Source: Bacteroidota bacterium
GTDB lineage: Bacteria; Bacteroidota; Ignavibacteria; Kryptoniales; JAKASW01
DNA length: 64,000 bases
Assembly: GCA_021789975.1 (NCBI GenBank)
Contig: JAJYIT010000001.1
Coordinates: forward strand, 12,247 to 76,246
Direction of reading: 5' to 3'
Shown here: piece by piece, positions 1 to 64,000 of the stretch
How the letters are laid out: each line of letters opens with the position of its first letter
How positions within the stretch are numbered: the stretch's first letter is position 1
Program-made: the position numbers and the translations under genes
Notes under the pieces: generated by a model
The model's input: only the letters and a program-made list of their open reading frames with translations
What the model was told of the DNA's origin: nothing
Databases searched by the model: none

Positions 1-1055
1 CGGAATGGAACGACATTTCCGGCGCGACGAGCACGGCATATTCGTTCACGACGAATTCGACCGATAACGGAAAGAAATATCGGGCCGTTTTCACGAACAG
101 CGTTTCGTCCACTAACTCGGATGTCGCCACATTGACGGTGGAAAACACTGACGTCACCTTCGCCGACGGTTCTTCCTATTCACCTCCTGCGCCGGTTCCA
201 AACACGAACGACAATCCCATCGGCCGTTTCGAGTTGACAGCAGCCGCTTCAGGTGCGACGCTCTCCAGCATCACGATTACGTTGTCGGGAACCGCTACGG
301 GAGTCACCGCCGTTAAACTCTGGCAATCGGCGGATGATGCTTTTCGAGGAGACAATCAGCTTGGAACTGCGCAACCCTACAGTCCGCCCCCAACGTTCAG
401 CAGCCTATCTTCTGCGATATCCACGAGCGGGACGTACTACTTCGTGACTCTCGACCTTGATGCACCATCTGGTTCCGTCATGGCGTCGATCGCAGATAAC
501 TCTGCCATTACTCTTACTAATGGCACTCTGACAGGGATGTCTCCCCTTGCTCCTCTATCGCGGAGCGATAACTCTCTACCCGTGCAGGCGACAAATTTTG
601 CGACTGAAGCGACCTTTGGTTCAGTCACTCTATTTTGGGAAACTCAATCCGAGGTTTCAAACGCTGGATTCTACATCCTGCGGAAAGATCCGAATGCATC
701 GTCGTTCAATTTAATCGCGAGCTACACGAGCGACGACAGCCTTCGCGGTCTCGGTACAAACAGCGCCGGGAAGAAGTACCAGTTTGTCGATACGAAAGTC
801 ACATCCGGCGCGACATATAGTTACAAAATCCAGGCCGTCAACTCACAATCGATGACAACCAATGATGTAATGACTCTCTCCGTGACAGTTGACGTTCCTA
901 AGTCTTATGCACTCTATCAGAATTTTCCTAATCCGTTCAACCCGAGTACCACGATACGGTTCGACTTGAAGGATCCCTCCGCGGTGACGCTGGAGATATA
1001 CAATGTGCTGGGGCAGCGAGTGGAATTATGGAATGATGGATGCGGGAAGGTATGA
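1..1055 (+). CDS. Cell-surface/secreted protein, 5'-partial, carrying the first half of a T9SS (Por) C-terminal sorting domain; frame breaks near 1020-1030
   Basis: Frame 3 is open from nt 3 (EWNDISGATSTAYSFTTNSTDNGKKYRAVFTNSVSSTNSDVATLTV, an Ig-like surface repeat), so the gene enters from upstream. The C-terminus YQNFPNPFNPSTTIRFDLKDPSAVTLEIYNVLGQRV is the start of a T9SS CTD. The ORF then stops early at TGA 1053-1055. Confidence 0.75.
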   Translation, partial: EWNDISGATSTAYSFTTNSTDNGKKYRAVFTNSVSSTNSDVATLTVENTDVTFADGSSYSPPAPVPNTNDNPIGRFELTAAASGATLSSITITLSGTATGVTAVKLWQSADDAFRGDNQLGTAQPYSPPPTFSSLSSAISTSGTYYFVTLDLDAPSGSVMASIADNSAITLTNGTLTGMSPLAPLSRSDNSLPVQATNFATEATFGSVTLFWETQSEVSNAGFYILRKDPNASSFNLIASYTSDDSLRGLGTNSAGKKYQFVDTKVTSGATYSYKIQAVNSQSMTTNDVMTLSVTVDVPKSYALYQNFPNPFNPSTTIRFDLKDPSAVTLEIYNVLGQRVELWNDGCGKV

Positions 1056-1170
1056 TAAGCTGGTTAATATGAGCAGGTTTGCGAGCGGAGTGTATTACTA
1101 CCGCATAGTGGCACAGGGAAATCAGGGAGAAAGGTTTACTTCAATAAAGAAATCGATGCTTATCAAGTAG
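1021..1170 (+). pseudogene. Displaced second half of the same T9SS CTD, readable only in the +1 frame
   Basis: The +1 frame from 1021 reads WNYGMMDAGRYDKLVNMSRFASGVYYYRIVAQGNQGERFTSIKKSMLIK* (TAG 1168-1170). This is the canonical ...SGVYfYR...K end of T9SS CTDs, as at 9600-9687 and 22270-22351. Confidence 0.65.
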
Positions 1171-1447
1171 GGATATCGGCTCGAACACCGAGGCGCCCGT
1201 CAAAGCGTTAGCAAAAGATGGATGCCTCGGTGTGGCCGGTTGATAGAGAAAGTGATGGCAATTGCGTGAAGTAATTGCACCGAGTCTTTACGAGGTGCGA
1301 GGACTGCCCACCGGTGGGTTAGATTATCCGGGCTTGTCCGTGTAAGAAGAGTGTTCAAAAGGGTACCGCGAGAGGGGGGATTCTCCGGTTCGATACTTAG
1401 GTTTCCTTAGCCTATTTTGGTTGGAGAAAAAGGAAAGGGACATCAAA

Positions 1448-1948
1448 ATGCAGGAAACATCGGACGAGTATCGTAAAAGGATCATAGGTTACACGGAGGG
1501 TCGCGACCCGTTGAAGCTGCAGGCAGCGGCACCGAAGAAGCTTGAAGCACTGCTGAAGGGTGCGTCGCCGTCCATCTTGCACAGGAAACCCGCACCGGGA
1601 AAGTGGTCGATTGCGGAAATCGTCGCGCATCTCGCAGATACCGAACTCGTTGCTGGTTACAGGATCCGTGCAATACTCGGCGAGCCGGGTACATCGATTA
1701 TCGGATTCGACCAGGACGCCTGGGCCGCTGCATTACACTACGAGAAGCACAACGTGCAGAAATCTTTCGAGCAGTACTGCGCTTGTCGGATGGCGAACCT
1801 CGCTTTACTGAAGATGATAACTCCGAAACAGTGGAATCAATTCGGCATTCATTCCGAGCGCGGGAAGGAATCTGTCAAAATTATCGTTAGAATGTATGCA
1901 GGCCACGATATTAACCACTTCCGCCAGATAGAGCGGATACTTGAATAG
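1448..1948 (+). CDS. DinB-superfamily (DinB_2-like) metal-dependent protein
   Basis: [25 protein letters not shown] ... [16 protein letters not shown] shows the His-containing helix-bundle pattern of DinB_2. ATG 1448 follows the purine-rich aggaaaggga; the ORF-track TTG 1421 is less likely. Confidence 0.7.
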
Positions 1949-1955
1949 GAGAATT

Positions 1956-2945
<990 letters not shown>

Positions 2946-3046
2946 CGCAATAATGGTGATTGTCACTGTGCGTAATGATGACTTTGGAGCCAGCGGTCGC
3001 CACTGAGTAATTGGAAATCGCCCGAGGCTTTGTTAAAATAATCTTG

Positions 3047-3288
3047 ATGAGTCCGACGATCTTTCGGGAAAAGGGATACAGGTTCTACTTTCTCTCGAAC
3101 GAAGAAGATCGAGTTCACATTCATATCACCCGCGAAAAGGCGAAGCAAAGTTCTGGCTGGAGCCTATTCTTTCACTTGCAGAATATCATGGGCTTAATCA
3201 AAAGGATTTGAACGATATACGGAAAATCATAAAGGTACATGAGAGTGAAATCATTGCAGGATGGAAAAGACATTTTGGTGAGCGTTGA
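3047..3288 (+). pseudogene. DUF4160-family gene interrupted by a frameshift at the cgcg dinucleotide repeat (3131-3134)
   Basis: Frame A reads MSPTIFREKGYRFYFLSNEEDRVHIHIT. Frame A+2 continues RKGEAKFWLEPILSLAEYHGLNQKDLNDIRKIIKVHESEIIAGWKRHFGER* (TGA 3286-3288). Joined, they give a full-length DUF4160-type protein. Removing one cg restores the frame. Confidence 0.65.
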
Positions 3289-3607
3289 GAATATAACTTC
3301 TCTTGGAATCTGGCTTTTTGCCGATGGCAGAGAATATTACCTGACTTACGCTGACCCTCCTTACTTCAGAGAACAAACCTTGAGTTCCATTCAAGACGTA
3401 CAACTGCTTCACAGAACGCATCTGTACTGGCCTCGGCTCGACGTTGATCTAGAACTCGATAATCTAACAAACCCAGCGAAATATCCACTGAAATCCAGAG
3501 TCGTAGCAGAAGCCGGCTCTGCCGAAGGAAGCAACTATCACTCTGAGACAAATGGCAGACGTGGGGGCAAGAGAAAATTCCAAAAGGTTCTTAAGAAGAG
3601 GTCTTGA
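3239..3607 (+). CDS. DUF2442-family protein, the usual partner of DUF4160
   Basis: ...IWLFADGREYYLTYADPPYFREQTLSSIQDVQLLHRTHLYWPRLDVDLELDNL matches the DUF2442 pattern (fPWF...A...i.nve...LhWP.LDvDLs). A more likely start is GTG 3278, overlapping the DUF4160 stop by 11 nt. Confidence 0.65.
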   Translation: MRVKSLQDGKDILVSVENITSLGIWLFADGREYYLTYADPPYFREQTLSSIQDVQLLHRTHLYWPRLDVDLELDNLTNPAKYPLKSRVVAEAGSAEGSNYHSETNGRRGGKRKFQKVLKKRS

Positions 3608-3649
3608 CGCCACGCACTGAGAAGTCGAGTATGAGAAGAGAGGGGGCGG

Positions 3650-4303
3650 ATGGATAGCGCCGAAATTGAGTCGAAGCATCTCAAGCTGAACGAGAAGAAG
3701 TGGGACAGGTGGGCGGAGTCTCTGGATAATGAAAACTGGCGGACCAGGTTCCTTCGCGACGGACAAAGAAAAGTCATCGCGGTCGTCGATCTCAAAGAGG
3801 GTGCGAACTTTCTCGACATCGGCTGCGGAACCGGCTGGGCGGTGCATCTTGCCGCGGAATCGGTCAGCAATAACGGCACGTTTTACGGAGTTGACCTTTC
3901 ATCAAAGATGGTCGAGAAAGCGAAAGAAAATTTCAGGGGAAGAGAGAACTTTCATTTCGTGCAGGCAGACTCCGGCTCCATTCCACTTGATAGTGATTTC
4001 TTTGATGTGGTGATCTGTACCAACTCGTTCCATCACTACCTCCATCCGGAAAAAGTCATGGCCGAAATCAATCGTCTCTTAAAGTCCGGCGGAAAAGTCT
4101 ACATACTTGATCCGACCGCGGATACTTGGTTTGGAAAGATCTTTGACTGGATGGGCAGGATTACCGAGCACGCGCATGTGAAGATGTACAGCACGGAAGA
4201 GTTCAGGAACATGTTTACTGATTCAGGATTCAAGTACATCCGCACGGAGGTGGTAAGGTCGCTCGAGAAAATTCATATCGCGGAAAAACGAGCCAGGGTA
4301 TAG
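3650..4303 (+). CDS. Class I SAM-dependent methyltransferase (Methyltransf_11-like)
   Basis: Motif I is FLDIGCGTGW; post-I is YGVDLS; FDVVICTNSFHH and LKSGGKVYILD are also present. Confidence 0.85.
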   Translation: MDSAEIESKHLKLNEKKWDRWAESLDNENWRTRFLRDGQRKVIAVVDLKEGANFLDIGCGTGWAVHLAAESVSNNGTFYGVDLSSKMVEKAKENFRGRENFHFVQADSGSIPLDSDFFDVVICTNSFHHYLHPEKVMAEINRLLKSGGKVYILDPTADTWFGKIFDWMGRITEHAHVKMYSTEEFRNMFTDSGFKYIRTEVVRSLEKIHIAEKRARV

Positions 4304-4454
4304 GATGTAGGATATACGGAACCGTGGCGACATCCATGTCCGGTATTCATGTTACGGCATTGGCGCTCGACTCGCTAAAGGAATCCACCGGTCAACCGTT
4401 AGATGATGAATTTTTCTCATGCCCGGCGCCGGAGTCGGTCGACTCAGAGATAGT

Positions 4455-5033
4455 TTACATCTTCATCCGAATCATCGCAGCCGTTGGCGCAAGGACAATG
4501 TGCTTTGATGGGTCTTCCAGAACTTTGATGAGATCATGGTCGTCCGTGAAGTGGCCGTTCTCTTTCAAACCCTTCAGCACATGGTGGACGGATTCCCTGA
4601 GAAGTTTTGAGTCGGCACGTTCCTCGAGAACTTCGAGAACGGGCATGAGTGAGGGCCTGCCTACTTTGATCAAACCTTCGGCTGCGAGCCACCGTATGTT
4701 AGTGTCTTCGTTTTCAAGAGCATTGATCAGGATCGGAATGCAGTCGGGGTGAGCCATCTCGCTGAGCGTCTTTATCGCTTCCCAGCTCACCTGCTTCTGC
4801 GAAAGGTATTGCAATCCGACCAGGAAATTGATTGCAGGTTTTCCGATTTTCACAAGTTCCCGTCTCGCCTCCTGTCTCTTAATACTATCGTTACTGAAAA
4901 GAAGTTGAACGAGCGCCCCTATATTTTTCTCTTGCACTTCGATTCTCTTTGTTAATATTGAGTCCATAATCTCCTCATGATTTGACAACAGCTCATTATA
5001 TATAGAAATTCCCGGAGCCAACCTCTTTTCCAA
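4455..5033 (-). CDS. HEAT-repeat protein
   Basis: Repeated helical units: RQEARRELVKIGKPAINFLV and IPILINALENEDTNIRWLAAEGLIKVGRPSLMPVL, the HEAT_2/PBS-lyase-like pattern. Confidence 0.7.
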   Translation of the reverse strand: MEKRLAPGISIYNELLSNHEEIMDSILTKRIEVQEKNIGALVQLLFSNDSIKRQEARRELVKIGKPAINFLVGLQYLSQKQVSWEAIKTLSEMAHPDCIPILINALENEDTNIRWLAAEGLIKVGRPSLMPVLEVLEERADSKLLRESVHHVLKGLKENGHFTDDHDLIKVLEDPSKHIVLAPTAAMIRMKM

Positions 5034-5577
5034 AAATAGTCAAAATCGATGGAGTCAAGGGCTGTTCCAACCTTATATAATTCCCTCCTAATGTTCCCAA
5101 TAGTATTGCCCGACCCATCAAGCTTCCTTCCGCGCAGGAGTAATAATCCGAAGTGTGTTCATCGGGGATTATCTGAGTCACGCCCTTGACATTTCGGGCA
5201 GGGATTTCTAAACTATAATCGTTTTACGAGTCGTGTGTCGAAGCGATGGGTGAGCACTAAAGCATGGGAGGCGTCGCTGTTCAACCTGCTGTTTCGTATC
5301 AGGGGCTTGGCGCGCATATCGTTATCAAAAGCCGCCGAGCATTTATTACGAAAAAGTCAGTCTACATATCAGTCGAGGGGGACTTAATGTCTTCGCTATC
5401 GCATGATGTTCAATAGTCGGTCGGATGCCCCAACATTTCGTGGATCGCGGCATGACCGAACCCACTGAGGCAATTTCGCTTTATCCAGAAGTTCGACAGA
5501 ACCATTGAAGAGGCGGAGAAGGTATTTCTCCGCGTATATCATTCAAGGAAATCTTCATCCTAAACAACAGGAGGCTT

Positions 5578-8500
5578 ATGATGCGGAAACTATTCTTACC
5601 TGCGTTTCTTTTTGTCGTTCCCCTGATCCTCAACAGCAGGGCATTTGGTCAGGCTGTCGGTGATTACGGATCAAACGGAACAGGCGGAGGGAACTGGAGC
5701 TCTGGCACTACATGGGTCGTGTGCACCACTGCCGGCACATGGTCGGGAGCAACAGCGGCAACATCCACGCCAAGCAAGAGCGACAATGTCTGGATAAGAA
5801 CGGCCGATGTGGTTACACTCGACGCGAGTGGAAAGAATTGTAAGGATCTTACGATTCAATCGGGAGCCACATTCCAGGGGAACCACTCCCTTCCGACCAG
5901 CAGTATCGTCTATGTTCGAATCAACGGGACGACAATTCAGTGCGACGGCAATCTAGGTAATGGACCCACTGATAACATCTCTTTAGAATTCTTGAACGAC
6001 GTTACGCTTCAGGGGACCGGAACAGTAAATATCGGGCGCTTGAGACCGAATTCCGGTTTCGCAGGTCCCGGATCGTTTACCTTTGCCATGAATGCTAACA
6101 TCAATTACGCGGGATCGGGCGGCACCGGAGGATCAGGAATCTATTCCGACAACAGCGGCACTGGTAAAACATTTACGTTCAATGTGAATGCTGGCGATAC
6201 TCTTAATTTCGCTCCTAACAGCAACCTGACAACCGGTTCAAGCACTTCCGAAAGTGGAACTGCCACAACAGTATTCAACATAGACGGCGTAGTCAACGTT
6301 GGCTACGGAAATGTATTCTTGGCCGATACGATAGGGACTTGCACCGTCAACATCAATGGCACACTCAATGTTGGTAAGACGCTGACTCCACAATACGGAA
6401 ATAGTAATGTGGCGACAATAACCGTGGGCGCCGTCGGAACTCTGAACATGCTCGGTACGGGGACTGCAAATTTTAGCTGCGACACTGCCGTTGTTACCGG
6501 GGCCGGTTCATTCAGATTGTCTCCCGGTGCCAGGATATCTATCGGCGCGGCTGCGGGTCTCGATCAGACAACTGGACCGATCAGGACGGCAACAAGAACG
6601 TTCAGCAATTCCGGGAGCTACGTCTTCGCCGGAACCACCGCACAATTGACTGGAACTGAATTGCCTTCAACCATTGGGTCGCTCGGCGTAAATAATCCAG
6701 CCGGGCTTTCGTTGACGAACAATCTGGAAGTGGATTCCTCTCTATCCATGACAAAGGGAACTCTCAGCATTAATGGCAAGGCTCTTACCTACGGTACCGA
6801 AGCGAAACTCTTGTACAATGGCACGGCAGCCCAGAACACGTCAGAAGAGCTGCTGGCAACATTACCGAATATGGAGGTGGACAACGATGCTGGGATTACT
6901 CTTTCGGCCAGCACCACGATCTCGGGAACCCTGACTTTCTCTTCCGGAAAAATTTCGACCGGGGCAAACACTCTGACTGCCGAAGCATCGAAGATAACAG
7001 GTGCAGGTCCTTCGAGTTTTGTCGATGGAACATTAGCGTGCCCGGTTGCTGCTGTCGGCACCTTTGGTTTTCCCGTGGGGCAGGGTTCGGATTTTCTTCC
7101 CGATACTTTGAATTTCACGGCACTGACAGGAACCGGTTCAGTTCGAGTGTCCGTAGAAGATACTTCAGCAACACCGCCTGTACCTGCTATCGATCCGACG
7201 ACCAAGGTATTGAAGAGATACGTCCATATTGTCAAGGACGCAGGGATCACGGCATTATCCGCAGATGTGGTCCTGAGTTATGCCGATGCGGATCTCGCTG
7301 CGGCCGGCGGCATCGATGAATCGACTCTGAACGTTATCGGCACCGATGGCTCAACATGGTCGCAGGTGCCCGTATCGGTGCGCGTAACTGCCGATAACAC
7401 TCTTCAGATGTCCGGCCTGACCTCGCTGTCGGATTACGCGATCAGCTATCCTCCTGCTCCGAAAATAAATGTTGTCTCTATCGCCGAAGCTCGCAAAGAT
7501 GATAATCACGACTTCGTTCCTGACCACAAGGTCATCGGGGACACTCTAAAGATCTACGCAGTCGTCATCTCTCCGGATGTCGGATCTTCTTCCTACAGCT
7601 CCTATTATGTTCAGGATGCAACCGGCGGAATTGACGTCTTCGTGTATGGCTCAAAGATGCAGTTTGAAGTCGGTGATTCGGTCTTCGTTATCGGTACGGT
7701 CTATCAGAACAAAGGGTTGACTGAAATCGAGCCGCTAAAAGCAGACTCATCCAACTTCGGTCTCGTCAAACATAATGCTGTGGTTCCAAAACCGAAGCAC
7801 TTGACTTTGCACGAGTATCTCACGAATGCTGAGACAGTGGAGGGATCACTCGTAGAAGTAGACAGCCTGTATAAAGCTTCGGGTACGTGGGGGAAGGGGA
7901 AGAACATCTACGTGACGAATGTAAGCGGCACTGACACGACAATATTATACTTAAACGGAAATACTAACGCAGGACTTTCCGCGGAGCCGGCGTATCCGAT
8001 CAACCTGATCGGTCTGGCGAGTCAGTACACTTCAAGCGTCCCGGCGAACAACGGCTATGAGATCATTCCGCGCGACTCGACTGACATCTCCAAAACAAGA
8101 CTCATCTCCGTGGTCACGATAGCTGAAGCGAGAAAGGATGATAACCACGATTTCATTCCCGACCACTCACTGAACGGAGGTGACACGTTGATGGTTTATG
8201 GAGTCGTGACGTCTCCAAATCTCAGCTCATCGTACTCGAACTACTTCATCGAGGATTCGACTGCCGGCATTAACGTTTACAGAGGCGGTGCAATAATGCC
8301 GTTTAATATCGGAGATTCTGTCTTCGTTATCGGCAGGATAATGCAATACAACGGCTACACGGAGATCAGTCCTCTCGCCGCCGATTCGGCCCATTTCGGA
8401 TTGCTCAAACACGATGCTGCGGTCCCGAAGCCTGTTCGCGTATCCCTGCATGACTACGCCGCTAACGGTGAAGCGTATGAAGGGTCACTTATCGAGATCG

Positions 8501-9687
8501 ACACGTTGTACAAGGCCTCCGGTGCTTGGGGAGTTGGTCAGAGCGTTTACCTCACAGACGCTGGCCATGCAGACACTTTGCAGATGTACCTGAACTCTTA
8601 CACGAACACCGGCAGCTCGGTCGAGCCGAAGTATCCGATTAACCTGGTTGGTATAGCAACTCAATACAGCAAGAGCTCTCCGCCGAACGACGGATACGAA
8701 GTTGTCCCGCGCGACTCGCTCGACATTACGCACACAAGCGTTCCGACGACAGTCACGATTGCTGAGGCGCGGAAGGACGACGATCATGATTTGGTGCCGG
8801 ACTACCTCGTTACCGGCGATACACTTGAAGTTAGCGGAGTAGTCACAACTCCTAACCTTCTGGGGACTACCGGGACGGCGTATTGCATACAGGATCCAAC
8901 CGGTGGGATATATGTCTATAAAGGTGGGACCGCGATGGACTTCAGCCGGGGAGATTCGGTATTGGCAATCGGTACCATCGCACAATATCACGGCTTAACG
9001 GAATTCGCGTTGGTTAGCGCAGATTCTCTTCACTTCAAGCTATTGAGGCACGACGCAGCACTTCCCGATGTGAAGAAGCTTAGCTTACACGAATTCGTTC
9101 AGAATGCGGAAACCTATGAGAGCCAGCTCGTTGAGGTGGATACACTCTATAAAGCGTCAGGCACCTGGCCCGCAGCAGGTTCTTATTCGAGCATTTACTT
9201 GACTGATCCGAACAAAGCCGATACGCTGCAAATGTACATTAACAAGACCACAAGCGTTGCCGGATCCCCAGAGCCGTTGTACCCGATCAATCTGGTCGGG
9301 GTGGTCAGCCAGTATTCGCCTGGAAGCACTGTCAATAGCGGGTACGAAATTATCCCGCGTGATACGAATGACGTCACTTACCTTGAGATCGTCGGCGTCC
9401 ATGAGAAGACCGACGGTGTGCCGAAGGACTTTTATCTGACGCAGAACTATCCGAATCCATTCAACCCGTCTACGAAGATCGAGTTCGGATTGCCTCAGGA
9501 GACGTCGGTACAGATTACTGTCTTCAACGTGCTGGGACAGAGTGTAGAGGTCCTTGTCGATAGGGTCATGAAAGCAGGTTACCATAGCGTTGTCTTCAAC
9601 GGTGACCGCCTGCCATCCGGCGTTTACTTCTACGTAATGAGGGCCGGCGAGAAGGTGTTCAAGCACAAGATGATGCTGGTCAAATAA
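5578..9687 (+). CDS. Giant secreted T9SS cargo protein (1369 aa): G/T/N/S-rich N-terminal region, three OB-fold-like repeat modules and a C-terminal T9SS sorting domain
   Basis: aggagg precedes the ATG. Signal peptide is MMRKLFLPAFLFVVPLILNSRAFGQ. The CTD reads NYPNPFNPSTKIEFGL...VFNVLGQSV...SGVYFYVMRAGEKVFKHKMMLVK. Confidence 0.9.
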   Translation: MMRKLFLPAFLFVVPLILNSRAFGQAVGDYGSNGTGGGNWSSGTTWVVCTTAGTWSGATAATSTPSKSDNVWIRTADVVTLDASGKNCKDLTIQSGATFQGNHSLPTSSIVYVRINGTTIQCDGNLGNGPTDNISLEFLNDVTLQGTGTVNIGRLRPNSGFAGPGSFTFAMNANINYAGSGGTGGSGIYSDNSGTGKTFTFNVNAGDTLNFAPNSNLTTGSSTSESGTATTVFNIDGVVNVGYGNVFLADTIGTCTVNINGTLNVGKTLTPQYGNSNVATITVGAVGTLNMLGTGTANFSCDTAVVTGAGSFRLSPGARISIGAAAGLDQTTGPIRTATRTFSNSGSYVFAGTTAQLTGTELPSTIGSLGVNNPAGLSLTNNLEVDSSLSMTKGTLSINGKALTYGTEAKLLYNGTAAQNTSEELLATLPNMEVDNDAGITLSASTTISGTLTFSSGKISTGANTLTAEASKITGAGPSSFVDGTLACPVAAVGTFGFPVGQGSDFLPDTLNFTALTGTGSVRVSVEDTSATPPVPAIDPTTKVLKRYVHIVKDAGITALSADVVLSYADADLAAAGGIDESTLNVIGTDGSTWSQVPVSVRVTADNTLQMSGLTSLSDYAISYPPAPKINVVSIAEARKDDNHDFVPDHKVIGDTLKIYAVVISPDVGSSSYSSYYVQDATGGIDVFVYGSKMQFEVGDSVFVIGTVYQNKGLTEIEPLKADSSNFGLVKHNAVVPKPKHLTLHEYLTNAETVEGSLVEVDSLYKASGTWGKGKNIYVTNVSGTDTTILYLNGNTNAGLSAEPAYPINLIGLASQYTSSVPANNGYEIIPRDSTDISKTRLISVVTIAEARKDDNHDFIPDHSLNGGDTLMVYGVVTSPNLSSSYSNYFIEDSTAGINVYRGGAIMPFNIGDSVFVIGRIMQYNGYTEISPLAADSAHFGLLKHDAAVPKPVRVSLHDYAANGEAYEGSLIEIDTLYKASGAWGVGQSVYLTDAGHADTLQMYLNSYTNTGSSVEPKYPINLVGIATQYSKSSPPNDGYEVVPRDSLDITHTSVPTTVTIAEARKDDDHDLVPDYLVTGDTLEVSGVVTTPNLLGTTGTAYCIQDPTGGIYVYKGGTAMDFSRGDSVLAIGTIAQYHGLTEFALVSADSLHFKLLRHDAALPDVKKLSLHEFVQNAETYESQLVEVDTLYKASGTWPAAGSYSSIYLTDPNKADTLQMYINKTTSVAGSPEPLYPINLVGVVSQYSPGSTVNSGYEIIPRDTNDVTYLEIVGVHEKTDGVPKDFYLTQNYPNPFNPSTKIEFGLPQETSVQITVFNVLGQSVEVLVDRVMKAGYHSVVFNGDRLPSGVYFYVMRAGEKVFKHKMMLVK
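7465..9384 (+). repeat. Three in-frame tandem repeats of ~633-648 nt (~210 aa each) inside the giant T9SS protein: 7465-8097, 8098-8736, 8737-9384
   Basis: Each unit reads (V)TIAEARKDDNHDF(V/I)PDH..GDTL.V.GVV.SP...Y(Y/F).QD.TGGI.V(Y/F)....M.F..GDSV.VIG...QY.G.TE(I/F)....ADS..F.L(L/V)(K/R)H.A..P.....L(H)(E/D)(Y/F)..N.E..E(G/S).L(V/I)E(V/I)D.LYKASG.W...YPINL.G...QY......N.GYE..PRD..D(I/V). Confidence 0.9.
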
Positions 9688-9713
9688 CGACATTTGTCCT
9701 CCCAGCTACAACT

Positions 9714-9755
9714 AACCGCGACCTGAAGTGCATGTGGGTCGCGGTTTTCTTTTAC
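9714..9755 (+). terminator. Rho-independent terminator of the giant T9SS gene
   Basis: A perfect 10-bp stem aaccgcgacc (9714-9723) / ggtcgcggtt (9737-9746) with a 13-nt loop is followed by ttttctttt, starting 27 nt after the TAA stop. Confidence 0.8.
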
Positions 9756-9791
9756 GGAACCTGATATACCTCTGCTTCGTTTTCTATTTAG

Positions 9792-10559
9792 ATGTTGAGA
9801 GAGATTAGTCGAGGTGTGAACCCACGTGTCTCTTTTACTGTAATAGTCCTTGTACTTCTTGTTGCAGTTCCCGCATCCGCGGGACCTCCTTTTCGAACCG
9901 ACGACCCCATTCCCGTTCCTTACATGCACGGGGAGATCTATTTGTTCTCGGCGGGGGTTGTGGACCGAACGGGGACGAGCGGCATCGGCCCGGCAATCGA
10001 GTTCAATTACGGGATATTTCCGAACACCCAGTTTCACGTTATCTTCCCAATTGTATTCAGTGCAGTCAAGGGAGCAACTTCCCATGCGGGGTATGGAGAC
10101 ACAGAAGTCGGCATCAAATATCGTTTCATTGAACAGTCTAACACAGTGCCCGACATCGGAGTGTTCCCGCTGATCGAGATACCGACGGGCAATGCAACGG
10201 ACGGACTTGGCAACGGCGAAGCTCAGATCTATATTCCACTTTGGCTGCAGAAAGACATCGGCAACTGGACCATCTACGGCGGCGACGGATATTGGTTCAA
10301 TCCCGGGCCCGGAAACAAGAACTGGGACTTCTCAGGAATCCTGGTGCAGTACAATTTCAGTGATATCCTCTTTTTCGGTGCGGAGGTGTTCCACCAAACC
10401 CGGTCGTCTTTCGATATGCCCGGATACACGGGGATTCACGTCGGAGGCAGCGTTCCTGTTGCGAAGAATTATGAGATACTTTTCTCAGGAGACGCCGGGG
10501 ATGGAGTTACATCATACAAACACTTTGGCTACTATCTCGGGTTGTACCATACGTTTTGA
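9792..10559 (+). CDS. Outer-membrane beta-barrel protein of the 'transporter'/Phenol_MetA_deg-like (COG4313-like) family
   Basis: Signal peptide ends ..LLVAVPASA. The mature start GPPFRTDDPIPVPYMHGEIYLF, then GPAIEFNYG, GYGDTEVGIKYRF and IEIPTGNA..GLGNGEAQIYIPLWLQK fit the family. The C-terminal residue is F, as in many OMPs. Confidence 0.6.
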   Translation: MLREISRGVNPRVSFTVIVLVLLVAVPASAGPPFRTDDPIPVPYMHGEIYLFSAGVVDRTGTSGIGPAIEFNYGIFPNTQFHVIFPIVFSAVKGATSHAGYGDTEVGIKYRFIEQSNTVPDIGVFPLIEIPTGNATDGLGNGEAQIYIPLWLQKDIGNWTIYGGDGYWFNPGPGNKNWDFSGILVQYNFSDILFFGAEVFHQTRSSFDMPGYTGIHVGGSVPVAKNYEILFSGDAGDGVTSYKHFGYYLGLYHTF

Positions 10560-10697
10560 ATTGTCGTAACGCAGAGCTAAAATATTATTGAGCTAGATAG
10601 GTTTATCAATAGTCCTGCCGGTTGTCGAGCGGAACTGATATATTGCAGAAACACTCAGGGTTGAACGAAGCTAAGAATCAATAGTTGAGAGATTATC

Positions 10698-11684
10698 ATG
10701 GAATATCGTAAACTAGGAAAATCAGGTTTGAAAGTCTCCGCCCTCGGCCTCGGCTGCATGGGAATGTCGCAGTCTTACGGCAAGGGAAACGATGAGGAGT
10801 CGATTGCGACAATAAATCGAGCGATCGAACTCGGAATAACCCTTTTCGATACTGCTGATGTTTATGGCCCCGAGACCAACGAGCTGCTTGTGGGCCGCGG
10901 ACTCAGGCCTTACCGAGACCGTGTCGTCATTGCCACGAAATTCGGGAATGTCCGTTCAAAAGATGGAAAGTCTCTCGGTGTCAATGGCAGACCGGAGTAT
11001 GTAAGAGAGGCTTGCGAGAAGAGCCTGAAGCGGCTCGGCATCGACACTATAGATTTGTATTACCAGCACCGCGTCGATCCGAATACGCCGGTTGAGGAGA
11101 CGATCGGTGCGATGTCGCGGCTGATCGAAGAAGGGAAGATCAGGCACATCGGTATGTCTGAGGCGGCGCCTGCAACGATCAGGCGTGCCAACAGAGTGCA
11201 CCAGGTTACGGCGCTTCAGAGCGAGTACTCACTGTGGACTCGTGATGTGGAAAAGGAAGTCCTGTCCACGTGCCGCGAGCTTGGAATCGGGTTCGTAGCA
11301 TTCAGCCCGCTGGGTCGTGGATTCCTGAGCGGGCAAATCAAAGACAACACCGGATTCGGAGATAGAGATTTCAGGAAGGACAATCCACGTTTCATGGGGG
11401 AGAATTTCGGTAAGAATCTGGAATTTGTCAGACGGATCGAGGCAGTAGCGGCGGAAAAGAAATGTACCGCAGCACAACTGGCGATTGCCTGGGTGCTTGC
11501 TCAAGGGAGCGACATCGTACCTATACCGGGGACGAAAAGAAGGAAGTATCTGGAAGAGAACGTCGCAGTGCTTGAAGTGAAGCTGACGAAGGAAGACTTG
11601 GCGAAGATAGACGAAGTCGCGCCGCCCGGCGTTGCCGCTGGCGAGAGGTACAACGACGCGATGATGAAGGCAGTGAATAGATAA
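10698..11684 (+). CDS. Aldo/keto reductase family oxidoreductase, paralogue of 1956-2945
   Basis: It has the same motif set ([36 protein letters not shown]). By eye about 70% of residues are identical to the first copy. Confidence 0.9.
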
Positions 11685-11696
11685 GAAATCTATAAT

Positions 11697-12440
11697 CTAC
11701 CCCTGGCTTCTTCCACTGTAGCCTTTCGGGGCTTCAAAAAAAGCAAGTTGTGCATCGAGGTGTGCCTTCCTCTTTGCTACCCCGTGCAGGGAATTTCTCT
11801 CTACATCTTCATTGCCCCACTGGTCCCAGCCAGGACGAGCGAATCGTGCGAAAAGCTCTAAGTACGGTCCTGGTGAACATCGCTCGATAAGGTCGTAGAA
11901 CTCATCCGGCTTGCGAGAATGCTCTCGCTTTCGAGTGGATAGAATATTCACCTGAGTACGACCCGGTTGCAAAGTCCGCATCCTCCCTCTGACTCCAAAA
12001 AGAATCATCTCTGTTACGTTTCGGAAATAGAACCCAACCCCTCTCCCGTCTGGGCCACCGTCCTTTCTAATCTTATACCAAATCAGGTTCGTTTTGTAAG
12101 TGAAACCCCATGCTTCCATTACCTTCAATCCTTCTTGAAGAAGAGCATTAGGGACCCACAAATACAAATGGGACTTCGCAGCGGACAGATCTGGAACGGG
12201 AAGATCCATAACCTCTTTCAATTCCATTGTCGGATACCTGAGCAGGCGCTTGTGCTCCGGTGCGACTTTTCCAGTCCTGTTCTGGAACTGCCATGGTGGA
12301 TCCAGAAGAATTGTTGAATAAGGACCTTTCACCTTCGACACCAGATCTACTGATGCATTGGGCTCGCTAACTTTGTAGACTTTACTCAATTGGTACCTCT
12401 CTTTTCTTTCATACTGAAACAACCCCGATCGGTATTCCAA
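11697..12440 (-). CDS. MT-A70-family DNA (adenine-N6) methyltransferase
   Basis: ILLDPPWQFQNR carries the DPPW catalytic motif. SHLYLWVPNALL, WGFTYKTNLIWYK and EHSRKPDEFYDLIE are typical MT-A70 blocks. The start overlaps the upstream nuclease gene by 32 nt. Confidence 0.85.
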   Translation of the reverse strand: MEYRSGLFQYERKERYQLSKVYKVSEPNASVDLVSKVKGPYSTILLDPPWQFQNRTGKVAPEHKRLLRYPTMELKEVMDLPVPDLSAAKSHLYLWVPNALLQEGLKVMEAWGFTYKTNLIWYKIRKDGGPDGRGVGFYFRNVTEMILFGVRGRMRTLQPGRTQVNILSTRKREHSRKPDEFYDLIERCSPGPYLELFARFARPGWDQWGNEDVERNSLHGVAKRKAHLDAQLAFFEAPKGYSGRSQG

Positions 12441-13137
12441 CTAACAGTAGTGGACATGGATTGCCAACACCTCTTCGGACTCGGTCCTCAAGCTTTCTCC
12501 AATGAGTAGTAGCCTCTCCGAATTTGTCGCTCACGAAAGTGTGCGCCCATCCTTCCTCGAATGAACCTCTTGACTTAGCTGATTTGGTGATTATTTGTTT
12601 CTGTCTAGGAGTAGGCGTGTAGAACCTGTTCAGTTTGTCCAAACTGTTCACTCCGCTCTTCTTTGCGAAAGTCACGAAAAGTGACTCCATCCCCTTCTGG
12701 AGCGATTCCCCACGGGTGATGATTCCTCCTATTGAAATTACGCCGTTTGCATGAAGGCGTTTGAAATTTTCCAAATCACGATCATAGAACGGATCTTTAT
12801 TGTTCCATTCGATTTCGAGCGCAAATGTCCCGTTTGTAAACTTCTTGACGTGATCAATTTCGTGAGAAATAGATTCTTTTTCTACTCCGTCCACCGTCTT
12901 TTTAATCTCGAAAACATGCTTGTTCCATCCGTAGGTTTCTGAGAGCGCCCGTCGCAACCTTTGTGTCAGCTCTCCCTCACCGCCACCGCCATACACCAAC
13001 TCTTCAATCGGTATTGCTATGTCTCCCAACACCGCCTCTAACTCCTGCACAGCAGTGGACATATCGTGCTTGAGAATCGCCTCCCCATGATGAAGAGCCA
13101 ACACCTGAAAACCTTTCTTTTTGAGACCGTCAAACAT
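12409..13137 (-). CDS. Putative type II restriction endonuclease, BamHI/BglII/BstYI-like
   Basis: HEIDHVKKFTNGTFALEIEWNNKDPFYDRDLENFKRL resembles the D-x(n)-E-x-E/Q catalytic block of BamHI (PIDVY...MEFETGN) and BglII (DIDF...VEVQFSN). The gene sits between two methyltransferase genes. Confidence 0.6.
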   Translation of the reverse strand: MFDGLKKKGFQVLALHHGEAILKHDMSTAVQELEAVLGDIAIPIEELVYGGGGEGELTQRLRRALSETYGWNKHVFEIKKTVDGVEKESISHEIDHVKKFTNGTFALEIEWNNKDPFYDRDLENFKRLHANGVISIGGIITRGESLQKGMESLFVTFAKKSGVNSLDKLNRFYTPTPRQKQIITKSAKSRGSFEEGWAHTFVSDKFGEATTHWRKLEDRVRRGVGNPCPLLLVGIPIGVVSV

Positions 13138-13291
13138 TTTTTCCCCTGTCTTTCTAAATTCGCTGCCTGTCTCCGTTGCCCATATGTGTCGGATGAATTT
13201 ACCTTAAGAGGAAAAGATTTTCAAATATCCTCGACGTGGGAGACTGGCACTCACATTGAATTAGGCTTATGGAAAGGAGTCAACTGGCTAT

Positions 13292-14779
13292 TTACGCCGC
13301 GTTCCTGATTGGTCCTATAGTCATAACCTTAAACTCTGTGGGCCTAGCTGGTTTAAGGCCTGACCCGGCAAAAGTTTTCTCCCTTAGATCAACCTTTCTC
13401 TTCGGCCATTCAAGCAACAACACTTCTTCTCTCATCTGCTCCTTAGTCGCGCTTGCAAATCTGGTACGGAACAGATCTAGACCGAGCACCTTGTATCCCA
13501 ATGTTTCGCTTATTTCCGACAGCAATTCTCCCGTCTTTATCATCACTCTAAGATACGATGCCTGATCCCCGACCACATACGCAAGCGTTGCCCCAGGTTT
13601 CAAGACTTTGCTCAGAGAAGAAAGATGGCGGGCCATGCCGCCAAAATACAGTTTTGTTACGCGGCCGTACAACTTCTCGAATCCCGAGTCTTTGTTTAGC
13701 TCGATTCTCCTCTTTTCTATCGCCTGAGATATGCGTTGGATCTCTTTATGATTCGCAATCCACTTGTCGTCATCGTCGCTCTTGTAGACGTTCCTTGTGT
13801 TCGAGCGAATCAGGTTCGACTTGAGCGAGCGTAAACCAGCCCTGTCGTTTATGAATCCAAGCAGGACTGATTCCAGCCGGGTAGTCCTGGTGTAATCTTT
13901 CTCATTCGGGTACGGAGGGGAGGTAATCACCATATCGACTGAGTTAGGATCAAGGTGCTGGTCCATGTTTCTCGCATCTGCAAGGCACACTTCCGACACT
14001 GGAAGTTTCTTTCTGGTTAAAGACTGCGAGTCATCCACCATTGTTTTGATTTCCTGCAACCAGATAGAAATAACAGGAACGTCTGTTTTGATTGAACCTA
14101 TCCCGACCTCCGGCCCGAAGTGTAAGTTGCTTATTCCAAACACTAATGCCTTCGAGAAAGCAAGGAGTTCATGCCCTTTAAGTCTATCTTTACCGAACTT
14201 GTTTATGATCTCCAGCAATATGAGCGATTTGTGCAGTGGAATCCTGCTAATCGAATCCGTCAGCAACAATTTCATCTTTTCTTCCGAGAGAGTACGCCAT
14301 TCAATATCCTCCGGAAACTCAGATAGAAAACCCGAATCATCAATGCCCTCCCGCGCCAGCCGATCCAATGCACGCCGTGCGATAGTCTCCGCGTCTTCGG
14401 AAAGTTCCTCGGGCTTGATTTCCCAATCAGTCTTTATCCTGCTTGCGAATTGGGCGAATGGGTTCGCCTCAATGCCGATCGTTCTGAGACCGGAAAGCTT
14501 GCCCTCCACGAGTGTTGTACCACATCCACAAAAAGGATCAAGCAAAACGGCATCCTCTGGAGCCGAAAACTTCTCCAAATAAGTCCTGACTAAATGTGGC
14601 GGGAATGAGAGGACGAATCTGTACCACTCATGGAAGTGGCGGTCTTTTGGATCGACTCTATTCCCCAGCGGATTGTGTCTTCGCTGCGGTGGAGGAGAAT
14701 TCAGTCTGGGGTTATTAATCCCTGGATCGCTAAACAAATCAGCTTGTTGCTCGCGGACAGCGCCTGTCTTTCTTGTCAT
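13292..14779 (-). CDS. DNA amino-methyltransferase (N4-C or N6-A) with SPPY motif in alpha-type motif order
   Basis: Motif I (VLLDPFCGCGTTLVEG) lies about 210 aa before motif IV (DMVITSPPYPNEKDY). I place the start at ATG 14779 (MTRKTG...), because the ORF-track extension to 14899 runs through the terminator at 14862-14890. Confidence 0.8.
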   Translation of the reverse strand: MTRKTGAVREQQADLFSDPGINNPRLNSPPPQRRHNPLGNRVDPKDRHFHEWYRFVLSFPPHLVRTYLEKFSAPEDAVLLDPFCGCGTTLVEGKLSGLRTIGIEANPFAQFASRIKTDWEIKPEELSEDAETIARRALDRLAREGIDDSGFLSEFPEDIEWRTLSEEKMKLLLTDSISRIPLHKSLILLEIINKFGKDRLKGHELLAFSKALVFGISNLHFGPEVGIGSIKTDVPVISIWLQEIKTMVDDSQSLTRKKLPVSEVCLADARNMDQHLDPNSVDMVITSPPYPNEKDYTRTTRLESVLLGFINDRAGLRSLKSNLIRSNTRNVYKSDDDDKWIANHKEIQRISQAIEKRRIELNKDSGFEKLYGRVTKLYFGGMARHLSSLSKVLKPGATLAYVVGDQASYLRVMIKTGELLSEISETLGYKVLGLDLFRTRFASATKEQMREEVLLLEWPKRKVDLREKTFAGSGLKPARPTEFKVMTIGPIRNAA

Positions 14780-14861
14780 CTCTAATCGTTTCGTATAATA
14801 TAGCTTGCGACTCTCGAAGATGGGAATTGCATCCCACCGCCGGTTGATTGCAGGAGGGTAC

Positions 14862-14890
14862 AAAAAAAACGGCGGAACTCGGTCCGCCGT
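14862..14890 (-). terminator. Rho-independent terminator of the 16632-14912 operon
   Basis: On the minus strand a perfect 8-bp stem acggcgga/tccgccgt with a 6-nt loop is followed by TTTTTTT, starting 22 nt after the stop at 14912. Confidence 0.85.
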
Positions 14891-14911
14891 CTGTTTCAAT
14901 CAATCATCAGC

Positions 14912-16177
14912 TCACATCTCAATAGTGGGATGCGGCTCCTCCGGCCTCTGCGGTCTTTTCCGTCGCCTCGTGAGTAAGATAACCACCAATAGTACAACCG
15001 CTATCGCTATTATGATGTAGAGTAACGTATACGATGGCTTCGCCGAATTCTCCCACGTGGTGAGCTTCGTCTGAAGCTGGCTCTGCTGGTCCTGGGAAAT
15101 CATCCCGTTGGAGACAAGGAGCGGTACCCACTGGGTCCCCACGCTCGGGTTCCAGACGTTCTCCAGGAAGTGGTGCAGCCTGGCAGCTTTGTCCGCGCTT
15201 GACGCCGTGGAATCGCCGCCCTCCGTGTCGAAGTAGCTGCTGAGACTCGATACGAACTCATCAGCGCTATTGAAAGGCTGTAACTGAACTTCCTGTTTGG
15301 TGAACTCTTCGTTGAGGCTCGCCCACAAAGCCGAGTCAGCCCTGTCGCCCCACTCGGAGATGACGGACTCAACCCTTTTGATCTCTCCTTCCTTTTCTCT
15401 TCTGCTGAAATAAAGTCCAGCGAGTCGTGGTCCGAATGCCTTCCACCTCGCACTGAAATCCTGTTGCTCCTTCACCATATTGACCAGATCTCTCTTGCCC
15501 AGTTGCGCCGATTCAACGAGCTTGAGATTTTGTTCCGCCGCTCCCCGTATGTTGCTTACAACGTCGTGCCTCTCAAGCCTTCCGACGAGCATTCGCTTCT
15601 GTTGTTCCGGCAATGAAGCCACATTGTTCCCGTACGGGGCAAAGAGACTGTCGGTCAAAGCAAAGATGGCCGCGTCACGTTCGCGCAACCCTCGTTGCAG
15701 TATGAACACGACTCGCCTGAGAGAATCCATCGTCCTGGTGTCCTTCTCCATGGCCTTCGACATGACGTCCAGGGACGCCATCAGCTTGTCGTTCTCTCGC
15801 GCGAGACTATCGATCCTGGTCGACAATTGACTGAGTTGAAGCTGAAGGTCTGAAATCTGAGAAGCTTCGGACTCGATGGACCCGATTCTTTGACGAGCGA
15901 TGACGAGTCTGTTGTATAGACTCGCAATGGTCTGACCGTAATCGTCGGGATACAATGCGTTGTTCAACAACACGGTATCGGATGAGAATTGGCTTTCCAA
16001 CTCGACGATCCTGGCACTGTCTGCGATACAATCCTGAAGACTGGTGGCCTGATCTATAGCAGTTCGCAACGAAAGGGCCTTTTCCTGGAACGACTTCACG
16101 ATAAGGTAGTCGGACTGTTCCTGGGCAACGCCAGTCGCCGACAGGGAAAACACGAAAAGCAGGATGAGGTACTTCAT
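14912..16177 (-). CDS. Hypothetical exported coiled-coil protein with a C-terminal transmembrane anchor
   Basis: Signal peptide is MKYLILLFVFSLSATGVAQ. A long heptad-like region reads ...QISDLQLQLSQLSTRIDSLARENDKLMASL. The C-terminal TM segment YTLLYIIIAIAVVLLVVILL is followed by RRRKRP. I recognised no family. Confidence 0.6.
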   Translation of the reverse strand: MKYLILLFVFSLSATGVAQEQSDYLIVKSFQEKALSLRTAIDQATSLQDCIADSARIVELESQFSSDTVLLNNALYPDDYGQTIASLYNRLVIARQRIGSIESEASQISDLQLQLSQLSTRIDSLARENDKLMASLDVMSKAMEKDTRTMDSLRRVVFILQRGLRERDAAIFALTDSLFAPYGNNVASLPEQQKRMLVGRLERHDVVSNIRGAAEQNLKLVESAQLGKRDLVNMVKEQQDFSARWKAFGPRLAGLYFSRREKEGEIKRVESVISEWGDRADSALWASLNEEFTKQEVQLQPFNSADEFVSSLSSYFDTEGGDSTASSADKAARLHHFLENVWNPSVGTQWVPLLVSNGMISQDQQSQLQTKLTTWENSAKPSYTLLYIIIAIAVVLLVVILLTRRRKRPQRPEEPHPTIEM

Positions 16178-16632
16178 TTCTCTGCCTCCTTGCTGATTCC
16201 ATTCTCAGTGAGCATGATTGGCTTAGAGTCACCGTTCAGGAGTTCTATGTATGGATTTCGCTGGTTAAAGGCCGGAGATGCAATGCCCGTTTTGGAGACC
16301 AGTATCTCTTTTTTCAGCTTCAACCCTCCTGATCCTTGTTCGAAAATATAAACGTCCTTAAATCCCGGGCCGGTGATATAGTAGAATCCCTTCGTGTCGC
16401 GAATGATCCACAACGTCTGACCATCCACGTTAGATGTATCCCTGCTCTCTGAGTATATCAAAGGTTTCGCATTGAAAGCAATGCTATACCTGCTTTCCTT
16501 TGCCATGCCGTCCGGCCCGACAGTTAATTTACTCTCGACCGGCCAGGCAAAATCGGCAGGCTTCAATATCAAGGATGAACATCCACCCACGAAGAAGACC
16601 AAGGCGACGAATGACAACCCAATCAGTTTCAT
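16174..16632 (-). CDS. Hypothetical lipoprotein
   Basis: Lipobox is MKLIGLSFVALVFFVGGC|SS. A 4-nt stop/start overlap with 14912-16177 indicates an operon. Confidence 0.6.
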   Translation of the reverse strand: MKLIGLSFVALVFFVGGCSSLILKPADFAWPVESKLTVGPDGMAKESRYSIAFNAKPLIYSESRDTSNVDGQTLWIIRDTKGFYYITGPGFKDVYIFEQGSGGLKLKKEILVSKTGIASPAFNQRNPYIELLNGDSKPIMLTENGISKEAEK

Positions 16633-17139
16633 AGATGCTCCTTTTTAGTGATGAAACGCGAGAACTTCAAACCGGCAGGTTTAGTAATCTATCAAGGCAT
16701 GCCTTGGGATTCAAGCGGCATCCATGTTATTAAGAAAAATTAATGTGCAGCCTGAAGATAGATGACAAATCGGTAGTAATTCGCCGACACGGGCACAATC
16801 CAGCAGAACAGATACGGAAACTCTGCAGCCTTCGGATTCCATAGTAGCTCAACTGTCGAATGCCAATCTCATCGTCCGCGCAAGCCCATCAGGACCGCGG
16901 ACCCCGTAAGCTCAGGGAACTTTTGTAATGGCAAATCTCTGACCAGGAAGTAAAGAGCCTTTTTAACAAATCATCAAGCACTCACGATAACCACCAAGAG
17001 ACGGAAAAGAGAATGTATCGGTTTGTTTCGTGTGTCCGTGCTCCGAAGTGCCCGTCTGGTTGTTACACTTCCTTTGCGAGACTGTCGGCACACAAGTGTA
17101 CTTCGCGGGTCGATATTCGTATTTTCTCAGGATTGTGAT

Positions 17140-17177
17140 AAAAAGGAAAACGGGCGACGCCTCCTCCGACGCCGCCC
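17140..17177 (-). terminator. Rho-independent terminator downstream of the cytochrome c gene
   Basis: The minus-strand RNA gggcggcg-(10-nt loop)-cgucgccc forms 8 bp including one G-U, followed by guuuuccuuuuu, about 100 nt after the stop at 17276. Confidence 0.6.
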
Positions 17178-17275
17178 GCCACTGTAGCTTCGATCCTCTC
17201 CTCTGTAAATTCCTCTAAGGGAGTTCTACTCCCGTGTCCGAATCACTGCGTGTGAGCTCCGATCCGGCGCGGAAG

Positions 17276-17842
17276 TCATCTATACTTGTACGGGTGAATC
17301 GCCTTCATGGCACCCTTCGCCGGCGTGCTCACCATCGCTGTTTTCGCGCTGACCAGTGCAGCATATTCCTGTGGCGTCATATCCTTCATCTTCTCCAGGA
17401 AAGCTACTATTTCCCAGATCTGGTGATCTGAGTGAGTCCTGGAAAATCCGGGCATCCCGGTGCTCTTTATTTCGTTCTTGGCTACCCAGAAGAGCCGCGA
17501 TGCCTGCATTTCTTTGGCGGAATGAACCAGGTTCGGGGGATGAGGGTACAGACCAGCTCCAATATCGGATCGATTCACTCCAGGTGCACCATGGCAGCCG
17601 ACACATGTCTCTTTGTAAAGTTTGAAACCCTCCGCAACCATGGATGAATCGTTCAAAGGGGGTATCGGGATATCTTTTGAATGAGCCTTCGCTGAATTGT
17701 CGCTGGTTCTACTGAATACCCAGTGCAAGAAACCTGGATCAGGAGACAGAGTTGAAACGTTGTAAATTCCTGAATTGACAAAAAGAATCAAGAGGATAAG
17801 TTCCACCACCAGAACAGATATTACTGTTACAGCTGTTTTCAT
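17276..17842 (-). CDS. Membrane-anchored monoheme c-type cytochrome
   Basis: N-terminal TM segment is MKTAVTVISVLVVELILLILFV. There is a single CVGCHG heme-binding motif, and a distal Met candidate in ..KSTGMPGF. Confidence 0.8.
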   Translation of the reverse strand: MKTAVTVISVLVVELILLILFVNSGIYNVSTLSPDPGFLHWVFSRTSDNSAKAHSKDIPIPPLNDSSMVAEGFKLYKETCVGCHGAPGVNRSDIGAGLYPHPPNLVHSAKEMQASRLFWVAKNEIKSTGMPGFSRTHSDHQIWEIVAFLEKMKDMTPQEYAALVSAKTAMVSTPAKGAMKAIHPYKYR

Positions 17843-17973
17843 TGTTTCTCCGGATTAAGTCTATGCTGCCACAATCATAATACCCCAGACTAACAACTTA
17901 AACCGCAGGTAAGTTTCCTTGACATTCTATCTGAGGTTTCTTAGCTCAGGTGCAGTCAGGAAAAGGGCGTGTC

Positions 17974-20040
17974 GTGCACCATCGGTTAAGAACCATCACG
18001 CTAGTTCTGTTTTTGTCGGCAGCAGCTCAAGGTCAGGTTTCTGACAACAGCTACTCAAGCATCGGCAACATCGGGCTGGCAATTACAAGTTTCGGACGGA
18101 TCGGCAATGGGTTCAGTGCGTCGTTTTGGCCTGTGCAGCCATCATGTGAATATCCCTTCACACCGGTTCGATCGCGGATCGAACACCTTTTTAGTGGGGG
18201 CATTTGGATCGGTGGTTACAAAAACGGTCAGGGTCCATTCGTAAGCACTGTAACCACAGACTACTATTCAAGCCCTTCTGAATTCACACAGCCTCGCGAC
18301 AGCGGGCTTACGGAGCGAAGCTCACTTCTCGACTCACGCTATTATTCGCCGGCCGCGGTTAGCCACCAGGATTTCGTCTCGGACTTCACAGACTCCAACA
18401 CCGTTGATCCGGGAACCGGGCAGGAAATTGTGGGTCATCATCCTCTCAACGTCTCGGTCCGCGAGGAAGCTTATTCATGGGAGTACCCGATTGCTAATTT
18501 CTTCGTCATCCTCAGCTTCAGGGTAACCAACACCGGCAACACCGCTATCGACTCGATGTTTGTCGGGTTTGTGAACGATTTCGTGGTGAGAAACACCAAC
18601 TACAGACTTCCGACAGAGGGAACATCCTTCTATAGCGGCACCGGGATTGGATATGTCGATTCCCTCAGGCTGGTTTATGCGTTCGATGCAGAACACAGGG
18701 CTAGCGACTTGCCGACGGACAACTATGTGTCGATGAAACTCCTTGGCGTCGATCCGGTAAGTGCTGTTGTCAAATCACAACCGGCCTATCTCGATTCGCT
18801 GAACAGCTACACTCACTTTTCTGCGTGGCAGTTCAGGGCATCGACGGGGGATGCGAATCTACTTTCTCCAAGTAACGACGCGCTTCGTTTTGAAAAAATG
18901 GAGACTTCGCTTCCGTCGAATTACTACAACGATCCTTCTCACCCAAGCTACATCGGCAAAGCAGGTAATAGATATTCTCTTCTTTCTGCCGGTCCGATCG
19001 AGCTGATGCCGGATTCCTCGGTCACGGTTGTGTTTGCGATCGTGTGTGCGCCGAAAACCGTCACGAGTAACCCCCTAGATTATCAGAACAACGCACTAGC
19101 ATCCCGGAAGGCTCTCTATGAAAATGCGACCTGGGCGCAGCGGACCTTCAACGGAGATGACAGAAACGGCGATGGTATTCTCCAGTCCGATGAGGATATG
19201 TATGGTGACGGGAAGATCCATCGTTATATATTTCCGAATATTCTTCCCCCGCCTCATGTGCATGTTGTGCCGGGAGACAGACAGGCGACTGTTTATTGGG
19301 ACGATACGCCTGAAAATGTGATCGATCCTCTTCTTAACAGGAAGAACTTCGAGGGATATCGACTTTACAAATCTAAACCCGGCTTCGACTTCGAAGGTAT
19401 TCAGGATCCATATGAAGAAATTGCAGGGTTCGACCTGATCGATTCGCTCGGTCTTGATACCGGGTTACCTGCCAGGATTATTCCGCCGGTGCAGTTTCCC
19501 GGCGATCCGTATCAATACGACTACAAGTTCACCGTCCCATTTCTTCTGAATGGGTGGCAATACGTCTTTGGCGTTGAAGCTTATGATAAGGGCGACCCGA
19601 CTTCCGGCACACCGAGCCAGGCTTCGGTGCGCGCGATGGGAAAAGTGTTCCCGGGACCGACTGCCTCGGCAGGCGACTCGGCGAGCGTCGGCGTCTTCCC
19701 TAATCCATATTATACAAAGGCTTATTGGGACGGTACCGGGGAGCGAGAAAAAAAGATTTACTTCTACAATCTTCCGGCAAGATGTGAAATCAGGATTTAC
19801 ACGATCGCCGGCGACATTGTGGCAACGCTGGAACATAATGCCGCGACTTACAACGGCTCAGACATACAGTGGTTCAAGCATTACGACTCAGACAACTCGC
19901 AACGTATGCCTGGGGCATTGCACGCCTGGGATTTGATATCGGATGCCGATCAGGCCGTGGCTACGGGTTTGTATTTATTTACCGTGAAGGATCTCAAGAC
20001 GGGCGATATAAAACGTGGGAAGTTTTTGATTATAAAGTGA
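17974..20040 (+). CDS. Secreted protein with an FN3-like domain, an acidic DxDxDG-like Ca-binding stretch and a divergent T9SS-type C-terminal domain
   Basis: From GTG 17974 (aggaaaaggg 7 nt upstream) the signal peptide is (M)HHRLRTITLVLFLSAAAQG. Other blocks are NGDDRNGDGILQSDEDMYGDG and HVHVVPGDRQATVYWDD...FEGYRLYKS. The C-terminus reads GVFPNPYY...IRIYTIAGDIVATL...GLYLFTVKDLKTGDIKRGKFLIIK. Confidence 0.65.
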   Translation: MHHRLRTITLVLFLSAAAQGQVSDNSYSSIGNIGLAITSFGRIGNGFSASFWPVQPSCEYPFTPVRSRIEHLFSGGIWIGGYKNGQGPFVSTVTTDYYSSPSEFTQPRDSGLTERSSLLDSRYYSPAAVSHQDFVSDFTDSNTVDPGTGQEIVGHHPLNVSVREEAYSWEYPIANFFVILSFRVTNTGNTAIDSMFVGFVNDFVVRNTNYRLPTEGTSFYSGTGIGYVDSLRLVYAFDAEHRASDLPTDNYVSMKLLGVDPVSAVVKSQPAYLDSLNSYTHFSAWQFRASTGDANLLSPSNDALRFEKMETSLPSNYYNDPSHPSYIGKAGNRYSLLSAGPIELMPDSSVTVVFAIVCAPKTVTSNPLDYQNNALASRKALYENATWAQRTFNGDDRNGDGILQSDEDMYGDGKIHRYIFPNILPPPHVHVVPGDRQATVYWDDTPENVIDPLLNRKNFEGYRLYKSKPGFDFEGIQDPYEEIAGFDLIDSLGLDTGLPARIIPPVQFPGDPYQYDYKFTVPFLLNGWQYVFGVEAYDKGDPTSGTPSQASVRAMGKVFPGPTASAGDSASVGVFPNPYYTKAYWDGTGEREKKIYFYNLPARCEIRIYTIAGDIVATLEHNAATYNGSDIQWFKHYDSDNSQRMPGALHAWDLISDADQAVATGLYLFTVKDLKTGDIKRGKFLIIK

Positions 20041-20116
20041 TGATCAGCTTTCGGCCTTATGCAGTCACTCTGCAGCCGATTGCCGATTTGTGAAAGTTAA
20101 AGAACAGGAGGCTCAA

Positions 20117-22351
20117 ATGAAGAAAGCTCTAGTGGTTTTACTTCTGGCTTTCGGGTACGCATTCGCACAGAATGTTCAGACGCCGCAGTCGTCCGCTGTG
20201 AACGCTGGTGGTGCGAAGAAAGCAGCCCGGATGGATACTCTCTCGCTGTACCAGGTCAACTATATTCCGATGGATTCGCTGAAGATAGCAGACTCTCTCG
20301 GGACTGGCGGACGGTCAAGTTTAACTAACTCGCCATACCTTGGTGATACGATTACCGTTACCGGCGTCGTGCTCGCAGACCCCGCGCTTATTGGCCTCAG
20401 CACGGGCAACACCTCGTTCTACATTCAGAGTACAGATAGCGCAGAATGGGGCGGGATGAACATATTTGGAAATACGACGACCGCCACAAGCGTCGGAATC
20501 ACATCCGTCGATACCGGTTATGTAATTGAACTGACCGGTGTCCTGACAAAATATTCTTCTTCTAGCATTACGGGGAATTTCGAATTGATGCCCATCGCTT
20601 CTCAAACTATCGGTGTCTTGAATGTGGGCGAACGCCCTGCACCTGTGGAAGTAAAATTGAGTGATCTTGTTTCGGGAGACGTTTCTTCGGGAGGGAAGGT
20701 GCATTTCTACCCGGGCACAAAGTATAAGAACTCGTATGTTATTCTTCGGAATCTTACGGTCAAGACCCGCTCCCAAAGCAGCACTTCGGGCCAGTGGACC
20801 GTAGTCCTGCAAGATTCGCTTGGCAACACGATAAGTCTTTACGACCCATCCAAGTATTTCACCGGTAGGTCATGGGGTGTGACTCCAAAGTTCGTTCCAC
20901 CACCTGTCGGATCGAAGCTCGATTATATCCGGGGGATTCTCGCAGCCTATGTGAGCTACGGATATGAGATAATACCGCTTTATCCCGGCGATCTGAAAAT
21001 CGGCGTTTATACTCCGAGTATTACCGCCACGGGGTTTTCAACCCGACGCTCCGAGGCGTTCCCGCTTCCATCACAGTCGGTAACCGTGAGAATGACTGCA
21101 TACTCCACAAATCCTGATACCAGCATCAAGATGGATTCAGCGGTTGTCTACTATTCCGTGGACAACGGTACATATACCGGAATGAAGATGAGTCCTGAGA
21201 GCAACGTTGGTGACACAATCACTTACGCGGCCGACATTCCGCCTCAAGCGGATGGCTCATTTGTGAAATATTTCTTCAACGCCTGGGCGAATTCCCTCGG
21301 GTCCATGACGCCCGATACATCCGGAACGGCATTCTTCTATTACGTCAGGGCAAGCGGATATACCATTAGGGACATCCAGTACACTCCGTTCCATGACGGC
21401 GACAGCGGCGCGACCGATCTCCGGGTAACATTCAACGGGATTGTGCAGGCCGACTCGACCGATTTTCCAGCCGAGATAGATCCTCGCAACCAGGCGACGA
21501 AGACCGCGTACGCCTACGTGCAGGATGCAGCCAAACCTTATAGCGGAGTTCTCTTGTACGGCTCACGAACTTATTCACTCCATCGTGGCGATAGCGTTTC
21601 AATAACCGGTGTTGTCAGCGAGTATTCGGGAATGACCGAGGTTACTGTGGACACCGCGATCGTAATTCAGACCGGCAAGTCAACCTACAAGCCTGTGGTT
21701 GTAAAAACCGGCGATGTCGGCGGCAAACCCAGCGGGGATTTCTCGGCTGAACCATGGGAGAGCGTCCTCTTAACATTTGACAGCATCACAGTTACTAACA
21801 ACGATCCCGATCCGAGCTATAGCATTACGAGTCCGAACGGGAGTTTCAGAGAATACATCGTGGATGACGGTTCGGGTGGATGCCGAGTCGATGACGATGG
21901 AAGCAATACATACAGCCCTGATCCACACGATACCACGCTCGGTTTCCGAATTATCCCGAAGGGTGCATTCTTTCAGAGCCTGACGGGACTTCTGAAGTAT
22001 TCCAATGGGAACTACAAGCTTGAACCGCGGACCAATGCGGACTTCAGTGCGATGACGGGTATTAAGCGTGAGACCACCAAGGGAGCGGCCACTTTTGCGC
22101 TCGAGCAGAATTATCCTAACCCGTTCAATCCCACTACAACCATCAGGTATTCGGTTCCGAAGGCAAGCATGGTGACGCTGAAGATATACAACATACTCGG
22201 TCAGGAAGTGACCACGCTCGTGAATCAGAGGCAGAACAGCGGGACATTCACCGTCTCATTTGACGCATCAAGGTTCGCAAGCGGCGTGTATCTGTACAGG
22301 CTCAGTGCGGGCGGTTTCAACCAGGTGAAGAAGATGATGGTGGTGAAATAG
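20117..22351 (+). CDS. Secreted T9SS cargo protein with two OB-fold-like modules related to the repeats at 7465-9384
   Basis: aggagg precedes ATG 20117. Signal peptide is MKKALVVLLLAFGYAFAQ. The modules read ..GDTITVTGVVLADP..FYIQS..GGMNIFG.. and ..GDSVSITGVVSEYSGMTEVTV. The CTD reads NYPNPFNPTTTIRYS...KIYNILGQEV...SGVYLYRLSAGGFNQVKKMMVVK. Confidence 0.85.
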   Translation: MKKALVVLLLAFGYAFAQNVQTPQSSAVNAGGAKKAARMDTLSLYQVNYIPMDSLKIADSLGTGGRSSLTNSPYLGDTITVTGVVLADPALIGLSTGNTSFYIQSTDSAEWGGMNIFGNTTTATSVGITSVDTGYVIELTGVLTKYSSSSITGNFELMPIASQTIGVLNVGERPAPVEVKLSDLVSGDVSSGGKVHFYPGTKYKNSYVILRNLTVKTRSQSSTSGQWTVVLQDSLGNTISLYDPSKYFTGRSWGVTPKFVPPPVGSKLDYIRGILAAYVSYGYEIIPLYPGDLKIGVYTPSITATGFSTRRSEAFPLPSQSVTVRMTAYSTNPDTSIKMDSAVVYYSVDNGTYTGMKMSPESNVGDTITYAADIPPQADGSFVKYFFNAWANSLGSMTPDTSGTAFFYYVRASGYTIRDIQYTPFHDGDSGATDLRVTFNGIVQADSTDFPAEIDPRNQATKTAYAYVQDAAKPYSGVLLYGSRTYSLHRGDSVSITGVVSEYSGMTEVTVDTAIVIQTGKSTYKPVVVKTGDVGGKPSGDFSAEPWESVLLTFDSITVTNNDPDPSYSITSPNGSFREYIVDDGSGGCRVDDDGSNTYSPDPHDTTLGFRIIPKGAFFQSLTGLLKYSNGNYKLEPRTNADFSAMTGIKRETTKGAATFALEQNYPNPFNPTTTIRYSVPKASMVTLKIYNILGQEVTTLVNQRQNSGTFTVSFDASRFASGVYLYRLSAGGFNQVKKMMVVK

Positions 22352-22376
22352 GTTCAAGAGCGAAATGATGGAATTT

Positions 22377-22508
22377 TGGAATGGTGGAGTCTTGCGCCGG
22401 CGGGCCGAGTCAACAACCAACTGCAGTAGATCTGGCAACTGCTTAAACAAATTCTCTTTTCACCTGCAGCGCGTGTTCAGATCATTACTCCATTACTCCA
22501 TCATTCCA
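22377..22508 (+). promoter_or_regulatory. Long-range 14-bp inverted repeat (potential RNA helix or operator) enclosing the probable start of the lipoprotein gene
   Basis: tggaatggtggagt (22377-22390) is complementary to actccatcattcca (22495-22508) at 13 Watson-Crick positions plus one G-U. The arms are separated by 104 nt that include GTG 22473. Confidence 0.4.
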
Positions 22509-24197
22509 TTGTTCCTTCTTTCTCTCTCCAGCTGCACGAAGCATTTCTCATCGATTGCCACGGGCAACCTTCCGCCCAAGACTTTTGTCTCGGCATACCC
22601 GTTCCGCGACTCGACGAGTTTTGCCAATTTCAATCCGCAGGCAAGCAATCTCGAGATTCACTGGTGGGCAAACGATCCGGACGGCCTCGTCGCCGGATTC
22701 ATTATCACGTTCGACAAAAAGCGCTGGACCTTCACGGCAAAGAACGACAGCGTGTTTGCCCTCCCGCTGTTCAGCAAAGACACCTCGTATATCTTCTCGG
22801 TGGCCGCCATTGACAACAGCTTCAAAGGACAACTGAGTGAGGGCGAAGAGGTAACCTTTGCAGACAAGAATGGAAATGGAAGGTGGGACAAAGGCGAGGT
22901 CTTCCCGAGTCTTGGTGATGCTGTCGACCCTGACCCGGCAACCTTGAAATTTCCAATTGCCAACACTCCGCCGCAAGTTGCGTATGTCATGAACAGCGGG
23001 CAGTTTTCCACCAGGCCTGATATCCCGGATACTACGTTCACTGTCGCTTCATTCGGCTGGCAAGGGACTGACATCGACGGTGACAATACAATTACCGATT
23101 ATTATATCGCGCTGAACGATACGCTCTCTCCTTCAAGCTGGGTTGAGCTGCCACCTCAGGCGCGGTTTGTAACCATTGAAGCCAGAACGTTCGAGGCCCA
23201 GACTGACACATCCACGGTGTCCTGCGACATTTATGCCAGCACATATCCTGCAATGTCGTATTCGCCTTTGAAAGCCAAGCTCCCCAACATGAAGTTGAAC
23301 GGCAACAACGTTTTCTATGTGAAAGCAAAAGATGTTGCGGACGCTTACAGTCCTGCGGTGAGAATGCCGGATAGTACTCATGCCTGGTACGTGAAAAAGC
23401 CTAAAGGCAATGTGCTGATTGTGAATGACTACGGTTCTCAGGATCGGTCTCTGTCGTTTTACGAAGACGTCTTCGACAATGTAAACGGCGGCTCTCTAAA
23501 AGGAGAATATGACGTCTGGGACATTCGAGCCGGCATGACGCCGACGAGTCCCCGGAAGGGAAATCTTGTTCCACCTTGCATTGTCCCCTCATTCCAGGAG
23601 ACACTGAAGCTTTTCAAATATGTCTTCTGGTACTCGGCGGACTACAAGAATTTTGACATCGCTCAGACTTCGATCGGAGGTTTCAGAAGTGCGGGCGGCA
23701 AAATATTCTTCAGCTACTATGCTCTGGATACCACTGCCGACAGATCGTCGCTTACTCAGCAGATGCGAGACTTCAGCGGTTCGGTCGATACCGTCATGGC
23801 AGACATCATCCGGGGGGCAACATCGGCGGCTCGTCCTGTAACTTCGACGGGATTCGTTTTCTCAGGTGCTTCTGTCCTTTCATCCGATTCTACAGAATAT
23901 CCGAATCTCGTTCGCGACGGACCTGGATCAAATCCTGCAGACGGGGGAAAAGCAGTGTGGAATCTCCGCGGATTTTCTCCGAGCATCGATGCGACAGTGA
24001 TTTACCGTGTCGAGCCTTTCGGTTCTTACGGTCCCGGCAACCCGCCGCCTGTGCTTGGAGTGCTGAGCGGCGACAGGTCGGTTTTCCTTTTGGGTGTGCC
24101 ACTTTATCGATTCAACGGCAACGACACTCCGCCTTCAGCGAACACCCGCGCGGCTAAATTGATTTACCGGGTGTTTCATGACTTCGGAGCATTCTGA
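22473..24197 (+). CDS. Hypothetical lipoprotein of the envelope cluster
   Basis: From GTG 22473 the N-terminus is (M)FRSLLHYSIIPLFLLSLSSC|TKH, containing a lipobox. Internal W..DPDG-type blocks are HWWANDPDGLVAGF and GWQGTDIDGDNTITDYY. The ORF-track ATG 22365 would add 36 non-signal residues. Confidence 0.6.
   Translation: MFRSLLHYSIIPLFLLSLSSCTKHFSSIATGNLPPKTFVSAYPFRDSTSFANFNPQASNLEIHWWANDPDGLVAGFIITFDKKRWTFTAKNDSVFALPLFSKDTSYIFSVAAIDNSFKGQLSEGEEVTFADKNGNGRWDKGEVFPSLGDAVDPDPATLKFPIANTPPQVAYVMNSGQFSTRPDIPDTTFTVASFGWQGTDIDGDNTITDYYIALNDTLSPSSWVELPPQARFVTIEARTFEAQTDTSTVSCDIYASTYPAMSYSPLKAKLPNMKLNGNNVFYVKAKDVADAYSPAVRMPDSTHAWYVKKPKGNVLIVNDYGSQDRSLSFYEDVFDNVNGGSLKGEYDVWDIRAGMTPTSPRKGNLVPPCIVPSFQETLKLFKYVFWYSADYKNFDIAQTSIGGFRSAGGKIFFSYYALDTTADRSSLTQQMRDFSGSVDTVMADIIRGATSAARPVTSTGFVFSGASVLSSDSTEYPNLVRDGPGSNPADGGKAVWNLRGFSPSIDATVIYRVEPFGSYGPGNPPPVLGVLSGDRSVFLLGVPLYRFNGNDTPPSANTRAAKLIYRVFHDFGAF
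22483..22522 (+). repeat. Degenerate 8-nt periodic tract (CATTNNTC)x5 at the 5' end of the lipoprotein gene
   Basis: The units are cattactc|cattactc|catcattc|cattgttc|cttctttc. Confidence 0.5.
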
Positions 24198-24324
24198 AGC
24201 AAGTCAAATGTCAACTCTCAAATTCGCAAGTCAGGATTCAGAGCTGAAATTCCCGTGGTCTCGGAGTTGAAAAGATTTGAGTACGAGCCGGAACATGGAA
24301 GTTGAAGTCGGAGATGATCGTGTC

Positions 24325-27195
24325 ATGAATAAACGGACGGCTTTAGCATTTGGGTTATGGCTTTGCGTTTTGAGTTTTGCCTTTTCTCTTTTCTCTCCTT
24401 CCTTCGCGCAGCAGCGAGGCAGCATTCAAGGCAAGGTCATTGATGCGACAAAGAGCGAGCCGCTTATCGGTGTCAACGTCCTGATAAAAGGAACTTACTA
24501 TGGCGCAACGACGGATGTCGATGGGAAATTCGAGATAAAGAACGTCGCAGCCGGACAATACACTTTGAATTTCCGCCTTATCGGGCACAAGGAATTGGAA
24601 TACACGGGAGTTGTGGTGAAAGCGGGAGATGCCACCGTGGTCAACACGAAGCTGCAGGAGACCGCTTTGACGCTCGGACAGGAAGTCGTTGTCGTCGGAC
24701 AAAAGCCGATGATGGACCCGGCAGAGACTCAGAGTGCGACGACGATTTCCTCAAAAGATATACAGGTATCTGCCGTACAGGATGTCAAAGATGTCGTCTC
24801 ACAACAAGTCGGTGTGGTTGCTGCCGATAACGAAATTCACATTCGCGGCGGTAGATCATATGAAAACGCATATCTCTTGAACGGAATTAATATCCAGGAC
24901 CCGCTATCAGGCACGGGATTTGGCCTGCAGTTGAGTTCGAACTCGATAGGTGAAATGGAGGTCATTACCGGAGGTTTCAACGCCGAATACGGACAGGCGA
25001 CGAGCGGAATAATAAATGTTAAGACAAAGGAGGGCGGGAGCAAATACGATCTCTTCGTCCAATATAAAACGGACAACTGGGGTCTCGACAAGAACTCAAA
25101 GTCCAATTTTAATTCAGATGACTACGAGGCAAATGTCAGTGGACCGGAACCGATTACCAGCTACATCCTGCCGGCGATCGGAATCGATATCCCGGGCCAG
25201 ATTACTTTGTTCGGGAGCTTTGCTGCAGGTTTCACAGATGGCCAGGTCCTCTGGGGTCAACGGTATCAAAATGGTGAGGTCGTCGATTACAAAATCTATC
25301 TCCCTTCCCATTTGAACTCTTCAATATTTTACGGAACCAGGTTTGCGCCAAGGCTTTCCAATGCATGGTATGGTCTCGGCAAAATCACCTACAAGCCAAT
25401 GCAGACCCTGAAGATCTCATACTCATATAATGGAAATGTCGGCATAAACGAGAACACGCAGGAACTTCAGACCACGCTCGAATATGTAGAGCCTACACCG
25501 GGATATCAGTACAAGTTTCAGAACATATTGGGAAATGCAGACGTGTACACGCATGTCAGCGATATGCAGGCTCTTGACATAACGCAGACTCTCAGTCCGA
25601 AAGTCTACTATGATTTAAAGCTGGCACATTTCTTTACCCACCTCCGGGCAGATGCAAACGGACTCTATTGGAATCAATACCAGCAGCCTTACGATGTGGT
25701 GACATTGCCGCCTCATTACTACAATACCACGAGCGACACGATCGGAATAATACCAGGCGACGGTTTTTATGATACCGGCAACGCCGACACCTGGCACGAT
25801 CACTTCTTTGTCAACAACGAAATGAAGTTCGACATAACCGATTATTTCTCAGAACAGAACAAGTTCAAGGCCGGGTTGGATATGAACTTTCAGGAGATGC
25901 AATATGTCGACATCTACGAGCCATGGATCGGCGTGATGGGGTTGAACAATAATGTTTACCATGTTTACCCGGCGGTCGGTTCCGCATACGGTCAGGAAAC
26001 CATTACCACGAACGGGATGATATTGAATTTCGGATTGCGCTTCGATTACTGGTTCCCCGGGAAATATGTGGACGATGCGGTCAACAATCCGCAGGTCATA
26101 ACCATACCACAGGCGATACGGGATCAGTACTACCGTGACACCTACAACTTTTTTGGTAGAAGGTGGAAAGGCAGACTCAGTCCAAGGCTCGGTATTTCTC
26201 ATCCGATATCCGATAACCAGACCCTATTCCTCAACTACGGTCATTTCTCAAAATGGCCCAGGGCGCAGTTCGTTTACGCAAAATTGCAGCCGAGCACTGC
26301 GATGTCCACGTTTCAATCTTTCGGTAATCCGAATCTGAATCCGGAGACCACCGTGAGTTACGAGCTCGGACTCCGCAATCAGTTTTCGAGCGACGACATA
26401 CTGACGGTGACCGCTTACTATAAAGACATCTTCGACTACGTCCAAACCAAACAGGCGCAGATCACCTCTGCAGCGCTAATCGGGCAGAGTTTCATTACGT
26501 ATGTGAATTCGGACTATGCACGCGCCCGAGGAATTGAAGTTGAATACAAAAAAAGGATCGGGAACTGGTTCAACGGCTCCATAAGCGGATCATATTCCGT
26601 CGCAACCGGTAAATCGAGCTCCGAGCAGGAAGGTGTTCTGGCAGTCCAGGGACTCCTTACCGAGATGATGAATGAATCTTTTGTCTCCTGGGATCGTCCT
26701 CTCCAGGTTTCTGCGATCGCATCGCTGTATAACCAAAAGCAAAACGGCCTTTTCGGATTTGGGAGAGGAATACTGGATGACTTCGAGACGTACTTCAGAG
26801 TCTTCTTCGAAAGCGGCAAAAGATACACACCATATTACTTCACCGGCGCTTATTCGCTGAACGGGGCGCCGCTATATGCCGTGAACACTAACGACCAGTA
26901 TGGCAATATTGGAGCCAACTGGTTTTACGTTGATTTCAACTTCAATAAATATTTCAGGGTGGCGGGTCTGGACATGACGCTCATGGTTGAGGTGAAGAAC
27001 CTCTTCAACAATCTCAACTCGGATATCATCAATCCGGTTACAGGACGGGCGTACCAGCTCGGTGATCCGGTACCGCCATCATGGAACGACCCTCTTCATC
27101 CCGAGCTCCAGGCGCCTCTCGATCCGTTCCCGCTGGACCAGTCGAGGTACCTCCCGACGAGGAATATCAAGATTGGAGTGGCGGTGAGACTGTGA
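24325..27195 (+). CDS. TonB-dependent outer-membrane receptor with an N-terminal CarboxypepD_reg domain
   Basis: ATG 24325 gives the signal peptide MNKRTALAFGLWLCVLSFAFSLFSPSFAQQ. The CarboxypepD_reg block is GSIQGKVIDATKSEPLIGVNVLIKGTYYGATTDVDGKFEIKNV. The plug reads IHIRGGRSYENAYLLNGINIQDP, followed by a long beta-barrel. Confidence 0.9.
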   Translation: MNKRTALAFGLWLCVLSFAFSLFSPSFAQQRGSIQGKVIDATKSEPLIGVNVLIKGTYYGATTDVDGKFEIKNVAAGQYTLNFRLIGHKELEYTGVVVKAGDATVVNTKLQETALTLGQEVVVVGQKPMMDPAETQSATTISSKDIQVSAVQDVKDVVSQQVGVVAADNEIHIRGGRSYENAYLLNGINIQDPLSGTGFGLQLSSNSIGEMEVITGGFNAEYGQATSGIINVKTKEGGSKYDLFVQYKTDNWGLDKNSKSNFNSDDYEANVSGPEPITSYILPAIGIDIPGQITLFGSFAAGFTDGQVLWGQRYQNGEVVDYKIYLPSHLNSSIFYGTRFAPRLSNAWYGLGKITYKPMQTLKISYSYNGNVGINENTQELQTTLEYVEPTPGYQYKFQNILGNADVYTHVSDMQALDITQTLSPKVYYDLKLAHFFTHLRADANGLYWNQYQQPYDVVTLPPHYYNTTSDTIGIIPGDGFYDTGNADTWHDHFFVNNEMKFDITDYFSEQNKFKAGLDMNFQEMQYVDIYEPWIGVMGLNNNVYHVYPAVGSAYGQETITTNGMILNFGLRFDYWFPGKYVDDAVNNPQVITIPQAIRDQYYRDTYNFFGRRWKGRLSPRLGISHPISDNQTLFLNYGHFSKWPRAQFVYAKLQPSTAMSTFQSFGNPNLNPETTVSYELGLRNQFSSDDILTVTAYYKDIFDYVQTKQAQITSAALIGQSFITYVNSDYARARGIEVEYKKRIGNWFNGSISGSYSVATGKSSSEQEGVLAVQGLLTEMMNESFVSWDRPLQVSAIASLYNQKQNGLFGFGRGILDDFETYFRVFFESGKRYTPYYFTGAYSLNGAPLYAVNTNDQYGNIGANWFYVDFNFNKYFRVAGLDMTLMVEVKNLFNNLNSDIINPVTGRAYQLGDPVPPSWNDPLHPELQAPLDPFPLDQSRYLPTRNIKIGVAVRL

Positions 27196-27320
27196 GGTCT
27201 ATTTTGAGTTTCACATTTCGGGTTGCGAACTGGCGGGAACCAGTTTTCCGGAGTCCGCGGAGTGGAGCGGACTTCGTGAGAGGCCATAAATCAGAAGCCG
27301 GGAGTAATAAGCTGGAAATC

Positions 27321-28424
27321 GTGAACCAGGCATGCCCGGTAATCCATGAATCTCCTGCCCTGCGGGATCCCGCATACCCCCGCAGAATAATTGAGCGGGA
27401 CAATAATCCATCCATCCGTTTTTGGAATACTCCATCAATCCATTGCTCCATTCTTCCGTTCCTAATTTTTTCCCTGGTGCTTGTTGTCTCCACCGCGTCC
27501 GCCCAACTCCTTCCCGTTCTCGGTTCCCAGCGGGTCGGCATAACCGCGGCGGATTTTCTGAAGATAGGCGTGGGCGGGCGCGCAAACGCAATGGCAGAAA
27601 GTTTCGCGGCAGTCGACAACGATGCCTACGCACTCTTTTATAACCCGGCCGGGATAACGCAGTTCGACGGAACCGAGGTGGCAATTTCACATTCGACGTG
27701 GTTTGTCGGCCTGCAGCACGATTTCATCGGCGGGGTTTACCATCTCGATGCGCAAAACAGCTTCGGGCTCTCGGTGATTTCCCTTCAATCGGAGGATATG
27801 CCAGTCACGACTGAATTCCAGCCGTACGGTACGGGAGCTTATTTCAAATATGGCGACCTTGCACTCGCTGCTACTTATGCAAGAAAGATGACCGACAAAT
27901 TTAGCTTCGGCGTAAGTGTGAAATTTATCGATGAGACACTTGCGCAGCTCAGCATGCGCGGAGTCCTGATAGACCTTGGGACATACTATTGGACCGGACT
28001 CGGGACGACCAGATTCGCGGTGTCGGTCAGCAATTTCGGTGGTCAGCTTACTCCATCCGGCTCGGTAAGCCTCGTCGATGGAACTACGGTATCAAGCTTC
28101 CAGAGTTTTTCACCCCCGACAATATTCAGAATCGGGTTTGCATTTGAACCGTACCAGGACAAATCCAATAAATTCACCACTTCTGTACAGTTGAACCACC
28201 CTGCGGACAATGCTGAGAATCTTGCGCTCGGAGCAGAATATTCGTACCATTCTACTTTCTATCTCAGGGGTGGCTACAAGATCAACGTGATCGAGCAAAG
28301 CTATTCGCTTGGAGCCGGTGTAAGAGTCGATGCAAGGTTTGCACTGGTCTATTTCGACTACGCCTTCACTCCCTACCAGCGGCTCGGAGACGTCCACAGG
28401 TTTTCACTAAACTTGAGATTTTGA
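27321..28424 (+). CDS. PorV/PorQ-like (FadL/UPF0164-like) outer-membrane beta-barrel protein; start codon uncertain
   Basis: ...ILPFLIFSLVLVVSTASAQ|LLPVLGSQRVGITAADFLKIGVGGRANAMAESFAAVDNDAYALFYNPAGI fits the PorV/PorQ N-terminal signature (G.ra.aMGgA..A..D..a...NPAg). The C-terminus is ...RFSLNLRF. There is no in-frame ATG near the signal peptide; GTG 27321 is the nearest conventional start. Confidence 0.65.
   Translation: MNQACPVIHESPALRDPAYPRRIIERDNNPSIRFWNTPSIHCSILPFLIFSLVLVVSTASAQLLPVLGSQRVGITAADFLKIGVGGRANAMAESFAAVDNDAYALFYNPAGITQFDGTEVAISHSTWFVGLQHDFIGGVYHLDAQNSFGLSVISLQSEDMPVTTEFQPYGTGAYFKYGDLALAATYARKMTDKFSFGVSVKFIDETLAQLSMRGVLIDLGTYYWTGLGTTRFAVSVSNFGGQLTPSGSVSLVDGTTVSSFQSFSPPTIFRIGFAFEPYQDKSNKFTTSVQLNHPADNAENLALGAEYSYHSTFYLRGGYKINVIEQSYSLGAGVRVDARFALVYFDYAFTPYQRLGDVHRFSLNLRF
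27425..27456 (+). repeat. Second 8-nt periodic tract (CATNNNTC-like, x4), carrying a 17-mer nearly identical to one at 22495-22511
   Basis: The units are gaatactc|catcaatc|cattgctc|cattcttc. actccatcaatccattg (27428-27444) matches actccatcattccattg (22495-22511) at 16 of 17 positions. Confidence 0.5.
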
Positions 28425-28560
28425 AGTGAACAAAGAGATGGAAATCAAGAAGGTAAGAAGATATGAAGATCAGAAGACGAGAAACGGAACTCTGGAAATC
28501 CCAATAACCTCCGAGCGTCCAATCTTCTTGCCTTCTCATCCTCTCATCTCCTCCTTTTCC

Positions 28561-29706
28561 GTGTTCGCCCTTCACCTCGCTGTCGCACTTCTTTTGTTGG
28601 CACCGGGCTGCAGTGAAAAGGCAAATGTAGTCGACATCTCGACCCTGCCGACAGCTACCGGCCAGGCGATCATGGACACGAGCTATATCCAGATACAGCC
28701 AGCGTGGCAGGGCTTCAGTAATCCCGAGAAGATAAAGATTGGGTACGACTACATATTGTACGTGACTGAGCCCGACAACAACAGGATCGTGATGGTCGAC
28801 CTTGCAGGCCGCAGACTCGGCTATTCTCAATATGTCAAGAGACCTGCCGCGGTGACCGAAGACAGGAAGTTCAATCTCATAATCCCGTGTGAGTATGATA
28901 CTACCGTAAGCGGCACTGTCGTTACAGTTGCCGCCATCGCGAAGATACGGTTGTTCAATTACGACCACAATATTGTTGCGGCGCCGGTTGAGATTGTGTA
29001 CCACGAAACTCCAAAGCAGCAAATCACTCGCGACGCCGCAGGTAACCTGATCACCGGAAGGGAGTTCACCGGCGTTGCTGTTTTACCTGACAACAGCTAT
29101 TACATTACTCGTTCCGGAAACAACAACTCAAGCCCGGTCGACCCCGATAATATGGTCCTTCATTTTGACAAGAACGACAGAATTTACTCGAGCGACTTCA
29201 TCGACCTTGTGCCGAGCCTCGTTCCAACCGGGACCGGTTTTGTAGCGATAAACAAGCTTAGCGGGATTACTACTTTCAACACAAGACAATACGGAACGGA
29301 TTTCATCCTCACCCAGACCGATCCTGCCAATGCGTTCAAGGTTAAATGGATTACATTCAATCCGGGCAGCGAGCTCTTTGCCCCGAGCTGGAGTTCTCAC
29401 TTCAGCCTCGACCCCACGAAATACGCGGGCGGGAAGATGCCGGATATACTCTCGGGCGTATTCGTCGACCCGGAGGCCGTCATGATTGACGAGCGCAGCA
29501 ACATCTTTGTAGTCGATGGTTCGCTGGACAGTCTGATGAAGTTCGACCTGACCGGTACTTTGTTGCGTGAATCATTTGGACCTTCAAAGTCAGGGAACGC
29601 TCTTCTGCATCCGACGGGTTTGACGTACAACAACAGGATCGTCTATATATGCGATTCAGGACATGATCGAATTATCAGGTATGAGCTGTCAACCGACCTT
29701 AAGTGA
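28561..29706 (+). CDS. NHL-repeat beta-propeller lipoprotein
   Basis: From GTG 28561 the N-terminus is (M)FALHLAVALLLLAPGC|SEK. NHL-like blades include IFVVDGSLDSLMKFDLTG and LLHPTGLTYNNRIVYICDSGHDRIIRYEL. The ORF-track start 28426 would add 45 residues before the signal peptide. Confidence 0.65.
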   Translation: MFALHLAVALLLLAPGCSEKANVVDISTLPTATGQAIMDTSYIQIQPAWQGFSNPEKIKIGYDYILYVTEPDNNRIVMVDLAGRRLGYSQYVKRPAAVTEDRKFNLIIPCEYDTTVSGTVVTVAAIAKIRLFNYDHNIVAAPVEIVYHETPKQQITRDAAGNLITGREFTGVAVLPDNSYYITRSGNNNSSPVDPDNMVLHFDKNDRIYSSDFIDLVPSLVPTGTGFVAINKLSGITTFNTRQYGTDFILTQTDPANAFKVKWITFNPGSELFAPSWSSHFSLDPTKYAGGKMPDILSGVFVDPEAVMIDERSNIFVVDGSLDSLMKFDLTGTLLRESFGPSKSGNALLHPTGLTYNNRIVYICDSGHDRIIRYELSTDLK

Positions 29707-29807
29707 TTCTGTTAACTGCGGCTTCCAGTTTCCTTAAGTTGCGTCTTTGCAGCACCATTCTTGTTCTCCATCTCTCACCTTTTTATATTGTCTGCACAAA
29801 ATTCCTT

Positions 29808-30470
29808 ATGATCAAGAGCCGTATCATACCACTCATCGGTATCGCATCGTTGGCTATTGCAATGGCAGGTTGTGTCGCTTCGTCGCCTCGGTTCGTTGAC
29901 AATAACAACGGAAGCGTGAGCAATAAGCCTCGCTTCTCATTTGACGAAACCCCCTCTGAACTCAAAGTCGAAAAAGAGGAAGAGGAAGTCGAGAACGATC
30001 ATCAGGTGAACATCTCGAAACTTAGGACCGAGATAGGCGAAATTGGAAACGCACCCGCTGCGGATTCCGCCGATTATTTCAAATCCGAGTTGATGCGGGT
30101 AATAGACTCATACCTCGGAACACCCTACAGGATCGGAGGGGACACCCATTCTGGAATGGACTGTTCCGGTTTCTCAATGGTTGTGTTCGATTCGGTTTTC
30201 AACATACCTCTGCCGCACAACGCCCGGGAACAATCCAGGCTCGGCGAGAGAGTCTCCAAAGATGATCTACGGGTTGGCGATCTGGTATTTTTCCGAACGG
30301 TAGGGAGGCGGATTAGTCATGTCGGGATTTATCTTGGCGACGGACTTTTCGCGAACGCGAGCGTTTCGGAAGGCGTGACGATATCATCTCTTGACAGCAC
30401 ATATTATAAACGAAGATACGCAGGTGCAAGAAAACTAGTTCCTATGGATATAACTAATGGCCTTCAATAG
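29808..30470 (+). CDS. NlpC/P60 (C40) family cell-wall peptidase lipoprotein
   Basis: Signal/lipobox is MIKSRIIPLIGIASLAIAMAGC. The catalytic Cys is in GGDTHSGMDCSGF and the His in ISHVGIYLG. Confidence 0.85.
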   Translation: MIKSRIIPLIGIASLAIAMAGCVASSPRFVDNNNGSVSNKPRFSFDETPSELKVEKEEEEVENDHQVNISKLRTEIGEIGNAPAADSADYFKSELMRVIDSYLGTPYRIGGDTHSGMDCSGFSMVVFDSVFNIPLPHNAREQSRLGERVSKDDLRVGDLVFFRTVGRRISHVGIYLGDGLFANASVSEGVTISSLDSTYYKRRYAGARKLVPMDITNGLQ

Positions 30471-31908
30471 CCTCAATGAATTCCTTGACTTCCTGAGGAG
30501 AAAAGGGGAGCTGAAAGTCATCGACGTCAAAGTCGATGCAAAGCTTGAAATCACCGAGATTGTGGACAGGACAGTGAAGTCGGCCGGTCCGGCACTTCTC
30601 TTCACGAATGTGAAAGGGAGCGAGATCCCGCTGGTGACGAATATTTTCGGGACGAAGCAGAGGATGTCGTGGGCGCTCGGCGTGCAAGATCTCGATGCGA
30701 TAGGGAAGAGACTCTCCGAGATGTTGAACCTCAAAGTACCTGAGTCGCTTCTTGGAAAGATGGCAATGATGCCGCGCCTAATGGAAATGGCGAAGTTTCC
30801 TCCGAAAGTTGTCAAGAAGGCATCTTGCCAGGATATTGTTATAAATGAGAAAGACGTCGACCTCTACAAGTTTCCAGTCACCACTTCATGGCCGCAGGAT
30901 GGAGGCCCATATATTTTGTTCGGCCAGGTGGTTACGAAGGATCCCGATACGGGGGTTCGCAACATGGGTCTCTACCGGCTGCAGGTCCTCGACAAGAATA
31001 CCACAGCCATGCACTGGCAGCGGCATAAGGGCGGCGCCATGCATTTCAAGAGGGCAAAAGAGAAGGGAATGGAAAGACTCGAAGTCGCAGTCGTCATCGG
31101 TTCAGATCCTGCGACGATGTACAGTACCAGTGCGCCGCTACCTGAAAGCATCGAGGAGTATTTGTTCGCCGGCTTCCTGCGTGAAGAAGCGGTCGAGCTT
31201 GTGAAATGTAAGACTGTTGATCTCGAAGTTCCGGCAGAATCCGAAATAGTCTTAGAGGGATATGTGGATACGGGCGAGGATTTGCGTCTCGAGGGGCCTT
31301 TCGGTGACCACACCGGGTTTTATTCTCTTGCCGATTATTATCCGGCGTTTCACGTTACGGCAGTAACGACCCGCAAGAACCCTGTCTTCGTTTCTACCGT
31401 CGTGGGCCAGCCGATTATGGAAGATGACTGGATGGGTTATGCAACAGAACGCATTTTCCTCCCGCTTGCAAAACTCGTTCTCCCGGAACTTGTTGACTAT
31501 CATATGCCTTTCGAAGGAATATTTCATAATCTGGTTTTTGCTTCTATCGACAAACAGTATCCCGGACATGCATTCAAGGTCATGAACGGCTTGTGGGGAC
31601 TTGGACAGATGATGTTTGCGAAGGTCATCGTCGTTGTCGACAAAGATGTGAACGTCCAGAACACTTCGGAAGCATGGTGGTACGCGCTCAATAATATCGA
31701 CCCTCAGCGAGATGTGGTGTTTTCCAAGGGTCCGCACGATGTGCTCGACCATTCCTCGCAGTATTTCAGCTTTGGGTCGAAGATGGGCATCGATGGAACG
31801 AGGAAGTGGCCGGACGAAGGCTTTACGCGCCCGTGGCCGGACAAGATAGAAATGTCTGATGAAATTAAGAAATTAGTTGATTCAAAATGGAAATCCTACG
31901 GTCTTTAA
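30457..31908 (+). CDS. UbiD-family (prenylated-FMN dependent) decarboxylase, likely in quinone biosynthesis
   Basis: Typical UbiD blocks are LNEFLDFLRRKGELKVIDVKVD, GPALLFTNVKGSEIPLVTNIFG, GGPYILFGQVVTKDPDTGVRNMGLYR and EGPFGDHTGFY. Confidence 0.85.
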   Translation: MAFNSLNEFLDFLRRKGELKVIDVKVDAKLEITEIVDRTVKSAGPALLFTNVKGSEIPLVTNIFGTKQRMSWALGVQDLDAIGKRLSEMLNLKVPESLLGKMAMMPRLMEMAKFPPKVVKKASCQDIVINEKDVDLYKFPVTTSWPQDGGPYILFGQVVTKDPDTGVRNMGLYRLQVLDKNTTAMHWQRHKGGAMHFKRAKEKGMERLEVAVVIGSDPATMYSTSAPLPESIEEYLFAGFLREEAVELVKCKTVDLEVPAESEIVLEGYVDTGEDLRLEGPFGDHTGFYSLADYYPAFHVTAVTTRKNPVFVSTVVGQPIMEDDWMGYATERIFLPLAKLVLPELVDYHMPFEGIFHNLVFASIDKQYPGHAFKVMNGLWGLGQMMFAKVIVVVDKDVNVQNTSEAWWYALNNIDPQRDVVFSKGPHDVLDHSSQYFSFGSKMGIDGTRKWPDEGFTRPWPDKIEMSDEIKKLVDSKWKSYGL

Positions 31909-31972
31909 GCGTGCAAGCTTTGAGTTGCAGGATGCATGGGAGGGAGTTGGGTTGATAGATTCAAAATTCAAA

Positions 31973-32434
31973 ATGGAAAATTCAAGAATTGACATTCTTT
32001 TGACAATTGCTTTGGCGATCATGTTGTCATCTTGTTCGAAGAAACCTGCTGAGTACTACAGAGAAGGTATGCAGGAATTCACTGCTGGGAAGTACGGTGT
32101 TGCGCAGGAGACTTTCGCAAAAGGAATCAAGCACGGGGGAAACGACAGTCTTTACGCGGGTTTCGTAGCGTCGAATCTTGTCACCGGAAAATACCCGCAG
32201 GTCAACGTGGCTTACAACGGACTGAGCGCAGGTATACGTCGACATTTGACGGATCTATACGGGCAGAGAACGCTTGGCATCATCGGTATTACTTCGGATA
32301 TAATCCCGTATAACACTTCCGGGAAAAACAGGATACCTTCGGATTTTCCGCAGACGATTGCTCTGCAAGCTGTCGCCGACTATCAGGAGTATCTTGCACT
32401 TAAGAAAGAGGTCGACAAAGATATCGGTAAATGA
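31973..32434 (+). CDS. Hypothetical lipoprotein (TPR-like helix pair)
   Basis: ATG 31973 gives MENSRIDILLTIALAIMLSSC|SKK. There is an ATGA stop/start overlap with the next gene. Confidence 0.55.
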   Translation: MENSRIDILLTIALAIMLSSCSKKPAEYYREGMQEFTAGKYGVAQETFAKGIKHGGNDSLYAGFVASNLVTGKYPQVNVAYNGLSAGIRRHLTDLYGQRTLGIIGITSDIIPYNTSGKNRIPSDFPQTIALQAVADYQEYLALKKEVDKDIGK

Positions 32435-32973
32435 AACCGATCGGCGCCTTGCTCATATTGATTACCGCCCCTTTCTTTTCTTCGTGTCAATTTGAAAAGA
32501 TCACTCTTCGGATGAATCCTGCCGTCAGTTGGTTTGTGGGTATCGCCGACGAAGTCTCCAGCTCGTTCTTGGGTTGTCCTACTTCGGTCGATAGCGAAGT
32601 CGATTTTGCGGTCGATTCGATCGGCTATTACAGGACGACAGATCTTGGCACCGGGATAACCAACTATGTTACAGAGGTTGCCGTATCCCGAAAGGGAGTT
32701 GAGCAAGCAGCGGTCTTGCGGCTCACACCTGACAATGGCCGGACAATTGATACAACCTGGAACGGAAAAGTCACACACGCGAGATTTGAATTCGAGTCTG
32801 AAGCACCGCCTGTCTCCGCGGAGATCGATCCGCGTGGGGGCTCGCACAGCGACATCAATTTGTTCAACAATAGCCTTGAGGTAAGCTCCTCTTCAGATCC
32901 GGTCCTCAAATGGACTCAGAGTATTCTCAGCCTGTACCAGCTCGCTTTGGCAACCGCAGGTGGAATCCTGTGA
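32431..32973 (+). CDS. Hypothetical lipoprotein
   Basis: The N-terminus is MKPIGALLILITAPFFSSC|QF. It is translationally coupled on both sides. Confidence 0.55.
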   Translation: MKPIGALLILITAPFFSSCQFEKITLRMNPAVSWFVGIADEVSSSFLGCPTSVDSEVDFAVDSIGYYRTTDLGTGITNYVTEVAVSRKGVEQAAVLRLTPDNGRTIDTTWNGKVTHARFEFESEAPPVSAEIDPRGGSHSDINLFNNSLEVSSSSDPVLKWTQSILSLYQLALATAGGIL

Positions 32974-33470
32974 ACATAGGAACCATCGGATCGGTTAGGT
33001 TGGGGATCGGCAAGTCTTTAAGAAATTGGAGATTGTTGTTGCTGTATTACGTCTTCAATCTCATCACGGCAATTACTCTTACGCTGCCGATCGTTCCGGT
33101 ATCGGAAAGAGATTTTTCGAGGAGTGTGGCTGGCCAGCGGATCATGTCAGGTGTTAGCTATGCGTGGTACGGTGAGTTCGTCCGCGTCAATCACAGCCTC
33201 TTCGACTCTATATTGCCGCAGATCCTGTTCGTGTCTGCGGTCTACGTCATACTGGAGGTGTTTTGGGGCGGCGGGTTCTATTCAGCTTTTACGAGAAGCG
33301 GACGGCAAGATGTCGGAGAGTTCCTTACTTCGGCGTGGAGAAATTTTCTGCCTCAGCTTACAGTGAGCACAGTTGATGCCGTGGTACTGTGTCTGATTTG
33401 TCTTGTTTCGATTCGCTTGCTGGACTTCCAGATTGGCCCTTCCAGTCTTGGCTGGCATGGGAATCTATAG
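32970..33470 (+). CDS. Polytopic membrane protein, N-terminal part; ends at an in-frame TAG and continues as 33492-33851
   Basis: GTG 32970 overlaps the upstream stop (gtga). TM segments include LLLLYYVFNLITAITLTLPIV and ILFVSAVYVILEVFWGGGFY. TAG 33468-33470 lies in the same frame as the next ORF. Confidence 0.5.
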   Translation: MNIGTIGSVRLGIGKSLRNWRLLLLYYVFNLITAITLTLPIVPVSERDFSRSVAGQRIMSGVSYAWYGEFVRVNHSLFDSILPQILFVSAVYVILEVFWGGGFYSAFTRSGRQDVGEFLTSAWRNFLPQLTVSTVDAVVLCLICLVSIRLLDFQIGPSSLGWHGNL

Positions 33471-33491
33471 TACCTGCTGTCAGCAGTTGTA

Positions 33492-33851
33492 GTGATTGGG
33501 ACTACAGAAATGGTATCCGACTTTGTGAGGGCATCAGTAGTCGTTGAGAATGGCGGATTGTGGAGCAAGATAAAACGCGGACTCCAGTTTGCTTTTGGCC
33601 ATCCGATTGCGACAGGCGGTGTGTATATTATCGGCTGTGTTATGAGTCTGATTTCCCTGGCTGTCTATCTGGTGCTTTTCTCCGCGGGAACGGCAACGAC
33701 GACTCCGGGAGTTTCGCTTGCAGTCTTGTTATTGCAGGTCATTATTTTGGTTAGGATTTTTTTCAAATTGGTCTCTTATGCAAGTGAGGCGACGCTTTAC
33801 AAAGAGAATCAGATAGAAGTTATAAATGTTAAACTGGAAATTTTGGAGTAG
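33492..33851 (+). CDS. Membrane protein, probable C-terminal part of the 32970 gene
   Basis: It is in the same reading frame as 32970-33470. The 21 nt between them encode YLLSAVV, which is hydrophobic. TM segments include GVYIIGCVMSLISLAVYLVLF and VLLLQVIILVRIFF. Confidence 0.5.
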   Translation: MIGTTEMVSDFVRASVVVENGGLWSKIKRGLQFAFGHPIATGGVYIIGCVMSLISLAVYLVLFSAGTATTTPGVSLAVLLLQVIILVRIFFKLVSYASEATLYKENQIEVINVKLEILE

Positions 33852-33857
33852 ATTGAA

Positions 33858-34418
33858 ATGATTATGCCCATTCATCTGTACGGAACACGGGTTTGGGAAA
33901 CGCCTGCAAGAAGAGTCACGAAGTTCGACGATAGGCTGGTGGGATTAATCCGTGATATGTTCGAGACCATGCACAACGCGGACGGGATAGGTCTGGCAGC
34001 GAATCAGGTCGGTCTCCCGATGTCCCTTGCGGTAATGGACATTTCAGTCATGGAGGACTACGAGTCGGAAAAACCGCTCGTCGTAATCAATCCGGAGATT
34101 CTTGAAAGCAGCGGTACCTACACGATGGAGGAAGGATGCTTGAGTGTTCCCGGTGTCAGAGACGAGGTCGTTCGCGCCGATTCGCTGAGAGTCCGTTTTG
34201 TCGACGGCAATTTTGACAAAGTGGAAAAGGAATTAACCGGCATGTGGGCGCGAGTTTTCCAGCATGAATACGACCATCTCCAGCAGAAGTTTTTCGTCAA
34301 CCGCCTTGCTGCAGTCAAGAGGCAAATGTTGAAACCCAAACTCGCTAAGATCAAGAGAAACGAAATCAAGACTCGCTATCCCGTCCTGTCGGCCTCCGAT
34401 GAAAAAGCAGGGAGCTGA
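33858..34418 (+). CDS. def: Peptide deformylase
   Basis: All three PDF motifs are present: GIGLAANQVG, EGCLSVPG and QHEYDHL. Confidence 0.95.
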   Translation: MIMPIHLYGTRVWETPARRVTKFDDRLVGLIRDMFETMHNADGIGLAANQVGLPMSLAVMDISVMEDYESEKPLVVINPEILESSGTYTMEEGCLSVPGVRDEVVRADSLRVRFVDGNFDKVEKELTGMWARVFQHEYDHLQQKFFVNRLAAVKRQMLKPKLAKIKRNEIKTRYPVLSASDEKAGS

Positions 34419-34532
34419 TGCCGTCATGGTTACTGCATCCTCAGTCACCAAGAGAACATTGCGACGTCGGTGATGCCCCGTCTTGCTGCGGTTTCCCTTT
34501 CGAGGCTGCGGTAATTCAAATCTTACCCCAAA

Positions 34533-35246
34533 TCAATTAATAAGTCCGCTCTGTTTTTCGGTGAGGGCCTTCAGGACCTCGTCGGCGTACATGTCTTCCG
34601 GAAGCGCACCTTCAAAATGATGGGCCTCGTTAATCACTACTCTCGGTACACCGCGGACATTGTACTTTATCGATAGATGAGGAAATTCCGTCGCCTCCAC
34701 CATGTCGGCTTTAATGTTATCGTTAAGGAATGCAAATTGGTGGCCCGTATAGACGGCACGTGGGCAGTACGGGCAGGTGGGAGTGACAAAAACCTGGATG
34801 TGGACCGGTTCACTTATCAGCTTGATCTTCTCGGCCACCTCATCGCTGAGTTCGTGTTTAGATGTCGATACCAATTCTATGGATTCTAGAAGTGATGCGA
34901 ACTCATAACCTGACGGAATGCCGTAGTACCTGATCCCGTAATCCTTGCCGACTGTCTGAATAAGTCCGCCCCTTGAGCCGGTTGAACCCTCTGCCGTATC
35001 CGCGGCAATCACTGTGGCCGGGATCTTGTCGATGTGGTAGAGGTCGACCATTGCCTTGTCGCTGACGAAGTTATAAACTTCCATGTTGAGCTTATCCGAT
35101 AACGCGGTCAGTTCTTCAAGAATCTGCCTCGTCTCTTTGCAGTATTGACATTCTAACGTCTGGGTAAAATTTATGATCTTTACCGGATTTGCGAGGTTCG
35201 CAAACCTCAGCTTGATTTCTTTCTGTGCTTGCTGATCAAGGAACAT
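34533..35246 (-). CDS. Protein-disulfide oxidoreductase with two thioredoxin-fold units (glutaredoxin-like, PDO type)
   Basis: There are two CxxC sites, CQYC in the N-terminal unit and CPYC in the C-terminal unit. The length and layout match archaeal/thermophile-type PDO proteins. Confidence 0.7.
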   Translation of the reverse strand: MFLDQQAQKEIKLRFANLANPVKIINFTQTLECQYCKETRQILEELTALSDKLNMEVYNFVSDKAMVDLYHIDKIPATVIAADTAEGSTGSRGGLIQTVGKDYGIRYYGIPSGYEFASLLESIELVSTSKHELSDEVAEKIKLISEPVHIQVFVTPTCPYCPRAVYTGHQFAFLNDNIKADMVEATEFPHLSIKYNVRGVPRVVINEAHHFEGALPEDMYADEVLKALTEKQSGLIN

Positions 35247-35527
35247 GCTTTCCTCCTGCCTCGGCGCGGCCGAGACCTGATTCGATTAATCTCAAAACGC
35301 CGATTTCCAAACCCGATAGTAAGCAGCTCCGGGATTCTTCCGAAAATTCTCATTTCAGGATGTTGAAGATTGTCGGACTCAACCAGTCTTCCTGATACAC
35401 GGCATCATGGAAGACGTCAACCTCGAGTTTGGTATTCGCCCGCCGATCTCTTCGAACTTGCCACCACGCCGGATCTCAAAGCAGGCAAGTCGACGTAGTA
35501 TAGCTAAAGCCCGGGGGCTTGCGACAA

Positions 35528-35725
35528 TTATGCCGTCTTTTCTTTCTTTGCAGTAGATACTTTTAGTACGGAATACAGCGGACAGAAGTTCAAGAGCGCG
35601 GTCATCAGCGGCACGAGACCGATCCACCCCCACGCTGTCTTAGGTCCCCAGAGGGTAAGGCTGATCAGAAATAGGCCGACCACTATCCTGATCCATTTGT
35701 CTGCACTACCAACGTTCTTATTCAT
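35528..35725 (-). CDS. DUF2892 (YgaP C-terminal-like) small membrane protein
   Basis: MNKNVGSADKWIRIVVGLFLISL...GWIGLVPLMTALLNFCPLYSVL matches the DUF2892 pattern (N.g..DR..R...G......G..Pl.tgl.g.CP.Y..lg). Confidence 0.7.
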   Translation of the reverse strand: MNKNVGSADKWIRIVVGLFLISLTLWGPKTAWGWIGLVPLMTALLNFCPLYSVLKVSTAKKEKTA

Positions 35726-36127
35726 CGTGTTCTCCTTGCAATTAAGTTGTCAGTTAGTTTGATGTTGACAACATTGGAAAGATTCACAATGTGTCCGGGA
35801 TTGGGTTTAGATCACATAACAATGTAAGTCTAACCAGAATCCGGGCAAAAATCAAATTTCCTTACGTCGTGGTAATGGGTCATCTCGAAAAAGAGACTAC
35901 GTCCGGGTCACGCGCCTTTGTGTTGAAGCAATCCTGTCTAACGCCTGAATACCCTTGTCTGCCGGTAGGCACTTGGTAAGAAGGTCGGTACGCTGGCACA
36001 GGAAAATGCCCGATGATCCCGCATCGAACTTCTGATAAGATAGGTATAACCGGTCGTCTCATCTCTTATGAAGTATGTGTGCAACAGATTGAAGAAAGCT
36101 TATTCGGTGGACGGTCTGAGCTGTTGC

Positions 36128-36412
36128 TTAGCGCGGGTGTTTCTTGCGGAGCGATTGCAGTGAAGGAAGCTTTATTTCGAGAGGACCTTCCAACTCCAGT
36201 TTCGTCAGGATCTCTTCAACGTGAGATCCCTTCAGCTTGACGTCGTAGTTTCTGTAAAGGAAGATTGTCTTTTTCAGTGAGTCGTAATAGGCCGCGCAGT
36301 CGGGACATTTCGCCAGGTGCTCCCTGAGCTTTTTGCAGGTGGGTGAAGCGATGTCGCGGTCCACTTTCTCACAAATCTCCAGGAGATATTTCGTATGGTC
36401 AACCAACTTCAT
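36128..36412 (-). CDS. Cytoplasmic zinc-binding (ZAS, RsrA-like) anti-sigma factor
   Basis: The H-x3-C-x2-C motif is present (REHLAKCPDCAAYY), with an upstream Cys (ASPTCKKL). It has no TM segment and a 4-nt overlap with the ECF sigma gene. Confidence 0.7.
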   Translation of the reverse strand: MKLVDHTKYLLEICEKVDRDIASPTCKKLREHLAKCPDCAAYYDSLKKTIFLYRNYDVKLKGSHVEEILTKLELEGPLEIKLPSLQSLRKKHPR

Positions 36413-37011
36413 TTCCTAAAATAGGGATCCAATTCATTTCTTAAAAACAGCCTTGCGCGGTGTAGCCTCGATTTCACTGCAGGAACCGACAAATTTAGAG
36501 CATTTCCGACTTCCTGGGTTGAGAGCCCTTCGACGTCTCTCATCACAAATACGATGCGATAATCGAGCGGAAGATTCTCGATAGCCTTGTCGAGCACCTC
36601 TTTCAATTCCTTGTTCAAAATGGCGTCGTGCGGTGTTTCCCCCCAGTGGGCGACTTGAAGCTCACCCGTCTCTTTGAGAAGTTCAGTCTCGTCGAGCGAG
36701 ACAACCGGCTCATGGGATTTCTTCCTGTGCATCATGAGGCAGTTGTTTGTCACGATGCGATAAAGCCACGTGGAAAATTTCGACTTGCCGGAGAATGACT
36801 TGATCCCTCGGTATGCGTTTATGAAGGTCTCCTGCAAAACCTCCTCGGCTTTTTCAGGGTCGCGGCAAATCTTGAAAGCAAAACTGTAGACCATCTGCTC
36901 GTACTTCTTGACGAGCTTTCCAAAAGCGCGCTTGTCACCGGCTTTGGAGGAGGCGATTAACGCTGTGTCATCGTCCAAACGAAACTCCCAACTGGTCGTA
37001 TCCAAAATCAA
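36409..37011 (-). CDS. ECF-type RNA polymerase sigma-70 factor
   Basis: Region 2 reads YEQMVYSFAFKICRDPEKAEEVLQETFINAYR. Region 4 contains the helix-turn-helix LSTQEVGNALNLSVPAVKSRLHRAR. Confidence 0.9.
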   Translation of the reverse strand: MILDTTSWEFRLDDDTALIASSKAGDKRAFGKLVKKYEQMVYSFAFKICRDPEKAEEVLQETFINAYRGIKSFSGKSKFSTWLYRIVTNNCLMMHRKKSHEPVVSLDETELLKETGELQVAHWGETPHDAILNKELKEVLDKAIENLPLDYRIVFVMRDVEGLSTQEVGNALNLSVPAVKSRLHRARLFLRNELDPYFRK

Positions 37012-37090
37012 GAAGATCTGCCTCGGAGACGCTAAGACGCGAGGTTTCTCTCGTCATTTTGAGTGTCTGCGCCTCCCCGTCTTTGTGGTA

Positions 37091-37978
37091 TCAAGATGTC
37101 TTTTCATTCGTTGTCCGAGTTGCAGCCAAGTATGTGTTCTTCATCAGCATTGAGATTGTCATAGCGCCAACCCCGCCGGGTACAGGCGTTATCCATCCGG
37201 CAATCTCTTTTGCGGCTTCAAAATCCACGTCTCCGACCAACCCTTCTTCCGTCCTGTTTATGCCTACATCCAGAACGGCTGCGCCCGGTTTTATGAACTC
37301 CCTGGTTATGAACCTCGGCTTTCCGATTACAGCAACCAGTATATCTGCCTCTCTGCATACACCGGCAAGGTCCTTCGTTCTGGAGTGCGCTATGGTCACG
37401 GTGGCATTCTTTGATAGTAGCAATGCTGCAGTCGGTTTACCACCGAGGTTGGAGCGTCCGACGACCACCGCTCGCTTCCCAGAGACATCGATGCCATATT
37501 TCTCGAGGAGTACCATCATGCCGTACGGTGTGCAAGGGAGTAGAAGTCGTTTATCCACGATCTCTCCCCACGACTTAGTCTCTGTGTAAAGCCCGATATT
37601 GAAAGGATGCAAAGCGTCGACATCTTTTGCCGGATCGATCTGTTGGATCACCTTGCAATCATCTATATGCTTTGGAAGGGGCATCTGGACCAGGATACCG
37701 TGAACCCTTTCGTCACGATTGAACTGGTCCACCTTCTGAAGCACGTCTTTTTCTGAAACGCTTTCTGGCATCTTCTCCGTTACTGAATAATATCCCAGCG
37801 ATTCGCAGGCTTTTGACTTGTTCTTAACGTAAACCTCGGAGGCGGGATCGTTTCCGACAAGGATGAATGCAAGTCCTGGAGTTACTCCCTTTTCTGATTT
37901 CAATTTCTCAGTCAGGAGTTTTACTTCACTTTTGATCTCCTGCGAGACCGATTTACCGTCGATAATTACTGATGTCAT
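37091..37978 (-). CDS. folD: Bifunctional methylenetetrahydrofolate dehydrogenase/methenyl-THF cyclohydrolase
   Basis: PGLAFILVGNDPASEVYVKNK, VVVGRSNLGGKPTAALL and ITPVPGGVGAMTISMLM are the canonical FolD blocks. Confidence 0.95.
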   Translation of the reverse strand: MTSVIIDGKSVSQEIKSEVKLLTEKLKSEKGVTPGLAFILVGNDPASEVYVKNKSKACESLGYYSVTEKMPESVSEKDVLQKVDQFNRDERVHGILVQMPLPKHIDDCKVIQQIDPAKDVDALHPFNIGLYTETKSWGEIVDKRLLLPCTPYGMMVLLEKYGIDVSGKRAVVVGRSNLGGKPTAALLLSKNATVTIAHSRTKDLAGVCREADILVAVIGKPRFITREFIKPGAAVLDVGINRTEEGLVGDVDFEAAKEIAGWITPVPGGVGAMTISMLMKNTYLAATRTTNEKTS

Positions 37979-38025
37979 TCGGAGTTACTTATGGATTTAG
38001 ATTTCTGAGTGGATTTGTCAGTCGT

Positions 38026-38883
38026 TCATTTGCCTGATGTCTCATTCGATACCGGCACAGGATTTACACTCTGGTCAAAAGCTGGATACAGTATCCTCTC
38101 TATACTGACTGCCTTTCCGTTGGCCCTATCTATTGCCAGGACAACAGCGGCAATTTTCGCGTCGCTGTCAGCTGCCTCGTACTTTGACGGAGTGGCATAT
38201 ATGAATCTCTTCATGGCATTTTCTTTCTTCATACCGATTATGGAGTCGTAGGGGCCCGTCATCCCGACATCGGTAATATAAGCAGTGCCCTTCGGAAGGA
38301 TTCTCTCGTCGGCGGTTTGAACATGGGAGTGTGTGCCGATAACCGCGCTAACCTTACCATCCAGGTACCAGCCCATAGCAACTTTTTCCGCCGTTGCTTC
38401 CGCGTGCATATCGACAATTACGAGGTTTGTTTCCGCTTTTATCTTCTCCAGTGCCCAGTCTGAGGTTCTGAATGGACAATCAATCGGATACATGAATGTT
38501 CTACCTTGAAGATTGAGAACTCCAACCTTCCCCTTGTGTCCAAGGTCGTAAACAACGTAGCCTGATCCAAACGATCCCTTTGGAAAATTAAGTGGCCTAA
38601 GGAGGTTCCTCTCCTGCATCATGTATTCATGGATCTGGAATTTATCCCAGATATGGTTTCCGCTGGTGAGGACGTTGATCCCGGCGCCGAAGAATCTTTG
38701 TGCAATCTTGTCTGTGATACCCTTGCCATCAGCGGCGTTCTCGCCGTTGGCCACTACGAAATCTATCTTGTACTTGTCGACAAAACCTCTCAGGAAATTA
38801 GTGACCATCCCGATACCAGGATTACCAACTATGTCCCCAATGAAAAGAATATTGAGTGTTTCCAGTTTCTCTCCTTTCGGCAT
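38026..38883 (-). CDS. ymdB: YmdB-like (TIGR00282) metallophosphoesterase / 2',3'-cyclic-nucleotide phosphodiesterase
   Basis: Typical blocks are LNILFIGDIVGNPG, VVANGENAADGKGIT, GNHIWD and GTHSHVQTADERIL. Confidence 0.85.
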   Translation of the reverse strand: MPKGEKLETLNILFIGDIVGNPGIGMVTNFLRGFVDKYKIDFVVANGENAADGKGITDKIAQRFFGAGINVLTSGNHIWDKFQIHEYMMQERNLLRPLNFPKGSFGSGYVVYDLGHKGKVGVLNLQGRTFMYPIDCPFRTSDWALEKIKAETNLVIVDMHAEATAEKVAMGWYLDGKVSAVIGTHSHVQTADERILPKGTAYITDVGMTGPYDSIIGMKKENAMKRFIYATPSKYEAADSDAKIAAVVLAIDRANGKAVSIERILYPAFDQSVNPVPVSNETSGK

Positions 38884-39204
38884 GTCCTTCTAAGTAAATT
38901 CATCCGAACGATGCCGGCCTTTTCCCAAAATATAACCCCAAAATCGGAGAAATAGAAGGCAATTGACTAACCGCAATACCCTTTTTGAGATATTGTGTCC
39001 TCCTGCGAGCGATTCGCTATTTACTCTTGGTAATCTGCGTCCGTGGCAATTTAACCGCAGAGATGTTCCTAAATGCCTCCGGGTCATGTAAATCCGGTCC
39101 TTTTCAGTCTACAAACGATTTTTTTTGGCGTTTCCGTTCCGGCATAGCCGTTGAAAGTACCAAGGGAGTATGAGGAGTTTTACATATATATTGGAGAAGC
39201 AGTA

Positions 39205-41529
39205 ATGGAGCGGTATCTAACATTAGTCCCCTTGCTTGCGTCGGTCGTCAGCATTGGGCTCTATGCACTTTCAAATAAATCAGAAAAACGCCTGCAGCAG
39301 GCGCGGTCATTCTTCTACATAAGCGCCTTTACAACGATTGTCCTCTTCGGGTATTTCCTTTTTCTGATCCTTACACACCAGTATCAGTACACATATGTTT
39401 GGAGCTATAGCGCCAACAACCTTTCAGGGCCATTGTTATTGTCGACTTCCTACGCCGGTCAGGAGGGGAGCTTCTTTCTGTGGACAACATACACGGCAAT
39501 TATTGGAATCTTCCTCCTGGGTTATTCTAAACGGCATGATTATGAATCGATTGTGATTCCGATTTTGCTGTTGTTCATGGTTTTTGTACTAACCATTCTT
39601 ATCATCAAGAGTCCATTCTCAAAGGTTTGGCAATCATACGCTGATGTCCCAGTGGGCACTACTCCACAGGATGGCCGCGGTCTGAATCCACTCCTTCAAA
39701 ATTTCTGGATTGTGATTCACCCGCCGATACTGTTTCTTGGTTTTGCCACGGCCATTGTACCTTTTGCCTACGCGGTAGCCGGACTTGTAAAGAAAGACTA
39801 CATAAATTGGGCAAGTTACCTTCAGCCATGGCTCGTGCTTAACATCTTGACGCTCGGGGCAGGCATCATCATCGGAGGCTACTGGGCATACATCACTCTT
39901 GGATGGGGAGGCTTCTGGGGATGGGATCCTGTTGAGAACTCTTCGCTCATCCCGTGGTTATTCTCAGCTGCCGCGCTGCATACGATCCTCGTCGCAAGAA
40001 GGGCGAAGGGTTATCTCAAAACGAGTTTCGTACTTACAATCATAAGTTTCGTCCTGGTACTCTACAGCACATTTCTTACACGGAGCGGGGTACTCGGAGA
40101 TACGTCAGTTCATTCATTTGTCGATCCCGGCCAGAGTGAGTATATCATACTTGTTGCAATGATCGGGGTATTCATTGTTTTGGGATTCGTCCCTTTTTTC
40201 AAGAGAATAAATTCAATCCCGAGCGCGGGGGTCAGCCACAATTTGCTGTCGCGAGAGAACGCGTTGTTTTTAGGCGCAGCTTCCCTCTCTGTGCTGTCGC
40301 TATTCGTCCTCGTAGGAACCTCCTCTCCCATAATCACTGGACTGCTCCAGGGAAAACCAACGGCAGTTGACTCCTCATACTACGTGACAACAAGCCTCCC
40401 GCTCGGGTTCCTCATTATTGCCCTAATCGGTTTTGCACAACTACTCTGGTGGGACAGAGCGGACAAGGGAGCATTTAGAAAGAATTTAACGTTGCCTGTT
40501 GCCGCAGCGCTGCTGGCAGTAATCTTGTCTTTGTTGCTGTCGGTCACTAACGTCGCAGTTGTCATAATAGTGGCCGCCGCCGCATTCGCTTTCGTGGCAC
40601 ATACGGCTGCATTGCTTAGAATAGTCAGGGGAAATCCGAAATTTATCGGAGGGCCGATCTCCCACGCTGCACTTGCGCTGATGTTTATCGGGATCGTCGC
40701 TTCAACCGCTTTGGAGACCAAGACCACCGTTCAACTGAGGAAGGGAATACCGGTCAAAGTCAACGATGCCGAATTGACGTACACCTCCAGAACTAAGGTG
40801 GATAACAAGGACGCATACGTTGTCGAGCTTAAGGACGGGAGCGGCGTAACCAAACTGGAACCGATTATGTACTATAGTAATTACACCCAGGCTACCATGC
40901 GCGAGCCAGACATAAAAGGTTACTTCGGATACGATTTGTACGTTAGTCCGATGGCATTCACCGAGGGAAATACTGCCGATATGTCGGCCGGCGGGGTTGA
41001 TGTTGTCACCCTGGAAAAAGGAAAGCCGACGAAGCTTGCAGACAGCACGGAGTTGACTCTGACGAAATTTGATATGAACCAGACTAGTCACACCGCAATG
41101 GAGCAAGGCGGGAGCTTTGGAGTGGCTGCCGTCATCAGCGCAACCAAAGACGGCAAGACGATTCAGGTTGCGCCGGAGCTGAACTTCACCAACGGCAAGC
41201 GTGAGGCCGTTCCGGCAACTGCATTCGGCCATATGCTGGCAATAATGAACATGAATGTGGGAATGGGAGGACCCGGTAGCACCTCTTCTGTTACACTTGT
41301 GGTTCACTCTGCAAGCGTGAACGATGCCGCAGCTGCGCCGATACTGACCGTCGAGATAGACAAGAAGCCGCTTATCGGGTTTCTCTGGGCGGGGACGATA
41401 TTGCTTTTCATAGGCCTGGGGATTTCGATGTACAGGCGGTTCACCGAAGAGAGCGTTGCGAGAAAACTGTCACCAGTAATGGTTTCGGTCGAGACTAACG
41501 AAGCCGAGACACAGAATGTCCAAGGTTGA
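39205..41529 (+). CDS. ccmF: CcmF/NrfE-family cytochrome c heme lyase
   Basis: The WWD motif is WAYITLGWGGFWGWDPVENSSLIPWL. Other features are the N-terminal YQYTYVWSYS and YAGQEGSFFLW, about 15 TM segments, and a C-terminal periplasmic domain with a final TM. ATG 39205 is more plausible than the ORF-track start 39151. Confidence 0.85.
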   Translation: MERYLTLVPLLASVVSIGLYALSNKSEKRLQQARSFFYISAFTTIVLFGYFLFLILTHQYQYTYVWSYSANNLSGPLLLSTSYAGQEGSFFLWTTYTAIIGIFLLGYSKRHDYESIVIPILLLFMVFVLTILIIKSPFSKVWQSYADVPVGTTPQDGRGLNPLLQNFWIVIHPPILFLGFATAIVPFAYAVAGLVKKDYINWASYLQPWLVLNILTLGAGIIIGGYWAYITLGWGGFWGWDPVENSSLIPWLFSAAALHTILVARRAKGYLKTSFVLTIISFVLVLYSTFLTRSGVLGDTSVHSFVDPGQSEYIILVAMIGVFIVLGFVPFFKRINSIPSAGVSHNLLSRENALFLGAASLSVLSLFVLVGTSSPIITGLLQGKPTAVDSSYYVTTSLPLGFLIIALIGFAQLLWWDRADKGAFRKNLTLPVAAALLAVILSLLLSVTNVAVVIIVAAAAFAFVAHTAALLRIVRGNPKFIGGPISHAALALMFIGIVASTALETKTTVQLRKGIPVKVNDAELTYTSRTKVDNKDAYVVELKDGSGVTKLEPIMYYSNYTQATMREPDIKGYFGYDLYVSPMAFTEGNTADMSAGGVDVVTLEKGKPTKLADSTELTLTKFDMNQTSHTAMEQGGSFGVAAVISATKDGKTIQVAPELNFTNGKREAVPATAFGHMLAIMNMNVGMGGPGSTSSVTLVVHSASVNDAAAAPILTVEIDKKPLIGFLWAGTILLFIGLGISMYRRFTEESVARKLSPVMVSVETNEAETQNVQG

Positions 41530-41845
41530 TTTTCAATACATAGACAATATCAAGACCATTGTCTGCAAGCAATGTTCGAAGAGCGACGCGAACGGCAAAT
41601 GCATGGCTCCTCCTCTGGGGAACTGTGTTCTCGAGATGTACCTCCCGCAGGTGACCAGGGCACTTGAACTGGCGCATGGCGGGAAGCTCGATGACTATCT
41701 GGTATCTCTCAGGACTGAAGTCTGCTCCGTGTGCAAGGAGAGATCGGATAACGGCTATTGCTACACAAGCGACAGTTATGGCTGCCCGCTTGAGTCATTC
41801 TTTAGAACAGTTGCGGATGCGGCGGTGGGCTTAGACGCGGTTTAA
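41516..41845 (+). CDS. Small Cys8 protein with two tandem CxxC-x8-C-x7-C modules; function unknown
   Basis: The two modules are CKQCSKSDANGKCMAPPLGNCVLEMYLPQV and CSVCKERSDNGYCYTSDSYGCPLESFFRTV, with identical Cys spacing. It overlaps the ccmF-like gene by 14 nt and has no signal peptide or TM segment. Confidence 0.6.
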   Translation: MSKVDFQYIDNIKTIVCKQCSKSDANGKCMAPPLGNCVLEMYLPQVTRALELAHGGKLDDYLVSLRTEVCSVCKERSDNGYCYTSDSYGCPLESFFRTVADAAVGLDAV

Positions 41846-41921
41846 CCCGCGATCTGTATCGCATTTAGAGAAAAACTTTGACAGCTCGATCCTCATCCCA
41901 GAGAATCGACTGCTCCTCCTC

Positions 41922-41951
41922 AACGCGGCCTGGTCTCCTCCGGGCCGCGTT
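41922..41951 (+). terminator. Stem-loop, possible terminator of the ccmF-like operon
   Basis: A perfect 9-bp stem aacgcggcc/ggccgcgtt with a 12-nt loop is followed by cctcttt, a weak U tract. Confidence 0.4.
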
Positions 41952-42020
41952 CCTCTTTCGGTCCGAAAAGAATTGGCACACGGATTACAAAGATCCTGAC
42001 GGATTCTAGCGAATATTGGA

Positions 42021-42648
42021 TTGACTAACTTGGGACAGGGCGAAGAAAGTCCAAATCCGGGCGCGCTTCCTATAGAGGGTATCCTGAAAAGGGGAACACT
42101 TCCGCGTGCCGGTGGAGTAATCCTGTATCGTCGAATATCGTGGTCGCCGGATAGCTCGATCTATGCAGTGGTTACTTCGTACAGGTACGGACTTCCTCGC
42201 ATTACTGCTGACGCACACTCCTGCAAATCAAAAGCGCAAAAGAATGCACCGCACCATCATCGTCAGTTTTACAGCACAGAGAGCAAAATTGGAATCTTCT
42301 CCGCAGGTGGAAAGCTGCTATGTGCGAGGAGTTTCGTTTCTCAGGATCACGAACACGGCATGAGGATCTTCAGGGTTGGGTGGACAAAAGATTCCCGGTA
42401 TATGGTTTTCAACTGAGCCTCTTCTGGTGGACATCAGCCTGGTCGTTTGCTCACGTATGTCTACAGTGCTCGAAATAACACGGTATTATTGTTTGACCCC
42501 TTTGTCGGGGAGCCAGGTAGCTCGCGATTTCGTATTGGGGCCCGGAGACAGCCTCACCGTAGTTGTTGGGAGATTCCACCGAACTGGTAAGTATACCGAC
42601 ACCCTGGTGGTGACAGTCGATCTTCATGATCTTAATAAGCACAGGTGA
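42021..42648 (+). pseudogene. Possible remnant of a PD40/WD40-like beta-propeller protein (frameshift near 42405-42415, no ATG, no signal peptide)
   Basis: ISWSPDSSIYAVV and VGWTKDSRYMVF look like PD40 repeats. The frame ends at 42416, and the +1 frame continues STEPLLVDISLVV...VTVDLHDLNKHR*. Confidence 0.3.
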
Positions 42649-42693
42649 AAAGCTCAGCCCGATAAGCCATGAATCCGCTATTCCATTTTCCCA

Positions 42694-43179
42694 TCATTCT
42701 CTTGTTCCCACTTCCACCTCGGTTGCTCCCAGCACTCTCCTCAATTCTGCAGGGTCGATCTGGACGAGGAACCCTCGCTTCCCGCCGTTTATGTAGATCT
42801 TGCGCAAATCGAAGATCGTCTTCTCGGCGTACACCGGCAGTCTCTTTCTCGTTCCGAACGGACTCGTGCCGCCGAACTCGTACCCCGTGTGCTTTCGAGC
42901 AACATCAGCAGTGCATAGCTCGACATGCTTGACTCCGATAGTGCGGGCAAGCTGCTTTGTGGAGACTTCGAGGTCGCCGTGCATCAGGACGATGAGCGGC
43001 TGTTTCTCATCCGTTTGGAGGACAATTGTCTTGATTACCTGATGCTCCGGCACTCCGAGCGCTTTGGCCGATACGCTTGTACCACCATGTTCAACATAAG
43101 TGTAGATGTGGGGGACAAACTCAACGTGGTCCTCCCTCAATTGCCTCACGGCTGTCGTGATCGGATAATCAACACTCAT
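42694..43179 (-). CDS. ybaK: Cys-tRNA(Pro)/Cys-tRNA(Cys) deacylase, YbaK/EbsC family
   Basis: The YbaK pattern is TTAVRQLRE..VEF..H.Y, VIKTIVLQTDEKQPLIVLMHGDLEVSTKQLA and TGYEFGGTSPFG. Confidence 0.85.
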   Translation of the reverse strand: MSVDYPITTAVRQLREDHVEFVPHIYTYVEHGGTSVSAKALGVPEHQVIKTIVLQTDEKQPLIVLMHGDLEVSTKQLARTIGVKHVELCTADVARKHTGYEFGGTSPFGTRKRLPVYAEKTIFDLRKIYINGGKRGFLVQIDPAELRRVLGATEVEVGTRE

Positions 43180-43210
43180 GGCAATCCACGGTATTCGGTT
43201 GTAGTGATTC

Positions 43211-43591
43211 TCAATGTTTACCTTCGGAATGCCTGATCTTCATCGGCTTCCGTTTCAGCTTCGGGTGTGCTGCCCGAACTCCATAGCGAGCTAGATCAAT
43301 CTTCGCGTTCGTGAATACAATTCCTTCTTGTTCAAGAAGCTTCCTTTGCCGTTCATGTCCCGGAGTGTGCTTACGTAGTGAGATCAGCCCTTTGCAGTTA
43401 ATGACGCGGTGCCATGGAACATCGGAACCCGACTTTAGATTGTGAAGGGCGTATCCCACCAGCCTGGCGTGCTCTCTGAATCCGCATGACCAGGCGATGT
43501 CGCCGTAAGTGGCTACTCTTCCCCGGGGAATTTTCTTTACCGCTTTGTATATGGTCTCGTACAGAGTCGACTGTGGTTTTTTCATCAGCAT
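43211..43591 (-). CDS. Alkyltransferase-like (ATL) protein: MGMT DNA-binding fold with Trp replacing the acceptor Cys
   Basis: IPRGRVATYGDIA...VGYAL is the MGMT helix-turn-helix. The active-site motif reads VPWHRVIN instead of PCHRV. Confidence 0.8.
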   Translation of the reverse strand: MLMKKPQSTLYETIYKAVKKIPRGRVATYGDIAWSCGFREHARLVGYALHNLKSGSDVPWHRVINCKGLISLRKHTPGHERQRKLLEQEGIVFTNAKIDLARYGVRAAHPKLKRKPMKIRHSEGKH

Positions 43592-43662
43592 AAATTACGA
43601 AGCGACGGGTCAAAAGCAAGCATTGTAAGAAACGCGATCGAAATCGTAAATTCATTCTTACA

Positions 43663-44085
43663 ATGTGGATCTTGCTCGACCTTATAGCGTTTCTCGGTTT
43701 CCTCAAATCATTCTACTTTATGGCCGTGGCCATGAACGTTATCCCCGCTGATAGCTCACTCATTCCCGCCATCTGTCGGATGAAAAGAAGTGAGTGCTTG
43801 AGCCTGCTGAGCTACGCGCAGTCGAATTTTTTGTCCTTGTCTAATTATGTCGCTGGTCTCATTTACTATCCGCTAATTTTCCTGCTCGCTTTCTTGGTCC
43901 TTCTACACTCTTCGCAATCTGTTCTTGCATTCGCATTTGGCATCTCACTTACAACCGTGTTTCTGGGTATCTACCCGTCATTTGAGCTTGTTGCCAGGTT
44001 AAAAATACTATGCCGGCTGTGCTTTGCAGATCATGTCCTGAATCTTTTGGTAGCCGTAGTAATCGGCAGCTTCCTGAAATGGTGA
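43663..44085 (+). CDS. Vitamin K epoxide reductase (VKOR) family membrane protein
   Basis: It has four TM segments, a loop Cys pair C-x6-C (ICRMKRSECLSLLSYA) and CRLC (CxxC) at the start of the last TM. Confidence 0.6.
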   Translation: MWILLDLIAFLGFLKSFYFMAVAMNVIPADSSLIPAICRMKRSECLSLLSYAQSNFLSLSNYVAGLIYYPLIFLLAFLVLLHSSQSVLAFAFGISLTTVFLGIYPSFELVARLKILCRLCFADHVLNLLVAVVIGSFLKW

Positions 44086-44089
44086 CAGA

Positions 44090-45718
44090 ATGGTAAACAA
44101 CTACTTCACATTGATTTGTATCTGCGATGAAGTGCGGGACAAGTTGACAGGGAGCAGACTTGTTGCAGCGGTGACTAAGACGAAGAGCACTCTGGAACTC
44201 TTCTTCGTTACCACCGACGGTGGAGCCGCCCGCCTTGTGGTTTCGTGTGCACCCCGGAAGAACTTTCTCTACGTGGAATTTCAGAAGAGTATTAGAGGGA
44301 AGGGTGCGAATGTCCTGCATGAAGCGGTTGGAAAGGTTGTCCGGTCAATTGGACCCGTTGAGTACCAACGGGAAGTTATCATAGAATTTATGGACGGGAC
44401 TTCCATCCGAGCGCGTCTTTTCGGATCGTCTGCAAATGTTTTCTTCCTGGATAGCGGAAATGCAGTTGTTACTTCGTTCCTCAAAACGGATGATCGCGCG
44501 CGAGAGAAAATAGTCTCGACACCGGGGAATGTGAAGCACTTCCCGGATGGCCCTGATGATTTGCGGTCAAACCTGTCGCAGAATAATGGCTCCACGCTAC
44601 GGAACATACCCAAAGTGGTTTCCGGGTTTGACCTCTTTCTGTCACGTGAGGCACTCTTTCGGTTTCAGAAGCGAATGTGCCTTTCGGATCAAAGTACCGT
44701 GGAGAAGTTAGAATTGGATACAACCTCTGACCTTGAAACACTACTGGGTATTCTGCATGAAATGCGAAATGAACTTAGCGAGCCGCGACCGCGTATCTAT
44801 ACTTCTGAGGGATATCCGGTTGCTTTCAGCATCATTCCGATAGGGCATGTGAAGTTTGATAATTCGGAGTTGTTTGATTCTTTCAACGAATGTGTGAGGA
44901 AATTTGTCGGTGAATCCGAAAGAGTGGGAAACATCGGCGAAGTCCGTAAGGAAGTCGTGGCGAAGCTGACACACAAGCTCGACGCACTTAGACGTACCAT
45001 GATCAAGATCGAAGAAGATATCTCCAACAATAGAAGTGAAAGATATCAGGCAGCCGGAGAGCGGCTAATGGCAAACCTGGACGAAATTCCACGTGGCACC
45101 GAATCTATAACCATTGAATTACCGGAAGGCAAATTTGAGGCTCATCTGGATCTCTCTCTTACGACGTTGCAGAATGCACAACACTTATTCGAAAAGTCCA
45201 AACGGGCCCGTGCTTCGTCCCAGCAGGCCAAAGAGAGAAAGAAGAGCATCGTCCGGGAAATCGAAAAGGTGGAACGACTCATCAACGACGCGGAAAGAAG
45301 TGTTGATCTAAAATTCCTGGGTTCAATTTCAAAGTCGGTCATAAAAGACGACGCCGAGCACCTGCCTTTCCGTGTCTTTGAAAAGGCGGGTTATAAAATC
45401 TATGTCGGTAAAGACGCTAAAAGTAACGACCAGTTGACATTCGGCTTCGCGAGACCTAACGATGTCTTTCTGCACGCAAGGGGTGTATCCGGTTCACATG
45501 TGATAATTAGAAATCCGTCACGTGACTATCCCGACAAACGGGTTTTGGAATACGCCGCCTCGCTAGCTGCCCATTACAGCAAAGCGAGAACCAGCAGCGT
45601 CGTTCCTGTCTCCTACACGATGAGGAAGTACCTGAAGAAAGCAAAAGGGGTACCCGGTGCGGTTGTGATTAATAGGGAAGAGGTTCTATTCGTGGATAGC
45701 GAAGCCTGGCGAAGGTAA
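44090..45718 (+). CDS. NFACT-family (FbpA/RqcH-like) ribosome quality-control protein with a DUF814/NFACT-R domain
   Basis: It has an N-terminal NFACT-N-like region, a central coiled coil, and C-terminal YKIYVGKDAKSNDQLTF...DVFLHARGVSGSHVIIR (DUF814). Confidence 0.75.
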   Translation: MVNNYFTLICICDEVRDKLTGSRLVAAVTKTKSTLELFFVTTDGGAARLVVSCAPRKNFLYVEFQKSIRGKGANVLHEAVGKVVRSIGPVEYQREVIIEFMDGTSIRARLFGSSANVFFLDSGNAVVTSFLKTDDRAREKIVSTPGNVKHFPDGPDDLRSNLSQNNGSTLRNIPKVVSGFDLFLSREALFRFQKRMCLSDQSTVEKLELDTTSDLETLLGILHEMRNELSEPRPRIYTSEGYPVAFSIIPIGHVKFDNSELFDSFNECVRKFVGESERVGNIGEVRKEVVAKLTHKLDALRRTMIKIEEDISNNRSERYQAAGERLMANLDEIPRGTESITIELPEGKFEAHLDLSLTTLQNAQHLFEKSKRARASSQQAKERKKSIVREIEKVERLINDAERSVDLKFLGSISKSVIKDDAEHLPFRVFEKAGYKIYVGKDAKSNDQLTFGFARPNDVFLHARGVSGSHVIIRNPSRDYPDKRVLEYAASLAAHYSKARTSSVVPVSYTMRKYLKKAKGVPGAVVINREEVLFVDSEAWRR

Positions 45719-45886
45719 TAATTCCAATTCTCAAGTAATCTTTACATCCAGACGCGTCCCATGGAGTGGGGTGGATTGGCCTCTCGTTGGCGTAACCCCT
45801 TGCAAACGTGCGATTTAAGCCCTGTCTCCCGTTGGCCTTTTAGCCAGCGGTAACGGCACGGAATTGCCGAAAGAGAATAGAGAAAA

Positions 45887-46252
45887 ATGATGTCACTATT
45901 TTGTAAAACACTTGTGCTAATAGATAATCCCGAGTTGGTTCGGGTAGTCGCCGAGGCGTTCCCTCATCCAAAATATGAGCTGGAATTTGCTGAGAACCTG
46001 GACGACGCTGCGTCCCTGGCTTTTTCAGAGTACGTGGACCTTTTCATTGTTGACTCAGCGAATGCAGAGAGCGAAAAACTTGCTCCCATAAGGAAAGTCC
46101 TGCCCACACTGATTATCGAGCCAGATATTGGTCAGAGTGGAATTGACAAAGATATAAACACAGAAGTCCACCGGTTGAGAGGTGTGGCGCAGAAGCTGCT
46201 ACGCAAGCACTATATCAACTGGATAATCGATACCTTGGAAAACACTAACTAA
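45887..46252 (+). CDS. Stand-alone receiver-like (possibly degenerate CheY-like) protein
   Basis: TLVLIDNPELV...VDLFIVD places acidic residues as in a receiver domain. It lies directly upstream of the histidine kinase. The assignment is weak. Confidence 0.4.
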   Translation: MMSLFCKTLVLIDNPELVRVVAEAFPHPKYELEFAENLDDAASLAFSEYVDLFIVDSANAESEKLAPIRKVLPTLIIEPDIGQSGIDKDINTEVHRLRGVAQKLLRKHYINWIIDTLENTN

Positions 46253-46314
46253 GTGGAGAGCCGTTAAATGGCACCACTTACAGGAGTTCCTGAGGCGGCA
46301 ATGAACGCAAACCT

Positions 46315-48948
46315 ATGAGCGAAACACTACCGTTGATTGCTGCGGTACTTTCGCTCCTATTGACGGCATCATACGGGATACTAAAATATCACCGCGCCGT
46401 CAGAGCAGAGTTGCGGTTCGCGCGGCGGATCAAAACACTCACCGAACTGAAAACCACGAGAGAGTATTCCGTGGAGAAAGTCCTCCGCGGAATACTTGAG
46501 TCATTAATCGGTGCTTATGAGTCTCCGAAAGGAGCACTCGAATTTCACAGCAAATTACACGGCGACTATTCGATAGAAATCAACACCGGATACCGTCTTC
46601 AGGATCAACCCGCAAAAGGCTTGATAGAGGGGTTTCTTCGATCTTATATGAGGTATTCATGTTTTGACAAAGGTAAAGTCGCACTTTCTTTCATTATCGA
46701 TGCAGAAGAATTCTCCTGCTGTGTAGACGTAAAATGCGGTCAAGTGATTTCTCAGAATGAATACCTCTATGTACAGGAACTAATCAAGGAGAAAATTTCG
46801 AGACTACTCCTCTGGAGACTTCACAATGCGGTTACCGCTGTGCTATCGTCCGTCGATACACCTTCGGCAATTTGTGACAGGCAAGGAAACTTTATACTTG
46901 AGAATAGTGCCTTCAAGGGGGCATATCCCGATTCGCTCAAGTCGGATATTGCCACGGCATTCCTGGGCCTCGTGAAACCGGATAGAAACTCTTCCTCGAT
47001 TACTTTCGAGAAACTTCAGAAGCCGATCATTGTCCGAAAAATCGACAATGAGTTGTATTCACTTGTTTCGACTGCCGCGGATCACACCGGCGTTAGAGAA
47101 TCTATCTTTGCAAAAACGCTGGATGAACTTAGCATTGGTATGGTGGAGATTGAGCCGGGGCAAAACGAATTTAGTGGCGAGTTCAGGATTGTCTCGATCA
47201 ATCGGGCATTCCGTGAGATCTTCGGTCTCGAAGGCTCAAATTCTCAATCCGATGAAATAGCGGAGATATTGTCCGTCGCAATCAGAAGCCGCGATTCGGA
47301 CCATCTCGGGTCATATCAGCGTGCTGCCGTCCTGTCTTACATGCGACACGACGGCATAAAGGTTCGTGTGCGTGCGACTATTTCAGAAGGGGAAACGAGC
47401 ATTTTAGTTTTCGAGCCACTCGAGAATTCTCAGATGCTAGTGTTGTCTTACAGGCATGTGTTGGACTCCGCGGGAAAAATGTTTGCGTCGGGGAATCTGA
47501 GGAATTTCTTGATCGCTGTTCAGGAAGCATCGCATTCTGATGGCGTAGCCTTAGTAAAAAAAGACGTTGACGGCAGCCGATTCGAGATTGTTGAGAAGGT
47601 CGGCTTCATGATTGACGTTCCACTCTCCATCTTTCAAGAGACGACGTACCACGACCTTGTAAATTCGCACGGATGCCTGGTTGTCCCCACCAAGCTGGAT
47701 GGCGATGCCTACGGCGGAATTCTTGCTCTGAAGCCGAATGAGGAAGCTACAGACATTATCCTAATGGCTGCGAAACTTCTTGAGGCATTTGAATCTCGCG
47801 AACGGGATAAACACAAGATGCGCGAGCAGCATTTGAAACTTGCTGCTGAGGCCGCCAAAGCCGAAATGGCAAACAATTTGAAGTCACAATTCCTTGCAAA
47901 TATGAGCCATGAAATAAGGATACCGCTCAACTCGATCATCGGTTTTGGAGAAATTCTAAACGAGGAGCACGCATCTCTGACCTCTGATTTGTTCAATGAC
48001 TTCAGTGCGAACATTGTCTCGGCAGGGAAGCACCTCTTAAATCTGATCAATGACATCCTGGATCTGACGAAAGTCGAAACAGGCAATATGCATCTGGATC
48101 CTGAGGACTTTTCGATCAATGAGATGATTGAAAGCGCCCGTCGGACACTTACGCCGCTTCTCAACGACAGATCTGTCCGCTTGGATGTTGAGATTGACAG
48201 TGACCTTGGTATCATGAATGCTGATCCGGTGAAGTTCAAGCAAATCCTCTACAACCTTCTGAGCAACGCCATAAAGTACAGCCCTAAGGGGAATTCCGTA
48301 CGCCTCGTTGCCGCGAAGTCGGGCGACGGAATTGAAATAAAGGTCATTGACAGGGGGTCCGGAATTAAAAAGGATGACCTTGGGAAGTTGTTCAAACCTT
48401 TTTCACAACTGGATTCGAAGCACGGCGGTACTGGTCTCGGTCTCTCTCTTACCAAAAGGCTTGTAGAACTTCATGGAGGGTCCATTTGGATCGACAGTAC
48501 ATACGGTAGTGGTACGACCGTCATAGTGTATTTGCCGTTCGCTCGCCAGGCGCCCGCCCAGATGACTTCTGAAAGCAGAGTCATGGAACCTGAGCACGTT
48601 CTCCCTTTTGTCACCGAAGATGATCAGCTCTTCAACCTGTTCAATACCGTCTTGGATGGAACCGGGTATAAAGCCGAAAAAGTAGACCTGAAATGCGATG
48701 GTGCAGTTGCGAGAGAGAGCGGTTGTGCTGGAGTGCTGGTTATCGACTCGGCTGCCGACTTGGCTGCTGATAGGATCATGCCTTATTGTGAGAACGCCAA
48801 TAGAATACTGCTTTTCGTCAACCATGAAGGTGCCGAATCAACTCCGGATTTCCTGAAGGGTTGTGATTCCAGAATGAGTTTCATCGACAGACGCAATTTC
48901 ACGAAGAGTTCAGTCCTGACTCAGCTAAACATTGCGAGCAACTCCTGA
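46315..48948 (+). CDS. Sensor histidine kinase with N-terminal TM, PAS/GAF-like sensor region, HisKA, HATPase_c and a C-terminal receiver-like extension
   Basis: The H-box is MSHEIRIPLNSIIGF, the N-box LYNLLSNAIKYS and the G-box GGTGLGLSLTKRLVELHGG. Confidence 0.9.
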   Translation: MSETLPLIAAVLSLLLTASYGILKYHRAVRAELRFARRIKTLTELKTTREYSVEKVLRGILESLIGAYESPKGALEFHSKLHGDYSIEINTGYRLQDQPAKGLIEGFLRSYMRYSCFDKGKVALSFIIDAEEFSCCVDVKCGQVISQNEYLYVQELIKEKISRLLLWRLHNAVTAVLSSVDTPSAICDRQGNFILENSAFKGAYPDSLKSDIATAFLGLVKPDRNSSSITFEKLQKPIIVRKIDNELYSLVSTAADHTGVRESIFAKTLDELSIGMVEIEPGQNEFSGEFRIVSINRAFREIFGLEGSNSQSDEIAEILSVAIRSRDSDHLGSYQRAAVLSYMRHDGIKVRVRATISEGETSILVFEPLENSQMLVLSYRHVLDSAGKMFASGNLRNFLIAVQEASHSDGVALVKKDVDGSRFEIVEKVGFMIDVPLSIFQETTYHDLVNSHGCLVVPTKLDGDAYGGILALKPNEEATDIILMAAKLLEAFESRERDKHKMREQHLKLAAEAAKAEMANNLKSQFLANMSHEIRIPLNSIIGFGEILNEEHASLTSDLFNDFSANIVSAGKHLLNLINDILDLTKVETGNMHLDPEDFSINEMIESARRTLTPLLNDRSVRLDVEIDSDLGIMNADPVKFKQILYNLLSNAIKYSPKGNSVRLVAAKSGDGIEIKVIDRGSGIKKDDLGKLFKPFSQLDSKHGGTGLGLSLTKRLVELHGGSIWIDSTYGSGTTVIVYLPFARQAPAQMTSESRVMEPEHVLPFVTEDDQLFNLFNTVLDGTGYKAEKVDLKCDGAVARESGCAGVLVIDSAADLAADRIMPYCENANRILLFVNHEGAESTPDFLKGCDSRMSFIDRRNFTKSSVLTQLNIASNS

Positions 48949-49008
48949 TACAGCGTTGCAGTTGATCGTGCAGGCTGTGCCCCCTCGAGCTGGCGCCGCC
49001 CATTTGTT

Positions 49009-49824
49009 CTAGGGTGGCGCTGGCTCTCCTTTTTTCCCGATCAATCCATCGACTAGCTCGCTTGCGCTGAAGCACGGTTGCGCTGTCCCTAATGCCCTCG
49101 ATAGCCGAAGATAATTTGGAATTCTCAATCCACAATTTCTAATCACCGGTCGTGCGCGGGCGCTGCCAAAGAACGCGTCACGGCTTCCGCAGTATTGAAT
49201 TTGCCCGCGTGAGAGCATAAGAAGGTCATCTGCCCACTGCAGCATAAAGTCCAGATCATGGGTCACAATCACGATGGTTTTTCCAAGCTCCTTAAGTAGC
49301 GAGACGAGTTGGCCAAAGTAATTTTTCTCTCTCATGGACAAACCCGCGGTCGGCTCGTCAAACGCGATTATCGGCGTGTTCATTGCAGCCGTTCCGGCGA
49401 TTGACACCAGTCGTCTCATGGCGTAGTTCATCTCGAACGGATTTTGGCTCAATGCATCTTTGAGGTGGAGCGTTTCCACTAGCGGTAAAAACAGGGAACC
49501 GTCTCGTCCGGTGTTCGATATTCCAAAACGAATTTCCTTCTCCACATTGGATGCAAAGATCTGGTCGTCAGGATTCTGAAAACTCAGTGCACACATTGAG
49601 GCAATCTGGCTCAGCCGATACTCGCTGGTCATTACCTCTCCAAGCCAGATTCTTCCACTAGATGGCTTCAGTATCCCGTTCATTAGTTTTAGAAAGGTAG
49701 ATTTGCCGGAGCCATTGTGTCCGACCAGCAAAGTCGTTCTGCCTGAAGCCAGCCGGCAGGAAATACTTTCCAGCGCATTTGTGGACCCGAAGCTATGGGT
49801 TACCTGCTGGAACTCAATTCTCAT
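49009..49824 (-). CDS. ECF-transporter ATPase subunit (EcfA'-like ABC ATP-binding protein)
   Basis: Walker A is GHNGSGKST. Walker B is IIAFDEPTAGL. The H-loop is VTHD. Confidence 0.85.
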   Translation of the reverse strand: MRIEFQQVTHSFGSTNALESISCRLASGRTTLLVGHNGSGKSTFLKLMNGILKPSSGRIWLGEVMTSEYRLSQIASMCALSFQNPDDQIFASNVEKEIRFGISNTGRDGSLFLPLVETLHLKDALSQNPFEMNYAMRRLVSIAGTAAMNTPIIAFDEPTAGLSMREKNYFGQLVSLLKELGKTIVIVTHDLDFMLQWADDLLMLSRGQIQYCGSRDAFFGSARARPVIRNCGLRIPNYLRLSRALGTAQPCFSASELVDGLIGKKGEPAPP

Positions 49825-50651
49825 TTAAGGCTCATGAGTGTTTCAAGTGCTTGCTTGTAATTGAGAATGTAGCTCTCCTTCACGGTGCTATCTCTAATAA
49901 TCCCGTGTCGTCTTGCCCGCTGAACGCACTTGGTCCAGGCGGGAAGATCGATGTGAGTTTCCGCTTCTTCGGATAAGATTTCTTCGAGCTTTCCATCCGC
50001 AATCTTCGTTCCATCTGCGAGTATTATTATGCGATCTGCAACGCTTAGCGTCAGATAGGGGTCATTTTCGGCGATAATGATCGACATTTTTCCCCTCAGA
50101 TGCGCCAGGACTTCTGATAAGTAATGGACGCTTTCGGGATCCAGCTGGCTAAGCGGCTCATCGAGAATGAGGATCTCGGGACGCTGTGCGAGCGCAGAGG
50201 CAAGGACTACTTTTTGTTTCTCCCCGCCGGATAGCTCAAGCGGATTACGATCTGCCAGATGGGAGATGCGAGTCGCGGTCATTGCCTCTCCCGCTCTTCT
50301 GATGATTTCCTCTCTTTCCATGCCTAGGTTTTCACATCCGAATGCGACTTCTTCAAACACCGTAGTTCTCAAGTAAGAAATTTGCGCATAGAAGTTTTGC
50401 ATTACGATCGCCGTCCGCGGCCCCCCTCCGCTCGGATCACTCTGGCGGTGCAGTCTGCCGGTTGCCGCGGCGGCCGGAAACGAGCCGAGAAGATCTGCTG
50501 CAGCAAGACACAACGTGGACTTGCCGGAGCCGCTCAGTCCACTTACAACAACAGTTTCTTTTCTTTCAATTTGCAGATCGAGATTCTGTAGTGCCGGGAC
50601 GGCCGTGGCCGAGTAGCAGAAAGAGAAATTCTCGAAAGAAATCAGAGCCAT
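49821..50651 (-). CDS. ECF-transporter ATPase subunit (EcfA-like ABC ATP-binding protein)
   Basis: Walker A is GLSGSGKST, the signature LSGGEKQKV and Walker B ILILDEPLSQLD. It overlaps the next gene by 4 nt. Confidence 0.85.
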   Translation of the reverse strand: MALISFENFSFCYSATAVPALQNLDLQIERKETVVVSGLSGSGKSTLCLAAADLLGSFPAAAATGRLHRQSDPSGGGPRTAIVMQNFYAQISYLRTTVFEEVAFGCENLGMEREEIIRRAGEAMTATRISHLADRNPLELSGGEKQKVVLASALAQRPEILILDEPLSQLDPESVHYLSEVLAHLRGKMSIIIAENDPYLTLSVADRIIILADGTKIADGKLEEILSEEAETHIDLPAWTKCVQRARRHGIIRDSTVKESYILNYKQALETLMSLK

Positions 50652-51409
50652 TTAGTTAACCTCAGCAGACCTATCAGAACCACTATGATGAAGATCGATC
50701 TTCCGATTACCATGCCGGATTTAGTTTCCTCTATCACAAGAAGGGATTTAGTGTGTTTTGAGGAAAGCCGCGCAGCTTTGTACTCGGCGAAATGAGCGGC
50801 GCGCAAGGCAATCCCGCGATCGAGACTTTCGGTGATGTAGGAATAAGACAGAGGTACAAGCATTGGAAGAAGATACCTTAAGCGGGACGCTAGGTTCTTC
50901 GTGGCATCCAGTCCTCGTGCGGATTGGGCGATGTATACTCTTTGCAGCTTATCGCGCATAAGGTGTACCATAGCGATAGATAATAAGAAAATGTAAACCA
51001 ATCGTCGATCTGCACCACGAGCTATTAAGTATTGAGAAATAGTTTCCGTCTTCACTGTCGAGAAATACCAGCTGACTGATACGACGATAAGGATGAGCCG
51101 AACTGCCACTCTTGAGGCAAAGAGGATCCCGGCATCCTTGAAACTTATCGGACCAATGGAGAATACGGGTCTTCCCACGAAAAAAATACCGTTGATCAAA
51201 AATCCTATGAGAATGAGCGGGAGAACAAACTTCAGAAATCCACGATAGATGATCTTCCTGTGACGGGATAGAACGGTTGTGATGACAATAATCGCGAGGA
51301 TCGGCAGCTGCCATTCGAGTTTGAAAGCAAAAGCAGCAAGGATTATCGAGAACAATAGGTAGTGGTACAGCGGGTTGTATTTTCGTCGGAAGCTGTCAGG
51401 TGTTGGCAT
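50642..51409 (-). CDS. ecfT: ECF-transporter transmembrane T component (CbiQ/EcfT family)
   Basis: It has about 5-6 TM segments and the conserved coupling-helix motifs ..ARGAD.. and ..AQSARGLD.. (AxRG). Confidence 0.8.
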   Translation of the reverse strand: MPTPDSFRRKYNPLYHYLLFSIILAAFAFKLEWQLPILAIIVITTVLSRHRKIIYRGFLKFVLPLILIGFLINGIFFVGRPVFSIGPISFKDAGILFASRVAVRLILIVVSVSWYFSTVKTETISQYLIARGADRRLVYIFLLSIAMVHLMRDKLQRVYIAQSARGLDATKNLASRLRYLLPMLVPLSYSYITESLDRGIALRAAHFAEYKAARLSSKHTKSLLVIEETKSGMVIGRSIFIIVVLIGLLRLTKWL

Positions 51410-51989
51410 AACCCGGTAGTCTGATCAACACTGAACGCGGAATGCGAGTCAACAGGAAATAGACCACCAGATAGCTTACAGCTTTATCAACCGGATCGGC
51501 GGCGAGCCCCTGCATGAATGCGCTTTGAATGATCGATTTCCCGATGGCACGAAAATAGAGAACAAGGAAATCCGTACCACCCATTGTGACTCCGCCGAAC
51601 ATGAATGCGGCTATTGGAGCGGAAGCTGTGGCGGCAATCAGCCCCTGCACAAGTCCGGCCGGCAGTGCGGTGTACCATCTCTTGAAAACACCGAGCCGGG
51701 CGATCAACCCGGTGTAACCACCGATGACAAGAGCGACCGGGATGAAAAAGAGGAACGTATAGTTGAAGAAGAATCCCAGGGTGAGGTTCGCGAAGAACCC
51801 GGTAAGCATTCCTGCAATCGGGCCTACAATGCACGCGATCATGATTGTCCCGATGGAATCGAGATAAAGCGGCAGCTTAATGAGCTGGACCGCCTGTCCG
51901 ACGACGATGTTGAGTGCAGCACCGAATGCTATCAGCGAGATGGTAGTGGCGTTGACCTCTTTTTCAAACCGGGAAGTGGTGTCAGCCAT
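51396..51989 (-). CDS. ECF-transporter substrate-capture S component; specificity unknown
   Basis: This is a 197-aa, six-TM small integral membrane protein directly upstream of ecfT/ecfA/ecfA', overlapping both neighbours. Confidence 0.7.
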   Translation of the reverse strand: MADTTSRFEKEVNATTISLIAFGAALNIVVGQAVQLIKLPLYLDSIGTIMIACIVGPIAGMLTGFFANLTLGFFFNYTFLFFIPVALVIGGYTGLIARLGVFKRWYTALPAGLVQGLIAATASAPIAAFMFGGVTMGGTDFLVLYFRAIGKSIIQSAFMQGLAADPVDKAVSYLVVYFLLTRIPRSVLIRLPGYANT

Positions 51990-52866
51990 AAAGGCGCGTC
52001 AATGCCGCTTCGAGTCCCGTCAGGCCGGAAACAGGTGAAAAGCTGCCTGCTTCAGTAATGACAGACGAGATCAGTTCGGGTCCGACCATATCGAAATAAA
52101 TGTTCTTAACCTCTATCTGGGGATTTGCATAAATCTCGTGCGGGCTCTCTTCCTTGTTGACGAAATTGACAGCCTTCTTTTCGTTATCGAATTTGAGCAC
52201 GCTTGTTACCGCGTGAAAATTCTTCTTTCCAATCTTGCAGGCAGCCGCAAGGGCAAACGATCCGATTTTATTGACGAGAGTGCCGTCTGAGAGAACGGCG
52301 TCAGCGCCGACGAATGCCGAGTCGATCTTGCCGATGAAGAATCCGATTGACGCGTCTGAAACCAGGATTGCTTCGTGTCCTGCTGACTTGAGTGCGCGTG
52401 CAGTCTGTCTTCCCTCGAATAAAGGTCGCGACTCCATGACGTATACAACAGTATGCTTCCGTTGTGCGGCCGCCTTTTCAAAGGCTTTGATGACAAACTC
52501 GCTCTGGCTCAGTGTCGCGTAAGTCCCTCCGCTCGTTATCAGAGATGACGCCTGTTCTGCCGTTCGTTCCGATGCCTCTCCCACTTTCTGACGCAGTGAG
52601 ATTACGTACCTACCCATTTCTTCTGCGGGCGTCTTTGTGGAAGCCGAGACTATCAGGCGAGCTACGTTGGTGAGAGCTGCCATCTGGGATTGCGCATTTG
52701 ATAGAGTGGCAGCTACTGAATTCAGCTCGGATTTGAAATCCTGATTGGAGGAGTGCTTCTGACAGAAATCGAGAAGGAGGTCAAGCGTATCCTTAAGAAT
52801 CTGTTGCGCGCTCGAAACATTGTCTGTAGCGATCCGATTCGCTCTGTCCAGGTATTCAGTCTTCAT
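51982..52866 (-). CDS. eIF-2B alpha/beta/delta-family protein (sugar-phosphate isomerase-like: MtnA / ribose-1,5-bisphosphate isomerase family)
   Basis: VVYVMESRPLFEGRQTARALKSAGHEAILVSDASIGFFIGKIDSAFVGADAVLSDGTLVNKIGSFALAAACK is the conserved IF-2B C-terminal Rossmann-like core. Confidence 0.8.
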   Translation of the reverse strand: MKTEYLDRANRIATDNVSSAQQILKDTLDLLLDFCQKHSSNQDFKSELNSVAATLSNAQSQMAALTNVARLIVSASTKTPAEEMGRYVISLRQKVGEASERTAEQASSLITSGGTYATLSQSEFVIKAFEKAAAQRKHTVVYVMESRPLFEGRQTARALKSAGHEAILVSDASIGFFIGKIDSAFVGADAVLSDGTLVNKIGSFALAAACKIGKKNFHAVTSVLKFDNEKKAVNFVNKEESPHEIYANPQIEVKNIYFDMVGPELISSVITEAGSFSPVSGLTGLEAALTRLYG

Positions 52867-52939
52867 TTTCTCTCTGATGCTGCGATCGAATTTCGACCGC
52901 GGAATAGTTTAAAGAGCGGGAGAGAAAATTGCAAACAAC

Positions 52940-55279
52940 TCAGAACGCAATTCTTGCACCGATGTTGAAATATCGTGCAGAAAGAAGATTCGGAACTTCT
53001 ATCGGTTGGGTGAACTCCGGCGAAATCGTGTACCATGAATATGATACGATGTTGTTCTTGTTGAATACGTTGAGCACCTCGACATCCAATGTCACACCTC
53101 TTCTTCCGCCCAGAGGAAATTTCACCGTCAATCCCATATCGACCCTGTAACAGAACGGGTATGGGTACACCAGATTGAAATCCGGTACAGTCTGGGTTGT
53201 ATTTCCTGGCCCGTTTACGTTCATCATGGGATGATATAGATATCCTGTGCCGAGCAATATACGGACGTGAGCTTCTGAATTGCGAAACTCGGGCATCGCA
53301 TCCTGCAGGAAGATCCTTATCGTGTGAGTCTGATCGAGGAGACTCCGTTGATAAGGTCCGGTATCTCTCCTGTTTCTGGCAACTAAATAGTCGTACCCGA
53401 TCCATGTGTCCAGCCGCTGCGAAAGTTTTCCTTCGTATTGGAGATCGAAGCCGTAGACATATCCATTATAGTTGTTGGTGTCACCGTAAGTGAGCTGCAA
53501 TTGGTTTGTATAGTAGTAAGGGATCTGTTTGCTGAGATTCTTATAGTAGATCTCAGCCATGAAGTGGGCATCATCTGGATATTTCTTTTCATACCTCAGC
53601 GAGTACTGAATGGCCAACTGCGACCGGAGTCTCTTTGCCTGATCCGGAGTCTTATCCCTTGTTTCGTAGAAGTACGGTGGCTGGTAGTAGTATCCCCATC
53701 CGAAGCTGAACGAGTTTGCAGAGTCCGGTAGGAAAGATAAAGAGGCTCGCGGCGACAGAAGGAACTCTCCGTTGAAAAAATATTTCAGCCCGCGAAGGCC
53801 AGCGTTGACGGCTAGATCAGGTAAAAGAGCGGCTCCTTCCTGTACATATCCGGAGATCGAATTGAATATGAAATTCTGGCTTTGATTTGCAAAATAAGAT
53901 GGTCCTGGGGGCGGAACATAATAGTCAGAATCGTTTAAGACGTTGTTCATGAGTGAATAGCTCAAAGTGATTCCTGCATTCGTGTCATGTGTTCCGTAGT
54001 CTGAATCGAAGTTGGACTTGAGCTCAAGCCGGTCCATGCTGAGACGGTTGTTTGCGAATTCGTATCCGGTCCCAATCTGGGCTACGCCGTTACCGGGATT
54101 GTAGGCGTCAGGCGAGTAGTAAATGTCGTATGATAGGTTCTCATTATATGACTCTCGATCGGAATAGTAAGCCAGCGAAGTCGAAAGGCCGGAGTGCTGA
54201 TCGAAAGGAGTTGTAAGTCTCAACCCGAGAAGGTTGGAGCCGTATCCATAATTATCCGAGCCTGAGAAGTTTAGGTTAATGCGGCGAAAGGCGTTCCACG
54301 CATTCACCGCGAAGTCGCCTGTCCAATCTTCTGGAGTCAGATCAAAAGTATTTCTAGCGGTTATGAAAAGCATTTCCAATTTTGTGTCGTTGGGGAATGC
54401 ATATGTGCCGAGGATCTGGAAATCCGTATACCTCGGGATGTATTTCCCTTTTGTTTGAAGCACCCTTGTGAATGATGAGGGATACGCATAACGAAAGCCT
54501 GCAATCCAGTTCAGCTTGCCTATCCGGTCGTGAAGAGTGATTCCGAGATTGAGGAGGCTGGCATTGACTTCGCCTCCAAGCCCTCGCTCCTGGACTTTCC
54601 TGTAGCCGACAATAAGAACCGACGACATCTTGTCTCCATATTCCGCGGGAAATGTTCCATCATAGAATTTGAGGCCGGCCACCATATCCTGGTTGATCAT
54701 CGATTGACTTTCCTCAATACCCTGCTGGACAAGGTACGGACGATAGATTTCAAACCCGTCGAGGTAAATGAGATTGGCATCGAAGTTTTGTCCGCGAACG
54801 TTGTACGCACTCGACAGCTCGTTGTTGGAACTGACGCCGGGCAGAATAGTCATGCCCTTGAGAATGTCCGAATAAACCGAAGGAATGTTCTGCAAATCCT
54901 TTGGCGGAATGGTGCTCACACCGGGAGGGGCTTGAAATCTATTCGCGTTTATTACCACTTCCTTTGTCACGTATGCACTCTGCAGAAGGTGGATCGACAA
55001 ATAGAGCTGACTTTGATCTTTCTGAATGTTCACTTCTTTTGTCTCTGATTCATACCCGACGTGACTGAACTGAATAGTATATGTTCCCGGCTGTAGCGCC
55101 AAAGAAAAGTCGCCGAGGCTGTCGGTGACTGTGCCGTGATTTGTTTTCAAGAACACTACATTCACCCCCTTTATGGGATGCCTGCTCTGTGAATCTATGA
55201 CCCGTCCTTTTACAAGAACCCTGTTTACCTGCGCTTGCGCCGAAAGCGAAGCGACAATGAGAAGCATGATTGTCTTCAT
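52940..55279 (-). CDS. TonB-dependent outer-membrane receptor with CarboxypepD_reg domain
   Basis: Signal peptide is MKTIMLLIVASLSAQAQ. The CarboxypepD_reg block is VKGRVIDSQSRHPIKGVNVVFLKTNHGTVTDSLGDFSL. The plug reads AYNVRGQNFDANLIYLDGFEIYRPY, and the C-terminus is ...NIGARIAF. Confidence 0.9.
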   Translation of the reverse strand: MKTIMLLIVASLSAQAQVNRVLVKGRVIDSQSRHPIKGVNVVFLKTNHGTVTDSLGDFSLALQPGTYTIQFSHVGYESETKEVNIQKDQSQLYLSIHLLQSAYVTKEVVINANRFQAPPGVSTIPPKDLQNIPSVYSDILKGMTILPGVSSNNELSSAYNVRGQNFDANLIYLDGFEIYRPYLVQQGIEESQSMINQDMVAGLKFYDGTFPAEYGDKMSSVLIVGYRKVQERGLGGEVNASLLNLGITLHDRIGKLNWIAGFRYAYPSSFTRVLQTKGKYIPRYTDFQILGTYAFPNDTKLEMLFITARNTFDLTPEDWTGDFAVNAWNAFRRINLNFSGSDNYGYGSNLLGLRLTTPFDQHSGLSTSLAYYSDRESYNENLSYDIYYSPDAYNPGNGVAQIGTGYEFANNRLSMDRLELKSNFDSDYGTHDTNAGITLSYSLMNNVLNDSDYYVPPPGPSYFANQSQNFIFNSISGYVQEGAALLPDLAVNAGLRGLKYFFNGEFLLSPRASLSFLPDSANSFSFGWGYYYQPPYFYETRDKTPDQAKRLRSQLAIQYSLRYEKKYPDDAHFMAEIYYKNLSKQIPYYYTNQLQLTYGDTNNYNGYVYGFDLQYEGKLSQRLDTWIGYDYLVARNRRDTGPYQRSLLDQTHTIRIFLQDAMPEFRNSEAHVRILLGTGYLYHPMMNVNGPGNTTQTVPDFNLVYPYPFCYRVDMGLTVKFPLGGRRGVTLDVEVLNVFNKNNIVSYSWYTISPEFTQPIEVPNLLSARYFNIGARIAF

Positions 55280-55480
55280 TACTGCTCTGTCTAAAGAGAA
55301 AAGAATTATGGGACTTGTAGCTAAGGAAGGATTAGAATCGTCGCCCTGATTGAATATCCATGCAGAATGGTATCACATTTCTTCCCGGGAGTCAAGGCCC
55401 GACTGTGGAGCATGACCGTATGGAACTAATTCTAACAGTTTCTGTTGGATTTGTTGAAAGAAGACCAACTGCGGAGACCC

Positions 55481-56659
55481 ATGAACCATTACAAGTACGT
55501 TATCGTCGGCGGAGGAATGACAGCGGATTCAGCCGTCAAAGGCATCAGGGACTTTGATACCATAGGGACAGTTGCGATCTTCAGTGAGGAGAAGGTACTT
55601 CCATATAACAGGCCTCCTCTTTCAAAGGGAGTGTGGAAGGGCGAGCAGCTCGATACCATCTGGAGGAAAACCGACCAATACAAAGTGGATTTCTATCCTT
55701 CAATTACTATAACCCATGTAAGTCCGTCCGACAGATTTGTTAAGTCAGGTGATGGCCAATCGTACACATACGAGAAACTACTCCTTGCCACAGGTGGCTC
55801 CACGCGAAAACTTGCATTCGGAAACAACGACATGATCTATTTTCGTACACAAGGAGACTATACGAACCTTCGGATCGCGGCCGATAAACATCAGGAATTT
55901 GTCGTCATAGGCGGAGGCTTTATCGGCTCAGAGATAGCTGCGGCTCTTGCGATGAACAACGAAAAGGTGACTATGATACTTCCAGAAGAAGGAATCGGAA
56001 GAAAGATTTACCCGAAGGGATTATCATCGTTCCTCGTGAAGTACTACAATGAGAGAGGCGTAGTTGTCCGTGCAGGCGAGTCTGTGAAAGCAATAGAAGG
56101 GAATGTGTCCCGTTATGTCATAAAAACCAGTAGTGGTAAAAGTGTTTCGGCGGGCTGTGTTGTAGCAGGCCTGGGAATAACGCCCAATGACTCGCTCGCC
56201 AAATCGGCAGGTCTGGCAACCGATAATGGAATAATAGTGGACTCTCTTGTGAGGACAACCGACCACGATGTGTTTGCCGCTGGCGATGTTGCTAATTTCT
56301 ACAACTCAGCTCTTGACAAGAGAATGCGCGTGGAGCATGAAGACAATGCCAACAAGATGGGAACAATTGCGGGACACAACATGACAGGCAGGATGGAGAG
56401 ATATGATTATCTACCTTTCTTCTACTCGGATCTCTTCGACTTGGGATTTGAGGCCGTCGGAGAGCTCGACTCAAGACTGGAAACGTATGAAGACTGGATT
56501 GAACAATACATGAAAGGAGTCGTGTACTATCTTGCGGATGGACTTGTCAAGGGAGCGCTGCTTTGGAATACTTGGGGAAAGGTTGACGAAGCCCGTGAGC
56601 TTGTAAACTCGAAGAAAAGTCAAACAAAGATGTCCCTAAAGGGAATGATACGAGACTGA
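55481..56659 (+). CDS. FAD-dependent pyridine nucleotide-disulfide oxidoreductase (ferredoxin-reductase/AIF-like)
   Basis: The FAD GxGxxG is YVIVGGGMTADSA, the NAD(P) GxGxxG FVVIGGGFIGSEIAAAL, and FAAGDVA is present. Confidence 0.85.
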   Translation: MNHYKYVIVGGGMTADSAVKGIRDFDTIGTVAIFSEEKVLPYNRPPLSKGVWKGEQLDTIWRKTDQYKVDFYPSITITHVSPSDRFVKSGDGQSYTYEKLLLATGGSTRKLAFGNNDMIYFRTQGDYTNLRIAADKHQEFVVIGGGFIGSEIAAALAMNNEKVTMILPEEGIGRKIYPKGLSSFLVKYYNERGVVVRAGESVKAIEGNVSRYVIKTSSGKSVSAGCVVAGLGITPNDSLAKSAGLATDNGIIVDSLVRTTDHDVFAAGDVANFYNSALDKRMRVEHEDNANKMGTIAGHNMTGRMERYDYLPFFYSDLFDLGFEAVGELDSRLETYEDWIEQYMKGVVYYLADGLVKGALLWNTWGKVDEARELVNSKKSQTKMSLKGMIRD

Positions 56660-56746
56660 GTGGAGAAGAAGGTTACCCTCAACTCGGTTTGCGTCGTGAG
56701 TAACCTTCAGATTATGAAGCGGCAGGTGGCCTTTAAGGCGCAATCT

Positions 56747-57511
56747 TCAGGCGAACGTGCCGCCGAGCACGAATACGCTGAACAATCCCCAAACAATCCA
56801 AAGCCCGAATACCCACATCGCCACTTCGGCGGTCTTTTTATCCGCGAGCTTTCCAAGTCCGATCGATATCAGAACTAAACCCCATATTGTAAACAAGTCT
56901 AGTTTTGAAAGGAGGATGTGTGATTTGCTTAGCGTACCTGCCTGGGTGAAAAGCCCGAGGTTCAAGCCCGCATTAAGTTTCGACATCGTGATGGATAGGA
57001 CTATTCCGATCAACAATCCAAGGGCAGCGATCCAGTTCGAAAGTCCGACCACACCCATAGATTGTGCGTAAGTAATCGAACCCTTCAGAGCAAATTTTGC
57101 CACTACCAGCCAGACGCCCGACACGACAAAGAAAACGACGAAGATACCGAAGAACGCCCCCATAACCGTCAAAATGGGCAGAAATGACGAACCGCCTCCC
57201 TCCATCGCAGCCTTCGCTTGCTGTGCCTGCTCGGCAGTCATCTTTCCTTCGGTCACCCTTTTGTTGAGACTTTGCTCCATGATCTGCATGGTCTGATAAC
57301 GAAGATCCGGATTGCTATACGCTACATATCCGCTGAGGCTGCCAAGAATTGCGAGGATGAGTACCGGCACGAACCAGTCCGCGAACTTAGCGCCGGTTGA
57401 CTTGATGGATTCGAAAACTCTCGACGGCTCATAGAAGACACCTGCAGCTTTGTCAATGAACGTCATCGGTTCTTCAGTCGGTTGTTCTGCAGTAACAGGT
57501 CGCTCAGACAT
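56747..57511 (-). CDS. Yip1-domain integral membrane protein
   Basis: The N-terminal soluble segment FIDKAAGVFYEPSRVFESIK is followed by five TM segments, as in Yip1/DUF1282 proteins. Confidence 0.55.
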   Translation of the reverse strand: MSERPVTAEQPTEEPMTFIDKAAGVFYEPSRVFESIKSTGAKFADWFVPVLILAILGSLSGYVAYSNPDLRYQTMQIMEQSLNKRVTEGKMTAEQAQQAKAAMEGGGSSFLPILTVMGAFFGIFVVFFVVSGVWLVVAKFALKGSITYAQSMGVVGLSNWIAALGLLIGIVLSITMSKLNAGLNLGLFTQAGTLSKSHILLSKLDLFTIWGLVLISIGLGKLADKKTAEVAMWVFGLWIVWGLFSVFVLGGTFA

Positions 57512-57619
57512 GTGACCTCCTTCTCTGTTAGGTTAGTTTAACGGTGCATGATTTACCGAGGCTCACGCAGCCCACATTGTTATTGAACGCCGATTCGTGA
57601 GGCCGCGACTCGCCCTATG

Positions 57620-58027
57620 CTACGAACGGTACAAATCCGGATGGCTGGCAAAGAACAGGCTAATTATGATGGCGAACGCAATCCCGAAGACAACAATGAT
57701 AAGAGCTACGATCAGGATTATTTTCTGGATTCTAAAGTAGCGACTCTGCTGGTCTATGGCAAGTCGGAGCAGGTTGCTATCACCTGATTGGGCGTAAGAA
57801 TCGAAAGAGAAACCGGAGTCACGCAGGCGCATGCCGGATATTAACCATGGAACTCCGAGCAATGCGCCGACAATAGTCAGTGAGTACAATCCTCCGGCAA
57901 TAATGTAGAACACACCCATGAATTTCATATCGCGCGACATATTGTACAAAGAGACATTTGAAAGGACGGGTGCCTGAGGACTTGAGGCGGCCGGCGCATT
58001 AGTACTGGCTGATTCCTGCTCCATCAA
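57620..58027 (-). CDS. Small membrane protein (DUF5362-like)
   Basis: There are two TM hairpin segments (FMGVFYIIAGGLYSLTIVGALLGVPWLISG and IILIVALIIVVFGIAFAIIISLFF). The family call is tentative. Confidence 0.45.
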   Translation of the reverse strand: MMEQESASTNAPAASSPQAPVLSNVSLYNMSRDMKFMGVFYIIAGGLYSLTIVGALLGVPWLISGMRLRDSGFSFDSYAQSGDSNLLRLAIDQQSRYFRIQKIILIVALIIVVFGIAFAIIISLFFASHPDLYRS

Positions 58028-58184
58028 ATACCCTCCTTTTTCATGAAGTTAGTCAGCATGCACCAGAAGTCCAAACAATAGAGGCGCTTGTGATTCACAT
58101 ATGGCGTTTGGCATCACAAACCGAGTCGCAGTAGGTTCCCAGTCACATCAATCTTTGTTAAATTGTTTCAAACAGGAGTGTCCT

Positions 58185-61073
58185 ATGGCTTCTAAACGCT
58201 TCTTCATACTCGACGGAACTGCTCTTGCATACCGTGCTTATTTTGCCATGATCGCTCGCCCCCTTGTGAATTCCAAGGGCCAGAATACAAGTGCAGTTTT
58301 CGGGTTCGCGAACTACCTCATGAAGATAATCGGAGACGAAAGACCGGACTACCTGGTTGCGGTCTTCGATACCGGCGAACCAACGTTCCGGCACAAAATG
58401 TACCCGGAGTACAAAGCAACGAGAGAAAAGATGCCGGAGGATATGATATCCCAGCTAGGGCACATTAAAAAGATGTTGAACGCATTCGGTGTCCCGACCG
58501 TGGAGAGGCCGGGGTATGAGGCGGACGACGTTATAGGGACGCTTGCCAACCTCGCTGCCAAAGAGAATATCGACGTCTTTATGGTAACCGGCGACAAGGA
58601 TTTCATGCAGCTCGTAACGCCGAGAATCAAAATGTATAAACCGGGAAAGAGCGGGACCGAAGTCGAAACTGTTGATGAGAAAGGCGTCAAAGAAAAATTT
58701 GGCGTCAAGCCGGAGCAGGTAATCGAGGTCATGGCACTAACTGGAGACGCCGTTGACAACGTGCCCGGCATAAAGGGAATAGGCGAAAAGACGGCGATAC
58801 CCCTGATTCAGGAATATGGAACACTGGAGAAAGTCCTTGCTAACGCTGACAAGGTCCAGAAACCCGCACTGAGAGAGAAGCTCAAACAGGGCAAGGAAAT
58901 GGCGCTCTTGTCGAAAAAGTTGGTAACGATTAAAACCGATGTTCCCCTCGGCGTGGATTTTCACACCCTCAAGGAGAAGAGAACAGATTCAAATGAGATA
59001 GAAAGGCTTTTTATTGAGCTCGAATTCAGATCGCTTCTGAGGAAGGCTCAGCAAGTGGCGGAGATGGGAGGTCACCGAGTAGAAAAGAAGGATGCCGGAG
59101 ATGGTAGACAGGAGAGTGAGGACAGAAGGCCGGAGACGGGAGAAGAGGAAAGTAAGGGAAACCGCGAATCGTCGAACCTGCCTGCCGGACAGGCGGGCGC
59201 GCGAAACGATGCTGCGCAGACAGAAGGAGATCTTGAAAGTATATCGACAGTCAAGCACTCTTACAAACTTATAAGCACTTTATCCGAATTGCAGAAGCTT
59301 GTACAGAAGCTGAAGTCGGCGGAAATACTGTCCATGGATACGGAGACCACGGACTTGAATCCGTTAAATGCGGAACTCGTGGGGATCTCCCTATCTGTGA
59401 AACCGCACGAGGCTTTCTATGTTAGCGTGATCTCAAAAGGCTATGATCTCTTCTCCGGTGTCGAAGCTCGCTCGGGCATCGGAGCGGAAGACGCCATCAA
59501 GGTATTGAAACCTATTCTTGAATCGAAGAAAATCGACAAGATCGGTCAGAACTTGAAGTATGATATGCTGGTCTTGTCGAACTACGGCGTCGAAACTCAG
59601 GGAGTAGCATTTGACTCGATGGTCGCTTCATATGTCCTGGATTCCGATGGCCAGCATAATTTAGACAGTCTTGCGAAGAAATACTTGAGTTACAAACCGG
59701 TGCCGATCGAGGACTTGATTGGCAAAGGCAAGGCTCAGAAGAATATGCGGGAAGTGGATCCGAAGATTGTCACGGAATATTCGGGCGAAGATGCCGATGT
59801 CGCACTGCAGTTAAAGGATGTGCTTCAAAATAAATTGGACAAATCGAATCTTACTCAATTGTGCGAGAAGGTCGAGTTCCCGCTGATAGAAGTGCTGGCG
59901 GCCATGGAACGAACCGGTGTGAAAATCGACACCGAAATCCTTGCAGACATTTCAAAAGAACTTGAGCGGATGATTGAAAACCTGGGTGATGATGTCTACA
60001 GGCTTGCCGGAACTGAGTTCAACATAAATTCGCCAAAGCAGCTCGCCGACATCCTGTTTAATAAAATCAAGCTGGCTCCTACAAAGAGGACAAAGACCGG
60101 TTTCTCCACAGACGTATTCGTCCTGGAAGAAATGAGCAACGAACACCCGATTGCCGCCAAGATTCTCGATTACAGAAAACTCACCAAGCTCAAGGGAACT
60201 TACGTGGATGCTCTCCCGGCATTGATAAACCCAAAAACCGGGAGAGTCCACACTTCCTTCAACCAAACAGTAGCCGCCACAGGACGGCTGAGCTCCTCCG
60301 ATCCTAATCTTCAGAACATCCCGATTCGCGGTGAGATGGGAAAGGAAATTAGAAAGGCATTCGTTCCCGGCGAGAAAGGATGGATGCTTGTCTCCGCGGA
60401 CTATTCGCAGATCGAGCTGCGCGTCATGGCACACATCTGTAAAGATGAAGGGCTCATCGACGCGTTCAAAAAGCACGAGGATATCCATCGTACTACAGCA
60501 TCGAAAGTGTTCGGTGTCCCTCCCGAAAAGGTTACATCAGACATGCGCCGGAAAGCCAAGGAAGTGAACTTTGGATTGCTTTACGGTATCGGCCCCTACG
60601 GGCTAAAGATTCGCCTCGGTATCTCACAGGGTGAGGCGAAGGAGGTTATCGATACCTACTTCCAAAGATTCCCGCGTGTCAGGGAGTACATTAACGGCAC
60701 GCTTGATTTCGCCCGGAAGCACGGCTATGTCGAGACGCTCCTGGGTAGACGACGTTACCTGGCTAACATAAACAGCAAAAACGCTGCAGCGCGGATGGCG
60801 GAAGAGAGGCAAGCCATTAATATGCCGATACAGGGTACGGCTGCCGATATGATCAAGCTGGCGATGATCGATGTTCACCGAGAAATGAAAAAGCTCAAGA
60901 TGAAATCCAATATGATACTTCAGGTGCATGACGAGCTTGTATTTGAAGCTCCGAAAAACGAGTTGAAAGAGCTCGAAGAGCTTGTTGTCGACAAAATGAA
61001 GACTGCCTTGAAACTCAGCATACCGGCGGATGTAGAAGTCGGCGAAGGACCTAACTGGCTTGATGCGCACTGA
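58185..61073 (+). CDS. polA: DNA polymerase I (5'-nuclease, 3'-5' exonuclease and polymerase domains)
   Basis: The 5'-nuclease block is FILDGTALAYRAYFA and Exo I is SMDTETTDL. Polymerase motif A is DYSQIELRVMAH, motif B RRKAKEVNFGLLYG and motif C QVHDELVFE. ATG 58185 follows aggag. Confidence 0.95.
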   Translation: MASKRFFILDGTALAYRAYFAMIARPLVNSKGQNTSAVFGFANYLMKIIGDERPDYLVAVFDTGEPTFRHKMYPEYKATREKMPEDMISQLGHIKKMLNAFGVPTVERPGYEADDVIGTLANLAAKENIDVFMVTGDKDFMQLVTPRIKMYKPGKSGTEVETVDEKGVKEKFGVKPEQVIEVMALTGDAVDNVPGIKGIGEKTAIPLIQEYGTLEKVLANADKVQKPALREKLKQGKEMALLSKKLVTIKTDVPLGVDFHTLKEKRTDSNEIERLFIELEFRSLLRKAQQVAEMGGHRVEKKDAGDGRQESEDRRPETGEEESKGNRESSNLPAGQAGARNDAAQTEGDLESISTVKHSYKLISTLSELQKLVQKLKSAEILSMDTETTDLNPLNAELVGISLSVKPHEAFYVSVISKGYDLFSGVEARSGIGAEDAIKVLKPILESKKIDKIGQNLKYDMLVLSNYGVETQGVAFDSMVASYVLDSDGQHNLDSLAKKYLSYKPVPIEDLIGKGKAQKNMREVDPKIVTEYSGEDADVALQLKDVLQNKLDKSNLTQLCEKVEFPLIEVLAAMERTGVKIDTEILADISKELERMIENLGDDVYRLAGTEFNINSPKQLADILFNKIKLAPTKRTKTGFSTDVFVLEEMSNEHPIAAKILDYRKLTKLKGTYVDALPALINPKTGRVHTSFNQTVAATGRLSSSDPNLQNIPIRGEMGKEIRKAFVPGEKGWMLVSADYSQIELRVMAHICKDEGLIDAFKKHEDIHRTTASKVFGVPPEKVTSDMRRKAKEVNFGLLYGIGPYGLKIRLGISQGEAKEVIDTYFQRFPRVREYINGTLDFARKHGYVETLLGRRRYLANINSKNAAARMAEERQAINMPIQGTAADMIKLAMIDVHREMKKLKMKSNMILQVHDELVFEAPKNELKELEELVVDKMKTALKLSIPADVEVGEGPNWLDAH

Positions 61074-61149
61074 AGCAGTCTATGTCCAGGAAAAGAACTT
61101 TCAAGACAAGGGTTGCTCCATTATATTTAACTAGACTCTGGAAAGGAAA

Positions 61150-61369
61150 GCGAAACCCGATCTTGAAAAACGAATCGGGGAGTTGGCTCGCACGGAAGGG
61201 ATTTTTCTGGTTGAAGAAATGCGGTATACCATTGTTCATGAGAACGAAGGAATCGACCCTTGCGATCGCAGAAGGAGGAACTTAAGCGCTGCCGCTAGTC
61301 TTACCAGGAGAACCTTTTGCAGGGAAGGGCGTTGGAAGAGATCGGAGTTGGATCTCCCGGAGCGTGATG
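61150..61369 (+). pseudogene. Degraded antitoxin ('addiction module component'-like) remnant
   Basis: Fragments are spread over frames: ..EKRIGELARTEGI.., ..LRSQKEELKRCR*SYQENLLQGRALEEI.. resembling ..EL.rRl..Y..nP..g..WeEi.. of TIGR02574-type antitoxins. No intact ORF survives. Confidence 0.35.
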
Positions 61370-61648
61370 ATTGAAATCCGGTTTCAACCTGATGCCGAAC
61401 AGGAATTTCGTGAAGTTTTTTTGTAGTATGATCGTCAGCAGCCGGATCTGGGTGCCGGTTTAAGCTTTGCATGACGGAGCAATCCAACGAGCACGCCTTT
61501 CCCCAGAAGAATCTCCAGGAGTCTTTCGAACGATTCACAGGGTTGTTGCTCGTATGAACCGCTAATTAACTTTGATCGAATCGTCGTCGTTTTCCATTCT
61601 CGTCGCGATCCGAAAACGTGGCACAGCAGAACAGGGAGTCAGCCGTGA
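61367..61648 (+). pseudogene. RelE/ParE-family toxin pseudogene with in-frame TAG (61424) and TGA (61472) and probable internal frameshifts
   Basis: It reads MIEIRFQPDAEQEFREVFL*YDRQQPDLGAGLSFA*...YEPLINFDRIVVVFHSRRDPKTWH. This matches the family pattern i.F.peAe.El.ea..wYe.q.pGLG..F...FPY.i.Y....d.i.v.av.H.sR.P.yW. Confidence 0.6.
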
Positions 61649-61673
61649 CTATTAACACTGAATTCATACCGAA

Positions 61674-64000
61674 ATGAAATCACGAAAATCTGTCATCCTC
61701 CTCGCAGCGTCGGCAGTCGTGGGTTTTCTTCTGTTCATCGTGCTCATTCCCGACTATTCCATACTCTACTCGATAAACTCAACTCTTGACCGCGGACAGG
61801 CCATTAATGAGTCAAAGCAAGTTGCGCGAGTTCTGGGCATTTCACTACCTCATAACCTGATTCAGAACACAACTTTCCAGTCCGACGGTGTAGCTCTTGC
61901 TTACTCGAAGAAGATGATCGGGACACGTATGACGAATGTCCTGGTGAGGGAAGACTCCATACCATTGAACTCGTGGGAGGTTGTTTGGTTCGATGCATCG
62001 AAGCAAGCAAGCGAGGGGACAACATTGGCTGTCACTATGTCGGAAGGCGGCAGGCTGTTGAGATACAGGCATTATGTTCCCGACACAGCCTCCGGACTAT
62101 TTCTGGATGAGAAGGGGGCATTGAAGAGCTTTCACAGTTATTGGGAAAGTCGGGGATTCAACCGGCTGACAGGGATAGCTCTCTCTAGTTGGAAGCTGAG
62201 TTCATCCGAACCTGTTGTTCTCGAGCACTGGCAGGACTGGTTGCTTACTTTTGTAAAGGATACTTCACGCGTCAAGGGTTTGAAGGAAGAGCTGAAGGCG
62301 CGAATCGATGGCGACCAAATTGTCCGGCTTGAAATAAACTACAATCCACCCGATCAGTTTGCGACGACATACACCGCAAAGACCTATCCGTTTGTCTTCC
62401 TAACCATCATATTGTGGGTCATGATGTTCGTGCTCTTCGCGGTCGGTCTTGTGATCTTCCTGCGTCGATATAATGAAGGAGAGGCAGGGATTGGCTCTTC
62501 TATGTCTGTCAGCGTCACATATTACATATTAGCCGCCATCAGCTATATCCTTTCATTCTCGTCAATCGCTTCCGGGTTGGGAATCGGCACGATGAATATT
62601 CTTTACAAGAGCCTGATCGCAATCGGAGTTGTGATTCTTTTATGGCTTCCGCTCGTTGCTATTCTCACTTTTTCCTCATGGGGTGTCGGCGAATCGTCTG
62701 CGCGTGCGATCTGGCCCGACAAGCTATACTCATTTGACGCAGCATCCCACTTGAAACTCCTAAATAGTAAACTCGGTAGTTCCGTCCTCCGCGGATACGC
62801 ATTCGCCGGTTTGATCCTCGGGGTTTATGCTATCCTCCATCCTTTGATTCGTCTTCAAGATTACGCAGGCGAATTCATCGGTGCGGGCACGCCGCTGGAC
62901 TCGTATGTCCCATCGATCAAAGTTCTTGCAGAGGCCCTGGCGATGGCGCTTTTCGGGGAGACATTCTCGCGACTCGGGATCCTTTCGTATTTCGGCCGGA
63001 AAAAGATAGGCAAAGGCATCGCGGCGTCCTTGCTGGTGATCTTTCCTTCATTGTTCTATCCTTTGCCGTTTGGTGAGTATAATGTCCTGGCCCGGATACT
63101 CTTCACTCTCGCCCTCTCGGCCACGCTCATTTTTCTATTTCTCAAATACGATTTTGTTACCGCTCTCGTCACAAGCGCACTCTTCTGTTCCGCGCAGGGA
63201 TTGATACCTGTTTTCAGTTCCTCGAATTCATACTTTCAGATCAACGCACTCGTGGCATCGGCTCTGCTTGTGTTGCCGATCTTAATTTCTTTGGCGGGCA
63301 TCTGGAAGAAACAACCGTTCGAGCTGACGGTTGACCTCATGCCGGCACACATCCGTCGGATCAGCGAGAGAGAAAGAATGGCGAGGGAACTTGAGATAGC
63401 CAAGAGCGTTCAGAATAATCTGTTCCCAAGAACCACCCCGAACATACCTCAACTTGAGTTCGGCGGCGTATGTATCCCGGCACTCGAGGTCGGTGGGGAT
63501 TATTACGACTTTGTAGAGATGGAAGGTGGCTTGGTCGGCACTGCTATTGCCGATGTTTCCGGTAAAGGACTACCCGCTGCGATATACATGACGCTGACCA
63601 AAGGAGCCCTGCAGGCATCGGCCGAAAATCAATCTTCGCCCAGAATTGTTCTCAGCAAGATCAATCAGATCGTCTACCGTTCTATATCCCGCGGCACTTT
63701 TATAAGTATGATCTACGCAGTAATTGACAGGAAGACGCACGCTGTAAGATTTGCGCGCGCAGGCCATAACCCGCTAGCACTTTTCTCCTCAGGTTCCAAG
63801 TCAGCACAGCTTTTCACACCGAATGGACTGGCCCTTGGACTTGATAGCGGCGAGAAATTCGACTCTACTTTAGAGGAGATGGAAGTGACGCTCAAGCCCG
63901 GTGACGCGCTTGTTTTCTACACGGATGGCTTCACGGAAGCTATGGATTCTCAGGCAAATGAGTTTGGCGAAGAAAGGTTGGTCGCACTGATTGAGTCAGT
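61674..64000 (+). CDS. Membrane-bound SpoIIE/PP2C-family (RsbU-like) protein phosphatase, 3'-partial; absent from the supplied ORF track
   Basis: By manual translation the frame is open from ATG 61674 to the window end. It encodes MKSRKSVILLAASAVVGFLLFIV, about 8 further TM segments, then ELEIAKSVQNNLFP...ALEVGGDYYDF...IADVSGKGLPAAIYM...ARAGHNP...VFYTDGFTEAMD. Confidence 0.85.
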   Translation, partial: MKSRKSVILLAASAVVGFLLFIVLIPDYSILYSINSTLDRGQAINESKQVARVLGISLPHNLIQNTTFQSDGVALAYSKKMIGTRMTNVLVREDSIPLNSWEVVWFDASKQASEGTTLAVTMSEGGRLLRYRHYVPDTASGLFLDEKGALKSFHSYWESRGFNRLTGIALSSWKLSSSEPVVLEHWQDWLLTFVKDTSRVKGLKEELKARIDGDQIVRLEINYNPPDQFATTYTAKTYPFVFLTIILWVMMFVLFAVGLVIFLRRYNEGEAGIGSSMSVSVTYYILAAISYILSFSSIASGLGIGTMNILYKSLIAIGVVILLWLPLVAILTFSSWGVGESSARAIWPDKLYSFDAASHLKLLNSKLGSSVLRGYAFAGLILGVYAILHPLIRLQDYAGEFIGAGTPLDSYVPSIKVLAEALAMALFGETFSRLGILSYFGRKKIGKGIAASLLVIFPSLFYPLPFGEYNVLARILFTLALSATLIFLFLKYDFVTALVTSALFCSAQGLIPVFSSSNSYFQINALVASALLVLPILISLAGIWKKQPFELTVDLMPAHIRRISERERMARELEIAKSVQNNLFPRTTPNIPQLEFGGVCIPALEVGGDYYDFVEMEGGLVGTAIADVSGKGLPAAIYMTLTKGALQASAENQSSPRIVLSKINQIVYRSISRGTFISMIYAVIDRKTHAVRFARAGHNPLALFSSGSKSAQLFTPNGLALGLDSGEKFDSTLEEMEVTLKPGDALVFYTDGFTEAMDSQANEFGEERLVALIES

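Follow-up and report, generated by a model that had tools for sequence, protein, structure and literature searches.

A conserved six-gene envelope module of Kryptoniota and Ignavibacteria that may couple type IX secretion to TonB-dependent polymer import

Why should six consecutive genes encode two secreted proteins with type IX secretion system (T9SS) sorting tails, a TonB-dependent transporter, a PorV/PorQ-family β-barrel and two lipoproteins? The genes, here called G1 to G6, lie in a window of 64,000 nucleotides, the whole stretch of DNA analysed, from a Bacteroidota bacterium. Our preferred answer, which we hold with about even confidence, is that they specify a T9SS-assembled, TonB-powered machine that captures and imports a polymer from outside the cell, DNA or another nucleic acid being the likeliest; we infer both the substrate and the contacts between the proteins. 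The arrangement of the module has not been described before.

The six genes and their products

All six open reading frames were found where an earlier note on this DNA had placed them, consecutively on the plus strand between 17974 and 29706, and the domain calls made by eye in that note were all reproduced. Public gene calls for an identical 12.3-kb contig agree for G1 (688 aa) and G2 (744 aa), and give 609 aa for G3. The end of G6 is overlapped by 4 bp by a gene for an NlpC/P60 peptidoglycan peptidase, and the plus-strand run extends beyond 29706; the genes of this downstream run are kept in close Kryptoniota relatives only.

The secreted G1 product (17950/17974-20040, plus strand) has an SPI signal peptide, a conserved N-terminal domain of about 420 aa, a DxDxDG-like calcium-loop stretch, one FN3 domain and a C-terminal sorting domain (CTD). 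Nothing matched it in Pfam, NCBIfam or PDB searches, its AF2 model was poor (pLDDT 61), and in Foldseek its FN3/Ig tandem towards the C-terminus was the only part to match. G1 is the best-conserved non-barrel protein of the module; the lone Cys58 in its N-terminal domain is invariant, and His residues of G1 are conserved too. The family of that domain comprises 2087 representative clusters, and eight of ten relatives scanned carry a CTD-type match (Por_Secre_tail or FlgD_ig). The G1 CTD, about 115 aa long with two insertions, is a divergent type-A T9SS sorting domain that aligns end to end with the CTD of G2 (hhalign 80%, E 1.5e-5); matches to FlgD_ig and Por_Secre_tail among G1 family members are weak.

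G2 (20090/20117-22351, plus strand) encodes a T9SS cargo protein. Its SPI signal peptide is followed by a pair of DUF5689-like OB-fold modules (about aa 45-295 and 431-660) with an Ig/CBM56-like domain between them, and then by a type-A CTD. This CTD scores above the family cut-off (Por_Secre_tail, 3e-12) and recurs in all 22 family members. Of these 22, the tRNA_anti-codon OB domain is present in 15, CBM_56 in 13 and DUF5689 in three. Both OB modules match the family of DUF5689-repeat cargo proteins (hhalign probability 99.3%, E 1.5e-20). G2 also weakly matches (2.7e-6) the ExeM/NucH nuclease model, in the same N-terminal OB segment that bona fide DUF5689 proteins match. The earlier claim of CTD-like tails is borne out for both proteins, for G2 by the type-A domain throughout its family and for G1 by its alignment with the G2 tail and the canonical CTDs of its relatives.

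Lipoprotein G3 (22365/22473-24197, plus strand; a 610-aa ORF) has its lipidated Cys at residue 57, invariant across 18 homologues. WW.DPDG blocks mark its two or three FN3-like domains, after which comes a flavodoxin/Rossmann-like α/β domain. FN3 was the only significant match in the family (16 of 18 members); the AF2 model has a pLDDT of 73, and Foldseek against the PDB returned no match at E <= 1e-3. The second lipoprotein, G6 (28426/28561-29706, plus strand), has a lipobox Cys invariant across 22 homologues and is an NHL-repeat β-propeller, its family profile matching NHL propellers in the PDB (Pizza designs, TRIM71 and PknD; E 3e-40 to 4e-19).

The TonB-dependent transporter G4 (24277/24325-27195, plus strand) is extended at its N-terminus by a CarboxypepD_reg domain and also has a TonB-box-like segment (QEVVVVG), a plug domain and a barrel of the 22-strand type; CarbopepD_reg_2, Plug and TonB_dep_Rec_b-barrel of Pfam each match above cut-off. 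The TonB-box-like segment occupies the same position in 68 of 68 aligned homologues, its Gly and a single Val being kept in 90% or more of them. Assignment of G4 to the SusC/RagA type was rejected (TIGR04056, 87 bits against a cut-off of 368), and no SusD-type family matched any of the eight proteins scanned (G1 to G6 and the products of two downstream genes), so that the earlier view of the locus as something other than a classical polysaccharide utilisation locus (PUL) stands.

G5 (27450-28424, plus strand; start codon uncertain) encodes a barrel of about 305 mature residues. Its signal peptide begins near 27450, and its homologues start about 20 aa ahead of the motif AQLxPxLG. No ATG, GTG or TTG lies close to this signal peptide. 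Translation from the closest canonical codon in frame, the GTG at 27321, would extend the N-terminus by about 60 residues, which are not conserved. The product, described earlier as a PorV/FadL-type barrel at 27321-28424, does belong to the PorV/PorQ family by NCBIfam (NF033709, PorV_fam; 201.5 bits against a cut-off of 90) and by Pfam (PorV; 32.7 against 27), and its family profile matches PorV of F. johnsoniae (6h3i_F, 5e-14). Its N-terminus matches the FadL/Toluene_X family (2e-8; 34 bits over 39 residues). The PorV, PorQ and PorV2 equivalogs were rejected as assignments: G5 scores about 76 bits on these models, whose cut-offs are 250, 220 and 325.

Conservation of the module and its neighbours

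Is the arrangement a matter of chance? We compared 80 related loci, drawn from Kryptoniota and Ignavibacteria: the order and strand of G1 to G6 are intact in 53, and most of the 27 that lack one or more of the six genes are truncated by a contig edge. The shared arrangement is far beyond chance, and the homologues are syntenic across both groups. Start and stop codons within the module often overlap by 4 bp, the flanking genes differ from locus to locus and between Kryptoniota and Ignavibacteria, and a G3 relative is encoded in 403 stretches found by a pattern scan of a collection holding one genome per species. Because of these features, and of the shared order and strand, we regard the module as a selected unit. 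G4 and G5 are about 57% identical between the Kryptoniota and Ignavibacteria lineages, and G4 is 55-61% identical to Ignavibacteria-type orthologues.

Some neighbours recur. Eight kb upstream of the module, a gene at 5578-9687 (plus strand, 1369 aa) encodes a T9SS cargo protein whose three OB modules are of the DUF5689 / ExeM-NucH type and whose CTD is type A (DUF5689 1.8e-23 in three stretches; ExeM_NucH segment 2.4e-19; Por_Secre_tail 4.5e-8). It is 51% identical to the product of L009:2848-5316, which lies just upstream of G1 in that locus; its orthologues directly adjoin the six-gene module in other Kryptoniota, and DUF5689 cargo genes adjoin the module in several loci. The gene is a probable accessory to the module.

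Hydrolases are the other recurrent neighbours. In 62 related loci the sequence continues far enough beyond G6 for a further gene, and in 31 of them this gene, which often overlaps G6 by 4 bp, encodes a T9SS cargo protein with tandem HKD motifs; these NucT-like proteins combine two PLDc_2 domains and partial NucT matches with an OB module of the ExeM/NucH type. An EEP-family enzyme with a CTD directly follows G6 in L070, and a PLD-type gene and then an EEP gene follow it in L076. In nine loci a T9SS-secreted M4 thermolysin-type protease with an FTP propeptide is encoded between G2 and G3, and in six of the 62 it is the only one of these three hydrolase types (PLD-type, EEP and M4) beside the module. 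A nuclease-type enzyme is thus by far the commonest neighbour (32 loci, against nine with the protease). In the window, no nuclease was found in the cluster or among the ORFs scanned, the gene after G6 being that for NlpC/P60.

Proposed steps of secretion, capture and import

How might the module work? We link it to the T9SS because the G2 CTD scores above cut-off, the G1 CTD aligns with it and G5 exceeds the PorV/PorQ family cut-off, and we propose an import role because G4 has both plug and barrel, and a TonB-box-like segment common to its homologues. G1 and G2 are predicted, from their sorting domains, to cross the outer membrane via the T9SS. G2 would then display its two DUF5689-type OB modules at the cell surface, where they may bind DNA. 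By analogy with PorV, which holds cargo CTDs, and PorQ, which holds PorZ, G5 would keep proteins with a CTD on the cell surface. In Bacteroides, lids formed by lipoproteins are a general pattern among non-SusC transporters, and G3 and G6 may likewise be surface partners or lids of G4. The polymer would be broken down by T9SS-secreted hydrolases such as those encoded beside the module in relatives, none being adjacent in the window, and G4, driven by TonB, would take the fragments of the putative substrate into the periplasm.

Why nucleic acid? The hint had been a resemblance seen by eye, and it now has independent support from the DUF5689 profile match of G2, from published uptake loci and from the nucleases that follow G6 in relatives. 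In those DNA-uptake loci, a TonB transporter is partnered by DUF5689, which is predicted to bind DNA (PMC12478041, PMC8459023). The ddbABCDEF locus of Bacteroides thetaiotaomicron, in which transporter DdbC is partnered by DdbD, whose DUF5689 fold is predicted to bind double-stranded DNA, has the same PUL-like logic without SusD (PMC12478041). G4 is the putative counterpart of DdbC, and secreted nucleases are present in many relatives of the module also, although the cluster in the window has none and those of the relatives are tandem-HKD or EEP enzymes with CTDs. The module differs further in adding a PorV/PorQ-family barrel, an NHL-propeller lipoprotein, an FN3 plus α/β lipoprotein and G1. 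In Riemerella anatipestifer, a CarboxypepD_reg outer-membrane barrel, RA0C_RS04915, is likewise paired with a DUF5689 protein, RA0C_RS04920; both are essential for natural transformation and are proposed to pass DNA across the outer membrane (PMC8459023). That locus, as far as PMC8459023 reports, has no PorV-like barrel, and its DUF5689 protein no T9SS CTD; the competence genes ComEC, DprA and ComF were not seen among the window ORFs scanned.

Several observations count against a nucleic acid substrate. The cluster of the window includes no nuclease. G2 of the window falls below every Pfam DUF5689 threshold; its gene is separated from G4, and where DdbD is a lipoprotein, G2 is T9SS cargo with two modules, an SPI signal peptide and a CTD. 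Of the 62 loci that continue beyond G6, 25 have no hydrolase of the three types next to the module and six have the M4 protease alone. G1 has no assignable function.

Other readings of the module

Might the module instead be a general polymer-scavenging platform, with the adjacent hydrolase setting the substrate, which in the window would be protein, peptides or cell-wall debris? Such a platform would resemble RagAB and the SusC/SusD PULs, which are also co-directional operons of a CarboxypepD_reg TonB transporter with surface lipoproteins and secreted hydrolases; the module, however, lacks SusD, G4 falls far short of the SusC/RagA cut-off, and the binding proteins are predicted to be shown via the T9SS rather than by lipidation alone. 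The M4 protease inserted in nine loci points to protein instead of DNA, or to a substrate-agnostic platform, as do a core that is fixed while the accessory hydrolase varies, the CBM56-like domain of many G2 homologues, and the NlpC/P60 gene of the window. Yet G2, the sole conserved binder of identifiable fold, is of the DUF5689/OB type in all lineages, nuclease-type neighbours greatly outnumber proteases, and NlpC/P60 is linked to the module in close relatives only. We consider this reading unlikely.

Less likely, and in our view improbable, is that the genes encode the lineage's T9SS accessory or attachment complex and no nutrient importer. The attachment complex of Porphyromonas gingivalis, PorU-PorV-PorZ-PorQ, combines PorV/PorQ-family barrels with CTD-bearing surface proteins and a β-propeller protein, and a similar combination is encoded here: G5 would take the PorV/PorQ role, G1, with its invariant Cys58 and conserved His, that of a PorU/PorZ-like CTD-retaining surface enzyme, and G6 that of propeller partner, while cargo genes simply cluster near the machinery for their processing. 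The module is widespread, and G4 and G5 are about 57% identical across the two lineages, a pattern that fits machinery better than a single nutrient system; the neighbouring cargo is mixed (nuclease, protease, OB proteins). Against this, a full TonB-dependent transporter with plug and conserved TonB box sits mid-operon, and we know of no role for such a transporter in attachment complexes. Moreover, none of the six proteins matches Peptidase_C25, the PorU type; G6 is a lipoprotein and, unlike PorZ, carries no CTD; G5 fails the equivalog models; and the proteins related to G1 through its N-terminal domain are T9SS cargo of ordinary and diverse kinds. Phospholipases, too, occur in the PLD and EEP families, and weak cardiolipin-synthase matches were seen, so one might think of lipid scavenging, in which secreted phospholipases release lipids that enter via a FadL-like G5, as its N-terminal match would allow, and head groups that enter via G4. 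This is very improbable: G5 scores far higher on the PorV/PorQ model than on Toluene_X, the PLD proteins are closer to NucT (61-65 bits) than to cardiolipin synthase (24 bits) and carry the nuclease-type OB module, and G2 is an OB-fold protein of DUF5689 type.

We therefore return to capture and import of nucleic acid as the preferred reading. If it is true, the imported DNA may be a source of phosphorus, nitrogen or carbon; alternatively, the module may provide the outer-membrane step of natural transformation.

Conservation of the six-gene module

The six consecutive plus-strand ORFs that the earlier note had read between 17974 and 29706, here called G1 to G6, were all found where it had placed them. 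On a public 12.3-kb contig that encodes identical proteins, G1 and G2 are called just as here, at 688 aa and 744 aa, and G3 is called as 609 aa. GC content across the region is even, at 0.49-0.51, and the closest relatives by G3 (79-81% identity) are MAGs labelled Candidatus Kryptoniota, the FCB-group lineage to which the window accordingly belongs. How widely is the arrangement shared? A pattern scan built from a G3 alignment, covering one genome per species, found 403 stretches encoding a relative, of which the best 80 were fetched. Gene order in these loci was read by ORF-level blastp with at least 50% coverage required; tblastn mapping was set aside, as similarity between C-terminal T9SS sorting domains (CTDs) sometimes put G2 on the G1 ORF. 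All six genes are present in the same order and on the same strand in 53 of these best 80 of 403 loci, most of the incomplete loci stop at a contig edge, and 4-bp overlaps occur at many of the gene junctions.

Identity to the Ignavibacteria orthologues is about 57% for G4 and G5, 45% for G1, and 33-37% for G2, G3 and G6. The flanks are particular to each lineage: close Kryptoniota have a cytochrome c gene upstream and NlpC/P60 and menaquinone (UbiD) genes downstream, and Ignavibacteria have lipoyl synthase and 2-oxoacid dehydrogenase genes upstream, with ATP synthase genes further downstream. Because the six-gene order is shared while the flanks are lineage-specific, the six genes are a selected unit. 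Strict synteny in related genomes was the first of the points on which the earlier note had let its reading stand or fall, and it holds. The module is carried by MAGs placed in Ignavibacterium album and in Melioribacteraceae, and, judged from these MAGs, the cultured Ignavibacterium album and Melioribacter roseus probably carry it as well. In one Ignavibacterium album MAG (L031:7688-9861) G2 lies in two ORFs, 7688-8494 and 8503-9861, a split for which a frameshift, decay to a pseudogene or misassembly may be responsible.

Across the cluster, sites resembling promoters or terminators were not above shuffled controls, hence they are silent on transcript structure, and scanning the window for tRNA genes and Rfam families gave nothing. 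The co-directional run goes on past G6 (29703-34418, plus strand), where an NlpC/P60 gene overlaps G6 by 4 bp and is accompanied by a futalosine-pathway menaquinone decarboxylase (TIGR03701, 642 bits), several small ORFs and a peptide deformylase; the synteny of these genes is limited to close Kryptoniota relatives.

Secreted cargo and envelope proteins of the module

G2 (20117-22351, plus strand) has two OB-fold modules either side of an Ig/CBM56-like domain, and ends in a CTD. Its assignment as a T9SS cargo, proposed earlier from the sequence, is unambiguous, and the cargo is of type A: the CTD scores above both cut-offs (Pfam PF18962, 47 bits vs 27; TIGR04183, 46.3 vs 23), a type-A CTD match is found in 22 of 22 homologues, and the protein begins with a Sec signal peptide, MKKALVVLLLAFGYAFAQ. 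To what family do the OB modules belong? A direct Pfam DUF5689 match is absent from the window's G2 and weak in three of 22 homologues. When G2 without its CTD was aligned with a family of proteins that themselves pass Pfam DUF5689 (1.8e-23 and 1.1e-13), hhalign gave 99.3% and an E-value of 1.5e-20, with both OB modules matching. G2 and the bona fide DUF5689 proteins also match the same OB segment of an ExeM/NucH nuclease model, so that the likeness to ExeM/NucH nucleases that had been seen by eye is recovered with a profile. Going by these profile alignments, we assign both OB modules of G2 to the DUF5689 family.

DUF5689-repeat cargo genes stand directly beside the module in several loci, and these include orthologues, in other Kryptoniota, of a gene found in the window at 5578-9687 (plus strand). 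The latter encodes a 1369-aa T9SS cargo that carries a type-A CTD and three OB modules of the DUF5689 / ExeM-NucH type. It is 51% identical to the copy in a related locus (L009:2848-5316), and lies about 8 kb upstream of the module here. Between that gene and the module, at 11697-14899 on the minus strand, are an MT-A70 methylase, a BglII-type endonuclease and an N6/N4 DNA methylase, and this restriction-modification cluster may be an insertion that split the DUF5689 cargo gene from the module.

G1 (17974-20040, plus strand) opens with an SPI signal peptide and an N-terminal domain of about 420 aa; after these come a loop region of the DxDxDG type, a single FN3 domain and a tail of 115 aa. It has no match in Pfam, NCBIfam or PDB sequences, and a PDB profile search gave chance-level or FN3 matches alone; the AF2 model is poor (pLDDT 61), with Foldseek matches confined to the FN3/CTD tandem. 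The window's G1 has no T9SS CTD HMM match, and within its family weak FlgD_ig matches occur in seven of 23 members and Por_Secre_tail matches in two of 23. The tail nevertheless aligns end to end with the G2 sorting domain, with two insertions (hhalign 80%, E 1.5e-5, vs 1% for a control with the G1 FN3 region), and the two tails have in common a PNP(F/Y) start, a central IY..G..V strand and a terminal K. The N-terminal domain, highly conserved in the alignment, has an invariant lone cysteine (Cys58) in the motif QPSCEYP, and its profile, for which there is no Pfam model, finds 2087 representative clusters, 919 of them at E <= 1e-10. Of ten distant relatives scanned, eight have Por_Secre_tail or FlgD_ig at the C-terminus, together with BNR or PKD modules. 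From the tail alignment and the CTD-bearing relatives, G1 is probably a T9SS cargo, with a passenger domain that has neither a Pfam model nor a known function. The segment 17974-19260 represents a large uncharacterised family with an invariant Cys, mostly T9SS cargo among the members scanned. We had considered whether the G1 CTD is an unusually conserved, retained anchor (64% vs 44% for the rest of the protein), and dropped the idea, as the ordinary CTD of G2 has a like excess (51% vs about 32%).

The transporter gene, G4 (24325-27195, plus strand), encodes a CarboxypepD_reg extension, a plug and a barrel, the last two above their cut-offs (43.3 vs 23.9 and 69.8 vs 27, respectively). Between the N-terminal extension and the plug is a TonB-box-like segment, QEVVVVG, that 68 homologues share at this position, one Val and the Gly being kept in 90% or more of them. 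G4 is thus a CarboxypepD_reg TonB-dependent receptor, as had been proposed; a single-sequence PDB search matched the CarboxypepD_reg domain alone. The view that the locus is not a classical polysaccharide utilisation locus (PUL) also holds, as G4 falls below the SusC/RagA model (TIGR04056, 87 bits vs 368, with the N-terminus alone covered) and a SusD family match is absent from the eight proteins scanned, namely G1 to G6 and two downstream genes. A second, shorter CarboxypepD_reg TonB-dependent receptor (52940-55279) is encoded on the minus strand in the segment 49009-55279, upstream of an IF-2B-family gene, a CbiQ-type component and two ABC ATPases; this segment looks like an ECF/cobalt-type uptake operon, separate from the six-gene module.

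G5, on the plus strand and ending at 28424, is a PorV/PorQ-type barrel, as suggested earlier for the product of 27321-28424. The whole protein scores 201.5 bits on the family model NF033709 (cut-off 90) and 32.7 on Pfam PorV (PF19572; cut-off 27), and the family profile matches the solved F. johnsoniae PorV (6h3i_F, 5e-14). It is below the equivalog cut-offs for PorV (76.3/250), PorQ (75.7/220) and PorV2 (76.9/325), models that are mainly from Bacteroidota, so that distance may explain the shortfall. Where does G5 begin? Homologues start about 20 residues before a conserved AQLxPxLG, and the window has no ATG, GTG or TTG near the signal peptide. Within 27196-27450, canonical in-frame starts add at least 60 aa at the N-terminus that are unconserved in close relatives, and leave a spacer of about 245 nt after G4. 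A non-canonical start codon is one possibility (ATT at 27450, or else ATC at 27438); another is that the spacer contains some unrecognised element.

The remaining two proteins are lipoproteins. G3 (22473-24197, plus strand) has an invariant cysteine, and its AF2 model (pLDDT 73) has FN3-like domains followed by a flavodoxin/Rossmann-like alpha/beta domain. The model matched no PDB fold at E <= 1e-3, and a PDB-sequence profile search gave chance-level or FN3 matches alone. G6 (28561-29706, plus strand) is an NHL beta-propeller lipoprotein without a CTD; the propeller and the lipoprotein nature had been called in the earlier note and both were recovered.

Accessory hydrolases and the possible substrate

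What might such an assembly take up? Three kinds of accessory gene, for a tandem-HKD nuclease-like protein, an EEP-family enzyme or an M4 protease, recur in set places around the core, and nuclease genes are recurrently associated with the module in its relatives. At least 1.5 kb of sequence is available behind G6 in 62 loci, and in 31 of these G6 is followed directly, often with a 4-bp overlap, by a gene for a tandem-HKD T9SS cargo that combines two PLDc_2 domains and an FN3 domain with an ExeM/NucH-type OB module at the N-terminus. This cargo matches the HKD nuclease NucT over nearly its full length at a sub-threshold 61-65 bits, vs 24 bits for cardiolipin synthase. In a Melioribacteraceae locus (L070) an EEP-family enzyme with a CTD is directly after G6, and in another locus (L076) a PLD-type gene is followed by an EEP gene. 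PLD matches that seemed to lie inside the cluster in some loci were rejected as an artefact of CTD-to-CTD matches. The end of a plus-strand ORF at 132-1055 of the window, which has no Pfam match, also resembles the CTDs of several cargo proteins by tblastn (849-1119, E about 1e-10, split over two frames), and 849-1119 may be part of a frameshifted CTD-bearing gene.

The reading that the module captures and imports nucleic acid would assign G2 to the binding of nucleic acid at the cell surface and G5 to the tethering of CTD-bearing proteins beside the transporter; G3 and G6 would be lids or partners of G4, through which oligonucleotides or DNA would enter. We regard this reading as finely balanced, because the window's own cluster lacks a nuclease, none being found there or among the other window ORFs scanned, and because nine related loci point to protein. 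In these nine, a ~160-aa ORF and an M4 thermolysin with a CTD are inserted between G2 and G3. A main rival is that the module is a substrate-flexible scavenging platform. The nine loci (L033, L034, L040, L043, L050, L051, L056, L059 and L062; for example L050:6476-10108) belong to one sub-lineage. Their ~160-aa ORF has no family match, the thermolysin is about 1040 aa with an FTP propeptide as well as the T9SS CTD, and G2 is larger in these loci, also about 1040 aa.

The other main rival makes the six proteins a T9SS accessory complex. The attachment complex of P. gingivalis, of which the earlier note had thought the module a possible analogue, includes the C25 peptidase PorU and the CTD-bearing PorZ propeller; a Peptidase_C25 (PorU-type) match is absent from G1 to G6, and the module's propeller, G6, is instead a lipoprotein without a CTD. 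Lacking a C25 peptidase, and a CTD on its propeller, the module is not an attachment complex of the P. gingivalis type.

Relation to known uptake systems

If nucleic acid is the substrate, a view we hold as evenly poised, the module would work most like the DNA-uptake pairs of Bacteroides and Riemerella, and like PULs in general. The six-gene ddbABCDEF locus of B. thetaiotaomicron is needed to deplete exogenous DNA; its TonB-dependent transporter is DdbC, which AlphaFold3 predicts to be capped by the DUF5689 protein DdbD, and DdbD is structurally like the dsDNA-binding domain of p202 (PMC12478041). In Riemerella anatipestifer the homologous pair, the CarboxypepD_reg-domain barrel RA0C_RS04915 and the DUF5689 protein RA0C_RS04920, is essential for natural transformation (PMC8459023). 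Unrelated lipoprotein lids encoded alongside are common for non-SusC transporters of Bacteroides (bioRxiv 10.1101/2023.03.17.533168).

The DUF5689 partner is common to the Ddb and Riemerella loci, and its counterpart in the module, by a profile-level match, is G2; the likeness seen between G4 and DdbC and RA0C_RS04915 is one of CarboxypepD_reg and barrel architecture. Several features differ. In Ddb the DUF5689 partner is a lipoprotein that serves as a lid, and its gene adjoins that of the transporter, whereas G2 begins with an SPI signal, ends in a T9SS CTD and is separated from G4 by G3. Ddb-type loci encode secreted or periplasmic nucleases, whereas the window's cluster is without one, though relatives have one. 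Among plasmids, a search for a DUF5689 protein paired with a transporter, meant to stand in for DdbCD, returned an unrelated Paenibacillus match alone. Our literature search on PorV, Ignavibacteria, Kryptonia, TonB and T9SS found no description of the six-gene module, and a PorV/PorQ-family barrel inside a TonB-transporter operon, accompanied by two lipoproteins and two CTD proteins and conserved in two deep FCB lineages, appears to be undescribed.

What would the module mean for these organisms? It gives a testable context to three conserved families without a specific function: the G1 N-terminal domain, G3, and the G5 subfamily, a PorV/PorQ subfamily outside the named subtypes. One speculative proposal, which we consider rather unlikely to hold in full, is that the module is a new TonB-uptake architecture, in which binding lids without a lipid anchor are delivered by the T9SS and tethered through their CTDs to a dedicated PorV/PorQ-type barrel encoded within the operon, and that it is the way by which Kryptoniota and Ignavibacteria bring DNA across the outer membrane, whether as food or in natural transformation. 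Hot springs, sediments and bioreactors, where both lineages are common, hold extracellular DNA as a large pool of phosphorus and nitrogen. If the nucleic-acid reading is right, the recently described uptake of DNA by a DUF5689 protein plus a transporter would reach beyond Bacteroidota into Kryptoniota and Ignavibacteria, and type IX secretion and TonB-dependent import, usually studied apart, would be united in one conserved operon.

Follow-up and report, generated by a model that had tools for sequence, protein, structure and literature searches.

A predicted five-gene operon of Kryptoniota pairs a dedicated ECF importer with an IF-2B-family protein that is probably not an isomerase

Introduction

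Do a gene for a TonB-dependent receptor (TBDR) and the five co-directional genes behind it form one uptake operon, and what would such an operon import? The question is raised by a locus in the window, i.e. the whole 64,000-nucleotide stretch of DNA analysed here, which comes from a 4.7-Mb, 98% complete genome of a Bacteroidota bacterium (GCA_021789975.1). An earlier note on this DNA had read the locus as a single six-gene operon, in which the TBDR, an ECF importer and an isomerase of the methylthioribose-1-phosphate isomerase (MtnA) or ribose-1,5-bisphosphate (R15P) isomerase type would provide two-membrane uptake of methylthioribose, MTA or a ribosyl compound. The locus was compared with those of 26 genomes of the genus, which as kin are not independent observations, and with loci of deeper Kryptoniota lineages and other phyla.

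Results

The six minus-strand ORFs (Table 1) lie exactly where the earlier note had placed them. The junctions are likewise exact: a 73-nt gap between the TBDR and IF-2B-family genes, overlaps of 8, 14, 10 and 4 nt from there to the A' gene, and a leader of 165 nt before the TBDR gene. The gene-family names were upheld by Pfam/NCBIfam profile matches and the tight coupling of the IF-2B-like, S, T, A and A' genes also stood, since their overlaps are as described and the block is kept across relatives; what could not be retained was the TBDR as a member of the operon. The gene beyond the leader gives a PF07992 match.

Table 1. Features of the locus (positions counted from the first nucleotide of the window)
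Feature	Position	Strand	Evidence or remark
TBDR, 779 aa	52940..55279	-	N-terminal CarboxypepD_reg (CarbopepD_reg), Plug and barrel domains (Pfam)
IF-2B-family protein, 294 aa, "Ser/Glu" class	51982..52866	-	PF01008, 162 bits
Promoter-like element TTGCAA-17 nt-TAAACT, sigma-70-type	52906..52934	-	Conserved; inside the 73-nt TBDR/IF-2B spacer
ECF S (substrate-capture) component, 197 aa, uncharacterised family	51396..51989	-	NF045596 and PF12822, both sub-threshold
EcfT (CbiQ family) coupling component	50642..51409	-	PF02361, 53 bits; SARG and LDRG motifs
EcfA, ATPase 1	49821..50651	-	TIGR04520, 1.5e-45
EcfA', ATPase 2	49009..49824	-	TIGR04521, 1.3e-47
Divergent intergenic region between TBDR and FAD/NAD(P) pyridine-nucleotide-disulphide oxidoreductase genes	55280..55444	.	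No recognisable RNA element

The conserved unit, as delimited by comparison of gene order, is a five-gene operon consisting of the genes for the IF-2B-like protein, EcfS, EcfT, EcfA and EcfA'. Fourteen of 20 genus loci have this order, as do MAGs from deeper Kryptoniota lineages; the block is present in 15 genus genomes as well as in the deeper lineages, and its conservation within Kryptoniota is well beyond chance. All 11 Kryptoniota loci have the IF-2B-like gene next to the S gene, an arrangement absent from all 69 loci of other phyla; on this basis the predicted operon is restricted to Kryptoniota. Both the adjacency and the 8-nt overlap persist even where identity between the IF-2B-like proteins of Kryptoniota lineages has fallen to 47-49%. 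Each part also occurs alone: the IF-2B-like gene was found in 24 and the S gene in 16 of the 26 genus genomes, about nine of which keep the former with no S component or ECF system, and one genome (G024) has retained the ECF module and lost the IF-2B-like gene. The order S-T-A-A' is kept in at least 46 loci.

The Plug domain of the TBDR scored 28.4 bits (cut-off 23.9) and its barrel domain, of the 22-strand type, was aligned over residues 311-738 with 25.2 bits, just under the cut-off of 27. Assignment to SusC/RagA (TIGR04056) was rejected (54 bits versus a cut-off of 368, N-terminal part only). The receptor gene adjoins the IF-2B-like gene in two of the 26 genus genomes, namely the source genome and a relative (G012), the latter without ECF genes, and at least 14 other genus genomes carry orthologues (56-77% identity) elsewhere, with none of the neighbouring genes in common. 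Synteny of the TBDR and ECF genes, set beforehand as a test, was not found outside the source genome among the 26. Judged by this distribution, the TBDR upstream is a chance neighbour, outside the conserved unit, and the two-membrane uptake route is therefore unsupported. The TBDR gene would have been inherited separately and have landed just upstream of the promoter in the ancestor of the source genome and its one relative.

The promoter-like element, with a spacer of exactly 17 nt, directly precedes the IF-2B-like gene at all 21 genus loci, irrespective of the presence of TBDR or ECF genes, and deeper Kryptoniota loci show a TTGAAA-17-TAAACT variant. The sequence has one match in the window (0.01 expected), which is also the only one in the whole genome. 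The five-gene operon would thus have its own predicted promoter in the 73-nt spacer, and both this element and the rarity of the TBDR adjacency speak against a single six-gene operon. A scan of the sequence found no terminator-like hairpin after the TBDR gene, so read-through into the IF-2B-like gene is possible. In the leader, a consensus scan revealed promoter-like hexamers only; the lack of a recognisable riboswitch, reported previously, was confirmed by an Rfam scan of positions 48500-56000 (no match at E<=1), and no Rfam riboswitch, vitamin types included, was found in 23 homologous loci.

The IF-2B-family protein scored far below the cut-offs of all NCBIfam equivalogs. The following motifs were read: TLSQS (Ser120), ESRPLFEG (Glu151), GAD (Asp189), NKIG (Asn199, Lys200) and Lys225. 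Ser120 occupies the position of the catalytic cysteine (TLSQS versus THCHS in isomerases) and aligns with Cys135 of the R15P isomerase PH0208 of P. horikoshii (PDB 5YFS), via an alignment with THAYS of eIF2B-alpha and the residues given in PMC5789824; the C135S mutant of PH0208 is inactive (PMC5789824). The other catalytic residue is retained, as Asp189 corresponds to Asp204 of PH0208 and to Asp202 of TK0185 of T. kodakarensis (PDB 3A11), whose catalytic cysteine is Cys133. The Asn-Lys sugar ligands and the 5-phosphate ligands Ser122 and Lys225 are also shared with the R15P isomerases and MtnA; in contrast, the 1-phosphate ligands are lost, Arg22, Arg65 and Gln166 of PH0208 being replaced by Ser18/Ser19, Gln59 and Glu151, respectively.

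MtnA (TIGR00512, 62.4 bits versus 279) and R15P isomerase (TIGR00511, 115.9 bits versus 314) were both rejected as identities of the protein. A bona fide MtnA with the Cys/Gln signature is encoded elsewhere in the genome (TIGR00512, 390.9 bits), and no PF00016 match, which would reveal a RuBisCO or RuBisCO-like gene as the RuBP-using pathway partner, was found in this 98%-complete sequence. The isomerase identity proposed previously is contradicted by the loss of the cysteine, the lost 1-phosphate ligands and the low family scores: the protein is probably a non-isomerase, neither MtnA nor R15P isomerase.

Among 159 relatives, approximately 147 have the combination of Ser120 and Glu151, and nine (including the true MtnA of the source genome) have Cys and Gln. 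In 60 aligned relatives, S122, E145, P148, E151, K200 and K225 are invariant and D189 and N199 nearly so. By its residue signature, the "Ser/Glu" class (PH0440/aIF2B-like; a name coined in this analysis, not a curated one) is a large uncharacterised class of IF-2B proteins, in which the catalytic Cys is replaced by Ser and the 1-phosphate-binding Gln by Glu. The Kryptoniota proteins form a monophyletic clade (support 1.0) nested inside it. An AF2 model of the IF-2B-like protein (pLDDT 96) has the fold of the R15P isomerases and MtnA (TM 0.81-0.87); across 1vb5, 3a11 and eIF2B subunits the TM values are 0.80-0.87.

The genes for S, T and the two ABC ATPases, linked by the 14-, 10- and 4-nt overlaps, stand in one operon, and this gene content marks the ECF module as a dedicated (group I) system. 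Its EcfT (PF02361 cut-off, 25 bits) has two X-Arg-Gly coupling motifs, SARG (163-166) and LDRG (196-199), and no second CbiQ/EcfT match was found in the 98%-complete genome; the module is therefore predicted to be the only ECF importer encoded there. The S component gave no PDB sequence match and scored below the cut-off of PF12822 (24.8 versus 30.7 bits); its membership of the CD3073 family (NF045596) was rejected, the score (121.5 bits) being below the curated cut-off of 180. According to these profiles it belongs to an uncharacterised family, with at least 578 related loci in Kryptoniota, Ignavibacteria, Bacteroidota, Chloroflexota and Armatimonadota. In its AF2 model (pLDDT 89) it has the six-helix S-component fold, the top PDB matches being the S components RibU, ThiT, FolT, BioY and PanT (probability 0.96-1.0, TM 0.5-0.6).

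EcfA has the Walker A and Walker B motifs in canonical form together with an LSGGE signature, and alignment with PDB entries places AEND where the H-loop His is expected. In EcfA', Walker A, Walker B and the H-loop (THD) are canonical and the signature is degenerate, MNYAM for LSGGQ (compared with CbiO, 3gfo). This pattern is kept over 46 loci; as judged from the motifs, one of the pair's ATP sites fits the consensus and the other is degenerate.

Discussion

The operon resembles several known systems and differs from each of them. As in the dedicated group I importers BioMNY and CbiMNQO, the S, T and two A genes are grouped in a single operon, two XRG coupling motifs occur in EcfT and the modelled S component is six-helical; unlike the known members of this group, the operon has an S component that fits no characterised family and an ATPase pair with one degenerate ATP site. 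A transporter paired with an IF-2B-family gene also recalls the loci of MtaTUV, a predicted methylthioadenosine ECF family (TCDB 3.A.1.33; listed in PMC3654945), a comparison made at the level of the family listing. The IF-2B partner described here, in contrast, is not MtnA, and the operon is found in diderm hosts, the Kryptoniota.

The best sequence and structure matches of the IF-2B-like protein are the archaeal aIF2B PH0440 (1VB5) and eIF2B-alpha. PH0440 contains THSFS and ESSPDYEG, and thus has the Ser/Glu signature in common with it, and has no established small-molecule function. The protein studied here differs from both in being bacterial, in its identity of 24% and in its transporter operon, which lacks any translation-factor context.

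In the ribose utilisation systems (RUS) of Bacteroidetes, ribokinases and nucleoside hydrolases accompany SusC/SusD pairs; RUS are not known to contain an ECF module or an IF-2B protein. They are the kind of system behind the model of the earlier note. The TBDR described here, in contrast, is not of the SusC type and is not conserved with the five-gene operon. As described in a preprint (bioRxiv 10.1101/574913), the RUS link Bacteroidota-type TonB-dependent uptake across the outer membrane to ribose/nucleoside scavenging enzymes.

The explanation that we favour, and to which we give an even chance of being correct, is that a five-gene Kryptoniota operon with its own promoter encodes a dedicated ECF importer together with a non-isomerase IF-2B protein, and serves the import of a ribose or other sugar compound. 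The ECF system would import a small ribose- or sugar-containing compound, which would then carry or yield a phosphate at position 5 and none at position 1; the IF-2B-like protein would bind or convert this 5-phosphate compound, possibly with Glu151 acting as a base in place of the cysteine. A ribosyl or sugar compound as substrate is weakly suggested by the context of related genes, which lends indirect support to the ribose-related guess made previously. Some Ser/Glu-class relatives are fused to NUDIX domains, others are encoded in GntR-controlled operons with ADP-ribosylglycohydrolase, nucleoside hydrolase and two different types of ABC importer, and at eight Chloroflexota loci a ribokinase-like PfkB kinase gene comes after the genes of the same ECF family.

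It is also conceivable, if somewhat unlikely, that the two parts are mere neighbours, i.e. a housekeeping IF-2B-like gene whose promoter is borrowed by a downstream importer of the cofactor or vitamin type, with no shared substrate. The importer's substrate might then serve 2-oxoacid dehydrogenases or flavoenzymes. The separate occurrence of each part within the genus agrees with this, as do the partners of the ECF family outside Kryptoniota, which in 69 loci never include IF-2B: in most other lineages the family stands either behind the E1alpha-E1beta-E2 genes of 2-oxoacid dehydrogenases (27 loci) or ahead of flavin reductase (11 loci), and it is also found paired with acyl-CoA ligase. In view of the E1/E2 and flavin-reductase contexts, a cofactor importer fits at least as well. 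Moreover, the best structural match of the modelled S component is, weakly, the riboflavin component RibU, and 23 of the 26 genus genomes lack ThiC. However, all three ThiC-positive genomes keep the ECF module, RibH and LipA are present in 24 and 20 of the 26 (the source genome being among those with LipA), and ECF presence was not complementary to the loss of riboflavin, thiamine or lipoate biosynthesis in this sample. The lack of vitamin riboswitches, the persistence of the overlap and adjacency in divergent lineages, and the recurrence of Ser/Glu proteins beside importers of two other classes also argue against mere proximity.

By analogy with eIF2B-alpha, which, according to PMC8187479, binds sugar phosphates, the IF-2B-like protein might instead be no enzyme at all but a sugar-phosphate sensor that helps to regulate the ECF ATPases or downstream metabolism. 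This is consistent with its best PDB sequence matches (eIF2B-alpha and the non-enzymatic PH0440), the absent cysteine, the predicted translational coupling to the S gene and a degenerate ATPase site that could be regulatory. Nevertheless, the protein is kept in about nine genus genomes without any ECF system, and therefore cannot be a dedicated ECF subunit, and the strict covariation from Cys/Gln to Ser/Glu and the near-invariant pocket fit a swapped catalytic base equally well; we regard this role as very unlikely. The original six-gene model has in its favour the common orientation of the genes, the short gap with no terminator-like hairpin, and a protein that does fall in the IF-2B family. 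It is nonetheless highly improbable, given the relocated TBDR orthologues, the conserved promoter-like element, the missing catalytic and 1-phosphate-binding residues with sub-threshold scores, the real MtnA elsewhere and the lack of a RuBisCO-like gene in the genome. Of that interpretation, the gene families, their coupling, the conservation of the block, the absence of a riboswitch and the ribose-related hint stand, whereas TBDR synteny and isomerase identity do not.

Conclusions

Returning to the favoured explanation, a sugar-dedicated ECF importer with a non-isomerase IF-2B partner, we finally consider its most far-reaching form, namely that the Ser/Glu IF-2B proteins are a distinct type of enzyme with Glu151 as base and that, at the same time, the operon is dedicated to a ribosyl compound or sugar, a first among ECF systems. 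This joint claim, drawn from residue and gene-order patterns, is speculative and unlikely. If it is true, the Ser/Glu enzymes would act on pentose or ribosyl 5-phosphates lacking a 1-phosphate, and the operon would, as the first ECF system of its kind, serve a ribosyl or sugar nutrient instead of a vitamin or a metal, driven by a pair of ATPases in which one ATP site is inherently degenerate.

Gene organization and family assignment

The six genes of the locus, all on the minus strand, are arranged exactly as the earlier note had described: 73 nt separate the gene of the TonB-dependent receptor (TBDR) from the IF-2B-like gene, the remaining junctions are overlaps of 8, 14, 10 and 4 nt, and a 165-nt leader lies between the TBDR gene and a divergent oxidoreductase gene. 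Pfam and NCBIfam searches confirmed the gene families named there, and membership of the ECF transporter class holds by every feature tested. No second EcfT gene was found in this genome, which is 98% complete, so that the operon is its only ECF system, of the dedicated (group I) type.

Genes of the ECF locus and the adjacent TBDR gene
Gene product	Position	Strand	Size and family assignment
TBDR	52940-55279	-	779 aa; CarbopepD_reg, Plug and barrel domains (Pfam)
IF-2B-family protein	51982-52866	-	294 aa; PF01008 IF-2B, 162 bits
S component	51396-51989	-	197 aa; sub-threshold relative of the CD3073 family
T component	50642-51409	-	255 aa; CbiQ/EcfT with SARG and LDRG motifs
A component	49821-50651	-	276 aa; ECF-type ATPase
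A' component	49009-49824	-	271 aa; ECF-type ATPase

At a finer level, the proteins are not members of the SusC, ribose-1,5-bisphosphate (R15P) isomerase, methylthioribose-1-P isomerase (MtnA) or CD3073 families. The TBDR scored 54 bits against a SusC/RagA cut-off of 368 (NCBIfam), the IF-2B-like protein 116 against 314 for the R15P isomerase equivalog and 62 against 279 for that of MtnA, and the S component 121.5 against 180 for the CD3073 family, for which an S relative at another locus (L131) was likewise sub-threshold (97 bits). A scan of positions 48500-56000 returned no Rfam family at E<=1; this covers the leader, in which the earlier note had recognized no riboswitch either. At 23 homologous ECF loci, tRNAs were the sole Rfam matches that reached gathering threshold, with no riboswitch among them.

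The two ATPases (49009-50651) are asymmetric. EcfA has a canonical LSGGE signature and a replaced H-loop His (AEND), and EcfA' a canonical H-loop (THD) and a degenerate signature (MNYAM), so that one of the two ATP sites should be of the consensus type and the other degenerate. Such a pair is a known feature of heterodimeric ABC exporters. The asymmetry is kept in 46 loci from Kryptoniota, Ignavibacteria, Bacteroidota and Chloroflexota, and provides a testable point for this ECF family.

The TonB-dependent receptor and a conserved promoter-like element

The locus was retrieved from 20 congeneric genomes. Its backbone consists of a histidine kinase gene, the oppositely oriented A'-A-T-S-IF-2B genes, an oxidoreductase gene in the orientation of the kinase, and a Yip1 gene in that of the ECF genes. 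A TBDR gene between the IF-2B-like and oxidoreductase genes was found only in the genome studied here and in one relative, G012, which has no ECF genes, either at the locus or elsewhere in its genome. Orthologues of the TBDR (56-77% identity) occur in at least 14 other genomes of the genus; they have no neighbours in common, and each lies either on a different contig or at a distance of over 0.8 Mb. The TBDR gene of G012 is flanked by two genes without a counterpart in the window (L013 1834-2502 and 4968-5381), encoding an OMP_b-brl_2 outer-membrane protein and a secreted protein of 137 aa that matched no family.

Upstream of the IF-2B-like gene lies the element TTGCAA-17 nt-TAAACT, whose spacer is exactly 17 nt in 21 of 21 genus loci, and which appears as TTGAAA-17-TAAACT in deeper Kryptoniota loci. 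It occupies positions 52906-52934, begins 5 nt past the TBDR stop codon, and is the single match both in the window (0.01 expected) and in the whole genome. A scan for the sigma-70 consensus with a threshold of 9/12 missed this element, which matches at 8/12; it was found by cross-genome comparison. The element reads as a predicted sigma-70-type promoter, and the TBDR gene as an apparent insertion just upstream of this putative promoter of the IF-2B-like gene. No terminator-like hairpin follows the TBDR gene, and read-through may therefore occur. The proposal that the TBDR and ECF genes form one operon is nevertheless contradicted by an adjacency limited to two genomes (one of them ECF-less), by the location of the orthologues and by the intervening conserved element.

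Conservation of the five-gene core

Judged by the source names of the homologues, the lineage belongs to Kryptoniota. Of the 20 genus loci, 14 contain the IF-2B-like-S-T-A-A' block, which recurs in deeper Kryptoniota MAGs, where the IF-2B-like protein is just 47-49% identical. Neighbourhoods of S relatives were inspected for the top 80 of at least 578 genome loci: each of the 11 Kryptoniota loci had an IF-2B-family gene next to S, and the other 69 had none there. The IF-2B-like gene occurs in 24 of the 26 genus genomes and the S gene in 16; in about nine genomes the IF-2B-like gene and its putative promoter are present and the S component is missing. G024, a complete genome, has kept the ECF genes and lost most of the IF-2B-like gene, of which a remnant is left (L134 4731-5292). 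The five-gene core is genuine, yet lineage-specific and separable.

A further relative, G016 (L015 4912-5501), retains the IF-2B-like gene and both ATPases, S and T being missing from a 589-nt gap. The locus is decaying in both G024 and G016.

The IF-2B-like protein and its relatives

In PH0208, the R15P isomerase of P. horikoshii, Cys135 and Asp204 are catalytic and the C135S mutant is inactive; the 1-phosphate is bound by Arg22, Arg65 and Gln166, and the 5-phosphate and sugar by Ser137, Lys240, Asn214 and Lys215, while human eIF2B-alpha has Ala at the Cys135 position (PMC5789824). We mapped this position in the IF-2B-like protein through its HMMER alignment with eIF2B-alpha (THAYS versus TLSQS) together with PMC5789824. 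Asp189 is retained, as are Asn199, Lys200, Ser122 and Lys225; the Cys is replaced by Ser120, and the three 1-phosphate positions carry Ser, Gln and Glu.

The query was aligned with 158 relatives, among them the 150 top hits of an exhaustive search and the second IF-2B paralogue of the same genome. Ser was found at position 120 in 147 sequences and Glu at position 151 (the Gln position) in 150, a combination that we call the Ser/Glu class. Exactly nine sequences, the second paralogue among them, combine Cys with Gln, in the motifs THCHS and ETRPxxQG; the two signatures covary. By sequence alignment, PH0440, an archaeal aIF2B, also has the Ser/Glu signature. The Kryptoniota proteins form a monophyletic clade (support 1.0) on a long stem within this class. 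Outside the query cluster, the exhaustive search yielded a single 50%-identity representative, the next relatives being at most 40% identical. The AF2 model (pLDDT 96) fits PH0440, R15P isomerase and eIF2B subunits equally well (TM 0.80-0.87), so that the fold alone cannot tell them apart.

An MtnA- or R15P-type isomerase, as the earlier note had suggested, is contradicted by the Ser at the catalytic Cys, the replaced 1-phosphate ligands and scores far below the cut-offs. The protein cannot use the Cys mechanism; its most probable ligand or substrate is a sugar 5-phosphate without a 1-phosphate.

The second paralogue is a genuine MtnA (TIGR00512, 391 bits versus 279) located on another contig (C79; L133 4709-6662), behind a PfkB-family kinase gene that overlaps its own. 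This partner is unusual because, to our knowledge, MtnK is not a PfkB-family kinase; the two genes may form a salvage or a pentose-bisphosphate-type pair. No RuBisCO-like gene was found in this 98%-complete genome, which speaks against an R15P-to-RuBisCO pathway.

Elsewhere, the nearest Ser/Glu-class relatives include NUDIX-IF-2B fusions of about 420-470 aa (P0199, P0206, P0212, P0219, P0222 and P0273). Two unrelated operons, from Actinoplanes bogorensis and a MAG (L052 6207-14382 and L136 5471-12267), combine a GntR/UTRA regulator, a Ser-type IF-2B protein, an ADP-ribosylglycohydrolase and an ABC importer (Bmp-type in one, SBP_bac_1-type in the other) with a nucleoside hydrolase gene or with AIRS and 2OG-oxygenase genes. 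They resemble a hitherto undescribed module for the catabolism of a ribosyl compound. A further context is QRPTase-PASTA-IF-2B-HAD. Literature searches for CD3073, for Ser-type IF-2B proteins and for operons joining IF-2B and ADP-ribosylglycohydrolase genes yielded nothing.

A divergent IF-2B-like gene (TLSYS, RSCPKCEG, GCD) overlaps that of a threonine-synthase-family PLP enzyme (NF006050, 538 bits), and a short-chain dehydrogenase gene comes next; this order is kept in two genomes (L138 2421-5167 and, from a sister family, L139 4666-7424).

The S component and its neighbours

No sequence match to the S component was found in the PDB. Its AF2 model (pLDDT 89) matched S components only, RibU and ThiT being the best (TM 0.5-0.6); the predicted model thus supports the S-component fold, while membership of the CD3073 family is not supported by the sub-threshold score. 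Beyond Kryptoniota, the family extends to Ignavibacteria, Bacteroidota, Chloroflexota and Armatimonadota. In 27 of the 69 non-Kryptoniota loci (within the top 80 of at least 578), 2-oxoacid dehydrogenase genes (E1alpha-E1beta-E2) lie directly upstream of the ECF operon, on the same strand. These are Ignavibacteria and Bacteroidota MAGs (L070, L074, L078, L081-L084 and others), often with a Flavin_Reduct gene after the operon (11 of the best 80 loci). In eight Chloroflexota loci (L107, L108, L115-L117, L119, L122 and L128), a gene for a ribokinase-like PfkB kinase comes after S-T-A-A' (PF00294, 183 bits; the best NCBIfam matches, IolC and ribokinase, are both below cut-off).

RibH is encoded in 24, LipA in 20 and ThiC in 3 of the 26 genus genomes. 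The presence of the ECF system (16/26) anticorrelates with none of them, and no support is therefore gained for riboflavin, lipoate or thiamine/HMP, each of which stays a candidate. ThiC is missing from 23 of the 26 genomes, including the one studied here, a pattern suggesting that reliance on an outside supply of thiamine or HMP is common in the genus.

Interpretation of the locus

The reading that we favour, with about an even chance of being correct, is a five-gene operon driven from its own promoter, in which the dedicated ECF system would import a small ribosyl or sugar compound and the Ser/Glu IF-2B-like protein would then bind or convert its 5-phosphorylated form. What the data show are the gene structure and its conservation, a TBDR independent of the core, the promoter-like element and the substituted residues; the substrate class and any catalysis we infer. 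The main, indirect, support for a ribose-related role is the recurrence of importers and ribosyl- or NAD-type neighbours around Ser/Glu-class genes, and a sugar or nucleoside would suit the PfkB neighbour. Among described arrangements, MtaTUV, a predicted methylthioadenosine ECF family (TCDB 3.A.1.33), comes closest by its description.

The dehydrogenase and flavin-reductase neighbours fit a cofactor substrate, and it is conceivable, if rather less probable, that the importer carries a cofactor and that the two halves of the operon, separable in relatives and joined in all 11 Kryptoniota loci inspected, are merely positional neighbours. An IF-2B-like protein acting as a sugar-phosphate sensor is improbable. 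Least probable by far is the two-membrane route of the earlier note, in which a TonB gate and the ECF importer would deliver MTR or a ribosyl compound to an isomerase. The gene order agrees with it in this genome, but it fails on both points that the earlier note had named as refuting: the TBDR is not syntenic with the ECF genes, and the catalytic Cys is absent. No new uptake architecture is therefore indicated.

Conclusions

The Ser/Glu IF-2B-fold proteins constitute a large unstudied class with a covarying Cys/Gln to Ser/Glu swap, which recurs beside importers, NUDIX domains and ribosyl-cleaving enzymes. The importer, in turn, belongs to a widespread ECF family, with at least 578 loci in five phyla, that has no assigned substrate. 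Once a ligand is assigned to the S component or to the IF-2B-like protein, hundreds of genes could be annotated in bacteria of soils and sediments that have not been cultured.
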